NCBI RefSeq assembly: GCF_000341395.1
Contig: NC_020304.1
Location: 870,001 to 902,000 of the forward strand
Direction: 5' to 3'
Length of the DNA stretch: 32,000 nt
Source: Desulfocapsa sulfexigens DSM 10523
GTDB taxonomy: Bacteria; Desulfobacterota; Desulfobulbia; Desulfobulbales; Desulfocapsaceae
The position numbers were made by a program, and so were the translations under genes. Position 1 is the stretch's first letter; every line of letters begins with the position of its first letter. Of the stretch, positions 1-32,000 are shown in pieces. The notes below the pieces were generated by a model that had not been told where the DNA came from, ran no database searches, and saw only the letters and a list, made by a program, of their open reading frames with translations.

Positions 1-879
1 CAAATTAATGGTCGCCCGGGGTGAGGCTCCGGTTTCTATATAGTCGTGAAGATCAAGCTTGAAACTTCTGGGATCACGGGTGGCACAGACGAGCGAAACA
101 ATATAATCTTTTATTTTGTCATCCATATAAATGCTATCTACCACCCTGCGTGAAGCAAGAATATCATCCGGTCCGACGACAGGATTAACCACAACAACAG
201 AATCAGTATGATCAACGGCGTCAAGGATCATACGCTCCTGAGTCATGGATGGATAATCCACAATAACCTTCATCATAAACCTGTCTACCTGTGCTTCGGG
301 CAATGGATAGGTCCCCTCCTGCTCAATGGGATTCTGGGTGGCAAGTACCAGAAAAAGCTCTGGCAGACGAAAGGTCTCGTCTCCAATAGTCACCTGTTTT
401 TCCTGCATGGCTTCAAGCATGGCAGACTGCACTTTGGCAGGAGCCCTATTGATCTCATCAGCAAGAATAAGCGACGAGAATATTGGTCCCTGCTTGACCT
501 CAAAAAGCGTATCCTTAGGATTATATATCTGAGTCCCTATAATATCGGCGGGCAGCATATCCGGAGTAAACTGGATACGCTGAAAATCCGTATGTATAAC
601 CATAGCGAGGGTTTTTACCGCCAGTGTCTTGGCAAGCCCCGGTAATCCCTCCAGCAGGATATGTCCTCCAGTAAGCAATCCCACAAGGAGACGTTCCACC
701 AGGTGCTCCTGGCCAATTATGGATTTAGCCATCTCCCGACGCAACAGACCAACCCAGGAAGAGCTCGCAACAACGGATTCATTGATAGCCTGAATGGAGG
801 TATATCCTTCCTGCCGTACTGATTGGGGTGGAAGAGATGCAGATGAAACCGGATTAACAGATCTATTTTGCTCGTTCAT
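1..879 (-). CDS. MoxR-family AAA+ ATPase, first 293 codons (3' end lies left of the window)
   Basis: Absent from the ORF track because it runs off the edge. My reverse-strand translation starts at the ATG (complement of 877-879), which is preceded by AAGGAG. It reads MNEQNRSV...IIGQEHLVERLLVGLLTGGHILLEGLPGLAKTLAVKTLA (Walker A), ...LILADEINRAPAKVQSAMLEAMQE (Walker B region), ...LVLATQNPIEQEGTYPLPEAQVDRF. This is the canonical MoxR/AAA_3 pattern. The frame stays open to position 1. Confidence 0.9.
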   Translation of the reverse strand, partial: MNEQNRSVNPVSSASLPPQSVRQEGYTSIQAINESVVASSSWVGLLRREMAKSIIGQEHLVERLLVGLLTGGHILLEGLPGLAKTLAVKTLAMVIHTDFQRIQFTPDMLPADIIGTQIYNPKDTLFEVKQGPIFSSLILADEINRAPAKVQSAMLEAMQEKQVTIGDETFRLPELFLVLATQNPIEQEGTYPLPEAQVDRFMMKVIVDYPSMTQERMILDAVDHTDSVVVVNPVVGPDDILASRRVVDSIYMDDKIKDYIVSLVCATRDPRSFKLDLHDYIETGASPRATINL

Positions 880-940
880 GGAGACTCCTTTTAACGGAAT
901 GAGGGTATCTTCTTATCAGGACTAAAGAATACCACAGAAA

Positions 941-979
941 CATTACCGGAATATTACCGGAACATTACAATGCTGTAAT
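941..979. promoter_or_regulatory. three tandem 11-bp direct repeats overlapping an inverted repeat, in the divergent MoxR/rhodanese intergenic region
   Basis: cATTACCGGAA (941-951), tATTACCGGAA (952-962) and cATTACaatgc (963-973) have one-helical-turn spacing. The third copy is part of ATTACA-atgc-TGTAAT (964-979). TTGTACAA follows at 981-988. Confidence 0.3.
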
Positions 980-1140
980 CTTGTACAATTTTCTGCCAAC
1001 GTGTCTTCAGCCACGCATTATTTCACCAAAAACCCTCCGCAGTCCGATACGTTTTAAATTTGTTCATCCAAGCCAATTATGATAACATCATAAATAATCA
1101 TTCACGATCTGTTCTCGATTTTCTGGTTTACTAAGGAACC

Positions 1141-1977
1141 ATGTTTATGAGAAAAATCATTCCGTTTGTCCTTGGCATTTTTCTTTTTCTCCCAACAAAC
1201 TCTTATGCGCTCGAACGCTTTGAAATTTTCACCACCTCTCAATTGATGCAGCTGCTTCAGGACAGAAAGGATGGAAAAACGGACTTTCTTCTCGTCAATG
1301 CCCTTGACGAAATGATCTACCGCCACGCCTTCATCCCCGGTTCGGTGAATATTCCCATCACCCAGTTTGGGCAATATGCTCACAGGCTCGGAAAAGACAA
1401 AAATAAGCTGATAATTTCATACTGAATGGGCTACAGGTGAGTATTCGCCTACAAAATGGCAGTTGCCATTAAAGCAAAAGGGTTCACAAATATTAAAATA
1501 TACAATGGTGGACTGAAGGACTGGATACAATCAGGCAATCCCACGGAATCAATAGAAACCCTTCCAGAAGCAACCGTCCAGTTTATCGATGTCAATCAAT
1601 TAAGGATGCTTCTTTCCGAGGCTGACAAGACAAACTGTATGGATAAAAATGGTAAACCACTTCTTACACTTATTGATTTCCGTTCCTCCAACAGTGATTC
1701 CATAAAAAAAGGGGCAGATAAATATCGGATAGCAACAAAATGCCATACCATTTCAGCATTGCTTGATGAATTTATTGACAACAATAGCCTTATCGAATCC
1801 ATCCCCTTAGAAGGACTTACTATTTCTATCAGTGAGACAGGAAACAGAGACACGTTCCTTATCAGATATCTCTCCAAATGTTGCAGACCTGATATCCGAG
1901 GTCTTAAATACGGTATGAGAAGCTGGATAAAGGCCGGGTATCCTGTGGAAAAAACAGCCCATTCGGACACAAACTAA
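1141..1977 (+). CDS. exported tandem rhodanese-domain protein with two in-frame TGA codons (candidate selenoprotein, 278 codons)
   Basis: ORF-track ORFs 1141..1425 and 1456..1977 share one frame. Only TGA(1423-1425)-ATGGGCTACAGG-TGA(1438-1440) plus 15 nt separates them. The joined translation begins with the signal peptide MFMRKIIPFVLGIFLFLPTNSYA. It continues ...DFLLVNALDEMIYRHAFIPGSVNIPI...KDKNKLIISY-[TGA]-MGYR-[TGA]-VFAYKMAVAIKAKGFTNIKIYNGGLKDWIQSGNP. The first TGA sits where rhodaneses carry the catalytic Cys of the C-x-x-G-x-R loop. A second, Cys-less rhodanese-like domain follows (ISISETGNRD...MRSWIKAGYPVE). Confidence 0.6.
1435..1470 (+). other. two adjacent small hairpins after the in-frame TGAs (candidate bacterial SECIS elements)
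   Basis: Hairpin 1 is AGGUGA-GUAU-UCGCCU (1435-1450): 6 bp including one G-U pair, with loop G 18 nt after the first UGA. Hairpin 2 is AAUGGC-AGUU-GCCAUU (1455-1470): 6 perfect bp, with loop G 24 nt after the second UGA. Both loops contain GU. The stems are short, so chance is not excluded. Confidence 0.35.
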
Positions 1978-4284
1978 ATGCTTAAAAGTCTTCGTGCCAA
2001 ACTCCGCATGATGCTGTTTTTCCTCAGCATCATCATTGCGTTAGCATTTCTGAACTTTCTGATGAACCAACGTGTTGTGAAACTGGAACGTGACTATGCT
2101 GAAGTTGTTGCAATCAACAATAACTTTGCCGATAACCTTGCCGGTGAATATAATTCTCTTGCCAACCCTGAAAAATTCTCAGACTTAAAAAACAACTATC
2201 TTGTGTTATATCAAAGCTGTACAGGCTGTCACAACTCTAATCCTGGCGAAATAATTATCACCAGGATTGCTTTCCTGGAGGAACTCAACGAAAACCAGCT
2301 CACCGGAATACAACTCAGGCACACCATAAATAACAGGCTTGATGAGCTGACGAAAAGTGTCCGCTATATTCATGAGCATCACATTGCCAGCCTGAAAAAC
2401 TTCCTCCAGCGTAATCAATTCAAGGAAGAACCGTACCCCAGCAATAACAGCGAAAGAAAAGATCCAATAGCATCAGCCCCGGAACTTGATATCATTCAGC
2501 TGACAATAGCTATTCAGAATATCCTGGCTGATATCATTAGCAATTTTTACCTTCTTAAGGATACCCAGACCCCTCTCAAACTTCAAAACGAATTTCTGAA
2601 TAATATTTCTCGTTTTTACTCTACCATCAACCTACTGGAATCCTCTTCACTCGATGCACAGGACGGACTTCTGGTGGAAGAACTTCTTGATTCCGGAAGA
2701 ACATTTGAAAATTCATTTTCAATACTGATTCAACTTGAAGAAACAGAAAGAAAGCTCTTTTTACAGCTCCACGATAACCAGAGAAGGATCCTTGGTGTTG
2801 TCTCCGACGTGACAGGGAAAGTGAAAACGAAACGTGATCGGCTCCACAATCAACTAACTTTTTTGGAATACTCCTCTTTTCTCTTTATTGCCTTCCTTAT
2901 GCTATTGATAGTGAAACAGGGAAGAGGAATTATCCACTCAATCGATCACCTGGTTAATGAAACCGGAAAAATCAAAAAAGATCACACTTATCAAATCTCG
3001 ACAGCGCCAAACCAGGAAGAAGAGTTTCAAATATTATCACAGGCTCTGAATAGTATGGCCGCGAATCTTGACCTAAGAATTCAGAAACTTAACGAAGAAA
3101 CGCGCCTAAGAATCCAGGCTGAGAAAGACAAAACAGAGACAGAAATAAAGCTGCAACGTGCTAAGCAGATGGAGGCCATCGGAACTCTTGCCGGAGGCAT
3201 TGCCCACGATTTCAATAATCTGCTCACAGCAATCCTTGGGAATATAAATATTGCCACCTACTCTCTTTCTCCAGACCATGAAGTATACAACAATCTGGTG
3301 CAGGCAGAAAAGGCATCAAAAAGAGCTCATAAACTCACTAATCAACTGCTCACTTTTTCCAAAGGTGGTGCTCCGATTAGAGAAACGGCTCCAATTGATG
3401 AGGTTATCCGGGAATCTGCCTTTTTTGTTCTTCATGGCAGCAATGTTAACTGCTCCATAGATATCCCGGATGATCTCTGGCTGGTCAAGATTGACAGAGG
3501 ACAGATTGGCCAGGTCATCCAGAACCTGACCCTGAATGCCGACCACAGTATGCCAGAGGGCGGTACCATTTCCATCAGCTGTTCCAATCACCAGGAGACC
3601 CAGGACAGCCCGATGCTCAAAAAAGGCGATTATGTCCGGGTTACTGTCCAGGACCAGGGAACAGGCATCAAGGACACTGATATCTCACATATTTTTGATC
3701 CCTACTTTACAACGAAAGAAAAGGGAAGCATCAAGGGAAGTGGCCTGGGGCTGGCCATCGTCCATTCAATCATCTCCAGACACGGTGGATACATCACCGT
3801 TGCCTCGGAATTAGGCACCGGGACTACCTTTACTTTTTTCCTTCCAGCGGTAAATACAACAGCAGACCTGCAGCAGGAGCCAAGTGGTGATATTCTCTCC
3901 GGAGAGGGGAGAATCCTTGTCATGGATGATGAATCAATGATACTCGCCATAATGGAACACTCACTACCCTCTCTTGGGTACACGGTTGAAACAGCAGACA
4001 GTGGAGAACAGGCATTGAGAATGTATGAAAAAGCTGCTAGAGATAATACTCCCTTTGATCTCGTCATCATGGATCTCACCATTCCGGGTGGCATGGGAGG
4101 AAGAGAGACGGCTGAAAAAATCCTGAAACGCCATCCGGATGCCGTGCTTCTTGTTTCCAGTGGCTACGCCGAGGATCCGATAATGATCAATCCAGCAGAA
4201 TACGGATTCAAAGGGGCACTCAAGAAGCCCTATGAACTCAGAAACCTCTCTCATCTGCTTCATACTTTATTACAGAAAAAGTAA
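1978..4284 (+). CDS. hybrid sensor histidine kinase / response regulator with periplasmic CXXCH-containing sensor domain
   Basis: Two TM segments (MMLFFLSIIIALAFLNFLM and SSFLFIAFLMLLIV) bracket a roughly 265-aa domain containing CTGCH. Then come a HAMP-like linker, a coiled coil and the H-box GGIAHDFNNLLTAILGNI. The HATPase motifs are QVIQNLTLNADHSM, DQGTGI and GSGLGLAIV. A C-terminal REC domain follows (ILVMDDES...DLVIMDLTIPGGMGG...KKP). The ATG directly abuts the rhodanese TAA. Confidence 0.9.
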   Translation: MLKSLRAKLRMMLFFLSIIIALAFLNFLMNQRVVKLERDYAEVVAINNNFADNLAGEYNSLANPEKFSDLKNNYLVLYQSCTGCHNSNPGEIIITRIAFLEELNENQLTGIQLRHTINNRLDELTKSVRYIHEHHIASLKNFLQRNQFKEEPYPSNNSERKDPIASAPELDIIQLTIAIQNILADIISNFYLLKDTQTPLKLQNEFLNNISRFYSTINLLESSSLDAQDGLLVEELLDSGRTFENSFSILIQLEETERKLFLQLHDNQRRILGVVSDVTGKVKTKRDRLHNQLTFLEYSSFLFIAFLMLLIVKQGRGIIHSIDHLVNETGKIKKDHTYQISTAPNQEEEFQILSQALNSMAANLDLRIQKLNEETRLRIQAEKDKTETEIKLQRAKQMEAIGTLAGGIAHDFNNLLTAILGNINIATYSLSPDHEVYNNLVQAEKASKRAHKLTNQLLTFSKGGAPIRETAPIDEVIRESAFFVLHGSNVNCSIDIPDDLWLVKIDRGQIGQVIQNLTLNADHSMPEGGTISISCSNHQETQDSPMLKKGDYVRVTVQDQGTGIKDTDISHIFDPYFTTKEKGSIKGSGLGLAIVHSIISRHGGYITVASELGTGTTFTFFLPAVNTTADLQQEPSGDILSGEGRILVMDDESMILAIMEHSLPSLGYTVETADSGEQALRMYEKAARDNTPFDLVIMDLTIPGGMGGRETAEKILKRHPDAVLLVSSGYAEDPIMINPAEYGFKGALKKPYELRNLSHLLHTLLQKK

Positions 4285-4298
4285 AAAGATTTTCAGCA

Positions 4299-6077
4299 GT
4301 GAATCATGATACCATGCCACTAAAGGATCCTCCTCCCATCAAAAAGGTGCTTGGACTCCTTGGACCAATCTACTTCAAACACCGCATTCGTCTCCTCTTT
4401 GGTCTGATTGCACTCCTTGGAGTCAATTTTCTCCAGCTTATAATTCCTCGTATTCTTAAAAAAGGAATTGATGCACTTGCAGATGGAACAGCCAACCAGA
4501 ACAACCTGCTCGAGCTCGCACTGCTTATCTGTTTTATCGGAGTCATTGCCACTCTGCTTCGTTTCAGCTGGCGCTACCTGATCATAGGATTCTCAAGATA
4601 TCTGGAACGGGACCTGCGGAAAAAGATTTTTGGCCATGTCATGACCATGGATGGAAGTTTTTTCTCCAAATATAGTACAGGTTCCATTATGGCCCACGGA
4701 AGCAACGACCTCGCGGCTGTTCAAATGGCTTGCGGCATGGGCCTCGTTGCTGCCATTGACGCCCTTGTAATGTCAATTGCGGCCATTGCCTTCATGGCCA
4801 ACATTCATTTACGCCTTACACTGCTGGCCCTTTTACCCATGCCAATTCTGGCTCTGGCTACCCGTTATCTTTCGGGACAACTGCACCATCGTTTTGATCG
4901 TGTCCAGGGACAGTTCGCCAGCATGACCGAGTTCGCAAGATCCTCCATCGCATCCATTCGCCTGCTTAAGGCCTACACTCTGGAGACATCACAGAGTAAA
5001 CGCTTTGCCCATCTTGGCCAGAAATATGTCCACTCCAGCATTCGGGTGGCAATCATTCAAGGCCTGCTCTTTCCCATAGCGACTCTTGTCGGGAGTTTCG
5101 GCATGTTGCTGGTACTCTATTTTGGTGGTCGGCTAGTCATCCTGAAAACAATTACCATGGGTGATTTTGTAGCCTTTATAACCTACCTCTATATGTTGAT
5201 CTGGCCCATCATGGCAGTTGGATGGGTGGCCAATCTTTCCCAGAGAGGAGCAACATCACTGCGCCGAATTTACCTCCTTCTTTCAGTTCCATCACAGCTT
5301 CCACCCGGCATCACTGGTCACCGACCAGATAGTTCCCTGTTTCACCTCCATAGGCTCAACTTCAACTATCCAGAATCAGAACGAAGGATACTTAAGGATA
5401 TCACTCTTGATATCCCGCCGGGAATCCTCGGCGTCACAGGTCCCACAGGATGCGGCAAGACCAGTCTCTGCCAGGTGCTGGCCCGTGTCTACCCTATAGC
5501 TGACCAGAGCCTCTTTTTAGGCAGAACAGATATCAACGATCTCCCCCCCGAAACCGTAAAATCTTTGATCAGTTATGTGAGCCAGGAAGCCCTGCTCTTT
5601 TCGAGCTGTCTTCGTGACAACATCGCCTTTGGGAATCCCGATGCATCCATGGAACGAATTGTTGCAGCAGCAACAGCGGCCGCTGTCCACGATGAAATAA
5701 TGGCTCTCCCTCACGGATACGAGAGTATGATTGGGGAAAAAGGCGTTACCCTCTCAGGAGGGCAGCGTGGCAGGGTCGCCCTTGCAAGAGCCATCCTCTG
5801 CGACAGGCCCATTATCATAATAGATGACGGCCTTGCCGCCGTGGACACGAGCACGGAACAGGAAATAATCGAAAATATCACACCATGGCTCAAAGGGAAA
5901 TCGGTCGTCTGGGTCAGTCAGCGAACCAAACAGCTTGCCCGAACAGACAGGGTTCTTGTTTTGGAAAACGGAAAAATCAGTGCCCTCGGCCCCTACAATG
6001 AGGTTGTTCGGGAAAATGCCTTCCTCGCCGAGATCAGCCGCAGACAAGAGCTTCAGGGAGAAGGCAACAATGCGTAA
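4299..6077 (+). CDS. ABC exporter half-transporter (TMD-NBD), degenerate-site subunit
   Basis: The N-terminal half has six TM helices. The NBD has Walker A GPTGCGKTS and signature LSGGQRGRVALARA. Walker B is IIIIDD followed by G, so Asp replaces the catalytic Glu. The switch region is VVWVSQRT, with Gln in place of His. The start is GTG at 4299; ATG at 4314 is an alternative. Confidence 0.9.
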   Translation: MNHDTMPLKDPPPIKKVLGLLGPIYFKHRIRLLFGLIALLGVNFLQLIIPRILKKGIDALADGTANQNNLLELALLICFIGVIATLLRFSWRYLIIGFSRYLERDLRKKIFGHVMTMDGSFFSKYSTGSIMAHGSNDLAAVQMACGMGLVAAIDALVMSIAAIAFMANIHLRLTLLALLPMPILALATRYLSGQLHHRFDRVQGQFASMTEFARSSIASIRLLKAYTLETSQSKRFAHLGQKYVHSSIRVAIIQGLLFPIATLVGSFGMLLVLYFGGRLVILKTITMGDFVAFITYLYMLIWPIMAVGWVANLSQRGATSLRRIYLLLSVPSQLPPGITGHRPDSSLFHLHRLNFNYPESERRILKDITLDIPPGILGVTGPTGCGKTSLCQVLARVYPIADQSLFLGRTDINDLPPETVKSLISYVSQEALLFSSCLRDNIAFGNPDASMERIVAAATAAAVHDEIMALPHGYESMIGEKGVTLSGGQRGRVALARAILCDRPIIIIDDGLAAVDTSTEQEIIENITPWLKGKSVVWVSQRTKQLARTDRVLVLENGKISALGPYNEVVRENAFLAEISRRQELQGEGNNA

Positions 6078-7872
6078 CTTCGGATATTTTGAAGAAGATT
6101 ACACTCCCAAACTTTCCGAGAAGGGATTATGGCGCCGTATCCTCGGCTACATCCATCCCTTCAGGATTCCCTTCACCGGTGCGATCCTGCTCTCCCTTTT
6201 TGTCACAGTCTCAGCGCTCGGCCTCCCCTGGATAATGCAGCGGGCTATTGATCTCTACATAACCAGCCCCATGCTCGATTTTGAACTACGCATGACAGGA
6301 CTCAGTACCAGTGTAATGCTCTACGGAGGGTTAATGCTTATCGGTTTTGTCACTGCTTTTCTCCAGGTCTTGCTCCTTGAATGGATCGGACAATCAATCA
6401 TGCACAGACTGCGCCAGGATCTTTTCAGTCATCTTCTCCAGGTCGAACTGCAGTTCTTCAACACCCAGCCGGTTGGCCGCCTGGTAACCCGCTTGACAAA
6501 TGATGTCCAGAACATGCACGAGATGTTCACATCCATCATGGTAACGATATTCAATGACCTCCTCCGCATGTGCGGCATCCTTGTCCTGCTTCTCTATATG
6601 AATATTCGGCTCGGCCTCCTTCTCTGCCTCTTTGTTCCACTTGCCGTCGTGGTTACCATTCTCTTTTCCAGACTCGCCAGGAATCATTTCCGAGCCATAC
6701 GAAAACAGCTTTCCAAAGTAAACGCATTTGTCCAGGAAGCTGTTTCAGGAGTCTCCCTGGTACAGCTGTTTGGAAGGAGTAGCGATCTCAAACGGAAGTT
6801 TGCAGGGCTTAACGACGATTACATGACAAAAACTCTGCGCCAGATCCGCCTCTTTGGTACATTTATGCCCATCACCGAACTGATGAGTTCGCTGGCAGTT
6901 GCGCTGATTCTCTGGTATGGCGGAGGAGAGATTATCCGTAAGCAACTGACCCTGGGAGAGCTGGTTGCTTTCCTCTCCTATATGCGCCTCTTCTTCCAAC
7001 CGCTCCGGGAGCTTTCACAAAAATATTCCATTGTCCAGTCCGCCCTTGCCTCCGCGGAACGGATCTTTCATCTACTGGATACAGACACCGAGGAACAGAA
7101 CATTTCAGAGGCTGAAAAAAACAGCCCTTTGTCACTGGATGGCGAGCTCTGTTTCAATGAAGTAAACTTCTCCTATCTTCCCGACCAGCCAGTCCTCCAT
7201 GATATCTCTTTTACGGTTAAAAAGGGCGAGACCATAGCCATAGTCGGCGCCACCGGAAGCGGGAAATCCACCCTTCTCAATCTTATGCTCCGTTTTTATG
7301 AACCAGACAGCGGTACCATCAGCCTTGGTGCGCACTTTCTTACTGATGTACCAAAAAAGACACTGCGCCGGGAAATCGGTGTTGTAATGCAGGAAATGCT
7401 TATTCTCCAGGACACCCTGTTGAACAATATTGTTCTTGATACAGGAAAAAGCCGAAAAGAGGTAACAGAACTGCTGCAACAGACCCAATTGATAGAATTT
7501 GTTACCAACCTCTCCATGGGACTCGATACACTTATAGGAGAAGGTGGACAGGCCATGTCAACCGGAGAAAAACAACTCCTCGCCATCGCCAGAGTATTAT
7601 GCCGCAATCCATCTCTGCTGGTACTTGACGAAGCCAGTTCTGCCATTGATTCCAAAACTGAAAAACTTCTGGAACGACCGCTTGAGCACTGTTTCAAAGA
7701 TAAAACCGTGTTAATTATCGCTCACCGCCTCTCCACCGTACAGCGTGCCGATCGAATCATTGTACTTGACAAGGGCAGGATCATGGAACATGGCAGCCAT
7801 GCCTCCCTCCTTGCCAGGGACGGGATTTACAGAAAACTGGTCGCTCTTGATTTCGGATCGGGAATTTCATAA
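6070..7872 (+). CDS. ABC exporter half-transporter (TMD-NBD), consensus-site subunit
   Basis: I moved the start to ATG 6070 (MRNFGYFEEDY...), which overlaps the upstream stop by 8 nt. The 45 codons the ORF track adds upstream lie inside the previous gene. Walker A is GATGSGKST, Walker B is LLVLDEASSAID (Glu present) and the H-loop is IIAHRLST. The signature motif is degenerate (MSTGEKQ instead of LSGGQ). Confidence 0.9.
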   Translation: MRNFGYFEEDYTPKLSEKGLWRRILGYIHPFRIPFTGAILLSLFVTVSALGLPWIMQRAIDLYITSPMLDFELRMTGLSTSVMLYGGLMLIGFVTAFLQVLLLEWIGQSIMHRLRQDLFSHLLQVELQFFNTQPVGRLVTRLTNDVQNMHEMFTSIMVTIFNDLLRMCGILVLLLYMNIRLGLLLCLFVPLAVVVTILFSRLARNHFRAIRKQLSKVNAFVQEAVSGVSLVQLFGRSSDLKRKFAGLNDDYMTKTLRQIRLFGTFMPITELMSSLAVALILWYGGGEIIRKQLTLGELVAFLSYMRLFFQPLRELSQKYSIVQSALASAERIFHLLDTDTEEQNISEAEKNSPLSLDGELCFNEVNFSYLPDQPVLHDISFTVKKGETIAIVGATGSGKSTLLNLMLRFYEPDSGTISLGAHFLTDVPKKTLRREIGVVMQEMLILQDTLLNNIVLDTGKSRKEVTELLQQTQLIEFVTNLSMGLDTLIGEGGQAMSTGEKQLLAIARVLCRNPSLLVLDEASSAIDSKTEKLLERPLEHCFKDKTVLIIAHRLSTVQRADRIIVLDKGRIMEHGSHASLLARDGIYRKLVALDFGSGIS

Positions 7873-7899
7873 CGACATATCCGGGGACCTCTTCCCAGC

Positions 7900-7928
7900 T
7901 TGACAGAGAGTCAAAATTCATTTACACT
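7900..7928 (+). promoter_or_regulatory. candidate sigma70 promoter for the riboswitch-btuB operon
   Basis: TTGACA (7900-7905), a 17-nt spacer, then TACACT (7923-7928). The promoter ends about 13 nt before riboswitch stem P1. Confidence 0.4.
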
Positions 7929-7940
7929 CCGGCCTAATTT

Positions 7941-8095
7941 TCAGGTTCCATGCAAATGGAGAATAAGGGAACCCGGTGTAAATCCGGGACGGGCCCGCCG
8001 CTGTAATCGGGGACAGTAGCTGCATAGTGTCACTGGTCGTAAGACCGGGAAGACGCAGCTATATGGTTGATCCGAAAGTCAGAAGACCTGCCTGA
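7941..8095 (+). promoter_or_regulatory. cobalamin (B12) riboswitch aptamer
   Basis: Conserved core AATAAGGGAACCCGGTGTAAATCCGGGACGGGCCCGCCGCTGTAA, then GTCACTGG...GGGAAG. The B12 box is AGTCAGAAGACCTGCC (8078-8093). The P1 pairing is CAGGT (7942-7946) with ACCTG (8086-8090). Confidence 0.9.
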
Positions 8096-8192
8096 AGACA
8101 ACGGTACAACCGGGTGCAATCCGGTTATGAGGTACTATGCTGAAATCTCCGTGGACAAGAGATTCCCAGCCATATCTGTGGAATTAAAGGGC

Positions 8193-8232
8193 ATCCCCGG
8201 ATCAATAGTCTATTGGTCCGGGGATTTTTTTT
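8193..8232 (+). terminator. intrinsic terminator (riboswitch expression platform)
   Basis: A 9-bp stem, ATCCCCGGA (8193-8201) with TCCGGGGAT (8217-8225), runs into a T8 tract ending at 8232. It lies between the aptamer and the btuB-like start. Confidence 0.75.
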
Positions 8233-8283
8233 GTCTTTTTGACAAACATCTCTTCGGGCATTTTATTCAAAAGAGGAAAGAAA

Positions 8284-10263
8284 ATGACAAAAAGATATTA
8301 TCCACTTCTCTGTGCACAACTTTTTACCATTGCGGTCGTACCAGGTATTTCTGCAGCAGAGACAAATTCCACAACACTGATGGAAGAAGTTGTTGTCACC
8401 GCCAGCCGAACAGAAGAGAGCAGGGCCACAGTCAGTTCGAATATCAGCATCATCAGCGAAGACGATATTCGCCAATCCGCATCAGACAATGTGGCTGATC
8501 TACTGGCCGAACAGTCCATTGCCACCATCAAGAAATATCCCGGAACACTCACATCCATTGCCCTGCGTGGCTTCTCAACTGACACCCACGGGAACGACCT
8601 TCAGGGACATGTTCTGGTTCTCCTCGACGGGCGCCGTGCAGGAACCGGCAATCTTGCAAAAATTCTTACTAAAAACGTAGCGCGAATCGAGGTTATTCGT
8701 GGCCCCGGAGCTGTACAGTATGGGTCGGCAGGAATGGGCGGAGTCGTCAATGTCATAACAAAAAGAGCAACTGACAATTCGATTTTCACCGAGGCCTACG
8801 GTGGATCCTTTGACACTGCTGAAGGAAGTATCGGTGGATCTTTCCTGAAAGATGGTGTTGATTTTACCGGTTCCTACACATACGGAACCACTGGCGACTA
8901 TGACACAGGCAACGACGAGCACTATCGGAACAGCGGAATTAACTACGAAACCGGAATGAGTACCAATCTCGGCTATTCATTCTCAGAGCTAAACCGAATC
9001 GGACTGATTTTTACCCGTTTTGAGGTAGATGAAGCAGGGACCCCTGGTTTTCTGAACAGGAACGATCTGGATGACTACTCAAACAAAGAGAACTATTCCG
9101 CAGACCTCAATTTTGAAGGACAGTGTCCGCTGACAGAATCGAGAATTTTCGCCCGTTACTTCTTTGGCCAGGACGAAAACAGCTGGATGGATCCTACGGT
9201 TTCCAACCCCAGCGGCTGGAATGATGGGCAGCTGTCGAAAAACAAAACGGACCAACAGGGAGCACAATTTCAACTCAGCCGTGCTCTTGGCCTTGCGACT
9301 CTCACAGCTGGATTTGACTGGTTAGATTATGAAGTAGAAAACAGCTGGACACCAAACACAACTGAATACTCCAACTCTGCCATCTTTCTACTCAGCAGGC
9401 TCTCCTTCCTTGAAGATCGACTCAGTGCAAACATTGGACTGCGTTACGACTGGTATGATGTTGCAGTCACGAACCCGGCAGGGCACAATGCTGATGACAG
9501 CCATTTCACCCCTCAGTTTGGTGTCGCCTGGATGGTGAGCGATACATTGAAACTGAGAGCCCAATACGGAGAGGCCTTTATGATGCCTTCCGCTGACCAG
9601 ATGAGTGCCGATTACTCCAGTTTTGGTTCAAGAGTCGTTGGAAATCCTGGTCTTTCCCCCGAAAAAAGTGCTACCTGGGAGGGCGGTGTGGATTATGGTC
9701 AGAATGGATTCACTGGATCACTCACCTATTTCCATACGGATTTCAAAGACAAAATTGTCAGTGATCCCCTTCTCGATGGATCAAGGAGTTGGAAAAACCT
9801 CGGCGATGCAACCATTTCCGGTATTGAAGCGGAATTTGCCTATGATATCGGCCTGCCACTTGGCCTGGCCTGGGAAGTCCGTCCTTATCTCAATATGACC
9901 ATCCTTACCCGGTATGATGATGAGCAGAGCGGAGAGGATCTTCAAAATATCAGCGCCACGAATTATTCTGCAGGTGTCGTAGTCAACGACGGTGATGGAA
10001 TCTTTTGCCGTCTCAATACTGCCTATTCTGGAAGCCAGAATATTAAGGACTATGAATCAGACTTTCCCTACCGGAATGGCACATTGGATTCTCATATCGT
10101 GACAGACCTGACAGCCTCCTATCGCTTCTATGAAGATTCACGTTTGGGTAGCTTTACTCTACGGGGCGAGTTACAAAATATCTTCGACCAGGACTACGCC
10201 TATGTCAAAGGATACCCCATGCCAGGTCGCGGTTTCTATGCCGGACTCCGCTGGGATTTTTGA
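8284..10263 (+). CDS. btuB: TonB-dependent outer-membrane receptor, BtuB-like (riboswitch-controlled)
   Basis: The start is ATG 8284, after AGAGGAAAG. The signal peptide is MTKRYYPLLCAQLFTIAVVPGISAA. The TonB box is EEVVVTASRTEE, followed by a plug domain (RGFSTDTHGNDL...VLVLLDGRR...IEVIRGPGAVQYGS). The C-terminus RGFYAGLRWDF ends in an aromatic residue. A cobalamin riboswitch lies upstream. Confidence 0.9.
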   Translation: MTKRYYPLLCAQLFTIAVVPGISAAETNSTTLMEEVVVTASRTEESRATVSSNISIISEDDIRQSASDNVADLLAEQSIATIKKYPGTLTSIALRGFSTDTHGNDLQGHVLVLLDGRRAGTGNLAKILTKNVARIEVIRGPGAVQYGSAGMGGVVNVITKRATDNSIFTEAYGGSFDTAEGSIGGSFLKDGVDFTGSYTYGTTGDYDTGNDEHYRNSGINYETGMSTNLGYSFSELNRIGLIFTRFEVDEAGTPGFLNRNDLDDYSNKENYSADLNFEGQCPLTESRIFARYFFGQDENSWMDPTVSNPSGWNDGQLSKNKTDQQGAQFQLSRALGLATLTAGFDWLDYEVENSWTPNTTEYSNSAIFLLSRLSFLEDRLSANIGLRYDWYDVAVTNPAGHNADDSHFTPQFGVAWMVSDTLKLRAQYGEAFMMPSADQMSADYSSFGSRVVGNPGLSPEKSATWEGGVDYGQNGFTGSLTYFHTDFKDKIVSDPLLDGSRSWKNLGDATISGIEAEFAYDIGLPLGLAWEVRPYLNMTILTRYDDEQSGEDLQNISATNYSAGVVVNDGDGIFCRLNTAYSGSQNIKDYESDFPYRNGTLDSHIVTDLTASYRFYEDSRLGSFTLRGELQNIFDQDYAYVKGYPMPGRGFYAGLRWDF

Positions 10264-10297
10264 GGCAGCGGGGAATGAAGCGAACATTTTGACTTGA

Positions 10298-10324
10298 AGC
10301 CCTGAAAAGAGTACATTCAGGGCT
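10298..10324 (+). terminator. 9-bp hairpin after the btuB-like gene (possible attenuator or weak terminator)
   Basis: AGCCCTGAA-aagagtaca-TTCAGGGCT. No clear T tract follows, so read-through into the CbiK-like gene is likely. Confidence 0.3.
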
Positions 10325-10392
10325 GCTGTCATTTACAATTTCACTCAATTTCCCAGCCTATAGATGGCGATGGATCAGCCAAAGGAATCAAT

Positions 10393-11250
10393 ATGCATCA
10401 GTATGGATATATCGGCCGCAAATTGCGCGTCCCGAAACTCAAGAACAAACCAGCCATTATCATGGTCACCTTTGGTACCAGCAGTCAGGCAGAAAGGCCA
10501 CTGGGCCTGTTTCAGCAGCAGGTGGAAAAACAATTTGGGGAATACGAAACCTTCTGGGCGTACAGCTCAAACATCATCTGCAGAAAAAAGAAACTGCCGA
10601 GCCTGCAGCAGACCCTTGCAACTGTAGAGGCTGCAGGATTTCGTAAAGCTGTGGTTCAGCCCCTGCATATATTTCCGGGAACTGAGTATCAGCAGATGGC
10701 AGAGACCTGCGAATATTTCCCTGGCATTCGGGTTTTCCTCAGTGAAACCTTACTGCACCGCTGGAGCTTTGTTAAAGAGACCCTGGCCGTGGTTGAAAAG
10801 GAGTTTCTCGCTCCGGCAGAAGGCCTTAATATCCTGGCCCTCCATGGGACTCCCCTGGTTGCAGACCCGGTCAACAGCGGCTATCTCGGTCTTGAAAAAC
10901 TCGTTACAGACCGCTACCCGAACGTGCTCGCCGCATCCCTTGAGGGAGTGCCTGACAGTGACGCGGTATTTGCCGGAATACAAAACAAAAATATGGCCGA
11001 AAAGTATCGACAGATAAAAATAATTCCCATGATGTACCTGGCTGGAATGCACGCTGAAGAAGACCTTATGGCCCCAAAGAAAGTTGATAGCTGGCGTGTT
11101 ATCCTTGAATCCATGGGATTTGCTGTGGAATGTCCGATGGTTCAACATGGTAAAAAAGACTTTTTCAAGGGCCTTGCCTACTACCCGGAAATCATCTCAT
11201 TCTTCACGGACCGATTGCAACGAACCCTTGAAATAGCTGAGACCTACTAA
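10393..11250 (+). CDS. cbiK: CbiK-type (anaerobic) sirohydrochlorin cobaltochelatase-like protein, apparently cytoplasmic
   Basis: AIIMVTFGTSS matches the CbiK N-terminal strand. LALHGTP...NSGYLGLEKL matches the GHGT..Y..L His motif. IPMMYLAGMHAEEDL matches the AGdHa.nD motif. No signal peptide. RBS AAAGGAA. Confidence 0.7.
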   Translation: MHQYGYIGRKLRVPKLKNKPAIIMVTFGTSSQAERPLGLFQQQVEKQFGEYETFWAYSSNIICRKKKLPSLQQTLATVEAAGFRKAVVQPLHIFPGTEYQQMAETCEYFPGIRVFLSETLLHRWSFVKETLAVVEKEFLAPAEGLNILALHGTPLVADPVNSGYLGLEKLVTDRYPNVLAASLEGVPDSDAVFAGIQNKNMAEKYRQIKIIPMMYLAGMHAEEDLMAPKKVDSWRVILESMGFAVECPMVQHGKKDFFKGLAYYPEIISFFTDRLQRTLEIAETY

Positions 11251-11255
11251 AGCAC

Positions 11256-12110
11256 ATGTACAGACAACTCTTTGTCTTTTTCTTTTTTGTCCTATGTCTC
11301 TTCGGATCTCCTGTACAGGGGGCCGATGTCACATATCCTCAGCGCATAGTCTCCCTGGGGCCAATCAATACCGAAAACGTCTTCCTTCTGGGGGCTGGTG
11401 ATCGCCTTGTCGCCAATACCAGCTACTGCGTCCGCCCAGAGGCCGCTAAAGCCAGAGAAAAGATAGGTTCTGTAATGCAGGTTTCCATTGAAAAGATTAT
11501 TGGGCTACAACCTGACCTGGTACTGGCAACCGGCCTAACCTCGATGCAGCAAATTAAGCAGCTGGAGTCCGTTGGCATTAACGTTGTTCAGTTCAAGCAG
11601 CCATCATCTTTAGCGGATATCTGTACCCAGTTCCTCCTCCTCGGCCAGCTCCTTGGCCTTGAAAACCGGGCAAAAGCGCTCATTTCTGAAACAAAGGAAA
11701 GACTGAATAATCTTGAGAAGAAAATTGCCGGGGCGCCACCGCAGAAGGTCTTTCTTCAGGTAGGTTCCCAGCCACTATTCTCCTCGGTACCAAGCTCCTT
11801 CACCAATGACTTTATTGTCCTTGCCGGCGGCAGTAACATCGCAGCAGATCAGCAAAAAGGTACCACAAATTATGAAAAAGTGATCGCTGCCAACCCCGAT
11901 GTGATTATCATAGCCATGATGGGATCCGAAAGTGGTATTGCCTCAAAAGAACGTGAGCGATGGATGGAGATGCCTGTCATCAGTGCAGTGCAAAACAATC
12001 GGGTACATGTGATCAATCCTGACATCGCCTGCAGTCCTTCACCCGCGACCTTTACCGACACTCTTGAGATCATGGCCCGTCTGATTCACCCTGAACTCTA
12101 CACCCCATAA
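11256..12110 (+). CDS. periplasmic substrate-binding protein, BtuF / Fe-siderophore (cluster A, PBP_2) family
   Basis: The signal peptide is MYRQLFVFFFFVLCLFGSPVQGA. QRIVSLGPINTENVFLLGAGDRLVANTSYC is the typical BtuF/FhuD-type N-terminal motif. PDVIIIAM and RVHVINPD match the C-lobe. Confidence 0.75.
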   Translation: MYRQLFVFFFFVLCLFGSPVQGADVTYPQRIVSLGPINTENVFLLGAGDRLVANTSYCVRPEAAKAREKIGSVMQVSIEKIIGLQPDLVLATGLTSMQQIKQLESVGINVVQFKQPSSLADICTQFLLLGQLLGLENRAKALISETKERLNNLEKKIAGAPPQKVFLQVGSQPLFSSVPSSFTNDFIVLAGGSNIAADQQKGTTNYEKVIAANPDVIIIAMMGSESGIASKERERWMEMPVISAVQNNRVHVINPDIACSPSPATFTDTLEIMARLIHPELYTP

Positions 12111-12114
12111 AACC

Positions 12115-12729
12115 ATGAGAATTTACGAAATCATCCAAAGCGGTGGCCCGGTGATGTGGCCACTGCTCCTCTGTTCCGTGACGGTATGCACCGTTGTTCT
12201 GGAACGCAGTTTCTTCTGGATTTCCATCCAGCGCAGACGTAACCGTAAGCTGACGGATGAAGTCCTGACTCTTGCAGAAAGTGCTGACTGGAAGCTAATC
12301 CGTGAAAAAGTAACCGGCTGTCAAGACCATATCATCCGACTGCTGGTGGTTGGTATTCTGCACAGAGATTATGATATGGGCCGGGCCATGGAAGCTGAGG
12401 CGAACTTGATGATTCAGCGAATGAACCGCTTTATGCCAGTACTGGATACCATGATCACGGTGGCACCTCTGCTTGGAATATTCGGAACGGTACTCGGAAT
12501 CATCGGATCCTTTAAGATCCTTGGCAACAGTGGCATTGCCGATCCGAAGCTGGTCACATCCGGCATCGCCCAGGCACTCATCACAACTGCGGCAGGACTT
12601 GGCATCTCTATCATCGCGGTGATCCCCTACAACTACTTCAATACCCGAATAAACCGAGCAGTTCATGTGATGGAAAAGTATGCAACCAACCTGGAAGTGG
12701 TTTATGAAAAGCTGGACACCCCATCATGA
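12115..12729 (+). CDS. exbB: MotA/TolQ/ExbB proton-channel protein
   Basis: Three TM helices. The conserved C-terminal half is LDTMITVAPLLGIFGTVLGII...IAQALITTAAGLGISIIAVIPYNYF. Confidence 0.85.
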   Translation: MRIYEIIQSGGPVMWPLLLCSVTVCTVVLERSFFWISIQRRRNRKLTDEVLTLAESADWKLIREKVTGCQDHIIRLLVVGILHRDYDMGRAMEAEANLMIQRMNRFMPVLDTMITVAPLLGIFGTVLGIIGSFKILGNSGIADPKLVTSGIAQALITTAAGLGISIIAVIPYNYFNTRINRAVHVMEKYATNLEVVYEKLDTPS

Positions 12730-13139
12730 AAATTAAAGCTCAAGCAATCAAGGCACCGCGTATCGAGATGCTGCCACTCATCGATGTTGTCTTTCTGCTA
12801 CTGGTTTTCTTTATTTACGCAATGCTTTCCATGGCAGTGCATCGGGGAATGCAGCTTGATCTTCCGGAATCAACAGAGGCAACTGACAGTCATGAAAGCC
12901 CGTTTTCATTAACCATTCGTAGTGATGATAAAGATATGACACTTTTTCTCAATGAAAAACCTCTCCTCCTTTCTCAACTGGCTCAACATTTTGACTCAGT
13001 GGATACCAGCAACGGAAAAAAACCTTCAGTTCTTATTTTTGCAGACGAAAACATCAGCTACCAACAACTGTATCAGGTTCTCGATGAACTCAAAAAATGC
13101 GGGGTTTCGGATATTTCACTGCAGGCAAATCCGAAATAA
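12726..13139 (+). CDS. exbD: ExbD/TolR biopolymer transport protein
   Basis: An ATGA overlap joins it to exbB. The N-terminal motif is EMLPLIDVVFLLLVFFI. The C-terminal periplasmic domain reads VLIFADENISYQQLYQVLDELKKCGV. Confidence 0.85.
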   Translation: MKIKAQAIKAPRIEMLPLIDVVFLLLVFFIYAMLSMAVHRGMQLDLPESTEATDSHESPFSLTIRSDDKDMTLFLNEKPLLLSQLAQHFDSVDTSNGKKPSVLIFADENISYQQLYQVLDELKKCGVSDISLQANPK

Positions 13140-13145
13140 GCTCCT

Positions 13146-13811
13146 GTGCGAAGATTTATCCCTGCCCTGATCCTTGCCCTTTGTCTCCACATCTTCTTAC
13201 TGATATCAAGGTTTCCACACCTTCCAACACTTCCGCCACGTTTAACCGGGCAAGAAAGTGTTACCATCAGCCTCAGTCCAGGCAGCAGTGTTGAAAAGCA
13301 AACAGAAACCGTAACAAAAGAAGAGCAGAGGAACACCATTGAAAAACCTGAGAAGGACGAGGCCGCAGTGGAAACGTCTGAGAAAATAAATACTCACGAC
13401 AAACAACCAGTCGTTTTAAAAAAAAAGGCTGTTCAGAAAATTGTCCACTCTCCCTCAGTCCCTGAACAGAAAAAGGCAGGGGTACAGAACAGTGCCAGAC
13501 CGAGAGAGGAGAGTGAACTACCTGCTGTTCCCATCCTCGTAAAGGCCTCACCGCACTATGCAAGCAATCCAAAGCCGGAATATCCCGCACTGGCCCGCCG
13601 TCGCAACCAGCAGGGAACTGTTATGGTATCTGTAACTGTTTCAGAAAAAGGAGTTCCAGACAGGGTCAGCCTCCACAAAAGCAGCGGTTATCCACTGCTG
13701 GACAAATCTGCTCTGAAGGCAGTCACCTTATGGCACTTTCTTCCAGGAACGACAGCTGGCCATCCCGTTGCCACGGAGGTACTGATCCCGGTACATTTCA
13801 AACTTCATTAG
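13146..13811 (+). CDS. tonB: TonB-family energy transducer
   Basis: GTG start and an N-terminal TM anchor, then a Glu/Lys/Pro-rich linker. The TonB_C domain is PEYPALARRRNQQGTVMVSVTVSEKGVPDRVSLHKSSGYPLLDKSALKAVTLWHFLPG. Confidence 0.85.
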   Translation: MRRFIPALILALCLHIFLLISRFPHLPTLPPRLTGQESVTISLSPGSSVEKQTETVTKEEQRNTIEKPEKDEAAVETSEKINTHDKQPVVLKKKAVQKIVHSPSVPEQKKAGVQNSARPREESELPAVPILVKASPHYASNPKPEYPALARRRNQQGTVMVSVTVSEKGVPDRVSLHKSSGYPLLDKSALKAVTLWHFLPGTTAGHPVATEVLIPVHFKLH

Positions 13812-14102
13812 CCCACATTTCTCATATGTCGTTAACCGGCAGTCCCGATAATTCTATAAACAAAGACTGTCAGGAAATGAATGGTGGAACCGTTCATCTA
13901 CGGAAAGACACCATATCACCTTGAGACTTTAATGATAAATTTCTTAATAATTTTCATAAAAGTCCTGTTATTGCGCAAGAAATAACGACCTGATTGAGGT
14001 TATAGTTGATGGAAACTCTACTCTATATTATTGTCGACAAGCTACAAAAAGAAAGGCACCTCACTTGCCAGCGTAACCATTTGATACAAAAAGGGAAAAA
14101 CT

Positions 14103-16682
14103 TTGCTTCGAGTAAACATTCTAATCTGCATTGTTGTTGCGCTAATCTGTACAGGTTTATGGGCCATTATGAACAGGCCCGGACAGGAGCCTGTCTGGCC
14201 GTCGCGGATACAGGGCTTTTCCTTTTCTCCTCTGCGAGAGGGCGACAATCCTTCTAAAGGCCAACTCCCCTCTGAAGAAGAAATCGAGGCAGACCTGGCC
14301 CTCCTTGCCAATAAAACAAACGCCATTCGTACCTATACAGTAAACGGAGTTTATGAAAGCATCCCGCGTCTTGCCTACAAACACAACATCAATGTTGCCC
14401 TTGGTGCCTGGCTCGACAAGGATCTCGAGAAAAATGAGAAGGAGATAGCACAACTCATAAAAATAGCCAGAGAAAATTACCGAAATGTTGTTCGTGTGGT
14501 AGTCGGCAATGAAACCGTACTTCGTGGAGACCTCACCGTAAAACAACTCAATTCCTACCTTGATCGGGTACAAGCGGCCCTTGACATACCTGTAGGTACA
14601 GCAGAACCATGGCATATCTGGATAAAAGAACCATCACTTGGAGAACATGTAGACTACATCGGAGCCCATATGCTTCCCTACTGGGAAGGAATAGAACTGC
14701 AGCGGGCAGTGGGACATGTCACAAACCGGACAAGTCTACTCATGGAAAAATTTCCAAACAAACCTGTAGCTATTATGGAAGTTGGCTGGCCCAGCAATGG
14801 CCGAACCATCGGCAGAGCCCAGGCCTCCCCCTCCAACGAGGCCACATTTCTACGACGTTTTCTCAAGCGCGCCGAAAAGGAAAAATACGTCTACTACGTA
14901 ATGGAAGCCTTTGATCAGCCGTGGAAGCAGGCCAGCGAAGGAGCTGTCGGTGCATACTGGGGAGTTTACGACCTGAACCGGCATCCTAAGTTCCCCTTTG
15001 ACGCAGCAATCATCAGTATTCCTGAGTGGAAGCTGTTGGCTGGTATTTCTGTACTGATCGCCTTTATGACTTCAGCCCTGCTCTTTATTGACAGTCGCTC
15101 TCTCAGCAGTCGGGGACGCGGCTTTCTGACCGTCATTGCCTTTTCAGCGGCGTCTATGGCGGTATTGATAATCTATAATTATTTTCATCAGTACCTCACT
15201 GTTTCCACCACACTAATCGGAGTGATGCTGGTAACCGGAATGACAGGAGTTGTCCTGGTTCTGCTGACAGAGGCCCATGAGTGGGCTGAGGCAACCTGGA
15301 TCGCATATCCGCGCCGACCGTTCATACCAATAATAGTTCCCGACCAGGAGCTTCCCATGGTGTCGATCCATGTCCCAACTTACAACGAACCACCGGACAT
15401 GATGAAAGAAACGCTCCAGGCTCTTTCACGGCTCGATTACCCGAACTTCGAGGTCATCGTCATTGATAACAACACCAAGGATCCGAATGTCTGGCAACCA
15501 GTCGCCGAATTCTGTAAACAGCTTGGGCCACGCTTCAGATTTTTTCATGAAGATCCCTTACCAGGATTCAAAGCCGGGGCACTTAACTTTACCCTTGCCA
15601 AGACCGCTCCCGAGGCGGAAGTTGTGGCGGTTATCGACAGTGATTACGCTGTAGAACCCCAGTGGCTTCGTGAGCTGGCTTCACAGTTCACCGATACCCT
15701 GGTGGCTATTGTCCAGGCACCACAGGATTATCGTGACAGCAAAGAGAGTTTGTTCAAGTCAATGTGTTATTCTGAATACAAGGGATTTTTTCTCATAGGC
15801 ATGGTGACAAGAAACGAGCGTAATGCCATTATCCAGCACGGCACCATGACCATGGTCAGACGTTCTGTGCTCGAGGATGTCAACGGTTGGGCCGAGTGGT
15901 GTATCACCGAAGATGCAGAACTGGGACTCAGAATTTTCGAGAAAGGCCACAAGGCCGTCTATATTGCAGAGAGTTACGGCAAGGGCCTCATGCCGGACAC
16001 CTTCAATGATTTCAAGAAGCAGCGTTTCAGGTGGGCATATGGAGCAGTACAGATTCTGCGACGTCATGCACAGGTATTGTTTCGTCATAGTGGCTCCGGA
16101 CTTACCAGAGGACAGCGTTACCACTTTATTGCCGGCTGGCTGCCATGGATTGCAGACAGCGCAAACCTCCTTTTCACTCTTTCTGCCCTTGTCTGGTCCG
16201 TTGCCATGGCCCTGTTCCCGGATAAAATCGAATCACCGCTGCTTATCCTAACAGCCCTGCCTCTGACACTTTTCATCTTCAAGCTTGCCAAAATGCTCTA
16301 TCTGTACCGCCAGCGGGTCAAGGCAAGTATTCTCCAGACTGTTGCCTCCGCCCTGGCAGGTCTTGCCCTGTCCCATACCATATCAAAAGCCATTCTGCTG
16401 GGATTTGTAACCTCCGGAATACCATTTGCCCGCACACCGAAAAATGCGGCTTCCCATGCCCTGCTGCGAGCGTTACAATCGGCAAGGGAAGAAGCCCTGA
16501 TCATGCTGGCTCTATGGCTTTCCGCCTATTCCGTCATGGTTATACCAAGGATGTACAATACGCCGGACACCCTGGTCTGGTTCACTTTTCTGCTCGTGCA
16601 GTCTATTCCCTACATGTCTGCAGTTTTCATGGCTATTATAAGTAGTTTTTCCACCCGTAAAAATGAGGAAATCACCCTGTAA
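14103..16682 (+). CDS. ndvB: NdvB-like bifunctional GH17 (beta-1,3-glucanase/transglycosylase) - GT2 glycosyltransferase, probable (cyclic) beta-glucan synthase
   Basis: TTG start after AAGGGA and an N-terminal TM anchor. The GH17 motifs are VVGNETVLRGD (acid/base) and AIMEVGWPSNG (nucleophile signature). Then come multiple TM helices and GT2 motifs: VSIHVPTYNEPPDMM...VIVIDNNTKD, VIDSDY, TEDAEL and QRFRWAYG. GH17 followed by GT2 at about 860 aa is the NdvB architecture. Confidence 0.8.
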   Translation: MLRVNILICIVVALICTGLWAIMNRPGQEPVWPSRIQGFSFSPLREGDNPSKGQLPSEEEIEADLALLANKTNAIRTYTVNGVYESIPRLAYKHNINVALGAWLDKDLEKNEKEIAQLIKIARENYRNVVRVVVGNETVLRGDLTVKQLNSYLDRVQAALDIPVGTAEPWHIWIKEPSLGEHVDYIGAHMLPYWEGIELQRAVGHVTNRTSLLMEKFPNKPVAIMEVGWPSNGRTIGRAQASPSNEATFLRRFLKRAEKEKYVYYVMEAFDQPWKQASEGAVGAYWGVYDLNRHPKFPFDAAIISIPEWKLLAGISVLIAFMTSALLFIDSRSLSSRGRGFLTVIAFSAASMAVLIIYNYFHQYLTVSTTLIGVMLVTGMTGVVLVLLTEAHEWAEATWIAYPRRPFIPIIVPDQELPMVSIHVPTYNEPPDMMKETLQALSRLDYPNFEVIVIDNNTKDPNVWQPVAEFCKQLGPRFRFFHEDPLPGFKAGALNFTLAKTAPEAEVVAVIDSDYAVEPQWLRELASQFTDTLVAIVQAPQDYRDSKESLFKSMCYSEYKGFFLIGMVTRNERNAIIQHGTMTMVRRSVLEDVNGWAEWCITEDAELGLRIFEKGHKAVYIAESYGKGLMPDTFNDFKKQRFRWAYGAVQILRRHAQVLFRHSGSGLTRGQRYHFIAGWLPWIADSANLLFTLSALVWSVAMALFPDKIESPLLILTALPLTLFIFKLAKMLYLYRQRVKASILQTVASALAGLALSHTISKAILLGFVTSGIPFARTPKNAASHALLRALQSAREEALIMLALWLSAYSVMVIPRMYNTPDTLVWFTFLLVQSIPYMSAVFMAIISSFSTRKNEEITL

Positions 16683-16708
16683 GATCAGGATCACTTGATT
16701 CCGAAGAC

Positions 16709-18565
16709 TTATTCAGTGAGTCCGTGGGTTGAGTCGCTCTTTGTTCCCTCCAACACAATCTGCCCAGTGCTGGAGACGCCAGCACTTGGAGATAAAACAT
16801 GCTGCTTTCCCTGAAAGATGTCTATTCCCACCGTCAAGAAGCTATCCAGCCAGGTTGTGGAAACCAAGCACTCCGGTGAATTCTCACCACCTTTACAGAC
16901 ATGGACCACATCCTGCTCATCCACGACAAAATGCATCCCCCACAACGGACGAACTGCGCCATCCTCCATCGTCCCGGAATACTCAAGTATGGTCCTCTCA
17001 TTGATGCCAAGAAGTTTCACTATTTTTCCAGGTAGCTGGTAAAGGGGAATGGTACCCATATCCAGAGGACCCCGCCGTCCATCTATCACGATCAATGGAG
17101 TGGTTACATAAGTCAAAAACATTTCCGGGGTAAACTGATCCCTTGTTCCTGTCAGGGTTTCTGCCTCAACGAAGCCTCTATACCCGCCGCCAAGAAAAGG
17201 CAGATGGTCACCGAAAGCAACAATGATGCCATCAGGATCTCGGACTCGAAGATCTTCAACAAAATCCATCAACTCTTTCGACTTGTAATACATGGCATTG
17301 GCATAGGATTCAATCTCCGGTGTTTCACACCCTTCCTCACAGCGAACAACCTGCGGTCTTGACTGGTTCATCGGGTAAAGCTTTCCGCCAGCCCAGTGGC
17401 CAAAATAGGTAATAATATAGCTGAGCACAGGTTTATCTGGATCATTACGATTATCGAGCTTGTCGATTACCTGGCGATACAGAGATGAATCTGAAAGAAA
17501 ACCCAGGTTCATGTCATCAAGATTGAAATCATTAATTGACCAATAGGTATCAAAACCGATCCTTCGATATGCATTGATCCTATTCCAGAAAGAGGCGACA
17601 TTGGGATGAGAAGCCACACTGTCATAACCGTATCCCTTAAGAATGTCAGGCAGGCACGGCGCATCATTGGACATACGCCGCTCGAACTTGACATCATCAT
17701 AAACCACGGGAAAACCGCAAAGACTTTCAAATTCAGCATTAGCGGTATACCCCCCGAACACCGGACTCATAATGGCAGAATTGCCGGTGGCCTTCCACAT
17801 CTCTCTGAATCTGGGATCAAGGGGATCACGGTCAAAATCGATTGCCTTCAACCCTAAGGGATCCCAAAATGACTCAAGAAGGATAAAATGCACATTTCTC
17901 GGTGGAGGAGCCGGGGTACTCGCAGGAGTCGTCTTGCCAAGCAGGGCTTCAGAAGCGGCAAGTGCTGTTTTCCTATCCGGTGCCTGTTCGGAATCCCTGA
18001 AGAAACGTGCGGTCTCCTGGAGAGAATAAAGAGCTGCTCCCCGCCGCAGATAATTCTCCCGCTGATTCCAGACACTGTTGCCAAAACGTTTATCCAGATC
18101 TGCCACCACAGCTTCAGGATAAAATTTCAAACCAGCAGACAGGAGAATCGTTACGATCAAGACCATCCATGCAACCCGGCTGCGGAAGTGAAAATTAAAA
18201 ACCAGAAATCCTATCAAGGAAACCAGCGAACCAATAACCAGATAATAACGCCAACCGTCGAGAATCAGTATAAGTGATCTTAATGCATACACATCATCCG
18301 GCACCATCGGACCACCAAAAAACGACAGTTTGGCTGCATTGCCTACATAGAGAATGGCAATAAAAAGCCATTGCAGAGCGATGAATGCCCAGCAACGGCG
18401 GGACAGAAAAAAGAAGAGGTAGGAAATACCAAGCACAAGAGTAAAATCGACGTAAATGGCCTGCCGAAAGACAGTCACACCGAAAAAGCTGGAACTGACC
18501 ACATACGCCAAAGCGTAACCAATTATTGTGGAAAGAGTAGGTAGGAACAAAATAAGAATTCGCAT
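16709..18565 (-). CDS. LTA-synthase / phosphoglycerol-transferase (OpgB/MdoB-like) family membrane protein, alkaline-phosphatase superfamily
   Basis: Five N-terminal TM helices. The sulfatase-fold motifs are VHFILLESFWDP, GGYTANAEFESLCGF (nucleophile Thr region) and AFGDHLPFLGG. Confidence 0.8.
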   Translation of the reverse strand: MRILILFLPTLSTIIGYALAYVVSSSFFGVTVFRQAIYVDFTLVLGISYLFFFLSRRCWAFIALQWLFIAILYVGNAAKLSFFGGPMVPDDVYALRSLILILDGWRYYLVIGSLVSLIGFLVFNFHFRSRVAWMVLIVTILLSAGLKFYPEAVVADLDKRFGNSVWNQRENYLRRGAALYSLQETARFFRDSEQAPDRKTALAASEALLGKTTPASTPAPPPRNVHFILLESFWDPLGLKAIDFDRDPLDPRFREMWKATGNSAIMSPVFGGYTANAEFESLCGFPVVYDDVKFERRMSNDAPCLPDILKGYGYDSVASHPNVASFWNRINAYRRIGFDTYWSINDFNLDDMNLGFLSDSSLYRQVIDKLDNRNDPDKPVLSYIITYFGHWAGGKLYPMNQSRPQVVRCEEGCETPEIESYANAMYYKSKELMDFVEDLRVRDPDGIIVAFGDHLPFLGGGYRGFVEAETLTGTRDQFTPEMFLTYVTTPLIVIDGRRGPLDMGTIPLYQLPGKIVKLLGINERTILEYSGTMEDGAVRPLWGMHFVVDEQDVVHVCKGGENSPECLVSTTWLDSFLTVGIDIFQGKQHVLSPSAGVSSTGQIVLEGTKSDSTHGLTE

Positions 18566-18621
18566 TGTATTAATGGGTTAGATATGAGAAAAGTGGAATC
18601 GAGGAAAATGGAGCTTTACTT

Positions 18622-20523
18622 TCAATTAACCGGAAGGCATGTAACCTGGCTTGTCCAACCCCTTCCCTGTGCCTGGTCGTACTTTACAAGGAAGAGCTCT
18701 TCACTCTGGTACAATTGTTTTTTAAGATACCGTTTCGGGAGTTTATTTAACTGACTGGGACCACCATTGTAAAGTGCATATAACCAAACAGCGAGAAAAC
18801 GTTTTCCAGAAGCAGTCCCAAGCGTAACAGGTGGTTTTTCTTTATGAATATACTTATTAAGATAGAGAATCAGGATTTCCGCCCCAGCCAGGGCATTATA
18901 GCGGACATTCCAGCGCAGTTGTTCTCTATCGTATATACCGCGCCAGACCCGCTCATTGATCTGCATCAGACCCACCGAGGTTTGATTATAGGAGAGCAGA
19001 TAGGTAACCTTATCCCGTTCAATGTGAAACTGTCGGAAACAGCTCTCCTGCCAGGCAGTGGCCCGTAACATAATTCCAAACCATTTTCTGTCAACAACTG
19101 CTGGCAGATTCAGATTTTTATGTTCCTTCACCGTTGCCTCCTCAAGAACCTTACTCACTTTTTGTAGTAAAATATCATGAGGGGTTGTTTCTGCTGTCCA
19201 GCCACGAATCTCATTCAGGGCAGGCATCTTGAATTCACCGGCCCATGCCTCTGCACACCCGAGAAGCTCCCATATTCTCCAGCCAGGGGGAATGGGCAAC
19301 ATGGACGTTGGCTGGTCTTCCTCTCCTTGATCAACCTGATCCGGTTCATCTTCCTGGATTGGAACTTCCAGCGGCTCACCCAAGCCCAAAATCTTCCGCA
19401 ACAGACTGTTAACTTCAGGAGTTTCCTGCAGCTGCCCAACAGGGTCAGAACTGATCATTTCCGCTAGACGATAAAAACCGTCACGGCTGATTTCAATACC
19501 TATCGCCGGTCCAACACGATCGAGCGCAACCAGGGCGTCGGTGGCAGTAAAAAAGGCGAGGTAGCCGAGCAGGTTATCCGATGAAGAATCTGTAAGATGC
19601 CTGCGAAACACTCTTTCCATTTGTTGCCAGCTCCAGACAAACTGTTCCCGGATAAAATTGCTGGTTAGCTTTTCCTCTCTCAAGGCCTCTTCAAATTGAT
19701 AACGCACCGTCAACAGGGTATCCATCAGAACGGACTGTTCATCATGGGTTAAAGGCTGGTCAGAGAGCTGACTGATAAGATATATTAAAAGGTTATCCCA
19801 TGTCTGCCACAACTCCATGGTCCTCGCCAGCGCTTCCGGACTGGCAACCAGACCGACCCGACTTTCTTCAAATGTCTCCACCTCGCAAAGAACATCGATC
19901 CGAAGGCCTTCGGCAATGACAATCGGTTGCTGTGGCCGCATACCTGCAAGAAAGCGGATGGCAGCATCCTGGTGTTCAAATGGAAACAGGGGGAGCAGAA
20001 AACTTTTCAGGTCTCTAACAGGTGGGGACAGATCGATTGTGATCTGTTGCAGATAAGGGTGCAGATAGCCCTTGATCTGATCAAAGACAAGTCCCGCAAG
20101 TTTCGGGGGCTGCCCGTCTTTGTCCAGGAGACTGGAATCTAGGATATCAAACGAGAGTTGCCACTGTTCATCAATACGGGGACGCTGCTTAATAATGACA
20201 GTACCTTCCCACTCAAGTGGCGCCAGGCAATAGTCACCAAACCCTGTCCCCAACTTGAGGCGGACAGCTGTCTGAAATCGCAAAAAATCCCGATCAACTC
20301 CTATCTCCGGTGCAGAAAGGAAAACCCGATTGCAGCCCCCTGGTTCGTCTACAACAGTTGCGGTCTCACCCGGTCCGGAATAGGCCTCCTGAACGATAAG
20401 AGCACGTAAAAGTGGAAAATCGATACTAATGGGAATACTGACACTTTCACAGCGGGCAAGTTGCACTGGAAGAGTGAAGGAAACTATCACCCAGACAATC
20501 CAAAGAATTGATCGTGATTTCAT
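18622..20523 (-). CDS. exported protein with unassigned ~450-aa N-terminal region and C-terminal lytic transglycosylase (SLT) domain
   Basis: The signal peptide is MKSRSILWIVWVIVSFTLPVQLARC. The C-terminal SLT motifs are ATAWQESCFRQF (catalytic Glu-Ser), VGLMQINERVW and YNALAGAEILILYL. RBS AAGGA. Confidence 0.75.
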   Translation of the reverse strand: MKSRSILWIVWVIVSFTLPVQLARCESVSIPISIDFPLLRALIVQEAYSGPGETATVVDEPGGCNRVFLSAPEIGVDRDFLRFQTAVRLKLGTGFGDYCLAPLEWEGTVIIKQRPRIDEQWQLSFDILDSSLLDKDGQPPKLAGLVFDQIKGYLHPYLQQITIDLSPPVRDLKSFLLPLFPFEHQDAAIRFLAGMRPQQPIVIAEGLRIDVLCEVETFEESRVGLVASPEALARTMELWQTWDNLLIYLISQLSDQPLTHDEQSVLMDTLLTVRYQFEEALREEKLTSNFIREQFVWSWQQMERVFRRHLTDSSSDNLLGYLAFFTATDALVALDRVGPAIGIEISRDGFYRLAEMISSDPVGQLQETPEVNSLLRKILGLGEPLEVPIQEDEPDQVDQGEEDQPTSMLPIPPGWRIWELLGCAEAWAGEFKMPALNEIRGWTAETTPHDILLQKVSKVLEEATVKEHKNLNLPAVVDRKWFGIMLRATAWQESCFRQFHIERDKVTYLLSYNQTSVGLMQINERVWRGIYDREQLRWNVRYNALAGAEILILYLNKYIHKEKPPVTLGTASGKRFLAVWLYALYNGGPSQLNKLPKRYLKKQLYQSEELFLVKYDQAQGRGWTSQVTCLPVN

Positions 20524-20889
20524 TCTGTATCCTTCTTTACTGGAGCTTGGAGTTTCAGTCTACCTGAAAAAGTTAAGGCTTTTGCATGGTGAAAAACATC
20601 ATATACATTAAAAACTACTAAGACATTGAGGTGCATTGCAAGTAGCGGTAGCCACATCTTCAAAAGAAGATTTTTGACTATTATTCTGGAGACCACTACA
20701 GAAGACAAGAAATACCTGAGTATTGCCAGAATTTTATTTGAAAGTATCACATTTCTTACCAGAATTAAACTGGAGAAATTATTCCATTTCATCAGTATGG
20801 CAACAAGGATTCGTCAATCAGATGTTTTTATGCCAGCTAGAAGAAGGAATTGAGAAAAATCTTGCTTTATGAGATTCCACCATCTATTA

Positions 20890-20905
20890 TGTACCAAACG
20901 GTCAG
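20890..20905. promoter_or_regulatory. candidate TetR operator copy 1 (TGTACC-N4-GGTC)
   Basis: TGTACCAAACGGTCAG lies 24 nt upstream of the TetR ATG. It shares 12 of 16 positions, at identical spacing, with 21534-21549. Confidence 0.35.
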
Positions 20906-20928
20906 TTTATTTTACTAATGGATTCATC

Positions 20929-21515
20929 ATGCCCACTAAAGGTCAAGAGACTCGTAAACACATCCTGACAGAGAGCCGTAAGCTCTTTACTGTCCAGGGA
21001 TTTCAAAACACAAGCATCAGTGAAATAATTGCTGCGACAAGGGTAAAAAAGGAAATCTCTATTACTACTTTCCCAGCAAAGAGGAACTCGGCTTGGCCGT
21101 GCTGATTGATGCCAGGGATGAATTTTTCCATATTCTGGAAAACTCTCTGACCGGAGAAACCCCGATTCTCAGAATAATCAACTCCTGTAATTCAGTCATG
21201 GAACTCATGCAGCAAACAAACTTTGTCGGCGGTTGCCTGTTTGGTAATACGGCCCTGGAGATGACAGATTCCAACCCCAGATTCGGAGAAATTATACAGG
21301 AAATTTTCACCCACTGGACAACCAGGATAGAACAGCAGGTACTGCAGGCAACTGACACTGGAGAATTCAAAAGTGAAATACCATCCCATTCCCTGGCAAC
21401 TGCCATTGTTTCCATGCTGGAAGGAGGGATCATGTTTTCACGGGTCTATGGCAACAAAAAGGGACTCGAAGACTGTATCCTGGCCATCCGTTCCTTTCTG
21501 AAATGCCGAAGGTAG
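20929..21515 (+). pseudogene. TetR/AcrR-family regulator interrupted by a 1-nt frameshift in an A6 run
   Basis: Frame 1 gives MPTKGQETRKHILTESRKLFTVQGFQNTSISEIIAATRVKK. The TetR HTH then continues in another frame as (K)KGNLYYYFPSKEELGLAVLIDARDEFF...GCLFGNTALE...LEGGIMFSR to the stop at 21515. The switch falls in AAAAAA at 21045-21050; seven As would give one continuous ORF. Confidence 0.75.
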
Positions 21516-21533
21516 TTTTTTTGCACCAAAAAT

Positions 21534-21553
21534 TGTACCGTCTGGTCGGTACA
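21534..21553. promoter_or_regulatory. candidate TetR operator copy 2 (perfect inverted repeat)
   Basis: TGTACCG-tctggt-CGGTACA lies between the TetR stop and the DUF1566 lipoprotein start. No T tract follows, so an operator fits better than a terminator. Confidence 0.4.
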
Positions 21554-21584
21554 CATCAAACATTCGCCTTACAGGAGGTGTATC

Positions 21585-22112
21585 ATGGAAGACAGTAACA
21601 CTAAGAACCTGCAAAAAAAGTCAACACGCGCTTGGCCTCAAACAGGAGCGTCCAAAACCGTATTGCTCGCCTTTGTCATCCTGACGTTCTTTCTCACTAG
21701 CGGCTGCAGCAGCTTTTCCAAGCAGTCGGTGACAGACAGTCCCTCAGCCAGCTCCAGGCTAATTGCTGTAGACAATGATCTTTGCCAGGACACTAAAACT
21801 GGACAGATGTGGCAAGTAGAAAGAAGCAGGACTCTGAGATCACTCGCTGCTGCTCAAAACTACACCGAAACTTTACAAGCAGGCGGGTATCATGACTGGC
21901 GTCTGCCAACGGTCGCAGAACTCTATGAGCTCTATATTATTTTTGACCTCCACGAAAATGGAAACTGCACCCTGCAGGCAGAAGGAACCTACTGGTCGGA
22001 CGAAGAAGACCTTCAGGGGCGCGTTGGCAGTTGGGAACTCGATGCCAATTGTGACCCTGAACGGCAGTTTTTCCCCAAAAAAAAGGGATGGGTCCGCGCC
22101 ATTCGCCCTTAA
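21585..22112 (+). CDS. lipoprotein with DUF1566 (Lcl C-terminal-like) domain
   Basis: RBS AGGAGG. The lipobox is FFLTSGC. The DUF1566 hallmark is GYHDWRLPTVAELYELY. Confidence 0.7.
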   Translation: MEDSNTKNLQKKSTRAWPQTGASKTVLLAFVILTFFLTSGCSSFSKQSVTDSPSASSRLIAVDNDLCQDTKTGQMWQVERSRTLRSLAAAQNYTETLQAGGYHDWRLPTVAELYELYIIFDLHENGNCTLQAEGTYWSDEEDLQGRVGSWELDANCDPERQFFPKKKGWVRAIRP

Positions 22113-22157
22113 GCGGAATAGCTCAATACGAAATGACCGAGAACATTTTCGTATTAA

Positions 22158-22340
22158 AAAAATAACCACCAGTTGGTTTTCCCAATATGTTTTTACCGCG
22201 GCAGGATCAACATAACCAGCTTTCACCAAGGCGTTCATCCATTTGTTGTTGGCAGACAAGAAATAATCAGCTGACATAAGCTCTTCTGGGATTCTTTTTG
22301 CAAGTAGCCCAGAAGCCGGGCAGATATAATTCAATTGCAT
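22158..22340 (-). pseudogene. internal fragment of a ModA-type molybdate/tungstate-binding protein gene
   Basis: PASGLLAKRIPEELMSADYFLSANNKWMNALVKAGYVDPAAVKTYWENQLVVIF matches the ModA pattern SSG.LA.QIE.GAPADVF.SA..KWMD.L...G......LL.N.LVLI. The signal peptide, N-terminal strand and C-terminal lobe are all missing. The rest of ORF 21873..22340 overlaps the lipoprotein gene. Confidence 0.4.
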
Positions 22341-22638
22341 GTTTTACTTTGCGGCTGATGAGGGAGGGGAAACAAAAAAGGATGGAAAAAATGAGCAGAA
22401 GTGCTTTTCCGGCAAGATGCAGTTGTTGTATCTATTTACTCCTCCAATTATTGTAGTTCCTTCGCATAAAAGATAAAATATCATTGATATCGTGAACTGA
22501 AGTGAAGTAAAAACACCCATTTTTCTACTATTGAGCATGTTGAGCATTTTGTGTTTTATTTCTCAAAAGAGCGTAATTTTCTGTAGAGGTTTTATGTACA
22601 GGAAAATACCGTAGCTGCTCAAAAATTACTGTAAACAC

Positions 22639-22676
22639 AAAAAAAAAGGCTGCTATCGAACAACAACAGCAGCCTT
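22639..22676 (-). terminator. intrinsic terminator of the octahaem cytochrome gene
   Basis: On the minus strand, AAGGCTGCT-13 nt-AGCAGCCTT runs into a T9 tract, 25 nt after the stop codon. Confidence 0.8.
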
Positions 22677-22700
22677 CCATCTCACATATCCTGTACGGTC

Positions 22701-23990
22701 TTATTTCTTATGCGTCGCCCTCATAGTGCGGGCAAGTTCTTTTATCTCACCAAGATCTTTGGTCATCTCGTTCCAGCCATACCAATAGGCATAGTCAGGA
22801 TTGACATGGAAGAAACCTTGATAGGCCCGCATCCGGTGTTTCATATACATCTGCACTAGAACCTGGTCGATGTAGGAGAGTTTATCCAGATCCTTATCCC
22901 AACGTTCACCATTGGTATGCATGAAAGTCAGGAGGAACGGATAGTTTGCCGGATAGTTTGCCGGTTTTTCTATGATGCCCTCTTCATAAAGAGCCGCAAC
23001 CGTGGTAATAGCCTCAGCCATTAACCGATCGGCTTTCATCATAATAGAGTCGCCCATGTCAAGCTGTTCCTTGGCATAGCTTGCAGAATGACACTGCTGG
23101 CAGGTTTTCAGCATCTTGTCACGTTCCTTCTGCCACGACTCCTGGTCAAGCTTGGCCATACGTACGGCTTTAACTGCATCCAGGATCGGTGTGGGGGCTC
23201 CGGTCTTGGGATCAAGCACGCCAAGAGCCTTCAAAATAGTGACACGATCATCTGCAGCCTGTTTGTCATCGGGCAAAGGCAGGCGGACACCGAGGAACCC
23301 CCAGGCGGTTTCATTGTGGTGGGTGCCTTCCGGTAAATGACAGGTCTGACAGGTGGGAGCGGCAGCGTCGGCGGGCAGATCACCGTTCTGCTTGGCGAAC
23401 CAGCGCATTCCGTGTTTGGAGCTTGACCACATCTCCCACTGGGGATGATCGTAGCCCATATGACACTGCTGGCAGGCCCTCGGATTCTGAGCCTCTTTTT
23501 TGGAGAAGGAATGCCTGGTATGGCATTCATCGCATGAATTATTCTGGTAACGGTAGCCTTTGGCTACCTGTTCCTTTTTCTGCTCCTCAGTTTTTATTCC
23601 CATATTGTGACAACCACCACAGCCGCGCCCACCCTCGATCAGCTCATCAGGGGCGGCATGGGTGGCTGGAATAGCATTCAGCGATGTCCAGCCAAAATTA
23701 TGCTTGCCGCTTGCGAACTCGTTGAACTGCTCCTCATGACACTCGGCACAGACATGCTCATCCGGTAGCTTTGCATTTTTGTAATCCTCTGCGGTCTTAT
23801 GCTCCTCGCCATGGCAGGTGGAACAGGTCACTTCTCCGCTTTCGGCATGTTTACTTGATTGATAATCCTTGACCATAGCTGGTGACACTTTGGTATGGCA
23901 GTCGATGCAGGCATCACCGGCTGTGGCAAAGTTTACCGACAGCAGTAAACCTACTGTAGCGGCTATTGCCACAAAGTTTTTTTTTCTCAT
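22701..23990 (-). CDS. periplasmic octahaem cytochrome c of the hydroxylamine oxidoreductase (HAO) family
   Basis: Has a Sec signal peptide. Eight CXXCH motifs: CIDCH, CSTCH, CAECH, CGGCH, CDECH, CQQCH, CQTCH, CQQCH. The HAO-family block is CQQCHMGYDHPQWEMWSSSKHG. RBS AAAGGGAGGA. Confidence 0.9.
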   Translation of the reverse strand: MRKKNFVAIAATVGLLLSVNFATAGDACIDCHTKVSPAMVKDYQSSKHAESGEVTCSTCHGEEHKTAEDYKNAKLPDEHVCAECHEEQFNEFASGKHNFGWTSLNAIPATHAAPDELIEGGRGCGGCHNMGIKTEEQKKEQVAKGYRYQNNSCDECHTRHSFSKKEAQNPRACQQCHMGYDHPQWEMWSSSKHGMRWFAKQNGDLPADAAAPTCQTCHLPEGTHHNETAWGFLGVRLPLPDDKQAADDRVTILKALGVLDPKTGAPTPILDAVKAVRMAKLDQESWQKERDKMLKTCQQCHSASYAKEQLDMGDSIMMKADRLMAEAITTVAALYEEGIIEKPANYPANYPFLLTFMHTNGERWDKDLDKLSYIDQVLVQMYMKHRMRAYQGFFHVNPDYAYWYGWNEMTKDLGEIKELARTMRATHKK

Positions 23991-24068
23991 TTGTTACGTT
24001 CCTCCCTTTTAGGTATGAAATATGTGAGACAAAATATAAAAAAATAACTGAACACACTGGGAATTCCC

Positions 24069-24082
24069 TTGAGTTACATCAA
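24069..24082. promoter_or_regulatory. FNR/CRP-family type box upstream of the HAO-like gene
   Basis: TTGAG-ttac-ATCAA matches TTGAT-N4-ATCAA at 9 of 10 positions and is centred about 85 nt upstream of the ATG. On the coding strand a TATTTT hexamer starts 22 nt after the box, which is class II geometry. Confidence 0.4.
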
Positions 24083-24105
24083 AATATCAAAGTCTCTCCC
24101 TGTGG

Positions 24106-24417
24106 TTAATAATTCCGCGTGACGAAATCGACATACTCTCTCCATAATCTTGGTGGATCCAGAATTTGAAAATCGATCTCCCTTCCTTGATTATCTGATA
24201 GCGTGATTATGTTACAGACCCTGACAGAAATGGATATTGTCTGGTTGCTGGTAAGTATCAGTTTTATGGGGGCACGTGTCTTCTCATCAAACTGATCTGG
24301 AAGACCACTTGCCCTGAAGCTTGAACACGTAATGTTGCCTATGGTGCACTTATAATAAAATCTGCTGTCGGAAATCCTTATGGACAATTTTTTTGTGCTC
24401 ACCGCCAGTTCCTTCAA
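24106..24417 (-). CDS. hypothetical protein (possibly a degenerate PilZ-like beta-barrel)
   Basis: 103 codons with only a TTG start, which overlaps the stop of the HPP-like remnant (TTGA). There is a weak PilZ-like pattern (RISDSR ... GNITCSSF ... IKLILT ... ISVRV ... IDFQIL) but the canonical RxxxR and DxSxxG motifs are not intact. Confidence 0.35.
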   Translation of the reverse strand: MKELAVSTKKLSIRISDSRFYYKCTIGNITCSSFRASGLPDQFDEKTRAPIKLILTSNQTISISVRVCNIITLSDNQGREIDFQILDPPRLWREYVDFVTRNY

Positions 24418-24638
24418 TACCAGAATTCCGGGTATTGCCTTCTGGCGGACAAGTTATTGACCAGCAAGCCGATAACCAGCATGATTAATGTCCCCAGTCC
24501 CCCAGAAATGAAGGCATACAGATATCCAATATCATGAGTCTTATTGCTGTCGATGATCATAACCATGCCACCTTGGAACAGCCACGCAGCCTCTTCCCTG
24601 AAAAATTCATCTCTGGTAAGATGTCGATAGCACCAGCA
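24414..24638 (-). pseudogene. C-terminal remnant of an HPP-family membrane protein gene
   Basis: This open frame is too short for the ORF track. It ends ...HDIGYLYAFISGGLGTLIMLVIGLLVNNLSARRQYPEFWY*. That matches the last TM helix and the NNL...RR.YP..W tail that I recall for HPP-family proteins. No HPP motif or earlier helices are present. An internal ATG at 24566 would give only 50 aa. Confidence 0.4.
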
Positions 24639-24667
24639 TCACCTTTTGGTGTTTGTATTTCACCAGC

Positions 24668-25627
24668 TTACCAGTCCAGCAGCCGTTTGTTTCCTTCGAT
24701 TTTCTGAATCGCCCCGATGGCCTGGGTAACCTCCAGGACACCCATATAGACACCGTCATCATCGTAAACGGGGAAGTAGCGGATCAGGATCTTATCCTCC
24801 TTGAAATCGATCCAGAACTCAGCCTTGTCACGAGTTTTATCTTTAAAGCTCTGGACGATTTTGCGGACAGTGTCGACGGAATGGGCTGGGTGACATTTTT
24901 CCACCTTGCGGCCAATGACTGATCGGGTGCGCGGAAAGAGCTTTTCCTTGTCCAGTCGGTTGAAGTAGGCAACACTGTTCTCAGCATCAACAAAGGTCAC
25001 CTCAAAGGGCATGGCCTCCATGATGGCGTCAAGCTGTTTGTAGCTCAGACCTTCGATCAGCTTTTTACGCCGTTCATCTGTTTTTTCTACCTCCAGAACC
25101 ATCTGCTGGAATTTTTGCCAGGCATCTGGGCCGTAGGTCTCGGAATTAATAGATGCAAAAGAGTTGATGAGGTATTCGTTGTCGCCCTCCTGCATGAGTT
25201 TGCGACCCATGGGGTAAAGCACATCATTTTCTTTCCAAATATGGTCGGCTCGGATACGCAGGTAATCCTCCGCCTCCTGACAGAAGCTATTCTGCTCGGT
25301 GGTGGATATGGTATTAAGGGTACCAAGCTTCATGAGCATAGAGGAGAGCAAGTTGCGCTCGGCATCATGTTCCATGAGCATTACCGCCAGAGGCCCGCCA
25401 TTTCTGGGCACTCCACGCTCTTCCATCAAAGGGAAAAGATTTTCCTCCTCTTTCTTGTTGTGGATCTTATCGCCGAACTCCAAGAGAAAATCAACGGCCC
25501 GCCGCAGTTGCACCAAATCACACCGCCCCTCACGCAGTTTTGCCAGTTGTTCTTTGAGGACCGCCATGGCCCGTTCGATCATTTCATGTTCGGCGATTAA
25601 GTACTCATCCCATTCTGTAATATTCAT
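24668..25627 (-). CDS. hemerythrin-like / DUF438 / PAS-domain protein (typical hcp neighbour)
   Basis: I trimmed the start to ATG 25627 (MNITEWDEY...), 6 nt after GAGG. The hemerythrin-type motifs are EHEMIERAM, HNKKEEENLFP and MLMEHDAE. The C-terminal DUF438/PAS block is MPFEVTFVDAENSVAYFN...FPRTRSVIGRKVEKCHP...FWIDF...LIRYFPVYDDDGVYMGVLEVTQ. Confidence 0.85.
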   Translation of the reverse strand: MNITEWDEYLIAEHEMIERAMAVLKEQLAKLREGRCDLVQLRRAVDFLLEFGDKIHNKKEEENLFPLMEERGVPRNGGPLAVMLMEHDAERNLLSSMLMKLGTLNTISTTEQNSFCQEAEDYLRIRADHIWKENDVLYPMGRKLMQEGDNEYLINSFASINSETYGPDAWQKFQQMVLEVEKTDERRKKLIEGLSYKQLDAIMEAMPFEVTFVDAENSVAYFNRLDKEKLFPRTRSVIGRKVEKCHPAHSVDTVRKIVQSFKDKTRDKAEFWIDFKEDKILIRYFPVYDDDGVYMGVLEVTQAIGAIQKIEGNKRLLDW

Positions 25628-25667
25628 AGTGTGCCTCATAAAAGAAAAAGTTCGTATAGCAATACTA

Positions 25668-25685
25668 TGTGAAAACCCGTTCACA
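25668..25685. promoter_or_regulatory. perfect TGTGAA-N6-TTCACA palindrome upstream of the DUF438 gene
   Basis: TGTGAAaacccgTTCACA is centred about 50 nt upstream of the ATG at 25627. Confidence 0.5.
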
Positions 25686-25855
25686 TGGAAGAAAAAAAAT
25701 AACCTCTATTCCTAACCCGGATTTCACACAAGTCGGGATGACCATAGATGCGAGGAACGAGCATCGAACATTCGGCTAGTAACCTGGAGAAGTCGCCAAA
25801 CCCCCTGACATTATGGCTGTCATACCGGGCATAGTCGCTTTTCCAGGCCACGCCC

Positions 25856-27490
25856 TTATCCTAAAATGGCCTTCAGGTCTTCATCTGGGGTGGAGATGGG
25901 CATGATATTGAAGTTCTCCACAAGGACATTTAGGACATTCGGGGTAATGAATGCCGGTAGACTGGGTCCGAGGCGGATATCCTTGATGCCCAGAGAGAAG
26001 AGGGACAGCAGGATGACCACAGCCTTTTGCTCGTACCAGGAAAGAACCAGTGACAGGGGCAGATCGTTAACCTCGCAGTCAAAGGCACCAGCCAGGGCTA
26101 CGGCAATCTGGACTGCAGAATAGGCGTCATTGCACTGTCCCACGTCAAGAAGACGGGGAATACCGCCGATATCGCCGAGCTTCTTGTCAAAGAAGCGGAA
26201 TTTTCCGCAAGCCAGCGTCAAAACCATGCAATCCTCCGGCACTTTCTCCACCAGTTCGGTGTAGTAATTGCGACCCGGCTTGGCACCGTCACAGCCGCCC
26301 ACCAGGAAGAAATGGCGGATGGCCTTGGCCTTCACCGCACCGATGACTTTGTCAGCTACACCTAACACGGCGTTGCGGGCAAAACCGACCATGACAGAAC
26401 CATTGTCAACCTTATCGGTAAAGCCATCCAGGGCCAGGGCACGATCGATAACAGCGCTGAAATCCTTTTCCCCGCTGCCTTCAACATGGGCCACGTCAGG
26501 CCAGCCTACCAGGCCGGTGGTAAAGACGTTGTCCTTATAGGAATCCGCCGGCTTCTGGATGCAGTTGGTGGTAAACAGAATGGCTCCCGGGAATTCGGGC
26601 ATCTCCTTCTGCTGGTTCTGCCAGGCAGTACCATAATGACCGTAAAAGTGCGGATATTTCTTTAGCTCCGGATAGCCGTGGCAGGGCAGCATTTCGCCGT
26701 GGGTGTAGATGGTAATCCCCTTGCCCTCGGTCTGTTTGAGCAGCATATCCAGATCTTTCAGGTCATGGCCGGTTACCAGAATACACTTGCCGGGAATATG
26801 GCCCAGGGGTACCTCAGTGGGTACCGGATGGCCATAGGTGCCGGTGTTACCCGCATCAAGAAGCTCCATGGCCTTAACATTCACCTCACCGGTCTTAAGT
26901 GCCATGGCCACCAGGTCATTTAGCTCCATCTTGCTGGTAATGGCAGCCATGGCCTCATGGATGAAGGCATAGACCGCATCGTCTTCTTTACCAAGGATGG
27001 CAGCATGGTCTGTGTAAGCGGCCAAGCCGCGAAGTCCATACATAATAATCTGCTTCAGGGAACGCAGGTCTTCATTGGCATCAAGGCCGGGGATGAAGTC
27101 CAGCGCCTTGCCCTGATCTTCAAGACCGGCAAGGCTGTCAGCGGGAGAGAAAGACAGGGCGGCAGCCGAGCTGGTCACCGTACCGCCAGCCGCTTCGACC
27201 TTAGCTCTCAGCTCGTCACGCAGGGTAATGGCCTCTCTGATCAGGGTCTCGAATCTGGCTGGATCGAAGTCAACGTTGGTGAGACAAGAAAAGATCGCTT
27301 CACAGGTGAAACGATCAACCCTGTTATCAACTACACCCACCTGACGTCCGGCATGGGCAACAAGAGAAAGTCCCTGTACCGCGTGGGTCAACAAATCCTC
27401 AAGGCCGGCGACCTCATCATTTTTTCCGCACACTCCTATCTTGGTGCAGGCAATACCCTTTACTGTCTGTTCACACTGGTTACAAAACAT
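25856..27490 (-). CDS. hcp: hybrid cluster protein (hydroxylamine reductase / NO reductase) Hcp
   Basis: The N-terminal Cys cluster is MFCNQCEQTVKGIACTKIGVCGK. The length (544 aa) and conserved blocks fit Hcp: ILVTGHDLKDL, YTHGEMLPCHGYP, YGTAWQNQ, LFTTNCIQ, FLVGGCDG, LTLACGKFRF and DVGQCNDAYSA. RBS AGAGGAG. Confidence 0.95.
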   Translation of the reverse strand: MFCNQCEQTVKGIACTKIGVCGKNDEVAGLEDLLTHAVQGLSLVAHAGRQVGVVDNRVDRFTCEAIFSCLTNVDFDPARFETLIREAITLRDELRAKVEAAGGTVTSSAAALSFSPADSLAGLEDQGKALDFIPGLDANEDLRSLKQIIMYGLRGLAAYTDHAAILGKEDDAVYAFIHEAMAAITSKMELNDLVAMALKTGEVNVKAMELLDAGNTGTYGHPVPTEVPLGHIPGKCILVTGHDLKDLDMLLKQTEGKGITIYTHGEMLPCHGYPELKKYPHFYGHYGTAWQNQQKEMPEFPGAILFTTNCIQKPADSYKDNVFTTGLVGWPDVAHVEGSGEKDFSAVIDRALALDGFTDKVDNGSVMVGFARNAVLGVADKVIGAVKAKAIRHFFLVGGCDGAKPGRNYYTELVEKVPEDCMVLTLACGKFRFFDKKLGDIGGIPRLLDVGQCNDAYSAVQIAVALAGAFDCEVNDLPLSLVLSWYEQKAVVILLSLFSLGIKDIRLGPSLPAFITPNVLNVLVENFNIMPISTPDEDLKAILG

Positions 27491-27575
27491 GCTAAATCTC
27501 CTCTATAAAATGGGGACATAAATAAATATGGTACAGTGACGGTCACGTCATCCTTCATTTATTTTCCTGATTACC

Positions 27576-27613
27576 ACTCCTCCTCAGCCTACCCGGCTGA
27601 GGAGGAGTTTTTT
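27576..27613 (+). terminator. strong hairpin plus T6, canonical only on the + strand (orphan terminator)
   Basis: A 14-bp stem, ACTCCTCCTCAGCC-taccc-GGCTGAGGAGGAGT, runs into a T6 tract. It lies in the 311-bp spacer between the cupin stop and the hcp start, and no + strand gene precedes it. Confidence 0.5.
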
Positions 27614-27801
27614 CGTGTTGATGATATGGGCATCTGCGGCCTGGACGGCCGCAGCAGAGCCCCCAGGGATGGGTTTATGGCGTCCCATATAATCGACACG
27701 GAACAACTCCGGGTTGCTAAGCTGAGTTTCGATGGTAATCAAGTTTATTTTTATTCTTCAAAACTTCATTGACTTGAATCAATACTTTTCTTTTTCTTAA
27801 T

Positions 27802-28122
27802 TTAAATCGGAGGGGTGATGGTGACCACGATACGCATATCGCTTTCCGCTTTAACCCCATGCGGCTCCCTTATTTCAGAAATAAGAATATCACCTGTTTT
27901 GGCAGGTATCTCAGCTTCATCCTTTCCCAGAAAATACCCACTCCCCTCGATGACATGGATGGAAAGCTGACCATCCAAATCATGGGAGTGGACCGGAAAG
28001 GTATGACCAGCAGAAAGATTGAAGTTGATTATTTTAAAATTGGGCGAATCCTGGACAAGGAAGAACCGTTTCATTCCGCCTTCCGTAAACTCTCTGGTCT
28101 CATCAAGACTTATCTTTTTCAT
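27802..28122 (-). CDS. small cupin-domain protein
   Basis: I trimmed the start to ATG 28122 (MKKISLDET...), 4 nt after GAGGAGGAG. The cupin motifs are GHTFPVHSHDLDGQLSIHVIEGSG and GDILISEIREPHGV. Confidence 0.8.
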   Translation of the reverse strand: MKKISLDETREFTEGGMKRFFLVQDSPNFKIINFNLSAGHTFPVHSHDLDGQLSIHVIEGSGYFLGKDEAEIPAKTGDILISEIREPHGVKAESDMRIVVTITPPI

Positions 28123-28209
28123 GGAACTCCTCCTCACATAAGGAAAGGATCCGAAGTAAAAACCACCTCGGACGACCTCTTTTGTTGTATCCGTATGTCC
28201 TGAACAGGA

Positions 28210-28398
28210 CTACTCATCTTCAAGTTCGATAGCACCGACCGGGCACGATTCCACCGCCTCCTCGCAGTTACAGGTGGAACACTTGTCAGATCCGATGACC
28301 CAGGATTTCTCGTCTCGGATTTCGAAAACTTCGGGACAGAGCTCGGCACATATTTCACAGCCAATACACAATTCATGATCAACGATAGGCTTTGCCAT
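28210..28398 (-). CDS. small single-cluster ferredoxin
   Basis: I trimmed the start to ATG 28398 (MAKPIVDHE...) after AAGGAGGA. It is 62 aa with CIGCEICAELCP and a distal C..C....SCP. It ends 87 nt upstream of the cupin start, so the two are probably co-transcribed. Confidence 0.85.
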   Translation of the reverse strand: MAKPIVDHELCIGCEICAELCPEVFEIRDEKSWVIGSDKCSTCNCEEAVESCPVGAIELEDE

Positions 28399-28410
28399 AA
28401 CATCCTCCTT

Positions 28411-28428
28411 TGTGAAATCATTTTCACA
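28411..28428. promoter_or_regulatory. perfect TGTGAA-N6-TTCACA palindrome abutting the ferredoxin RBS
   Basis: TGTGAAatcattTTCACA. On the coding strand it reads TATTATGTGAAAATGATTTCACAAAGGAGG, so a -10-like TATTAT overlaps the left arm and the RBS follows the right arm. Confidence 0.55.
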
Positions 28429-28501
28429 TAATAGGCAAAAAAATATTATCCCTGAAAGCCAAGCAAAAAAGTGCACAGCCCCAGGTTGTTTCTACTTGTC
28501 G

Positions 28502-29119
28502 TCATCCGGAACCCCGCTCGTTTTTTCCGGTCAGCAGCAGTCGAAAAAGTGGCCATGCTGCGCTGAAATGCCCCTCAACATCAAACTGTCCTTCACTCAT
28601 GTGCCAGAGCAGGGCCGCTGGCTGGACAATACCAAAAAACATCCTGGCTACGGCTCCAGGTTCCAGGCTACTCCGAATCTCTCCCTTAGCCTGTCCTTCA
28701 CGAATGATCTCTTCCAGTTCTGCGAGATAACTGCTGACGATAAAGAACATCTGTTGACGCCTGATCCGTTTCTGCCCCCACAACTCGTCGGAAAAGACGA
28801 TGCGCGGGATACCCTGGTTCTGGATGATCAGCCTGCTATGACGGACAAGCAATTCATGGAGGCGATCGACGGCGTTTTCTCTTATCTGCCGAACATTCAC
28901 TATATTTCTATAGAGTTTACCCCGTATATGTTCCAGGATTGCGCTTAAGATTGCATCCCTGTTTTTGAAGTGACGGTAGAGTGCCGAAGGGGCCAAACCC
29001 AGATGGGCGGCAATCTCAGTGACCTTCAGCTTTTTCACCTCGTTATCACTAAGGATGTGCAAGGCAGCTTCGACGATCTGTTCCTTCCGTATGCCCGAGG
29101 AAAGTTTTTCCGTAGTCAT
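28502..29119 (-). CDS. TetR/AcrR-family transcriptional regulator
   Basis: The N-terminal HTH is RKEQIVEAALHILSDNEVKKLKVTEIAAHLGLAPSALYRHFKNRDAIL. The C-terminal helical domain is TetR-like. RBS AAGGAG. Confidence 0.9.
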   Translation of the reverse strand: MTTEKLSSGIRKEQIVEAALHILSDNEVKKLKVTEIAAHLGLAPSALYRHFKNRDAILSAILEHIRGKLYRNIVNVRQIRENAVDRLHELLVRHSRLIIQNQGIPRIVFSDELWGQKRIRRQQMFFIVSSYLAELEEIIREGQAKGEIRSSLEPGAVARMFFGIVQPAALLWHMSEGQFDVEGHFSAAWPLFRLLLTGKNERGSG

Positions 29120-29134
29120 ATTATTTGCTCCTTA

Positions 29135-29178
29135 AGTGAACTTAAATTCACATTAGGCAGTCCCTGTTGTGTTGTCAA
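29135..29178 (-). promoter_or_regulatory. candidate sigma70 promoter of the TetR gene with overlapping TGTGAA-N6-TTCACT operator
   Basis: The minus strand reads TTGACA (29178-29173), a 17-nt spacer, then TAATGT (29155-29150). The -10 overlaps the palindrome TGTGAAtttaagTTCACT (29152-29135), which has 11 of 12 arm positions. The RBS AAGGAG follows immediately. Confidence 0.5.
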
Positions 29179-29216
29179 TCCCGAAAAAGACAAAATCAAG
29201 TTCCTATCACTATCGA

Positions 29217-29666
29217 CTACAAGTTGTTCAGCAAATCCAGTTGTTGGCGATCAAGTATGTTACTGGTATTGTAAACACAGCGAAGATGAACCATGCTTGC
29301 CTCAGCCTTCAACCCGGCAATGGCTTGAACGAGTGATTGTAGCTCATCGGGAGTCTTTCCCGATAAAATCCCCTCTGCAACCTGTTTCTCCAGCGGTGCA
29401 ATTTCCTGACCCAGTTTTCGAACATCTTCAATAGTTTCCTTCCTCACTACAAGCAGTTTGCCCTTCTGTTCTTCTGAAAGACGTAATTCCGGATTATCCC
29501 ACTGTTGCATCAGCAGCTGGGTAAGGTGAGGAATTTTACCTGTTATTAGAAAAGGAGGACTGTTTCCCTGTTTTCCATTCACCCTTCCCTGGGCCATAAG
29601 ATTAGCGGCTGACAGGGAGAGTATCATCATTAAAACAGCGACCAAGGCAATACGAGTTTTTGTCAT
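29217..29666 (-). CDS. periplasmic Spy/CpxP/ZraP-family-like protein
   Basis: Has a signal peptide (AANLMA-QG). The mature part is all-helical, with repeats of the LTxxQ type (LSEEQKGKL, LDRQQLDLL) typical of the CpxP superfamily. Confidence 0.6.
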   Translation of the reverse strand: MTKTRIALVAVLMMILSLSAANLMAQGRVNGKQGNSPPFLITGKIPHLTQLLMQQWDNPELRLSEEQKGKLLVVRKETIEDVRKLGQEIAPLEKQVAEGILSGKTPDELQSLVQAIAGLKAEASMVHLRCVYNTSNILDRQQLDLLNNL

Positions 29667-29740
29667 TTTTATTTATCCTTATTTTGTGCTCAGGGTGCCA
29701 AAACTAACAACCTGCTAATCGAACTGAAAGGAGTAACAAA

Positions 29741-29777
29741 TAAAGAGCACTGAAGAAAAGCTTTCAAGTGCTCTTTA
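29741..29777 (-). terminator. terminator hairpin after the OM beta-barrel gene
   Basis: On the minus strand, an 11-bp stem (TAAAGAGCACT with AGTGCTCTTTA) is followed by TTTGTT. Confidence 0.55.
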
Positions 29778-29822
29778 GTGTTCTTCTATAATGTCACGCT
29801 GAATACAGCTACGTTACAGTTC

Positions 29823-30440
29823 CTAAAAGCTGTAACGTAGTCCAAGCATCAGGTCATTGCTGTTAACATTGAAATCAGCACCATCAATGCTAGCCTCACT
29901 GGTACCAATAAACCTGTACTGAGCATCAACAGACCACTGGTCGTTGAAAGCATAGGCTACACCCCCAATGAACTGGTATGTGAATACATCGTCACTGTCG
30001 GAATCATTAAAGCCAGCGTCGTTGATGTCAAGTTTAGACCAGCCTATTCCGCCACCGACAAATGGTGTCCAGGCAGAGCCGGTATCAACATCGTAAAAAC
30101 CATTGACCATAAAGGAAAGAGTTTTCAGGTCGCCCTCGTTAAAGCTACCGTAATAGTTGTTGTAGTACGTTATATCAAGGTCATTCTTTTGTTTGATAAT
30201 CTCTAGTTCCATACGCATCGGGCTCACAAAATCATACCCTGCAGCAAGAGAACCTACAAAGCCGCTGTCATATGTCATTTTGGCTGTCCCGCCTCCATTT
30301 GGCATGTTGTCTATATCAGCATCCATACCCATACCTATGCCTATATTCCCCTTAATGTAAAAGGAATCTTTGGCGGCCATTGAACTCACAGGAGCAACGA
30401 GTACAGTCAGCGTTGCTACAGTTAATAAGGTTTTTTTCAT
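29823..30440 (-). CDS. small outer-membrane beta-barrel protein (OmpA-N / OmpW-like porin family)
   Basis: The signal peptide ends SSMAA. The sequence shows alternating amphipathic strands with aromatic girdles. The C-terminal signature is LMLGLRYSF, with a terminal Phe. Confidence 0.8.
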   Translation of the reverse strand: MKKTLLTVATLTVLVAPVSSMAAKDSFYIKGNIGIGMGMDADIDNMPNGGGTAKMTYDSGFVGSLAAGYDFVSPMRMELEIIKQKNDLDITYYNNYYGSFNEGDLKTLSFMVNGFYDVDTGSAWTPFVGGGIGWSKLDINDAGFNDSDSDDVFTYQFIGGVAYAFNDQWSVDAQYRFIGTSEASIDGADFNVNSNDLMLGLRYSF

Positions 30441-30517
30441 TTTATATTCCTCTTTTGAAAATTTAATAAAGATAAATATTTTCTTATATAATTTCTACAT
30501 CGACACAGATATAAGCT

Positions 30518-30826
30518 TTAGCGTTTCCGGCCACCTCCCCCACCACTCCCACGCCTTTGCTGAGTACTACTATCATCTCTTTTTGCATTGGCTGGTTGTC
30601 CAGTGTATTGCTGCCGTTCCTCTGGCGTCATATTCTGCATGCGCTCCTGCCATTCAGAACGAAAAGCATTACGCTCTTCCTCGCTTGCCTCCTGCAGAGT
30701 TCCCCGCGAGTTACTGAGTTCTTCATTACTCATGCTGGAATAATCGTTTACTGCCCATACCGGTGTTGCTGCTGTCATGAACGTCATGGTCAACATAATT
30801 GCTGTTTTTTGAATCTTGCATGTCAT
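30518..30826 (-). CDS. small secreted acidic protein with Gly/Arg-rich tail
   Basis: RBS GGAGGA lies 5 nt upstream. The signal peptide is MLTMTFMTAATPVWA. Repeated EE(E)R motifs occur (EEERNAFRSEW, TPEERQQY). The tail is RRGSGGGGGRKR. Confidence 0.6.
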   Translation of the reverse strand: MTCKIQKTAIMLTMTFMTAATPVWAVNDYSSMSNEELSNSRGTLQEASEEERNAFRSEWQERMQNMTPEERQQYTGQPANAKRDDSSTQQRRGSGGGGGRKR

Positions 30827-30895
30827 GATTTTTCCTCCATATTTTTTTGGGAATCATAATTCACAGGCCGTCTTAAGTTCCTCACCTGCTCCATC

Positions 30896-31714
30896 TCATT
30901 TGTTTTGGCTCTTGTTTCCAAGCAATTGTATGCCATTTCTTCCTACACCCTCACGATCCTTGAGGGTCGCATTCTTAGCCAGGTATACTTTTGCCCATAT
31001 TTCAATCGGTTCATGGCTGCCACCGCCCTGTGCACCTCCTTTTCCTCCCATTTTTTTGCCACCTCCTCCACCACCCCTTCCGCCTCGACCACCACCGGAA
31101 GATACTTTGCCGGATGGTTTTTCTGGTTTACCGGTCTCAAGCCCGACACCGATAGTGTTGTTTTTTTTTGAGTAAGTTAGTGGAACTTTCAGTTCATAAA
31201 CCAGATACCCTTGCTGCATTCCGAGTCGGACATATATCCCCATTTCTTCAGCTTTGTTCGTCGGTAATGTTTGACGGGTCTCTTCCACCCCACTGAGTAT
31301 GGCCAGGCTGTACTGTGTATCTTCCAGCATTTCCTCCATACCATTTCTTGTTTTATGGTCTGACATGCGTCCCGGGATCAGATTTTGTCTGGCAAGTGGG
31401 AACTGTAGGCCGAATGTTTTTCTGTTCTCTCCTGTGTCATCAAGCCATACGGTGAAACCGGTTCGCAAAAGCATCATATTGGTAACCTGGTTTCTACTTA
31501 ACAAGCGGATATAGAGACTATCCTCATCGTTCATCATAGACACTCGCACCCTGGAATTTTCATCAAAATACTGTGGATTTTCCGGCCAGGCAGCATCTCT
31601 ACCGTTTAAAGAAATCGGTTCAGTCCACTGGCTTTGCAGTTCCACTTCGTTACATCCAACCAGAGAGATGGTTACCAGAGGAATTAAGAGGGTAAGGAGC
31701 TTAGTTGGTTTCAT
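30896..31714 (-). CDS. lipoprotein of unknown function with internal Gly/Arg/Lys-rich segment
   Basis: The lipobox is ISLVGC. A beta-rich N-terminal domain follows (DEDSLYIRLL, GFTVWLD). The low-complexity segment is SSGGGRGGRGGGGGGKKMGGKGGAQGGGS. Confidence 0.65.
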   Translation of the reverse strand: MKPTKLLTLLIPLVTISLVGCNEVELQSQWTEPISLNGRDAAWPENPQYFDENSRVRVSMMNDEDSLYIRLLSRNQVTNMMLLRTGFTVWLDDTGENRKTFGLQFPLARQNLIPGRMSDHKTRNGMEEMLEDTQYSLAILSGVEETRQTLPTNKAEEMGIYVRLGMQQGYLVYELKVPLTYSKKNNTIGVGLETGKPEKPSGKVSSGGGRGGRGGGGGGKKMGGKGGAQGGGSHEPIEIWAKVYLAKNATLKDREGVGRNGIQLLGNKSQNK

Positions 31715-31841
31715 AATGTTCTCTCTTTTGTTTTTTGTTAAACCTCTTGACTTGAATCGATAATGATTTGTCGATTAGCCTTGGATTTTTCTAAAGTACA
31801 GCACTCTCTGACTGATTGCTGTTAAGCTCCGGTCAAGTTGT

Positions 31842-31856
31842 GTAAAGTTGTGTAAA
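31842..31856 (+). promoter_or_regulatory. CpxR-type box GTAAA-N5-GTAAA
   Basis: GTAAAgttgtGTAAA lies inside a perfect 10-bp tandem repeat, GTTGTGTAAA x2 (31837-31856). It sits 66 nt upstream of the response-regulator ATG, in the divergent intergenic region. Confidence 0.5.
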
Positions 31857-31921
31857 GCTATTACACTGATTAGAAATAGTGCAGTAGTATCCGAGAGAGA
31901 ATGATCTTCGGAGGAGACGAT

Positions 31922-32000
31922 ATGAAAACAATTTTAGTCATTGATGATGACAAAGAACTGTGCGAGTTGCTGGTTGAATTTTTACAGCCAGAAGGATTTA
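31922..32000 (+). CDS. OmpR/CpxR-like response regulator, first 26 codons (continues right of the window)
   Basis: RBS GGAGGAG. The translation MKTILVIDDDKELCELLVEFLQPEGF closely parallels the CpxR N-terminus as I remember it (MNKILLVDDDRELTSLLKELLEMEGF). Confidence 0.75.
   Translation, partial: MKTILVIDDDKELCELLVEFLQPEGF

Follow-up and report, generated by a model that had tools for sequence, protein, structure and literature searches.

A gene of Desulfocapsa sulfexigens DSM 10523 for an exported tandem-rhodanese (1141..1977, + strand) most likely reads TGA twice, five codons apart, as selenocysteine (Sec), as judged from comparison of its sequence with those of its relatives. The window, which is the whole stretch of DNA that was analysed, had a length of 32,000 nucleotides. 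Taken jointly, the data are probably best explained by one exported two-Sec tandem-rhodanese gene whose UGAs are decoded with two hairpins (H1 and H2), and whose product has a co-sensor role for the histidine kinase encoded next to it.

The gene has 278 codons from the ATG at 1141 to a TAA stop. Translation of 1141-1977 (+) yielded a single frame in which codons 95 and 100 are TGA, as the earlier note on this DNA had proposed, and both listed ORFs, 1141-1425 and 1456-1977, belong to it. The region 1141/1147-1977 is one functional gene, neither two ORFs nor a pseudogene. Its true start is likely the ATG at 1147 (MRKIIPF) rather than that at 1141, because a Shine-Dalgarno-like AAGGA (1133..1137, +) is located 9 nt before the former and only 3 nt before the latter. 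With this start the gene would have 276 codons, and the Sec residues would therefore be numbered 93 and 98. The JGI gene call on the near-identical contig L039 (92 aa) agrees with ATG 1147. Counted from ATG 1141, UGA-1 (codon 95; 1423..1425, +) is found at the catalytic-Cys position and UGA-2 (codon 100; 1438..1440, +) at loop position +5, and the active-site loop of the first rhodanese domain reads Y-U-M-G-Y-R-U (U95-MGYR-U100).

The family was sampled as 32 homologous loci from independent Desulfobulbia and Desulfobacterales assemblies, which contained 25 distinct sequences (10 U..U and 15 C..U). Codon 100 was TGA in 32 of 32 loci, and codon 95 was TGA in 17 and Cys (TGT or TGC) in 15. Recurrence in 32 independent assemblies places this pattern far outside what chance would give. 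The codons between the TGAs were conserved in frame as MGYR, with VGYR in 2 of the 25 distinct sequences, and the U..U and C..U forms were interleaved on the tree. The family's invariant Sec is the one at codon 100; Sec at codon 95 is facultative, with this position switching between Cys and Sec. We found that codon 95 aligned with the catalytic Cys of the solved rhodaneses 6MXV and 3NHV, which, together with the Cys of the C..U loci, upheld the placement of UGA-1 at the catalytic Cys that had been read from the loop.

What aligns with codon 100 had been left as a question; the answer was TGA throughout the family and Cys in distant C-x4-C relatives. These relatives, with Cys at both positions, were P0074, P0075, L030-L035, P0126, P0138, P0219, and P0227. 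The solved BH2092 of Bacillus halodurans (3NHV, 3O3W) is also of the C-x4-C form, with YCWGPAC matching YUMGYRU column for column, and differs from the present protein in having Cys, not Sec, at both positions. In the literature searched, we found no function assigned to C-x4-C rhodaneses. Loop position +5 is Ser or Thr in canonical rhodaneses, and a Sec-free orthologue (P0094) had Cys at the codon-95 position and Ser at the codon-100 position. The contig of P0094 was only 1.2 kb long.

Selection on the protein was similar on the two sides of the UGAs, with dN/dS of 0.07-0.44 over the 178 codons downstream and 0.06-0.31 upstream, U..U pairs included. The earlier note had named truncated homologues and relaxed selection past the UGAs as signs against a selenoprotein. 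Purifying selection was present there, and no homologue was truncated, since the frame reads through in all loci. Each of that note's refutation tests that was run supported a two-Sec selenoprotein.

The protein has a Sec-type signal peptide (1141..1209, +; MFMRKIIPFVLGIFLFLPTNSYA followed by LERF), identified by a rule-based reading from its basic n-region, hydrophobic core, and small residues at -3/-1. Homologues have equivalent signal peptides that end in A before LERF or in G before MERF, and the proposed export signal was thus conserved. When the joined protein was compared with the Pfam Rhodanese model (PF00581), residues 39-130 matched at 44.8 bits, passing the cutoff of 22.2 in the alignment that had been suggested as a check. 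This region is the N-terminal rhodanese domain (1255..1530, +), which is predicted to be catalytically competent. An AF2 structure model of the W/W-called homologue P0005, built with a 70-sequence alignment, had a pLDDT of 91 and a pTM of 0.85. The N-domain of this model superposed on BH2092 (3NHV) with 2.0 A over 112 columns. In a Foldseek search with the model, the best PDB matches were tandem rhodaneses, and both domains aligned to 6MXV, 1YT8, and 1E0C.

The C-terminal rhodanese-fold domain (1570..1962, +) lacks the catalytic Cys. The proposal of a second rhodanese-like domain held for the P0005 model and for homologues, which have precomputed PF00581 matches there, but not for the window's own C-terminal 173 aa, which alone were below Pfam significance. 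The degenerate active-site loop of this domain, S-I-S-E-T-G-N-R-D (1825..1851, +), has Ser/Thr instead of the catalytic Cys in a manual RYL-anchored alignment to the CxxGKxS loops of P0126, P0138, P0219, and P0227, and ETGNRD was invariant in 8 of 8 aligned members. Two conserved Cys residues of domain 2, Cys166 (1636..1638, +) and Cys201 (1741..1743, +), occupy invariant columns in alignment A1 (mature C143 and C178, respectively) and may form a structural disulfide. The four exported tandem relatives used for the loop alignment have the signal peptide and the two-domain layout in common with the present protein, but their domain 2 keeps the canonical catalytic Cys. Bovine rhodanese, RhdA, and SseA combine an inactive N-domain with a C-domain that carries the catalytic Cys. 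Here the order is reversed, with the U/C loop in the N-domain and [ST]-ETGNRD without Cys in the C-domain. The domain arrangement also differs from that of tandem thiosulfate/3-mercaptopyruvate sulfurtransferases (TM about 0.35-0.44, rmsd > 9 A).

A membrane hybrid histidine kinase (1978..4284, +; HisKA, HATPase_c, receiver) follows the rhodanese gene, and its ATG abuts the rhodanese stop codon. Both Pfam and NCBIfam matched the kinase core and the receiver domain. Of the 21 loci whose flanks were long enough, 19 had a kinase of this kind after the rhodanese gene, the two genes being separated by -11 to +29 nt, and when the kinase's sensor domain was used as the query instead, the rhodanese lay upstream in all three contexts examined. 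In two sequence-identical loci, a NifU-like gene instead of a kinase follows the rhodanese gene. The flanks differed between loci, and a third conserved gene was not found in them. The kinase was the only conserved neighbour, and no conserved reductase, electron donor, or transporter was found nearby. ABC exporters beside the window's kinase were seen only in the near-identical contig L009.

The periplasmic sensor domain of the kinase (2065..2856, +) belongs to no known family. It comprises 260 residues between two TM helices (residues ~11-29 and 293-313) located by a hydropathy scan, and Pfam matched nothing in the kinase before residue 402. Two motifs were conserved in the sensor domain, SVxYIHEHHIAxLKN (2356-2400) and SLDAQDG[LI]LVEELL (2647-2688). 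A CTGCH sequence at about residue 81 (2218..2232, +) matches the c-type heme-binding motif CxxCH and is a putative heme site. About one in two partner kinases had the CxxCH motif and the others lacked it, with no apparent correlation with the U..U or C..U type.

We propose that the mature protein acts in the periplasm, where residues 95 and 100 may form a selenenyl-sulfide or diselenide/perselenide centre on the rhodanese loop. The invariant Sec replaces the loop-capping Ser/Thr, not the catalytic residue, which suggests a loop-spanning bond between two chalcogens more than a simple Sec-for-Cys upgrade. The Cys-less domain 2, with its invariant ETGNRD loop, could serve in ligand binding or docking. 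The protein would then act as co-sensor, for redox state or sulfane sulfur, of the hybrid kinase co-transcribed with it, and the sensor domain of that kinase would lie in the same compartment. Synteny and loop chemistry suggest this function, less firmly than the data above argue for the two Sec residues. Accessory periplasmic proteins that pair with hybrid sensor kinases are known from TorT/TorS and LuxP/LuxQ. As in these systems, the gene for a soluble, exported protein neighbours that for a hybrid kinase whose sensor domain is periplasmic, and the kinase core is similar to those of TorS and LuxQ at the HisKA/HATPase/REC level. However, the proposed accessory protein of this pair is a rhodanese selenoprotein and lacks the fold of periplasmic binding proteins, its kinase partner has an uncharacterised sensor domain unrelated to theirs, and an interaction is only inferred.

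The protein could alternatively be a stand-alone periplasmic enzyme, either a sulfurtransferase or a reductase, with polysulfide, thiosulfate, selenite, or arsenate as its substrate and with the kinase only regulating its expression or serving an unrelated regulon; this is a genuine contender, although we lean against it. The rhodanese fold and the intact catalytic loop would suit an enzyme, and the host lineages are sulfur-cycling Desulfobulbia. Moreover, Sud (the Wolinella polysulfide-sulfur transferase) and PspE of E. coli are exported rhodanese-fold proteins that handle periplasmic sulfane sulfur as enzymes or sulfur carriers, and PspE was a weak NCBIfam match of the present protein. In the selenoprotein TsoB, a related domain is fused to an electron transporter of the DsbD-like kind, an arrangement suggestive of redox catalysis. 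Unlike the present protein, Sud and PspE have a single domain, rely on Cys, lack a second loop chalcogen, and have no sensor kinase as partner. An enzyme acting alone also fits poorly with a kinase as the sole conserved neighbour, with the short intergenic gaps and the co-occurrence of the sensor domain in every context examined, and with a domain 2 that has lost the catalytic Cys yet retains an invariant loop. Cys-less domains with a kept loop are typical of regulatory rhodanese modules. We thus favour the co-sensor role, at the strength given above.

At the RNA level, a hairpin with GU in its loop had been described after each TGA. Both hairpins were found, H1 (1435..1450, +; AGGUGA / GUAU / UCGCCU) as the proposed SECIS for UGA-1 and H2 (1455..1470, +; AAUGGC / AGUU / GCCAUU) as the family-wide candidate SECIS for UGA-2. 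However, UGA-2 lies inside the 5' arm of H1, not upstream of it. Both hairpins have a 6-bp stem and GU in a tetraloop, are mutually adjacent, and showed RNA-level selection. The MFE of H1 was -6.9 kcal/mol (z -3.5), and that of H2 was -7.2 kcal/mol in the window (z -2.9), with a family mean of -7.9 kcal/mol.

H1 tracked the presence of UGA-1. Its perfect 6-bp stem was found in 10 of 10 distinct U..U sequences and was retained in 4 of 15 C..U sequences (Fisher p = 5e-4), and its mean MFE was -6.4 kcal/mol in the U..U and -1.8 kcal/mol in the C..U sequences. All ten U..U sequences used AGG for Arg99 and GCC for Ala103, against backgrounds of 0.12 and 0.41, respectively. The GU of the H1 loop is the invariant Val101 codon, and RNA and protein constraint therefore cannot be separated for these nucleotides. 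H2 was 94.7% paired over the 25 sequences, with compensatory changes at 3 of 6 pairs and 17 cells changed on both sides. This level of covariation was matched by 0 of 500 shuffles and collapsed in slid controls, and RNAalifold recovered H2 without a supplied structure. The compensatory changes were partly at synonymous positions, and the loop codons were fixed at synonymous sites. The Sec-free orthologue retained five of the six H2 pairs, so part of the H2 conservation may reflect the invariant A-V-A peptide.

Both hairpins were compared with the bSECIS consensus model, which has a loop of 3-9 nt, a stem of 4-16 bp, G in the first two loop positions, a spacing of 16-37 nt, and an MFE of at most -7.5 kcal/mol. 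H2 conformed in its 4-nt loop (AGUU), its 6-bp stem, and its spacing of 20 nt from UGA-2; its MFE in the window was just short of the limit, and the family mean passed. For H1, the loop and stem fit the model, but the spacing (15 nt) is 1 nt below the lower limit used by bSECISearch, and the MFE is also short. H2 stands 35 nt from UGA-1, which is within the bSECIS range, so UGA-1 does not strictly need a SECIS of its own. A permissive Rfam scan of 1380-1540 gave chance-level matches only, with no SECIS family, which says little because the bacterial SECIS models in Rfam are gene-specific.

In the decoding model that we favour, SelB and Sec-tRNA(Sec) would decode both UGAs as selenocysteine. 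H1 would serve UGA-1, with the ribosome 9 nt upstream of H1. The ribosome would then melt H1, whose 5' arm holds UGA-2, and UGA-2 would be decoded five codons later via H2, the stem of which starts 14 nt downstream. As a whole this model is strongly supported, with H1 as a candidate element for UGA-1. Compared to bacterial SECIS elements of the fdhF type, the family hairpins likewise stand right after a UGA inside the coding region and have a small apical loop with G then U. The E. coli fdhF SECIS has a GGUC loop, which the H2 loops of the family (AGUU, GGUC, GGUU) resemble. The family hairpins differ from the fdhF type in being minimal, with 6 bp and no bulged U, and in that two elements are found within 36 nt, with UGA-2 in the first stem.

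It is possible, although we think it unlikely, that H2 is the sole SelB-binding element for both UGAs, with H1 acting as a spacer that can collapse or as a pause element. Folded H1 would shorten the path from UGA-1 to H2 to ~14 nt (a single-stranded path of 9 + 4 nt plus the helix end), and melted H1 would expose UGA-2. The distances of H2 from the two UGAs are both within 16-37 nt, H1 departs from the bSECIS model in spacing and MFE, and a single SECIS would also account for H1 being needed only when UGA-1 is present. On the other hand, H1 otherwise resembles a mini-SECIS: its stem has 6 bp, its 4-nt loop opens with GU, and it begins 9 nt past the UGA, compared with the 11 nt at which the mini-helix of E. 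coli fdhF is functional. We know of no bacterial SECIS that acts through an intervening hairpin. The one-SECIS and two-SECIS models are inseparable by sequence alone.

Decoding of the UGAs without selenium, either by reassignment of TGA to Trp or Gly or by near-cognate suppression inserting Trp or Cys, is very improbable. The database entries P0005 and P0076 do show W at both positions, but these residues are TGA in the DNA, and the entries are therefore code-4 gene calls. Other database fragments stop exactly at ...LIISY or ...YCMGYR, or likewise show W/W from code-4 gene calls. TGA terminated 5 of the 19 other genes in the window, including the TonB-dependent receptor, which agrees with its use as a normal stop that had been noted there, and several homologues of the rhodanese also end in TGA. 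Furthermore, relatives align Cys, never Trp, with the UGAs, and dedicated GU-loop hairpins covary with them.

A pseudogene, a sequencing error, or two small genes (for a 94-aa exported peptide and a 173-aa protein) would agree with the two ORFs annotated here by public gene callers and with the ATG at 1456 in the window, but these explanations are effectively refuted by the comparative data: identical TGAs were found in 32 independent assemblies, the MGYR/VGYR codons between them were kept in frame, a split would cut a rhodanese active-site loop, codon 106 was Thr or Ala in 14 of the 25 distinct sequences and left no consistent start after UGA-2, a Cys codon joins the N-terminal part to MGYR in half of the family, and selection was equally strong on either side of the TGAs.

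The loci come from Desulfocapsa, Desulfobulbia, and Desulfobacterales MAGs. BSepDB contains a Desulfocapsaceae genome with 56 selenoprotein genes, and a review named Thermodesulfobacteriota among the phyla richest in selenoproteins. Neither selA, selB, selC, or selD nor tRNA-Sec was found within the 32-kb window or the 21 fetched loci. Four other candidate selenoproteins in the window were rejected. The frame at 30518-31774 (-) looks like two genes in one frame, a lipoprotein followed by a small exported protein with its own start, and the frame at 27739-28431 (+) does not look coding. The TonB receptor scored 49-60 bits against cutoffs of 700-850 for the FCYXU, CU, or PUIUD selenoprotein forms, and the multiheme cytochrome at 22701-23990 had no in-frame TGA extension.

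The best NCBIfam match of the protein was TsoB (NF045694), with residues 27-141 aligned to profile positions 43-162 at 46.4 bits, which covers the rhodanese region only and is below the curated cutoff of 805 bits. TsoB was reportedly described by Haft and Tolstoy in 2025. In the 2026 selenoprotein catalogue, it is a rhodanese/DsbD fusion-like selenoprotein, termed 'rhodanese form 5', with two Sec in a UxxxxU motif (PMC13188914), and the U-x4-U spacing on the rhodanese loop given there is identical to that of the present protein. We compared the two proteins by this catalogue's table and by HMM matches. The C-x4-C relatives scored 78-91 bits over the same stretch of the TsoB profile, and the domains therefore belong to one subclade. 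Since the match begins at about profile position 40, the rhodanese domain of TsoB is near the N-terminus of a DsbD-type membrane protein, which suggests that it also faces the periplasm. In contrast to TsoB, the present protein has no DsbD-like membrane domain and carries a second, Cys-less rhodanese domain instead, with 278 residues compared to 572 profile positions. Its family also differs from TsoB in that the first Sec is facultative and a histidine kinase takes the place of TsoA or TsoC as conserved neighbour. None of TsoA, TsoC, TsoX, and TsoY was among the NCBIfam matches listed for the 20 window ORFs scanned (up to the 25 best families for each protein).

The CxU/UxU rhodaneses (NF041203, rhodanese_LYCAU) also have Sec in or beside the catalytic loop, with a second Sec that arose beside the first in some members, and occur in hosts of the Deltaproteobacteria type. 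A UxU form was reported in 2007 from an Olavius symbiont (PMC1976440). Their spacing is x1, compared to x4 here. The NF041203 profile has ~126 positions and thus represents single-domain proteins. The present protein scored 35.2 bits against this model, below the cutoff of 115, and has no L-Y-C-A-U motif.

The novelty of the Sec pair, as first supposed, was upheld in part. Sec pairs in UxxxxU (TsoB) and UxU form have been published, but the present family was found neither in the 2026 catalogue nor as an NCBIfam model, and a literature string search for its motif returned chance substrings only. It is a new family variant and no new principle, because a related protein was earlier reported to have the same two-Sec loop. 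The catalogue also has DsbA-like, DsbG-like, and TonB-receptor selenoproteins (PMC13188914), which belong to normally exported families.

Two UGAs 15 nt apart, each apparently tied to its own 16-nt hairpin, constitute a compact testable system that could show the minimal size of a bacterial SECIS and its minimal distance from the UGA. On the tree, sequences with Sec and with Cys at codon 95 are intermixed, and one hairpin follows these switches. In JGI and other public gene calls, the family (32 loci here and many further database fragments) is either broken up into two ORFs without meaning or translated with the wrong code. If it were recognised, these records could be corrected, and the selenoprotein catalogue would gain a sixth form of rhodanese. 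More tentatively, and with some doubt on our part, the two genes may represent an unrecognised periplasmic signalling module of sulfur-cycling Desulfobulbia and Desulfobacterales, combining a Sec rhodanese whose state is read by the kinase sensor, a nested SECIS pair, and hairpin decay. A new class of sensor domain (YIHEHH / SLDAQDG, sometimes with heme c) would read the redox or sulfane-sulfur state. If this is true, the second Sec codon would lie within the stem of the first element of a nested minimal SECIS pair, and the family would hold repeated natural experiments in which each catalytic Sec-to-Cys change is followed by the decay of exactly one hairpin. The near-constant pairing of the rhodanese with an uncharacterised sensor kinase suggests selenium-dependent sensing in sulfur-cycling bacteria.

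Translation of 1141–1977 (+) bears out the earlier note, in which two listed ORFs were read as one rhodanese frame with TGA at codons 95 and 100. The gene is a single open frame of 278 codons with a TAA stop, interrupted only by the TGAs at 1423–1425 (codon 95, UGA-1) and 1438–1440 (codon 100, UGA-2), and the listed ORFs 1141–1425 and 1456–1977 are fragments of it. An AAGGA motif 9 nt upstream points to ATG 1147 as the likely start; the JGI call on a near-identical contig is also 92 aa. TGA was said to be a normal stop elsewhere in the window, and it terminates 5 of the 19 other genes. The rhodanese gene is the first in its transcription unit. Public annotations divide or shorten such genes: JGI splits the family gene in two on the near-identical contig L039 (9692–9970 and 10001–10522), and NCBI names family members 'hypothetical protein' or truncated 'rhodanese-like domain-containing protein'.

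Protein searches recovered ~70 clusters of ~173 aa, which is the length callers give to the ORF past the second TGA, while the N-terminal domain as query recovered 92–105-aa fragments ending exactly in ...LIISY or ...YCMGYR. Two read-through entries in public gene calls, P0005 and P0076, have W at both Sec positions. In the DNA of P0005 (contig L008, 512–1294) both W are TGA translated with code 4, so the family was seemingly called in places with that genetic code. We compared 32 family loci: seven genome loci, the P0005 contig, 21 of 29 metagenome loci, two loci found through the kinase described below, and the window. Codon 100 was TGA in all 32, and codon 95 was TGA in 17 (U..U form) and TGT or TGC in 15 (C..U form). 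Homologues truncated at the TGAs had been named as a point against read-through; across these loci the frame reads through. The loop Y-[U/C]-[M/V]-G-Y-R-U-V and the next residues were nearly invariant across the family, whose named hosts were Desulfocapsa, Desulfocapsaceae, Desulfobulbaceae, Desulfobulbia, Desulfobacteraceae and Desulfobacterales MAGs. The U..U and C..U forms were interleaved on a neighbour-joining tree, indicating that the Cys/Sec toggle at codon 95 happened several times. In a Desulfobacterales genome of 6.8 Mb (CP070697.1; L040 1900–3000), the family gene carries Y-U-MGYR-U and a frameshift after ...IKIYNGGL, a sign of a genuine pseudogene or of indels in the assembly; the adjoining kinase is named 'partial' by NCBI and is followed by a sigma-54-dependent response regulator. 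Another carrier of the gene is a 2.4-Mb Desulfocapsaceae contig (CALNZA010000001.1, locus L006).

Cysteines occupy both TGA positions in more distant proteins. Y-C-x4-C was found at the matching position in the distant rhodaneses P0074, P0075, L030–L033, L035, P0126, P0138, P0219 and P0227, and in the structure of B. halodurans BH2092 (3NHV/3O3W) iityCwgpaCngatk aligns with iisyUmgyrUvfayk, which answers the questions of whether Cys aligns with codon 95 and what aligns with codon 100. Alignment to the canonical rhodanese 6MXV matched codon 95 with the catalytic Cys and codon 100 with the final Ser of the CxxGxR[S/T] loop, so that the predicted Sec shared by the whole family occupies the capping position of the loop, +5. 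The orthologue P0094 (51% identity; L038 111–926) is Sec-free, with YCKGHGSV giving a catalytic Cys and a Ser where the family has its invariant Sec; its short contig does not reach far enough to reveal whether a kinase partner is kept. Across the family, Cys alternates with predicted Sec at the catalytic position.

The joined protein, with Cys for both TGAs, passed the Pfam Rhodanese model (PF00581), the alignment that had been proposed as a check, scoring 44.8 bits (cutoff 22.2) over residues 39–130. A conserved signal peptide carries small residues at -3/-1 and precedes LERF or MERF. For the homologue P0005, AlphaFold with an alignment of 70 sequences gave a model with a pLDDT of 91 and a pTM of 0.85. 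In Foldseek searches both halves of this model matched the tandem rhodaneses 6MXV, 1YT8 and 1E0C with a different domain arrangement, and its N-domain matched 3NHV at 2.0 Å. Domain 2 has [S/T]-E-T-G-N-R-D in place of the C-x-x-G-K-x-S of related exported tandem rhodaneses and is therefore Cys-less there, yet the loop is invariant; two invariant cysteines lie in domain 2. The window protein also has a Cys-Cys pair in domain 2 (SKCCRPD, 1876–1890), found otherwise only on the near-identical contig (P0001); other members have [FY]-G-[YF].

Folding of the window gave both of the small hairpins with GU in the loop that had been noticed after the TGAs: H1 at 1435–1450 (+) (AGGUGA/GUAU/UCGCCU, -6.9 kcal/mol, z -3.5) and H2 at 1455–1470 (+) (AAUGGC/AGUU/GCCAUU, -7.2 kcal/mol, z -2.9). 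UGA-2 forms part of the 5' arm of H1. Across 25 distinct family sequences H2 was 94.7% paired, with changes on both sides in three of six pairs (17 cells). This covariation was reached by none of 500 shuffles, slid controls collapsed, and RNAalifold found H2 without a supplied structure. Several H2 stem sites are synonymous third-codon positions that covary, namely Thr ACG/ACA with Ala GCC/GCU and Lys AAA/AAG with Ile/Val NNU/NNC. The loop codons were effectively fixed, Val108 being GUU in 24 of the 25 sequences (background 0.27) and Ala107 being GCA in 22 (background 0.23). Every one of the 10 distinct U..U sequences keeps all 6 bp of the H1 stem, with Ala103 as GCC and Arg99 always AGG (background 0.12), but only 4 of 15 C..U sequences do (Fisher p = 5e-4, not corrected for phylogeny); the others show drift of Arg to CGN and Ala to Ser. 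The mean MFE of H1 was -6.4 kcal/mol in U..U and -1.8 kcal/mol in C..U sequences. In the Sec-free P0094, three of six H1 pairs form and the hairpin is lost, while five of six H2 pairs are kept. No matching Rfam model was found for the hairpins.

These conservation patterns, together with comparison to the published bacterial SECIS (bSECIS) model, favour two dedicated mini-SECIS elements, in which H1 would serve UGA-1 and H2 would serve UGA-2. H2 fits the model for UGA-2 with a 20-nt spacing, the MFE of the window copy being slightly short of the threshold, and H1 falls narrowly outside it for UGA-1, with a spacing of 15 nt and an MFE of -6.9 kcal/mol. A live rival is that H2 is the sole SECIS and H1 a collapsible spacer; H2 lies 35 nt from UGA-1, formally within the range of the model.

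Purifying selection on the codons past the TGAs had been named as a further check. Nei-Gojobori dN/dS after the second TGA (167–179 codons) was 0.07–0.44, including pairs in which both members were U..U, compared with 0.06–0.31 before the first TGA. In 14 of the 25 distinct sequences codon 106 (ATG 1456 in the window) encodes Thr or Ala, which leaves the family with no shared internal start. This and the downstream dN/dS rule out a pseudogene, a sequencing error or two independent genes. We infer that the sequence downstream of the TGAs is translated.

A hybrid histidine kinase gene (1978–4284, +) lies directly 3' of the rhodanese gene with a gap of zero. Of the 21 loci with sufficient flanking sequence, 19 have a kinase of this kind after the rhodanese gene, separated from it by -11 to +29 nt; the exceptions, L002 and L011, which are identical in the hairpin region, have instead a 230-aa NifU_N-like protein (Pfam E = 1.8e-4, slightly above the cutoff). 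Two TM helices of the kinase flank a periplasmic sensor domain of ~260 residues (2065–2856), which had no Pfam match. Its motifs SVxYIHEHHIAxLKN and SLDAQDG[LI]LVEELL are near-invariant, and a CxxCH heme-c motif (2218–2232 in the window) occurs in only about half of the partner kinases. The sensor domain alone as query gave seven matches, and split rhodanese ORFs lay directly upstream of the kinase in all three contexts examined, two of which were verified as Y-U-MGYR-U on DNA. Other neighbours of the pair were not conserved between loci. Upstream in the window is a divergent MoxR/Bat-type operon, whose MoxR-type AAA+ ATPase gene (1–890, -) extends beyond the first base of the window; in the sister contig L039 the MoxR gene is the first of a DUF58/BatA/VWA/BatD operon. 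Downstream is an ABC exporter pair of SmdA/SmdB, MsbA or CydDC type (4299–7872, +), which was not conserved beside the rhodanese-kinase module in other loci. For the second exporter gene, the listed TTG start (5935) produces a 143-nt overlap with the first and is probably set too far upstream; its profile match starts near residue 60, and the product called by JGI on the sister contig has 600 aa.

No sel gene or tRNA-Sec was found in the 32-kb window or the fetched loci. Sec competence is supported at the lineage level: one Desulfocapsaceae genome has 56 selenoprotein genes in BSepDB, and Thermodesulfobacteriota are named among the richest Sec users in a 2026 review. A search of the window turned up no second selenoprotein gene. 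At 30518–31774 (-), a small exported Glu/Arg-rich protein is encoded downstream of a lipoprotein gene (30896–31714) and in frame with it, beyond two TGAs spaced 13 codons from each other; this apparent double-UGA read-through is a mimic that looks like two genes, the second protein having its own start and signal peptide. A TonB-dependent receptor gene of the heme/B12 type, followed by CbiK-like, BtuF-like, ExbB, ExbD and TonB genes (8239–13811, +), was rejected as a selenoprotein type, scoring far under the cutoffs of the FCYXU, CU and PUIUD models. A TetR-like C-terminal region at 20982–21515 (+) (GNLYYYFPSKEELG), with a TGA just upstream and no intact in-frame N-terminal helix-turn-helix, may be a degraded regulator gene. 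A cluster at 22701–27490 (-) comprises genes for a 429-aa multiheme cytochrome c with weak similarity to hydrazine dehydrogenase, a hemerythrin-PAS protein (24668–25684) and a hybrid-cluster protein/hydroxylamine reductase (25856–27490, 819 bits).

The conservation of the TGAs, the Cys counterparts, the downstream selection and the hairpins support the core interpretation of the earlier note, a putative exported rhodanese with two Sec residues. That note knew of no Sec pair bracketing a rhodanese loop, an idea that is not new: five rhodanese selenoprotein forms have been tabulated in the 2026 review (UxxS, UxxG, CxU, UxxG, and UxxxxU with two Sec, which is TsoB; PMC13188914), and a UxU form was described in an Olavius symbiont (PMC1976440). 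The best NCBIfam matches of the window protein were TsoB (NF045694, a rhodanese/DsbD fusion-like selenoprotein; 46 bits) and rhodanese_LYCAU (35 bits), both curated selenoprotein models and both far under cutoff. C-x4-C relatives of the family matched the TsoB rhodanese region at 78–91 bits, and TsoB and the window family therefore share a C/U-x4-C/U rhodanese subclade. The window protein falls outside TsoB by score, architecture and neighbourhood. The window family has no NCBIfam model, and its motif string was absent from the literature searched. What is new is the family itself, its facultative first Sec, a nested hairpin pair that tracks the first Sec, and the kinase partner.

Follow-up and report, generated by a model that had tools for sequence, protein, structure and literature searches.

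TorS is the textbook example of a kinase that needs a partner protein in the periplasm. The TorT-TorS system of E. coli, which senses TMAO (PDB 3i9w, 3o1i), joins such an accessory protein to a hybrid histidine kinase. The periplasmic domain of this kinase, ~270 residues long, is entirely helical and built as two stacked bundles. In the LuxP-LuxQ system of Vibrio, which senses AI-2, the gene of the periplasmic partner lies immediately upstream of the hybrid kinase gene, and the phosphorelay partners are encoded elsewhere. The periplasmic domain of LuxQ is non-helical and consists of tandem PAS/Cache-like modules; LuxP has a binding-protein fold and binds its small molecule non-covalently. A third comparison group, the periplasmic c-haem sensors (the PAS-haem c domains of Geobacter GSU0582/GSU0935 and the Cache_haem receptors), carries a single CXXCH in the periplasmic sensor domain.

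We analyzed a 32-kb stretch of the Desulfocapsa sulfexigens DSM 10523 genome (the window), focusing on a cluster at 1141–7872 that encodes a periplasmic rhodanese, a hybrid sensor kinase, and two ABC half-transporters. The rhodanese and the kinase are a candidate pair that matches TorT-TorS in its combination of an accessory protein with a hybrid kinase, and LuxP-LuxQ in gene order. However, a tandem rhodanese selenoprotein takes the place of the periplasmic-binding-protein fold of TorT. The kinase sensor domain is predicted to resemble that of TorS in architecture and length but has no sequence similarity to it and, unlike TorS, contains a CXXCH site. The coordinates of all features are compiled in Table 1.

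Table 1. Features of the cluster and its flanks, numbered from the first base of the window.
Feature	Position	Strand	Basis or remark
Divergent intergenic region	880–1140	.	Between the MoxR-type AAA ATPase gene and the rhodanese gene
Periplasmic tandem-rhodanese selenoprotein (predicted), 278 aa	1141–1977	+	Pfam Rhodanese, E = 1.9e-11
UGA1, Sec95	1423–1425	+	Canonical catalytic Cys position of rhodanese; alignment of 36 distinct homologues
Hairpin H1 (AGGUGA-GUAU-UCGCCU)	1435–1450	+	9 nt after UGA1; UGA2 within the stem
UGA2, Sec100	1438–1440	+	Directly after the loop Arg; invariant in the family
Hairpin H2 (AAUGGC-AGUU-GCCAUU)	1455–1470	+	14 nt after UGA2; GU in the apical loop
Hybrid sensor histidine kinase, 768 aa	1978–4284	+	Pfam; AF2 model
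CTGCH, residues 81–85	2218–2232	+	Candidate c-haem attachment site; α2-α3 turn, membrane-proximal bundle
Y130-IHEHH motif	2365–2382	+	Distal half of long helix α3; sensor family alignment, n = 39
S224-LDAQDGLLVEELL, family-defining motif	2647–2688	+	α5-α6 turn, membrane-distal tip; alignment and secondary-structure map
ABC1 half-transporter (TMD + NBD)	4299–6077	+	Pfam, NCBIfam; annotated start ATG 4314
ABC2 half-transporter, overlaps ABC1	6070–7872	+	Pfam, NCBIfam, motif positions
Cobalamin riboswitch	7926–8109	+	Rfam RF00174, 120.3 bits; first element of a separate unit
TonB-dependent receptor	8239–10263	+	Riboswitch-headed unit
CbiK	10393–11250	+	Riboswitch-headed unit
BtuF-like binding protein	11256–12110	+	Riboswitch-headed unit
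ExbB, ExbD, TonB	up to 13811	+	End of the riboswitch-headed unit

A tandem rhodanese with two in-frame UGA codons

The rhodanese frame contains two in-frame TGA codons in the context IISY-U-MGYR-U-VFAYK. Its N-terminus, MFMRKIIPFVLGIFLFLPTNSYA/LERF, was judged by eye to be a Sec signal peptide (residues 1–23), in agreement with the first-pass annotation, and an h-region followed by A/LERF was found again in the homologues. Domain 1 carries the active-site loop U95-M-G-Y-R-U100. The loop of domain 2, E232-TGNRD, is invariant, as are C166 and C201 (34 full-length sequences tabulated). The motif Y-[U/C]-x-G-x-R-U is kept in 39 loci. At the UGA1 column, 22 of the 36 distinct homologous sequences have TGA and 14 have TGC or TGT; UGA2 is TGA in all 36, and also in L047, L048, and L050. 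In the code-4 translation (P0015) the UGA2 position appears as W.

Both UGA positions align with Cys in relatives, UGA1 in homologues of the gene itself and UGA2 in BH2092 of Bacillus halodurans (PDB 3nhv, 3o3w), the closest solved structure by sequence. The active-site loop of BH2092, C-W-G-P-A-C (CX4C), has Cys opposite both Sec positions. This protein, whose function is uncharacterised, differs in having a single domain, Cys rather than Sec, and no associated kinase. The UxxxxU spacing recurs in TsoB (NF045694, a rhodanese/DsbD fusion-like protein also called rhodanese form 5), which has two Sec and is the best NCBIfam match, at 46.4 bits against a cut-off of 805 and over the rhodanese domain only. 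We rejected TsoB membership: the score is below cut-off, and the protein has 278 aa instead of the ~572 aa of the fusion and lacks the DsbD-like membrane domain. Unlike TsoB, it also has a second, Cys-less rhodanese domain and a kinase partner. Assignment to rhodanese_LYCAU (NF041203, CxU) was likewise rejected (35.2 bits against a cut-off of 115; the motif here is [U/C]x4U).

Two hairpins follow the UGA codons. In H1, a mean of 5.7 of 6 pairs form in sequences with UGA1 and 3.7 of 6 where Cys replaces it; the hairpin is retained only alongside UGA1 and shows no compensatory changes. H1 is a candidate SECIS for UGA1, and the link between the two could be partly phylogenetic. In H2, 95.4% of cells are paired and the apical loop is AGUU or GGUC. 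Three pairs show two-sided changes (UA 17/CG 16; GC 18/AU 7; GC 34/AU 2), and none of 500 shuffles reached the covariation score. We consider H2 a candidate SECIS for UGA2.

Gene callers split or shorten the rhodanese, and 73 of its 75 database matches are fragments of ~156–180 aa (about 173 aa), as might be expected of a decayed pseudogene in which the TGAs are ordinary stops. The first-pass annotation had named a dead reading frame as an outcome that would overturn its interpretation. We give the pseudogene reading virtually no credence. The two in-frame UGA positions are identical in 39 loci over several orders, U and C alternate at the first of them, and the hairpins 3′ of both are conserved. 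Amino acids are conserved on either side of the UGAs, and downstream coding is kept through VFAYKxAVAxK and the entire domain 2 in 34 full-length reconstructions. On these comparative grounds, the rhodanese is very probably a genuine selenoprotein, an unannotated periplasmic protein with two selenocysteines.

The kinase and its helical sensor domain

The kinase comprises a HAMP-like linker, HisKA (H410), HATPase_c, and a C-terminal receiver domain (D699 region). The receiver, detected by Pfam, makes it a hybrid kinase, which refines the earlier description; Pfam found no Hpt domain. As described before, a periplasmic domain of ~265 aa (about residues 30–294) lies between two hydrophobic segments, TM1 (11–29) and TM2 (295–312). 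TorS membership (TIGR02956) was rejected at 111 bits against a cut-off of 676.5, with the match confined to residues 494–767 and no Hpt by Pfam. LuxQ gave a weak NCBIfam match in the catalytic part.

The periplasmic domain matched no Pfam family and no PDB entry by sequence. Its AF2 model (pLDDT 83) has six helices, and the best PDB matches in Foldseek are PilJ, TorS (including the TorS-TorT complex), and McpS. The matches are modest, with TM scores of 0.44–0.57 normalised to the target and E values of ~1e-3 to 1e-2. TorS, at TM 0.44–0.53 and E ~5e-3 to 1e-2 with PilJ and McpS ranked alongside, fits at the level of fold class only. The domain thus models as a TorS/McpS-type helical bimodular domain. 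The family is rare: 76 representative clusters match among 1.84 billion, and the domain is always N-terminal in long proteins.

Earlier, the protein had been labeled a c-haem sensor kinase. A CTGCH does lie in the exported domain, between TM1 and TM2, but the label is overstated: CXXCH occupies one alignment column in 18 of the 39 family members, is absent from the other 21, and the invariant motifs are elsewhere. The optional site and the helical-bundle fold also separate this kinase from the c-haem sensors with PAS or Cache domains. H135 is present in all 39 sensors and H132 and H134 in 37; S224 to L232, E234, and L236 are identical in all 39. The S224 motif, which the model places at the membrane-distal tip, is a candidate docking or ligand site.

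A conserved gene pair and an appended ABC transporter

The spacing within the cluster is as first reported. The rhodanese TAA (1975–1977) abuts the kinase ATG (1978–1980), the kinase stop is 14 nt from the GTG of ABC1 at 4299, and ABC1 (stop 6077) overlaps ABC2 (ATG 6070) by 8 nt; the overlap reads ATGCGTAA and is immediately preceded by GGGAGAAGG. The second gap widens to 29 nt if ABC1 starts at ATG 4314, as in the public annotation of the identical 587-aa protein. Promoters or terminators between the genes would have spoken against a single unit; in a consensus scan the junctions in the window were free of terminator-like sites, and the one between the kinase and ABC1 was also free of promoter-like sites. 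Upstream, a MoxR-type AAA ATPase gene on the minus strand (ATG at 879, by minus-strand translation) extends past the window start, and the intergenic region is presumably the promoter region of the rhodanese-kinase pair. The divergent MoxR/DUF58/BatA operon is also found upstream in L004–L006, L034, and L043. The cluster ends at 7872, followed by a promoter-like site (7900–7928), the cobalamin riboswitch, and a terminator-like hairpin (8193–8225). The 32 kb encode no DNA-binding response regulator, extending the same statement made for the cluster; the regulators present are TetR-type only. No tRNA genes are located in the window. The spacing and the absence of consensus terminators suggest that 1141–7872 is probably one transcript in D. 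sulfexigens, comprising two functional units.

The gene-neighbourhood comparison that the first-pass annotation had proposed was run from three sides. The rhodanese gene is immediately upstream in 35 of 37 sensor-anchored genome loci, and the three most divergent rhodanese matches examined all have the sensor kinase immediately downstream. The gap from rhodanese stop to kinase start is −4 to +15 nt in 21 of 24 measured loci. No third gene is conserved with the pair, and the next gene often converges on the kinase. A sensor can exist without an adjacent partner, since L009 has one with CXXCH and no rhodanese upstream. These patterns point to 1141–4284 (Unit 1) as a conserved two-gene signalling module.

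ABC1 and ABC2 each have ABC_membrane and ABC_tran domains. The asymmetry noted earlier is borne out: Walker B of ABC1 (IIIIDDG) lacks the catalytic Glu and its H-loop has Gln (VSQRT), and ABC2 has a degenerate signature (MSTGE) with canonical Walker A, Walker B (LDE), and H-loop (AHR). ABC1 is 100% identical to a D. sulfexigens protein, and its closest solved relatives are BmrC, TmrB, and TM288. Adjacent half-transporter genes with one degenerate ATP site are also typical of TM287/288, TmrAB, BmrCD, and E. coli SmdAB/MdlAB, and exporters of the TM287/288, TmrAB, BmrCD, and SmdAB types are the top PDB/NCBIfam matches of the pair. All equivalog assignments tried fell below the NCBIfam cut-offs: SmdA (413.6 against 845), SmdB (366.8 against 746), CydD (286.6 against 435), CydC (234.2 against 329), and MsbA (427.5 against 602 bits). 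By sequence, 4299–7872 (Unit 2) appears to encode a heterodimeric ABC exporter of an ordinary kind, in which one ATP site is degenerate. Its conserved neighbour is the downstream B12-riboswitch TonB cluster rather than Unit 1. We regard the two-unit architecture and the selenoprotein call as highly probable.

The first-pass annotation had read the four genes as one system, a rhodanese-assisted sensor of sulfur or selenium species tied to ABC export of a thiol or other substrate. The tight junctions in the window (gaps of 0, 14–29, and −8 nt, no terminator-like site) and the gene order shared by L004, L005, L006, and L041/L042 fit this reading. In L045, thiol-redox genes of the DsbA-like and TlpA-like kinds stand next to the ABC pair (63% identical), a hint that the transporter may have a redox function in the periplasm. 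However, ABC orthologues stand behind the kinase only in these close Desulfocapsa relatives and are missing from at least 30 other rhodanese-kinase loci. In L005, L006, and L041 kinase and ABC1 are ~200–240 nt apart, and L005 and L006 share a conserved promoter-like stretch in this gap. In L043/L044 the ABC pair (ABC1 71% identical) is flanked by the MoxR operon on one side and the B12 cluster on the other, and both rhodanese and kinase are missing; in one MAG the module (L027) and the ABC pair (L045) are on different contigs. As a general system the four-gene reading is largely refuted, and we judge it very unlikely. A lineage-specific functional link is possible because the tight kinase-ABC1 spacing in D. 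sulfexigens and L004 allows co-expression.

Could the ABC pair instead serve the adjacent corrinoid/tetrapyrrole TonB uptake system as an inner-membrane importer with exporter fold? Such importers exist, Rv1819c for cobalamin and YbtPQ and IrtAB for siderophores. An importer would explain why a receptor, a BtuF-like protein, and ExbBD-TonB occur in a cluster without a BtuCD-type permease; no FecCD/BtuC permease is encoded within 8239–13811. Synteny points the same way, the order ABC1-ABC2-riboswitch-receptor-CbiK-binding protein being common to the window, L041, and L043/L044 (riboswitch at the equivalent position in L041 and L043); L006 keeps ABC1-ABC2 with CbiK ~1 kb downstream, but without a riboswitch or receptor match. 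On the other side, the ABC pair precedes the riboswitch and therefore is outside B12 control, and the best family and structure matches are the generic multidrug-type exporters SmdA/B, BmrCD, and TmrAB. BtuCD could be encoded in the genome outside the window, and L045 has the ABC pair without B12 genes. We consider the importer role doubtful.

The rhodanese as a candidate co-sensor

In the mechanism we propose, the rhodanese would act as a periplasmic co-sensor of the kinase, in the role that TorT plays for TorS and LuxP plays for LuxQ. A sulfane-sulfur species, a selenium species, or an oxidant in the periplasm would change the chemistry of the [U/C]-x4-U pair, for which a free selenol, a per-sulfide or per-selenide, and an Se-Se or Se-S bridge are conceivable states. 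The invariant membrane-distal tip of the sensor (YIHEHH, SLDAQDGLLVEELL) would read this state. The signal would then cross the membrane by TM2, run along the HAMP-like linker, and reach the kinase core and the receiver, from which an Hpt protein or a response regulator with its gene elsewhere would take it up. A c-haem attached to the CXXCH of the membrane-proximal bundle may provide a second input (redox or gas) in roughly half of the family, this gene included. We assign this mechanism slightly less than an even chance.

Against it counts that an effector rhodanese, co-expressed with the kinase that regulates it, would lead one to expect conserved adjacency just as much. The kinase would then sense alone, through a c-haem and/or the distal-tip His/Asp/Glu cluster (metal, gas, or redox), and the rhodanese would be an effector or maintenance enzyme without a co-receptor role, for example one that detoxifies or mobilises periplasmic sulfane sulfur or selenium. 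The invariant H132, H134, H135, D226, D229, and E234 are typical metal or ligand-binding residues, CXXCH is found at a single position in 18 of 39 members, the L009 sensor has no adjacent rhodanese, and small ligands bind directly to McpS and PilJ, which belong to this fold class. Yet near-universal adjacency and start/stop coupling fit subunits of a fixed-ratio complex better than a regulator and its target, and autoregulation of the rhodanese is not evident because the pair comes without a gene for a DNA-binding output. Catalysis also leaves unexplained the invariant non-catalytic surface motif of rhodanese domain 2 (ETGNRD, G258, R260, W262). A kinase that senses alone is thus tenable but on balance unlikely. 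Still another reading is that the operon reports selenium supply through kinase expression. Because the kinase start abuts the stop of a gene with two UGAs, failed Sec insertion under selenium scarcity would end translation ~550 nt upstream of the kinase start; through lost translational coupling or polarity, less kinase would be made and, in D. sulfexigens, less of the ABC pair too. UGA2 is never Cys in the 39 loci and stop/start coupling is conserved, as such gating would predict. However, the idea is purely inferential, chemistry accounts just as well for the invariant U100, and many selenoprotein genes head operons without such a role. We hold selenium gating to be highly improbable.

The co-sensor reading, in which a two-gene module uses its rhodanese as the periplasmic co-sensor of the kinase and an unrelated exporter has been appended, is our best overall explanation, with about an even chance of being correct. 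The conserved unit consists of the rhodanese and the kinase only, a pairing retained across sulfur-cycling bacteria.

Conservation of the rhodanese–kinase pair

The spacing of the four genes in Desulfocapsa sulfexigens DSM 10523, a marine sulfur disproportionator, is as the first-pass annotation had described it. The TAA of the rhodanese frame and the ATG of the kinase abut at 1975–1980, 14 nt separate the kinase from the GTG of ABC1 at 4299, and the two ABC genes share an 8-nt overlap (ATGCGTAA); a GGGAGAAGG ribosome-binding site precedes the overlap. The gap between the kinase and ABC1 becomes 29 nt if the ATG at 4314 of the public annotation is taken as the ABC1 start. A consensus scan of this region found no terminator-like or promoter-like sites at the gene junctions, and its totals showed no excess over shuffle expectation. 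No DNA-binding response regulator is encoded anywhere in the 32 kb.

Features of the window, with positions in the 32,000-nt stretch
Feature	Position	Strand
MoxR-type ATPase gene, divergent from position 879	1–879	minus
Rhodanese frame	1141–1977	plus
UGA1 (Sec95, U95)	1423–1425	plus
UGA2 (Sec100, U100)	1438–1440	plus
Hairpin H1	1435–1450	plus
Hairpin H2	1455–1470	plus
Rhodanese domain 2, residues 165–278	1633–1977	plus
Sensor kinase, 768 aa	1978–4284	plus
ABC half-transporter 1 (ABC1)	4299–6077	plus
ABC half-transporter 2 (ABC2)	6070–7872	plus
Cobalamin riboswitch, 120 bits	7926–8109	plus
TonB-dependent receptor, CbiK, BtuF-like binding protein, ExbB, ExbD, TonB	8239–13811	plus
Large family-2 glycosyltransferase, 859 aa	within 14103–20523	plus
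Sulfatase-domain protein, 618 aa	within 14103–20523	minus
633-aa protein without significant family match	within 14103–20523	minus
Multi-haem cytochrome c (429 aa), hemerythrin-PAS protein (338 aa), hybrid-cluster (prismane) protein (544 aa)	22701–27490	minus

The four genes had been read as one operon and, as a speculation, as a rhodanese-assisted sensor linked to ABC export. Gene-neighbourhood comparison upheld the pairing of rhodanese and kinase and confined the placement of the ABC pair behind the kinase to close Desulfocapsa relatives. The scan from the sensor side, with one genome per species, yielded 37 loci from Desulfobulbia, Desulfobacteria, Geopsychrobacteraceae and Fundidesulfovibrio, together with two MAGs, one labelled Pseudomonadota and the other from Acidobacteriota. 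Desulfosarcina alkanivorans PL12, Desulfopila aestuarii and Desulfogranum japonicum are among the carriers of the rhodanese–kinase pair. A rhodanese gene lies directly upstream of the sensor in 35 of the 37; it is absent in one locus (L009) and unseen in another (L012) within its 470 available nt. The distance from rhodanese stop to kinase start is −4 to +15 nt in 21 of 24 measured loci. In the rhodanese-side search, the three most divergent matches examined (42–45% identity) all carry the C/U...U motif and are followed immediately by a kinase with an SLDAQDG motif. Clustering of all ORFs from −7 to +11 kb around the two genes, hereafter the module, revealed no third conserved gene or response regulator beside it; apparent extra clusters were antisense ORFs within the kinase gene or lineage-specific neighbours. 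The genes downstream are unrelated among loci and often convergent on the kinase. What is conserved is a start/stop-coupled pair that consists of an exported [U/C]x4U rhodanese and a hybrid kinase whose periplasmic domain is helical and rare.

A single locus has a DNA-binding regulator adjoining the module. In this Desulfobacterales MAG (CP070697; L013, the same as L002; positions about 9260 and 11100) the rhodanese is frameshifted after IYNGGL and a run of N interrupts the sensor gene; a sigma-54-type response regulator and flagellar genes then follow.

The ABC pair and its neighbours

A D. sulfexigens DSM 10523 protein matches ABC1 at 100% identity. The asymmetry noted in the first pass holds, with degenerate elements in both subunits: neither the catalytic Glu (IIIIDDG) nor the H-loop His (VSQRT) is present in ABC1, and the signature of ABC2 is degenerate (MSTGE). 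Judged by sequence, the pair is an ordinary heterodimeric exporter of a well-known type with one degenerate site; among solved structures, BmrCD, TmrAB, and TM287/288 are nearest to it. It falls below all NCBIfam equivalog cut-offs. Identity with CydDC, a thiol/haem exporter, was rejected, the match being below cut-off and weaker than those to SmdAB/MsbA.

Close Desulfocapsa relatives (L004, L005, L006, and L041/L042) are the only ones in which orthologues of ABC1 and ABC2 come after the kinase. The gap between kinase and ABC1 is about 200–240 nt in L005, L006, and L041, and a promoter-like stretch within it is conserved between L005 and L006. In locus L043/L044, which has neither rhodanese nor kinase, the order is MoxR operon, ABC1, ABC2, cobalamin riboswitch, receptor, CbiK, and binding protein, and ABC1 is 71% identical to that of the window. 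In one Desulfocapsaceae MAG the module is on one contig (L027) and an ABC pair of 63% identity on another (L045). The ABC pair thus occurs without the module and the module without the ABC pair, which leaves a four-gene system unsupported; the tight spacing of the ABC pair in one genome does not amount to shared function.

The synteny of the ABC pair across loci identifies a B12-type uptake cluster as its steady companion. This arrangement is kept in L041 and L043/L044; in L006 only CbiK lies downstream of the pair. In the window, the riboswitch controls the receptor, a CbiK-type chelatase-like protein, the BtuF-like protein, and ExbB-ExbD-TonB. Within this cluster (7926–13811) there is neither a permease nor an ATPase of the BtuCD/FecCD type; the sole nearby inner-membrane transporter is the exporter-type ABC pair immediately upstream. 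A riboswitch upstream of ABC1, considered as a tie to the B12 unit, was not borne out: none was found in L004–L006, and in L041 and L043 it follows ABC2.

Other neighbours vary. An operon of MoxR AAA ATPase, DUF58 and BatA/vWA genes, divergent from the rhodanese gene, is found in the window and in L004–L006, L034, and L043. Since it directly abuts ABC1 in L043/L044, the module looks inserted between MoxR and the ABC pair, or deleted elsewhere. In L045/L046 (12103–13313) the ABC pair is followed by DsbA-like and TlpA/AhpC-like thioredoxin-fold proteins, a hint that this ABC family may serve periplasmic thiol-redox balance in some lineages. The cytochrome, hemerythrin and prismane genes at 22701–27490 are unrelated to the module; together they look like a cluster for nitrosative or oxidative stress.

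A rhodanese with two predicted selenocysteines

The rhodanese frame contains two in-frame TGA codons, five codons apart, that give Y-U-MGYR-U-V. The same [U/C]...U arrangement is present in every homologue found, comprising 36 distinct genomic sequences, three from the rhodanese-side search, and one database entry. This entry, P0015, is full-length and has W at both TGA sites (code-4 translation). UGA2 is constant across all homologues. UGA1 occupies the canonical position of the catalytic Cys and is TGA in 22 and TGC/TGT in 14 of the 36 sequences. Amino-acid conservation runs through and past both codons.

Two hairpins accompany the UGAs. H2 lies 14 nt 3' of UGA2, and its loop reads AGUU or GGUC; 95% of its alignment cells are paired, three pairs change on both sides (e.g. 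UA in 17 sequences, CG in 16), and its covariation score was reached by none of 500 shuffles. The H1 stem contains UGA2 and keeps 5.7 of its six pairs in sequences with UGA1 and 3.7 where Cys replaces it. No compensatory changes were seen in H1 in the homologue alignment, making its case weaker than that of H2. The first-pass annotation had allowed that the frame might be a dead pseudogene; the conservation of the UGA positions and of the coding sequence across homologues rules this out. On these patterns, the window protein is a genuine selenoprotein, with two predicted selenocysteines.

Domain 2 is highly conserved and has an E-T-G-N-R-D loop instead of a catalytic Cys. The loop, which starts at E232, and residues G258, R260, and W262 are invariant in 34/34 sequences. 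C166 and C201 are also invariant and may form a periplasmic disulfide.

Gene callers truncate this family at the UGAs, so that public entries are almost only C-terminal fragments of about 173 aa; among the database matches (P0011–P0083), 73 of 75 are fragments of about 156–180 aa. Of the nine rhodaneses in the D. sulfexigens genome paper (PMC3739170), two have adjacent locus tags, UWK_03368 and UWK_03369, and may be the two halves of the window gene. A 2026 review distinguishes five rhodanese selenoprotein forms, among them TsoB (UxxxxU). The window rhodanese shares the spacing of the TsoB loop; it scores far below the model cut-offs of both TsoB and LYCAU and differs in architecture. Its family adds a further form to the five. 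In BH2092, the closest solved rhodanese, C-W-G-P-A-C aligns to both Sec positions.

The periplasmic sensor domain and a candidate co-sensor

The kinase has hydrophobic segments at residues 11–29 and 295–312 and is of the hybrid type, with a C-terminal receiver domain that the first pass had missed. An exact-sequence look-up of the kinase returned no record, and no Pfam family matches its periplasmic domain, even with the E threshold relaxed to 5. Searched against PDB sequences, this domain gave no match; its profile matched only NarQ, within the TM2/HAMP part. When 1.84 billion representative proteins were scanned exhaustively with HMMER, the domain turned up in only 76 clusters, in all of which it is N-terminal in long proteins.

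In an AlphaFold2 model (pLDDT 83) the domain forms six helices. The PDB folds that match it best are those of PilJ, McpS, and the TorS sensor domain, the last also in the TorS-TorT complex, and each of the three is a helical bimodular sensor domain; known haem c sensor domains, in contrast, have PAS and Cache folds. Among 39 family members R96, H135, F190, S224-LDAQDGLL-232, E234, and L236 are invariant, and Y130, H132, and H134 nearly so. From helix lengths in the model, these invariant motifs are expected at and just below the membrane-distal tip. The kinase had been labelled a c-haem kinase, and CTGCH at residues 81–85 fits this label. CXXCH forms one alignment column, filled in 18 of the 39 members and absent from 21, which makes c-haem a plausible feature of a subfamily and rules it out as a defining one. 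Helix lengths would place the motif at the α2–α3 turn of the membrane-proximal bundle. The position of CXXCH at a helix end in a four-helix bundle suggests, if only loosely, a resemblance to cytochrome c'. In the cytochrome c' profile, the haem-binding C-terminal end is matched without significance (E = 0.41) by residues 65–87 of P0219, a CXXCH-bearing homologue.

We propose, tentatively and at rather less than even probability, that the periplasmic [U/C]x4U rhodanese is the signal-perceiving subunit, capturing sulfane sulfur or selenium or forming a Se-Se/Se-S bridge and docking on the distal tip of the kinase. It would act as the co-sensor of the kinase, much as TorT does for TorS and LuxP for LuxQ, systems that share the logic of a periplasmic partner and a hybrid kinase. 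In rhodaneses, as the structures of the bovine enzyme and of GlpE show, residue six of the loop faces the catalytic Cys, so that an S or Se atom could bridge U95 and U100, or the two could form a diselenide. The invariant distal tip would read their state, and the signal would pass via TM2, a HAMP-like linker, the kinase core, and the receiver domain to partners whose genes lie elsewhere. Candidate cues that fit the organisms are polysulfide, thiosulfate, elemental sulfur, selenite, or an oxidant. In the main rival reading the kinase senses alone, via haem or a His/Asp/Glu cluster, with the rhodanese as an enzyme co-expressed with it. Under the co-sensor reading, part of the family would combine c-haem input with rhodanese-based sensing.

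We found no paper on the rhodanese–kinase module or on the sensor domain family, and none on a sensor of periplasmic reactive sulfur or selenium in sulfur-disproportionating or sulfate-reducing bacteria. A rhodanese selenoprotein strictly paired with a kinase appears to be new, as does the sensor domain family itself. Recognition of a two-selenocysteine periplasmic rhodanese family corrects fragmentary public annotation. If the co-sensor proposal is true, the module would be a dedicated Desulfobacterota sensor of reactive sulfur or selenium and the first selenocysteine-based co-receptor of a histidine kinase. It offers a concrete and testable possible answer to how bacteria that disproportionate sulfur or reduce sulfate perceive reactive sulfur or selenium in the periplasm.

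Follow-up and report, generated by a model that had tools for sequence, protein, structure and literature searches.

A TetR-type repressor with a conserved putative operator at a probable nitrogen-oxide defence locus beside an HAO-family cytochrome gene in Desulfocapsa sulfexigens

Results

Gene content of the island

The window, the whole 32-kb stretch of Desulfocapsa sulfexigens DNA analysed here, contains an island of seven genes on the minus strand, and both the coordinates and the shared orientation given for them in the original prediction are correct (Table 1). The same gene order is found in two independent assemblies (L081 and L082), which also share an identical cytochrome and the 319-aa call of the hemerythrin-PAS gene, whose true start is MNITEW. 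Hcp scores 819 bits against NF003658 (cut-off 367). The protein described as a DUF438-hemerythrin does have the hemerythrin domain, a weak RIC/YtfE-type match, but DUF438 (PF04282) and DUF1858 are absent and PAS_10 is found instead; a relative (L085) has the full DUF1858-DUF438-Hr-PAS_10 form. The HPP gene is a remnant, as predicted: of the 157 profile positions of PF04982, it covers just 113-157, and it is equivalent to residues 128-178 in intact HPP proteins of 178 aa. The window TetR shares 70% and 59% identity with the TetR proteins encoded upstream of hao in L084 and L086, respectively. In addition, Fdx is 79% identical to that of L084, and the cupin 76% identical to that of L085, a member of a NorR-adjacent operon.

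Table 1. Positions of genes and sequence features in the window
Feature	Position	Strand	Details
TetR-family repressor gene	28502..29119	-	205 aa; PF00440 + PF08359
Small ferredoxin gene, fdx	28210..28398	-	62 aa; Fer4_13/Fer4_15
Cupin gene	27802..28122	-	106 aa; PF07883
hcp	25856..27490	-	NF003658, PF03063; class-I Cys spacing C3-x2-C6-x8-C15-x5-C21
Hemerythrin + PAS_10 di-iron protein gene	24668..25627	-	319 aa; no DUF438/DUF1858 domain
HPP-family relic	24414..24566	-	C-terminal 50 of about 178 aa; PF04982
Periplasmic HAO-family octahaem cytochrome c gene, hao	22701..23990	-	429 aa; Sec signal peptide; Tyr402, Tyr404
Intrinsic-terminator-like hairpin + T-run	22644..22678	-	directly after hao
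Perfect 14-bp-stem hairpin	27576..27608		cupin-hcp spacer
Putative HcpR-type (FNR-like) site TTGATTCAAGTCAA	27769..27782		hcp upstream region
Putative operator O1 TGTGAATTTAAGTTCACT	29135..29152		1 mismatch to consensus; 16 bp upstream of tetR start
Putative operator O2	28411..28428		perfect palindrome; upstream of fdx
Putative operator O3	25668..25685		perfect palindrome; 40 bp upstream of hemerythrin-PAS gene
Indel block, orf149 to HPP relic	23991..29822		absent between omp and hao in L001

The HAO-family cytochrome

The cytochrome is a genuine HAO-family octahaem protein. It has eight CxxCH motifs, matches PF13447 at 4.5e-29 and retains the distal Asp-His pair of the HAO type. Its best matches among solved structures are Nitrosomonas HAO (5e-24), the Kuenenia and Brocadia HAO-like proteins and HDH, and a fold search returned HAO-family structures as the only significant matches. 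The protein falls into a large clade of Tyr-bearing proteins of ~428 aa, highly conserved and so far uncharacterised, that is concentrated in sulfur-cycling Desulfobulbales and Desulfuromonadales. The HAO had been called partner-less, which is true within the 32 kb, where there is no second multihaem cytochrome and no other ORF has more than one CxxCH. Yet this is no anomaly but the norm of the clade, since no cytochrome lies near hao in 69 of the 80 related loci; a pentahaem cytochrome adjoins hao in L056, L073 and L078.

A check for the cross-linking Tyr, suggested with the original prediction, found Tyr at the aligned position. NeHAO Tyr467 aligns with Y402 and the KsHOX cross-link Tyr with Y404, an alignment with a one-residue ambiguity, and a Tyr cross-link is put forward from alignment only; the AF2 model of the cytochrome is poor (pLDDT 62). 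Y402 is kept in 80/84 clade members and Y404 in 81/84. In contrast, NrfH-linked HAO paralogues (L086, L038, L039 and L069) form a separate, His-bearing group with W/H/Q at 402 and His at 404. In the HAO family, Tyr at the cross-link position marks an oxidative enzyme (PMC8042395), and an independent His-to-Tyr transition has been described among Desulfobacterota HAOs (PMC12758564). By this rule, oxidation is predicted and not the reduction of nitrite or hydroxylamine originally proposed. Because of the Tyr, hydroxylamine oxidation (to NO or nitrite) would be more likely than nitrite reduction.

Putative TetR operators and control of hcp

One putative TetR operator, an 18-bp palindrome with the consensus TGTGAA-N6-TTCACA, is common to three transcription units of the island, those of tetR, fdx and the hemerythrin-PAS gene. 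Two perfect copies and one with a single mismatch lie in the intergenic regions of the island, as compared to ~0.002 perfect copies expected by chance in 32 kb, and O1 is located just downstream of a promoter-like TTGACA-17-TAATGT site. In unrelated contigs that together span hundreds of kilobases, the palindrome is strongly associated with this TetR subfamily: 597 kb of TetR-centred loci include 92 perfect copies (0.04 expected), and 74 of 80 TetR-orthologue loci have it upstream of tetR at a distance of 10-16 bp. In L084 and L087-L100, the tetR-fdx intergenic region has an O2 equivalent. Around hao, the palindrome occurs almost only where a TetR orthologue is present. It is positioned between tetR and hao in L033, L038, L039 and L051 and 155 bp upstream of hao in L054; in Desulfuromonadales, at least five loci have it immediately before hao. 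In the window, L084, L085 and L086, the 450 bp preceding hao contain no operator, so TetR control of hao here would rest on putative read-through across a 677-bp spacer.

TetR orthologues neighbour genes for Fdx (17 loci), Hr-PAS (13) and cupin (7), as well as hcp, CBS-HPP, qNorB and HAO-family cytochromes; fdx is the commonest gene downstream of close orthologues, and in L133 and L147 TetR is fused to a hemerythrin domain. Many orthologues at 40-48% identity sit with HlyD/ABC or RND efflux pumps, so that a generic toxic-compound response fits as well as a response to nitrogen oxides.

On the other hand, hcp carries a putative HcpR-type site and not the TetR palindrome, giving the island two regulatory signatures. 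Located 280 bp from the hcp start, TTGATTCAAGTCAA has one mismatch to the HcpR consensus TTGAC-N4-GTCAA (PMC1274295) and is its sole window match at ≤1 mismatch. Comparable sites are found upstream of hcp in L086, L038 and L092; the window has no hcpR gene. What is new is a TetR-type repressor with a conserved putative operator that ties several island genes together across many anaerobes, apparently an undescribed regulon.

Gene order in relatives

A 5.8-kb block (orf149-TetR-Fdx-cupin-Hcp-hemerythrin/PAS-HPP relic) separates the gene for an outer-membrane protein (omp) from a hao gene that predates it. In the close relative L001, the flanks from omp to hao are kept but the block is lacking, with only 1,035 bp between the matching stretches (by blastn, window 29823-32000 is collinear with L001 6110-8965, and hao with hao). 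Of 80 species-level loci, 3 have hcp and 1 has the Hr-PAS gene at a distance of 10 kb or less from hao. The hao-hcp synteny is thus absent in relatives, which counts against the unit as originally predicted, and the placement of hao next to hcp is an accident of gene order specific to this lineage.

Two of the closest hao relatives (both at 88% identity) have a nitrogen-oxide context. In L085, hao is next to a bona fide NorR gene and a cupin/DUF438-Hr-PAS/Fdx operon; in L086, it is next to TetR, NorR, qNorB, Hcp, CBS-HPP and an NrfH+HAO pair. The NorR equivalogs near these relatives score 660 and 682 bits (cut-off 476). Intact CBS-HPP pairs adjoin hao in L084, L086 and L027. The other hao loci at 85-88% identity have no such genes nearby, and nitrogen-oxide genes are absent near hao in about 85% of hao loci. 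The presence of NorR, qNor, Hcp and CBS-HPP beside the closest relatives supports a nitrogen-oxide role. With the operator common to three units, these contexts bear out the nitrogen-oxide theme of the original prediction, and the island genes probably belong to nitric-oxide/nitrite/hydroxylamine defence.

Discussion

A proposed composite nitrosative-stress locus

We read the island as a composite nitrosative-stress locus and not a dedicated pathway unit, with a probability of about 0.5; the type of stress locus is an ordinary one. TetR would keep tetR, fdx-cupin and the hemerythrin-PAS gene repressed until a nitrogen-oxide-derived signal relieves repression. As some relatives have TetR fused to a hemerythrin di-iron domain, such a domain may help in sensing this signal. 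Expression of hcp would be turned on by an activator of the HcpR type, and the ferredoxin would supply electrons to class-I Hcp, which would reduce cytoplasmic NO (or hydroxylamine). The hemerythrin-PAS protein would work in a YtfE/RIC-like manner. Because no terminator-like site was found between the hemerythrin-PAS gene and hao, hao may be transcribed by read-through from the former. The cytochrome would be exported and would exchange electrons with the pool of soluble cytochromes in the periplasm, not with an NrfH/NapC partner of its own.

It is possible, if rather unlikely, that these genes are coincidental neighbours. The cytochrome would then take part in sulfur-related electron transfer, or in that of the periplasm generally; it could, for instance, reduce or oxidise sulfite, thiosulfate or polysulfide in an organism that disproportionates sulfur. 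An unrelated hcp stress cassette would have landed alongside. The rarity of hcp and other nitrogen genes near hao, the block-free L001 and the operator-free upstream region of the window hao all agree with this account, as do the sulfur disproportionation by which D. sulfexigens makes its living (PMC3739170), the sulfur-cycling hosts of the clade, its three loci with a pentahaem cytochrome and the sulfur substrates proposed for Desulfobacterota HAO-family proteins (PMC9213671). However, the operator directly upstream of hao in Desulfuromonadales, the TetR orthologues upstream of hao in three further arrangements (window, L084 and L086), the adjoining NorR (L085) or CBS-HPP genes (L027, L084 and L086) and the conserved Asp-His pair argue against mere coincidence.

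The two-compartment route of the original prediction, in which the periplasmic HAO takes nitrite to hydroxylamine/ammonium and ferredoxin-fed cytoplasmic Hcp completes detoxification or respiration, seems improbable. Such a route needs a Tyr-less Hao and a NapC/NrfH-type CycB, whereas here the Tyr is present and no such cytochrome is found in the window; the NrfH-linked, His-bearing paralogues would fit better, synteny is not conserved, and the HPP gene is a truncated relic. These points are set against the co-oriented array of a periplasmic HAO-family gene, hcp and a small Fe-S protein gene, the precedent in Nautilia (PMC3701875), the nitrite reduction of which Tyr-bearing HAOs are capable in vitro (PMC8042395) and the nitrite transport to which the prediction linked the HPP family.

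Hemerythrin domains are common O2 or iron sensors. Together with the pumps beside most distant TetR orthologues, this would suit a general stress regulon (oxidative, iron or xenobiotic) in which TetR answers O2, iron status or an organic toxicant, with hemerythrin, cupin, ferredoxin, Hcp and efflux pumps taking part in that response and not in nitrogen-oxide defence, but it has little probability given the co-occurrence with NorR, qNorB, HcpR-type sites, CBS-HPP and HAO-family cytochromes, and the standing of Hcp as best established as an NO reductase (PMC11633192).

Comparison with known systems

Although thought undescribed in the original prediction, the two-compartment logic is that of reverse-HURM, a pathway already published (PMC2628731, PMC3701875) for Nautilia profundicola/Campylobacter, in which HaoA + CycB are joined by Hcp + the 4Fe-4S protein NAMH_1302. 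In both, an octahaem enzyme of the HAO family in the periplasm is paired with Hcp in the cytoplasm and with a small Fe-S protein as donor. The critical Tyr is missing from Nautilia HaoA, which works with the NapC/NrfH-type CycB, whereas the window cytochrome has the Tyr and no such partner nearby; the Nautilia genes are dispersed over the genome, whereas those of the window are adjacent, an adjacency not conserved in relatives.

As in the hcp-frdX operons under HcpR in Deltaproteobacteria (Rodionov et al. 2005, PMC1274295), class-I hcp lies near a ferredoxin-like gene with an FNR-like TTGAC-N4-GTCAA-type site upstream, and that regulon is reported to include hemerythrin- and cytochrome-c-like genes as well. 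Unlike these operons, the window has fdx, cupin and the hemerythrin-PAS gene associated with the putative TetR operator and no hcpR. With enterobacterial YtfE/RIC + Hcp (PMC9052748), the island shares a di-iron hemerythrin-like protein beside or co-regulated with Hcp in NO and nitrite management; the window protein combines hemerythrin with PAS_10, lacks the ScdA_N/DUF1858 domain and reaches only 25 bits against the RIC equivalog (cut-offs 204-254).

The oxidative HAOs (Nitrosomonas HAO, 1fgj/4n4n; Kuenenia HOX, 4n4j; HDH, 6hif) are the best sequence and fold matches of the cytochrome, sharing the eight CxxCH, the distal Asp-His pair and Tyr at the aligned cross-link position. In contrast to these, it shows about 20% identity, is ~100 aa shorter, differs in haem motif 4-5 spacing, has a putative cross-link and no c554/cM552-type neighbours, and comes from a strict anaerobe without ammonia oxidation.

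E. coli CecR/YbiH-ybhGFSR exemplifies the TetR/AcrR-type autoregulated efflux-pump repressors. The window TetR resembles them in its TetR_N HTH domain, in the palindromic putative operator overlapping its own promoter and in its more distant orthologues, which precede HlyD-ABC or RND pumps. Its close orthologues, however, occur not with pumps but with Fdx, DUF6448, CBS-HPP, cupin, Hr-PAS and HAO-family genes, and some are fused to a hemerythrin domain.

Composition of the island

Seven genes, from the HAO-like cytochrome gene (hao) to tetR, lie co-oriented on the minus strand between 22701 and 29119. The original prediction had described this array, and the domain matches are as it named them with the exception of DUF438. 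In its "DUF438-hemerythrin" label the hemerythrin stands; no PF04282 match was detected in the window protein (hereafter Hr-PAS) at E ≤ 0.01. Its homologue at L085, a locus of a relative, has the full four-domain DUF1858-DUF438-Hr-PAS_10 architecture. The HPP gene is a true relic, as had been proposed: only the C-terminal part, equivalent to residues 128-178 of the 178-aa intact homologues, is kept, and the ORF is too short for the full HPP transmembrane domain of about 157 profile positions. Remnants of orf126, cupin or CBS were sought between the HPP relic and hao, and none was detected. Hcp has the N-terminal cysteine spacing C-x2-C-x8-C-x5-C, as read from the window translation, which we take to indicate class I. 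The TetR protein combines PF00440 and PF08359, i.e., a TetR_N helix-turn-helix and a ligand domain.

Each window gene is matched at 70-79% identity by a counterpart in one of three mosaic loci of relatives (L084-L086). Gene order is identical in independent assemblies that encode an identical cytochrome (L081, L082). The convergent TetR_C_13 and lipoprotein genes are kept in L081-L083 and have no evident link to the island. Elsewhere in the window the genes are for unrelated functions, namely a hybrid kinase, ABC exporters and a TonB/CbiK cluster controlled by a cobalamin riboswitch.

Features of the island and of its surroundings in the window
Feature	Position	Strand	Description
Cobalamin riboswitch	7926-8109	+	RF00174, 120 bits; upstream of the TonB/CbiK cluster
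TonB/CbiK cluster	8239-13811		TonB-dependent receptor, CbiK-type chelatase, periplasmic binding protein, ExbB/TonB
Second TetR-family gene and lipoprotein gene	20929-22112	+	TetR_C_13 type; Lcl_C domain; convergent on hao
Terminator	22644-22678		Strong; 3' of hao
hao	22701-23990	-	429 aa; eight CxxCH; PF13447 at 4.5e-29
HPP relic		-	50-aa ORF; covers PF04982 profile positions 113-157 only (last 45)
ORF	24106-24417		No family match
Hr-PAS	24668-25627	-	Hemerythrin and PAS_10, sole domains detected at E ≤ 0.01
Operator copy	25668-25685		Perfect; 40 bp upstream of the Hr-PAS start
hcp		-	NF003658, 819 bits (cut-off 367); TIGR01703, 739 bits; full-length match
Hairpin	27576-27608		Perfect 14-bp stem (ACTCCTCCTCAGCC/GGCTGAGGAGGAGT); in the 312-bp cupin-hcp spacer
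HcpR-type candidate site	27769-27782		One mismatch; cupin-hcp spacer, 280 bp upstream of hcp
cupin		-	
fdx		-	62-aa ferredoxin
Operator copy	28411-28428		Perfect; upstream of fdx
tetR		-	TetR-family regulator
Operator copy	29135-29152		One mismatch; at tetR, just downstream of a TTGACA-17-TAATGT promoter-like site
orf149	29217-29666	-	149-aa secreted protein, directly upstream of tetR; no Pfam/NCBIfam match; within the block missing from L001

A conserved HAO-family clade with tyrosines at the cross-link site

The assignment of the cytochrome to the HAO type is borne out by its haem motifs, its sequence and fold likeness and its distal Asp-His pair. All eight CxxCH motifs (C28, C56, C81, C124, C153, C173, C214 and C297) are invariant in 32 homologues. 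The best solved relatives found by phmmer are Nitrosomonas HAO (5e-24), Kuenenia and Brocadia HAO-like proteins, HDH and an Ignicoccus octahaem protein, with HAO-family chains at 1e-15 to 5e-24 versus 0.003 or weaker for ONR. With a low-confidence AF2 model as query, Foldseek against the PDB returned eight HAO-family chains as the only significant matches (TM about 0.5). This model, a monomer without haems, has a pLDDT of 62, too poor for locating the tyrosine, and was dropped for that use. The distal pair D267-H268 of Nitrosomonas HAO (NeHAO) corresponds to D181-H182 in the window protein (GYDHPQWE aligned to GVDHNNWE) and is invariant in the clade.

The clade is very large and tightly conserved. 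The cytochrome is matched by 7,065 database proteins at E ≤ 1e-5, the best 120 of which are 74-100% identical and about 428 aa long. Relatives were found at 591 or more species-level genome loci, with 70-88% identity across orders, chiefly in Desulfobulbales and Desulfuromonadales and less often in Zixibacteria, Krumholzibacteriota and Acidobacteriota.

The original prediction had singled out the cross-linking tyrosine as a point to check, and the window protein has tyrosines aligned to both known sites. In phmmer alignments, Tyr467 of NeHAO (WTYTEGW) pairs with Tyr402 (YAYWYGW), and the cross-link tyrosine of KsHOX (QTYGNG) pairs with Tyr404. Tyr402 is kept in 80 of 84 clade members and Tyr404 in 81 (both ≥ 95%). 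Reductive Kustc0458 has tryptophan at both equivalent positions, and the HAO paralogues adjacent to an NrfH-type cytochrome at five loci (L086, L038, L039, L069, L128) read PDYA[W/H/Q]WHG, with Trp, His or Gln at 402 and His at 404. Hence, whichever alignment is used, the predicted key-site tyrosine is present in the window protein and missing in the quinol-linked paralogues. The difference between tyrosine in this clade and histidine in the NrfH-linked paralogues agrees with the independent His-to-Tyr transition reported in 2025 within Desulfobacterota HAOs (PMC12758564). According to the family rule, HAOs with this tyrosine are oxidative and those without it are reductive (PMC8042395). Oxidation, with a putative cross-link, is thus predicted for the window HAO.

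Neighbours of hao

The original prediction had described the cytochrome as partner-less and its electron route as unexplained. The window indeed has no other ORF with more than one CxxCH, and a NapC/NrfH/CycB-type tetrahaem quinol dehydrogenase is found neither in its 32 kb nor at 69 of 80 related loci. A further ORF with at least two haem motifs lies within 6 kb of hao at just 11 of the 80 loci, and de novo clustering of the neighbours across all 80 yielded no shared partner cytochrome. Being partner-less is the normal state of this clade. Among Desulfobacterota that metabolise sulfate or sulfur, soluble enzymes of the periplasm often draw on the cytochrome c3 pool of that compartment.

The commonest neighbours of hao, in Desulfocapsa-like genomes, are a sigma-54 response regulator and a PilS-like histidine kinase (6TM_PilS), found at L020 (11784-14883) and about 15 other loci, mostly immediately 3' of hao and 5' of it in L044 and L045. 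The two probably form an unrelated PilSR-type pair and were not retained as partners. At three loci, a conserved pentahaem cytochrome of about 446 aa adjoins hao: 63 bp downstream in L073 (11334-12674) and L078 (6157-7497), and 161 bp upstream in L056 (3266-4603). Among solved structures it best matches 5ze8, "cytochrome c552" (2e-10). The polysulfide reductase MccSep (PMC13510729) was ruled out as an HAO relative, being pentahaem and non-HAO.

A nitrogen-oxide theme recurs near some close hao orthologues. At L085 (88% identity), Fdx, DUF1858-DUF438-Hr-PAS and cupin genes are divergent from NorR, and hao comes next after NorR. L086 (88%) carries qNorB, NorR, HPP, CBS, GATase, Hcp and a second HAO-like gene with NrfH, then TetR and hao. 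L084 (76%) runs from TetR through Fdx, CBS, HPP, orf126 and cupin to hao and a 10-haem HAO-like gene. The sigma-54 activators score above the NorR equivalog cut-off (660 and 682 bits versus 476). In L027, a further hao locus, hao is followed by CBS-HPP.

The hao-hcp juxtaposition is an indel polymorphism

The original prediction had named synteny in relatives as a test, and its proposed unit did not pass it: of 80 loci, 3 have hcp within 10 kb of hao and one has the Hr-PAS gene there. L001, whose hao is 86% identical, is collinear with the window over hao and over the outer-membrane-protein side (77-78% nucleotide identity to 29823-32000). Between these flanks, 5.8 kb of the window, comprising orf149, TetR, Fdx, cupin, Hcp, Hr-PAS and the HPP relic, are replaced by 1,035 non-coding bp, so the juxtaposition of hao and hcp is an indel polymorphism. 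Taken as a unit, the island is specific to its lineage, and it is built of known kinds of parts; since it is no new pathway unit, the adjacency should not be taken as a conserved module. In L086, an IS21-family transposase and IstB lie directly 3' of hao (11872-14080), consistent with regional mobility or rearrangement.

A TetR subfamily with a sharply defined predicted operator

Three copies of the palindrome TGTGAA-N6-TTCACA lie in the island. Among hao-centred loci, matches with at most one mismatch are almost confined to those having a TetR orthologue. Sites lie 5' of tetR and of fdx in L084, and 5' of tetR in L086. In Desulfuromonadales (Malonomonas rubra L033; L038, L039, L051), one site lies at tetR and another between tetR and hao, and L054 has a perfect operator 155 bp upstream of hao. 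Upstream of hao in the window, L084, L085 and L086, no operator with up to three mismatches was found within 450 bp. The upstream regions of relatives could not be aligned into a conserved hao promoter, save for about 50 bp common to the window and L086, and inspection by eye gave no convincing sigma-54 promoter there. No terminator was found between Hr-PAS and hao.

A TetR-centred metagenome scan gave 80 loci (39-90% identity). The operator is present in 75 of them, and in 74 it lies 10-16 bp 5' of the tetR start; perfect copies number 92 in 597 kb, compared with 0.04 expected. With a helix-turn-helix, a ligand domain and a palindrome at its own promoter, the protein has the features of a putative autoregulated repressor. 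Downstream of close orthologues are Fdx, then DUF6448 and CBS-HPP; other orthologues precede Hr-PAS, cupin, Fdx, a GltD-like oxidoreductase, hcp, qNorB or 10-haem HAO-like genes, and more distant ones HlyD-ABC or RND efflux pumps. In L133 (506-1693) and L147 (116-1303), a single 395-aa ORF fuses TetR_N, TetR_C and hemerythrin; Hr-PAS and cupin follow in both, then Fdx in L147 (the L133 contig ends past cupin). These fusions suggest that a di-iron domain may serve as the sensor of this TetR subfamily. We found no description in the literature of a TetR regulator of hcp or of such a TetR/operator system, and the predicted regulon is apparently undescribed. D. sulfexigens locus tags likewise led to no pertinent paper.

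The DUF6448 (PF20046) protein, secreted and of 209 aa (L097 1888-2517; also L093, L096, L098 and L101), is encoded after TetR-Fdx and before CBS-HPP or the contig end in loci of close TetR orthologues. No Fdx was detected between tetR and this gene in L101, and the gene is absent from the window. In L033 (1585-7235) and L038 (2403-8101), both from Desulfuromonadales, the operator also lies 5' of genes for an HlyD membrane-fusion protein and a 1,488-aa AcrB-OEP fusion, i.e., an RND pump with a fused outer-membrane factor, placed between hcp and tetR-hao.

Apparent separate control of hcp

The deltaproteobacterial HcpR motif is TTGAC-N4-GTCAA (wyTTGACnnnnGTCAArw; PMC1274295). The candidate site upstream of hcp is the only match in the window, for which chance predicts 1.2 matches window-wide and about 0.01 in the cupin-hcp spacer. 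Comparable sites lie 5' of hcp at the loci L086, L038 and L092. From these sites, hcp looks separately controlled from the genes with TetR operators. The hairpin in the same spacer has SD and anti-SD-like sequence in both arms, and a T-run trails it solely on the plus strand. An Rfam scan found no RNA element in the hcp leader; its sole match in the window is the cobalamin riboswitch elsewhere.

Discussion

Our preferred reading of the locus is a mosaic nitrosative-stress island that receives two regulatory inputs. A TetR-type repressor would act on tetR, fdx-cupin and Hr-PAS, with possible read-through to hao, and an HcpR-type factor would act on hcp. Judging from their families, the ferredoxin would feed class-I Hcp for reduction of NO or hydroxylamine in the cytoplasm, and the di-iron protein Hr-PAS would be YtfE-like. 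The periplasmic HAO would most likely act on hydroxylamine or NO and pass electrons to soluble cytochromes, the oxidative direction being favoured because of the tyrosine.

We give a probability of roughly one in four to a wider joint reading. The TetR subfamily, with operator aTGTGAAt-N4-aTTCACAt and possibly a hemerythrin di-iron sensor, would be a fifth type of N-oxide-responsive regulator in anaerobes, beside NsrR, NorR, HcpR and DNR/NnrR. It would coordinate cytoplasmic NO/hydroxylamine enzymes (Fdx, cupin, Hr-PAS, sometimes Hcp and qNor), CBS-HPP transporters, efflux pumps and HAO-family cytochromes. In the window, its periplasmic target would be a Tyr-cross-linked P460-type HAO that serves to oxidise hydroxylamine in strict anaerobes belonging to neither the nitrifiers nor the anammox bacteria.

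In the chief competing explanation, hao works in sulfur chemistry or in general electron transfer and is a mere neighbour of the island. Nitrogen genes are missing from most hao loci, and Desulfobacterota HAOs have been proposed to have a role in sulfur chemistry (PMC9213671). Of the N-oxide interpretation first given to the locus, the theme near L084-L086 stands and the conserved hao-hcp unit does not.

The apparently undescribed TetR regulon and the Tyr-bearing orphan HAO clade are worth pursuing. The locus offers a testable handle on a widespread, conserved HAO-family clade that carries the "oxidative" tyrosine outside nitrifiers and anammox bacteria. Cultured hosts exist (D. sulfexigens DSM 10523 and Malonomonas rubra), the former opening a direct experimental route to it, and the predicted regulator and operator could expose the inducing signal. 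If N-oxide-responsive, this TetR would represent a new regulator class in the nitrosative-stress network of sulfur-cycling anaerobes.

The original prediction had combined a periplasmic HAO and a cytoplasmic Hcp into an undescribed two-compartment reduction route, a concept already published as reverse-HURM (PMC3701875). The window fits that model poorly because the model calls for a Hao lacking the tyrosine and for a partner of the NapC/NrfH type. In the Epsilon-Hao/reverse-HURM system the critical tyrosine is absent, whereas the window HAO has tyrosine at both candidate positions; that system has a NapC/NrfH/CycB-type tetrahaem partner, whereas the 32-kb window encodes none.

Follow-up and report, generated by a model that had tools for sequence, protein, structure and literature searches.

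The Bacillus-type FadR (YsiA; PDB 3WHB, 1VI0, 5GP9, 5GPC) is an acyl-CoA-responsive TetR repressor that regulates its own gene, and in B. halodurans its operator is ATGAAT-N4-ATTCAT (PMC5397183). Rex, a Rossmann-fold, winged-helix protein that senses NADH/NAD+ and ties genes to redox state, acts from repressor sites at redox-gene promoters, with the operator (ROP) consensus TTGTGAA-N4-TTCACAA (PMC5355995). HcpR, which belongs to the CRP/FNR proteins, has a regulon of hcp, ferredoxin-like, hemerythrin-like and cytochrome genes, and in delta-proteobacteria other than Desulfovibrio its motif is wyTTGACnnnnGTCAArw (PMC1274295). The mycobacterial TetR repressor MSMEG_3765/Rv1685c autoregulates an ABC efflux operon, with induction by acid-nitrosative stress; its motif is a 36-bp imperfect palindrome that reaches into coding sequence, and in the operon the regulator gene comes last (PMC5660060). 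This last system is a functional precedent for joining a TetR protein, efflux and nitrosative stress.

The window, the whole stretch of 32,000 nucleotides of the Desulfocapsa sulfexigens DSM 10523 genome that was analysed (GCF_000341395.1, NC_020304.1:870001-902000), carries three copies of the palindrome TGTGAA-N6-TTCACA, which a motif scan found where a first-pass annotation had placed them (Table 1). The element (A)TGTGAA-N6-TTCACA(T), with the core GTGAA-N6-TTCAC, is very probably the operator of the TetR-family repressor encoded among these copies. This pairing of regulator and operator, recurring across many phyla, appears to be undescribed so far, and a literature search found no evidence of binding or repression for any member of the TetR subfamily.

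Table 1. Features of the operator island, in window coordinates; spacings to start codons were read from the sequence
Feature	Coordinates	Strand	Remarks
HPP-family membrane protein gene remnant	24417..24569	-	tblastn with the HPP of L001: 53% identity, E = 9e-10
Hemerythrin + PAS_10 protein (DUF438 gene of the first-pass annotation)	24668..25627	-	Pfam; weakly similar to RIC/YtfE
Operator 3	25668..25685	.	Motif scan, 0 mismatches; 40 nt ahead of hemerythrin-PAS ATG
Hybrid cluster protein Hcp	25856..27490	-	Pfam Prismane, E = 8e-167
FNR-type box	27769..27782	.	+ strand TTGACTTGAATCAA, coding strand TTGATTCAAGTCAA
Cupin_2 protein, 106 aa	27802..28122	-	Pfam
Single-cluster 4Fe-4S ferredoxin, 62 aa	28210..28398	-	Pfam Fer4_13; L110 gene call
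Operator 2	28411..28428	.	Motif scan, 0 mismatches; end 12 nt from ferredoxin ATG
TetR-family regulator, 205 aa	28502..29119	-	Pfam TetR_N + TetR_C_4
Operator 1, autoregulatory site	29135..29152	.	Motif scan, 1 mismatch, which falls on the outermost, most variable position; coding strand TGTGAATTTAAGTTCACT; 15 nt from tetR start codon
Inferred tetR promoter	29150..29178	-	-35 TTGACA 29178-29173, 17-nt spacer, -10 TAATGT 29155-29150
Candidate weak fourth site	30848..30865	.	Coding strand TGTGAATTATGATTCCCA, 1 core mismatch

The last three bases of the tetR -10 hexamer are the first three of operator 1, and an operator starting inside the -10 hexamer is, as read from the sequence, the classical layout of a repressor site. 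The arrangement TTGACA-N17-TAATGT overlapping the operator keeps the same register in the window and in the orthologue loci L001-L017; a generic promoter scan did not flag the promoter. At operator 2 a -10-like TATTAT lies just upstream and shares 1 nt with the site; the first pass had proposed an overlap of the left arm with a -10-like hexamer for both the tetR and the ferredoxin copy. Two of the copies are directly followed by a Shine-Dalgarno sequence. A search for -35 elements at operators 2 and 3 gave none that is convincing, and the promoters they control are therefore less well defined, roadblock or read-through being possible there. In the window operator 1 is an imperfect copy, and the same autoregulatory site of L110, a relative with 98% identity, has a mismatch in the core. 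The candidate fourth site, also found in L110, lies 21 nt ahead of the start codon of an ORF for a 102-aa secreted protein (30518-30826, minus strand); its status is uncertain because comparative support beyond L110 is absent.

Judged inside the window alone, a chance origin of the repeated palindrome, which the first pass had held to be very unlikely, is only moderately excluded: among 13 perfect 6-N6-6 palindromes TGTGAA is the sole arm seen twice, some repeated arm arises in 8 of 200 Markov simulations of the window, and matches with at most two mismatches number five against 2.0 expected. The decisive evidence is comparative, with 108 sites of at most one mismatch across the related loci against about 2 expected. 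These come from 80 tetR loci of species-representative genomes, 887 kb in total, which were picked out by peptide patterns covering the recognition helix, so that the sample cannot show the motif to be absent from TetRs with other helices. All but nine of the sites (99 of 108) are directly before or directly after tetR. Of the 78 testable loci, 67 have one ahead of tetR, within 15-60 nt of its start, the counterparts of operator 1 lying at spacings of 21-48 nt, and a second lies just after the gene (within 400 nt) in 31 of 80, directly following it in every one of the 17 orthologue loci.

The association extends from Desulfobulbaceae orthologues (60-80% identity) to proteins of other phyla with 35-46% identity, and is kept in Planctomycetota, Acidobacteriota, Verrucomicrobiota and Hydrogenedentota, the recognition helix PSALYRHF being common to all. 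Protein and DNA co-vary, the operator variant following the TetR subclade: TGTGAAT-x-GTGAATCACA occurs in 11 of 14 loci of the subclade whose helix alpha2 reads I..[IV]A..VGI, and in 1 of the 62 remaining loci (Fisher p = 7e-10). Across the 108 sites the operator arms are invariant and the spacer is free yet A/T-rich, a combination that is the signature of recognition by a protein.

The regulator, whose recognition helix is APSALYRHFKNR, belongs to the TetR family by its N-terminal HTH domain (PF00440, TetR_N; residues 15-61, E = 2.4e-09, 37.2 bits where the cut-off is 24), its all-helical two-domain fold and the palindrome at its own promoter, and it carries a TetR_C_4 ('YsiA-like') domain (44.6 bits against a cut-off of 21). 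Its AlphaFold model (10 helices, pLDDT 85.8, pTM 0.79) has a predicted TetR fold; the top PDB fold matches are all TetR-fold proteins with probability 1.00, the nearest being SlmA and B. subtilis FadR at TM 0.75-0.81. Among the sequences of the subfamily no Cys is conserved that would point to a direct sensing of NO or redox state.

Of the proteins with solved structures FadR matches best in sequence, in a full-length alignment with a profile E of 3.5e-24, and its fold matches the model with TM 0.69-0.76 at an identity of only 21-25%. The two operators can both be written as 6-N4-6 with related half-sites, ATGAAT-N4-ATTCAT for FadR and a core of GTGAAT-N4-ATTCAC here, and differ in the first base of the half-site and in the outer T/A; autoregulation, a property of FadR, is predicted for the window TetR likewise. 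The window protein scores 71.1 bits against the FadR equivalog (NCBIfam NF053878), for which the cut-off is 200 bits, and fatty-acid degradation (fad) genes were not detected next to tetR in the 80 loci, on which ground a FadR-type beta-oxidation regulon was rejected. The closest fold is that of the nucleoid occlusion factor SlmA (TM 0.77-0.81; identity 19-20%), which also recognises a GTGAG-type palindrome. SlmA has a different genomic context and does not act as a local, autoregulated repressor whose operator overlaps a promoter, and the SlmA equivalog (NCBIfam NF007015) gives the window TetR 60.5 bits against a cut-off of 120.

In the mechanism that we propose, each copy of the palindrome would be occupied by one TetR dimer. 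The site at the tetR promoter, which starts inside the -10 and would cover the expected transcription start, is placed so that binding would block RNA polymerase and give autorepression. Operator 2 would put the ferredoxin-cupin unit under the same TetR, operator 3 would do likewise for the hemerythrin-PAS gene, and a copy before the CBS-HPP operon of L110 would be a fourth site of the same repressor scheme. A small ligand in the FadR-like C-terminal domain would free the repressor from DNA. Downstream of operator 2 the first gene is that of the ferredoxin, with its true ATG at 28398; the cupin, which has orthologues of 80-88% identity at the same position in L001-L006, is probably co-transcribed with it because a convincing terminator is absent from the 87-nt gap between them. 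Between the predicted TetR-controlled units, hcp would retain an FNR-type (HcpR-like) activator box of its own, and the island would thus be run by two regulators.

Other binders of the palindromes have to be weighed against the adjacent TetR. The least improbable, still very unlikely, is that a different TetR paralogue encoded in the genome binds them and that this tetR is adjacent by coincidence. Two further TetR genes are encoded within about 10 kb, the candidates being a paralogue that is divergent from CBS-HPP in L110 and one near 20.9-21.5 kb of the window, and a site at L110:2645 lies in an intergenic region shared with one such paralogue; however, the recognition helices of the paralogues differ (GALFRHFPSK and KGNLYYYFPSK), the promoter at L110:2645 points to CBS and away from the paralogue, and the motif stands about 30 nt before the tetR of this subfamily in the 67 loci noted above, whatever the neighbours. 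Slightly less credence still is due to binding by Rex. The half-sites TGTGAA/TTCACA are identical to those of its consensus and the target genes encode redox proteins, but the Rex spacer is 2 bp shorter: N6, not N4, separates the arms in each of the three sites of the window and in practically every one of the 108 related sites, which leaves the half-sites shifted by 2 bp. The motif is tied to tetR, at a fixed distance from its start in many phyla, and not to rex, a gene absent from the window and from L110. The Rex operator is the closest look-alike of the palindrome, and is missing from the first-pass annotation.

A CRP/FNR-family factor, namely a Desulfovibrio-type HcpR (TGTGA-N6-TCACA), is a poorer candidate again. 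The palindromes do contain TGTGA and TCACA cores, in a neighbourhood of hcp and other typical HcpR-regulon genes (PMC1274295), but those cores are 8 and not 6 bp apart (TGTGA-N8-TCACA), as the first pass had observed, and the sites abut the RBS or overlap the -10/+1 region, which is the position of a repressor and not that of an activator around -41.5. Moreover, the HcpR of non-Desulfovibrio delta-proteobacteria uses TTGAC-N4-GTCAA (PMC1274295), and it is just this kind of box that is conserved ahead of hcp, while hemerythrin-PAS orthologues elsewhere carry an FNR-type box and not the TGTGAA palindrome. Neither of the two HcpR motifs is fitted by the three palindromes. The earlier preference for the adjacent TetR over CRP/FNR proteins is thus supported, as far as sequence can support it, by the link of motif and subfamily across phyla, the promoter overlap and the co-variation of operator and protein. 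Least probable of all is a role of the palindromes not as DNA operators but as RNA hairpins, which would sit in 5' leaders and affect stability or translation. Each copy can pair as a 6-7 bp stem and two lie directly ahead of a Shine-Dalgarno sequence, but the predicted folds are weak and resemble those of shuffled sequences (z = -0.5 to -1.6), an Rfam search gave no match, and the arms do not vary in sequence, although covariation would be expected of an RNA stem. Transcription from TTGACA-N17-TAATGT would start inside the palindrome, so that the full hairpin would not be transcribed.

The predicted TetR-controlled units flank hcp, yet this gene has its own FNR-type promoter box. The box, the sole match in the window, lies 19 nt past the cupin stop and 278 nt ahead of the hcp ATG, and TTGAY-N4-GTCAA is conserved there in L001-L006 as well, followed 21-23 nt downstream by a -10-like hexamer. 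It conforms to TTGAC-N4-GTCAA and fits the published delta-proteobacterial HcpR motif (PMC1274295); it is likely an HcpR site and not a TetR site, and hcp therefore probably stays under HcpR-type control, with read-through from the ferredoxin promoter possible. The 'weaker relative' of the palindrome that had been pointed to before hcp, at 27536-27550, is inside a window-specific insertion absent from L001-L006. The island overlaps the HcpR regulon in gene content and has TetR operators, at repressor positions, side by side with an HcpR-type box, the two regulators being of different protein families.

Operator 3 has a history of its own. The perfect site reported before the DUF438 gene is present, but the TGTGAA palindrome is absent upstream of all 23 hemerythrin-PAS orthologues searched, which elsewhere follow a cupin gene or lie behind an FNR-type box. 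In L001 and L003 a perfect site likewise follows hcp at this position, there preceding CBS-HPP, and operator 3 is, on this comparison of sequences, conserved by position and inherited from the promoter of a CBS-HPP operon; the hemerythrin-PAS gene has here taken over a predicted TetR-controlled promoter. The HPP remnant, which spans only residues 128-178 of 178, marks the ancestral CBS-HPP operon that was replaced. In L110 a further perfect site (L110:2645), just beyond the stretch that corresponds to the window, precedes an intact CBS-HPP operon with the same promoter architecture, and this promoter faces CBS and not the divergent TetR paralogue.

More broadly, it is conceivable, though we would not call it probable, that an unrecognised multi-phylum TetR subfamily with the helix PSALYRHF(K/R) and the operator TGTGAA-N6-TTCACA is a dedicated stress regulator acting parallel to HcpR. 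If so, the signal of the subfamily would be some product of damage by nitrosative or oxidative stress, or nitrite/NO perceived indirectly via a lipid-like or acyl-CoA-like ligand, and the response would be expression of di-iron and Fe-S genes for detoxification (flavodiiron protein, Hcp, hemerythrin/RIC-like protein, ferredoxin and cupin) along with putative nitrite transporters of the HPP type, DUF6448 and efflux pumps. Downstream of tetR, the 80 loci carry genes for HlyD-ABC exporters, RND pumps, DUF6448, ferredoxin, flavodiiron, hemerythrin, Hcp and HPP proteins, and in 11 loci the second site is followed by a ferredoxin gene. Linkage of tetR to Hcp, flavodiiron or hemerythrin genes recurs in Planctomycetota, Acidobacteriota, Phycisphaerae and several Desulfobacterota lineages, and would have arisen repeatedly and independently across them; in one planctomycete locus (L064) the gene order is operator-tetR-flavodiiron-hcp.

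Three copies of the palindrome TGTGAA-N6-TTCACA are present in the window at exactly the positions, and with the mismatch counts, reported in the first-pass annotation, and the repetition itself is confirmed. The accompanying claim that such repetition is very unlikely by chance holds in part: the window has 13 perfect 6-N6-6 palindromes, and of their arms only TGTGAA occurs more than once, but some repeated arm also arose in 8 of 200 first-order Markov simulations of the window, and the in-window statistics are suggestive, not overwhelming. One further palindrome, located 21 nt upstream of a 102-aa secreted ORF (30518-30826, minus strand) with a tail rich in glycine and arginine, is a possible weak fourth operator, for which no comparative support was found.

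Features in the window, in L110 (the contig of a near-identical relative, GCA_975001335.1) and in loci of TetR relatives
Feature	Position	Strand	Remarks or basis
Operator 1 (tetR)	29135-29152		TGTGAA-N6-TTCACA, 1 mismatch; ends 15 nt before tetR ATG
Operator 2 (ferredoxin)	28411-28428		TGTGAA-N6-TTCACA, 0 mismatches; ends 12 nt before ferredoxin ATG
Operator 3 (hemerythrin-PAS)	25668-25685		TGTGAA-N6-TTCACA, 0 mismatches; ends 40 nt before hemerythrin-PAS ATG
Candidate weak fourth operator	30848-30865		coding strand TGTGAATTATGATTCCCA, 1 mismatch
tetR -35 TTGACA (predicted)	29178-29173	-	cross-species conservation
tetR -10 TAATGT (predicted)	29155-29150	-	cross-species conservation
TetR regulator gene	28502-29119	-	Pfam, NCBIfam
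Small 4Fe-4S ferredoxin gene	28210-28398	-	Pfam, NCBIfam; extent follows from true ATG at 28398
Cupin gene	27802-28122	-	Pfam, NCBIfam
FNR-type box	27769-27782		sole TTGAY-N4-GTCAA match in the 32-kb window
hcp (Hcp)	25856-27490	-	Pfam, NCBIfam
Hemerythrin + PAS_10 protein gene	24668-25627	-	Pfam, NCBIfam
HPP-family (TM_HPP) gene remnant	24417-24569	-	last 51 codons, residues 128-178
Two further TetR-family genes, TetR_C_13 type	~20922-21509 (+); L110:17611-18198 and L110:1838-2446
Variant operator	L030, L035-L037, L050, L058, L059, L063, L067, L069, L073		40-48 nt before tetR

The comparative evidence is far stronger. About 95 orthologues of the TetR protein share 55-83% identity with it and belong mostly to the Desulfobulbaceae; an alignment of 33 of these was the basis of a scan in which a single genome represented each GTDB species, and which yielded 80 loci that comprise orthologues at 60-80% identity (L001-L017) and relatives at 34-46% (L018-L080) from Planctomycetota, Acidobacteriota, Verrucomicrobiota, Hydrogenedentota, Omnitrophota and other Desulfobacterota. 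At every orthologue locus with upstream DNA present the palindrome stands 29-38 nt upstream of the tetR start, and a second copy lies directly 3' of the tetR stop, before any following gene, in all orthologue loci. Cultured relatives that share this layout are Desulfobulbus rhabdoformis DSM 8777 (L004), Desulfogranum japonicum DSM 18378 (L005, L006) and Desulforhopalus singaporensis DSM 12130 (L009). Altogether the 80 loci (887 kb) contain 108 palindromes with at most one mismatch, compared with about 2 expected. The interval from -60 to -15 of tetR holds a copy at 67 of 78 testable loci and the first 400 nt after the gene at 31 of 80, and only 9 of the 108 sites are placed elsewhere, most of them further operators of the same clusters. 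Positions 2-6 and 13-17 (GTGAA and TTCAC) show virtually no variation, the spacer is free in sequence and A/T-rich, and the outermost T/A, where the single mismatch of operator 1 falls, varies most. Since the recognition helix PSALYRHF[KR] was part of the peptide patterns by which the loci were collected, these counts describe TetR proteins with that helix and do not bear on absence of the palindrome from others. This bias is partially compensated by co-variation of protein and DNA: in a subclade with helix alpha2 I..[IV]A..VGI, 11 of 14 loci carry a variant operator, TGTGAAT-x-GTGAATCACA, made of tandem half-sites, as against 1 of 62 others (Fisher p = 7e-10). The tandem half-sites recall the overlapping inverted repeats of FadR, which are bound by two dimers, and the variant operator may by analogy be bound by a dimer of dimers. 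With the motif tracking tetR across phyla in silico, the palindrome is predicted with high confidence to be the operator of the adjacent TetR, as had been proposed from the window alone.

The regulator itself has TetR_N and TetR_C_4 ('YsiA-like') domains in Pfam and aligns over its full length with the FadR proteins of B. subtilis and B. halodurans at 21-25% identity. Its AlphaFold model (pLDDT 85.8) best matches the folds of SlmA (TM 0.77-0.81) and FadR (TM 0.69-0.76), and the protein scores below the NCBIfam cut-offs for both FadR (71 bits vs 200) and SlmA (60.5 vs 120). In the FadR-DNA structure the unit bound by one dimer is ATGAAT-N4-ATTCAT (PMC5397183), which has the same geometry as GTGAAT-N4-ATTCAC of the window and differs by one base in each half-site. 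No cysteine is conserved among 77 family members, so that direct thiol or Fe-S sensing is unlikely and sensing of redox state or NO through cysteines was rejected; the default expectation is a small, probably hydrophobic ligand.

Other binders of such a sequence have to be considered. The half-sites are the same as those of Rex, yet Rex sites have an N4 spacer (PMC5355995) and the window palindromes N6; the Desulfovibrio-type HcpR site, TGTGA-N6-TCACA, is 2 bp shorter (PMC1274295), and neither factor accounts for a motif that tracks the tetR gene. Rex-like half-sites with an N6 spacer accordingly call for caution before sites of this kind are annotated as Rex or CRP. The true binder could instead be a nearby TetR paralogue, and one of the two neighbouring TetR_C_13-type genes does lie divergent from a CBS-HPP gene pair, adjoining a MacB-type efflux operon, but the recognition helices of both differ from PSALYRHF. 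A role for the palindromes as RNA hairpins finds no support in Rfam (0 matches) or in folding, which was not significant. E. coli CecR (YbiH) was suspected as a relative because many distant family members precede YbhGFSR-like HlyD-ABC operons; BLASTP (E = 0.09) matches only 54 of its residues, over the helix-turn-helix region, and the palindrome upstream of cecR is unrelated to TGTGAA-N6-TTCACA. The mycobacterial Rv1685c/MSMEG_3765 system (PMC5660060) differs in motif and operon layout and is therefore a functional precedent only. A palindromic operator bound by a TetR repressor is a well-known kind of system, and this particular pair is apparently undescribed: in the literature searched, which left out most subscription journals, nothing relevant was found on a TetR with this operator or on a link between TetR and hcp.

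When orthologue loci are aligned on the palindrome, the region upstream of tetR reads TTGACA-N17-TAATGT, the final three bases of the -10 hexamer being the first three of the operator. A generic sigma-70 scan does not flag this promoter because TAATGT fails the 4-of-6 rule; it is conservation between species that supports the promoter call. Transcription would start within the palindrome, so that a bound TetR dimer would occlude RNA polymerase, and this predicted arrangement matches the classical design of TetR promoters under autoregulation. The downstream copies keep T-T-A or T-A-A directly before TGTGAA (TATTAT in the window), and no clear -35 is visible for them in the alignment; we infer that the promoters there may be weak, or that the site may instead act on transcription reading through from tetR. 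In L110, a 31-kb contig that is 98.4% identical to the window and reaches 7.1 kb past its end, the autoregulatory site (L110:9968-9985) has a second mismatch, which lies in the core and turns TTCAC into CTCAC. The sites before ferredoxin, hemerythrin-PAS and CBS-HPP are still perfect there, and this contrast suggests that autorepression may be weakening in that lineage.

Control of the hcp region in anaerobes has been attributed to the CRP/FNR-type HcpR, NsrR or NorR (PMC1274295). The weaker relative of the palindrome that the first-pass annotation saw before hcp (GTGAC-g-GTCAC, 27536-27550) lies in a window-only insertion of about 180 bp, is absent from orthologous hcp leaders and was rejected as a regulatory site. 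Its place is taken by a TTGAY-N4-GTCAA box, kept in the window and in L001-L006 just past the cupin stop in the cupin-hcp spacer, with a -10-like hexamer (CATAGN or TAAACT) 21-23 nt downstream. Rodionov et al. described the HcpR motif wyTTGACnnnnGTCAArw in Geobacter, Desulfuromonas and Desulfotalea (PMC1274295), and as the window box fits this motif, hcp most likely keeps a CRP/FNR-type (HcpR-type) activator, possibly with read-through from the ferredoxin promoter. Neither in the annotated parts of the window nor in L110 was a CRP/FNR regulator gene found, and that of the presumed HcpR presumably lies elsewhere. The predicted TetR-controlled genes flank this promoter, and strong comparative support exists for a predicted second regulatory layer, that of TetR over ferredoxin-cupin, CBS-HPP and hemerythrin-type genes. 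The hcp leader (27540-27760) is about 180 bp longer than in L001-L006, and a strong terminator-like hairpin (14 pairs followed by TTTTTT) lies at 27576-27608 on the plus strand, antisense to hcp.

The site before the hemerythrin-PAS gene, called DUF438 in the first-pass annotation, is present and perfect, but conservation with that gene was rejected: the palindrome occurs at 0 of 23 orthologous loci (metagenomes, 38-71% identity), where several of the orthologues directly follow a cupin gene and others stand behind an FNR-type box. In L001 and L003 a perfect palindrome occupies the same position after hcp, before genes for a CBS-domain protein and an HPP-family membrane protein. The HPP remnant in the window is most simply explained if the hemerythrin-PAS gene took the place of CBS and the greater part of HPP, by which it would have come under the resident promoter, predicted to be TetR-controlled. 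In L110 an intact CBS-HPP pair (L110:2645-3930) lies 7 kb past the window end, preceded by a perfect palindrome with the TTGACA-N17-TAATGT architecture found at tetR. Downstream of the hemerythrin-PAS gene, and possibly in one transcription unit or regulon with it, is an octahaem c-type cytochrome (22701-23990, minus strand; 8 CxxCH motifs) that weakly resembles the hydrazine/hydroxylamine oxidoreductase family; its 76%-identical orthologue (L007:3181-4482) is part of a tetR-[site]-fdx-CBS-HPP-x-cupin-cytochrome cluster. Upstream of the island, a CbiK-type chelatase, a periplasmic binding protein and an ExbB-ExbD-TonB set (10393-13811, plus strand) suggest a cluster for the uptake of a metal or corrinoid that has no connection with the TetR operator.

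Over the whole family, tetR is followed by an HlyD plus ABC exporter (YbhGFSR-like) at 36 of 80 loci, DUF6448 at 17, ferredoxin at 14, HPP at 8, an RND pump at 6 and MMPL at 2, a tally that suggests exporter regulation at the local level as the ancestral role of the subfamily. Genes for di-iron proteins and Hcp are recurrently linked to tetR in unrelated lineages, as operator-tetR-flavodiiron-hcp in a Thermoguttaceae genome (L064), tetR-hemerythrin-cupin-ferredoxin (L028), tetR-hemerythrin (L025), tetR-[site]-DUF6448-hemerythrin (L024, L039) and tetR-flavodiiron (L037), and it looks as though NO/O2-stress genes were recruited repeatedly, most extensively in Desulfobulbaceae. From this gene content we infer that the signal may be nitrosative stress. 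The regulator-operator pair ranges from Desulfobulbaceae to Planctomycetota and Acidobacteriota, and over this range its predicted targets are mostly efflux pumps and DUF6448, and repeatedly flavodiiron, Hcp and hemerythrin genes. Its importance lies in this breadth across phyla, in the resemblance of its site to that of Rex and in the repeated Hcp, flavodiiron and hemerythrin association. Motif and recognition helix together give a testable regulon definition for a widespread, uncharacterised TetR subfamily and a functional handle on poorly understood cupin, DUF6448, HPP and hemerythrin-PAS genes. The DUF6448 proteins, whose genes are the second commonest after tetR (L009:7712-8434, L024:1627-2250, L039, L018 and 13 other loci), are secreted and begin with HCD(T/G)xDGPV past the signal peptide, a start that we take to resemble the Ni-hook (HCDLPCG) with which nickel superoxide dismutase begins at its N terminus.
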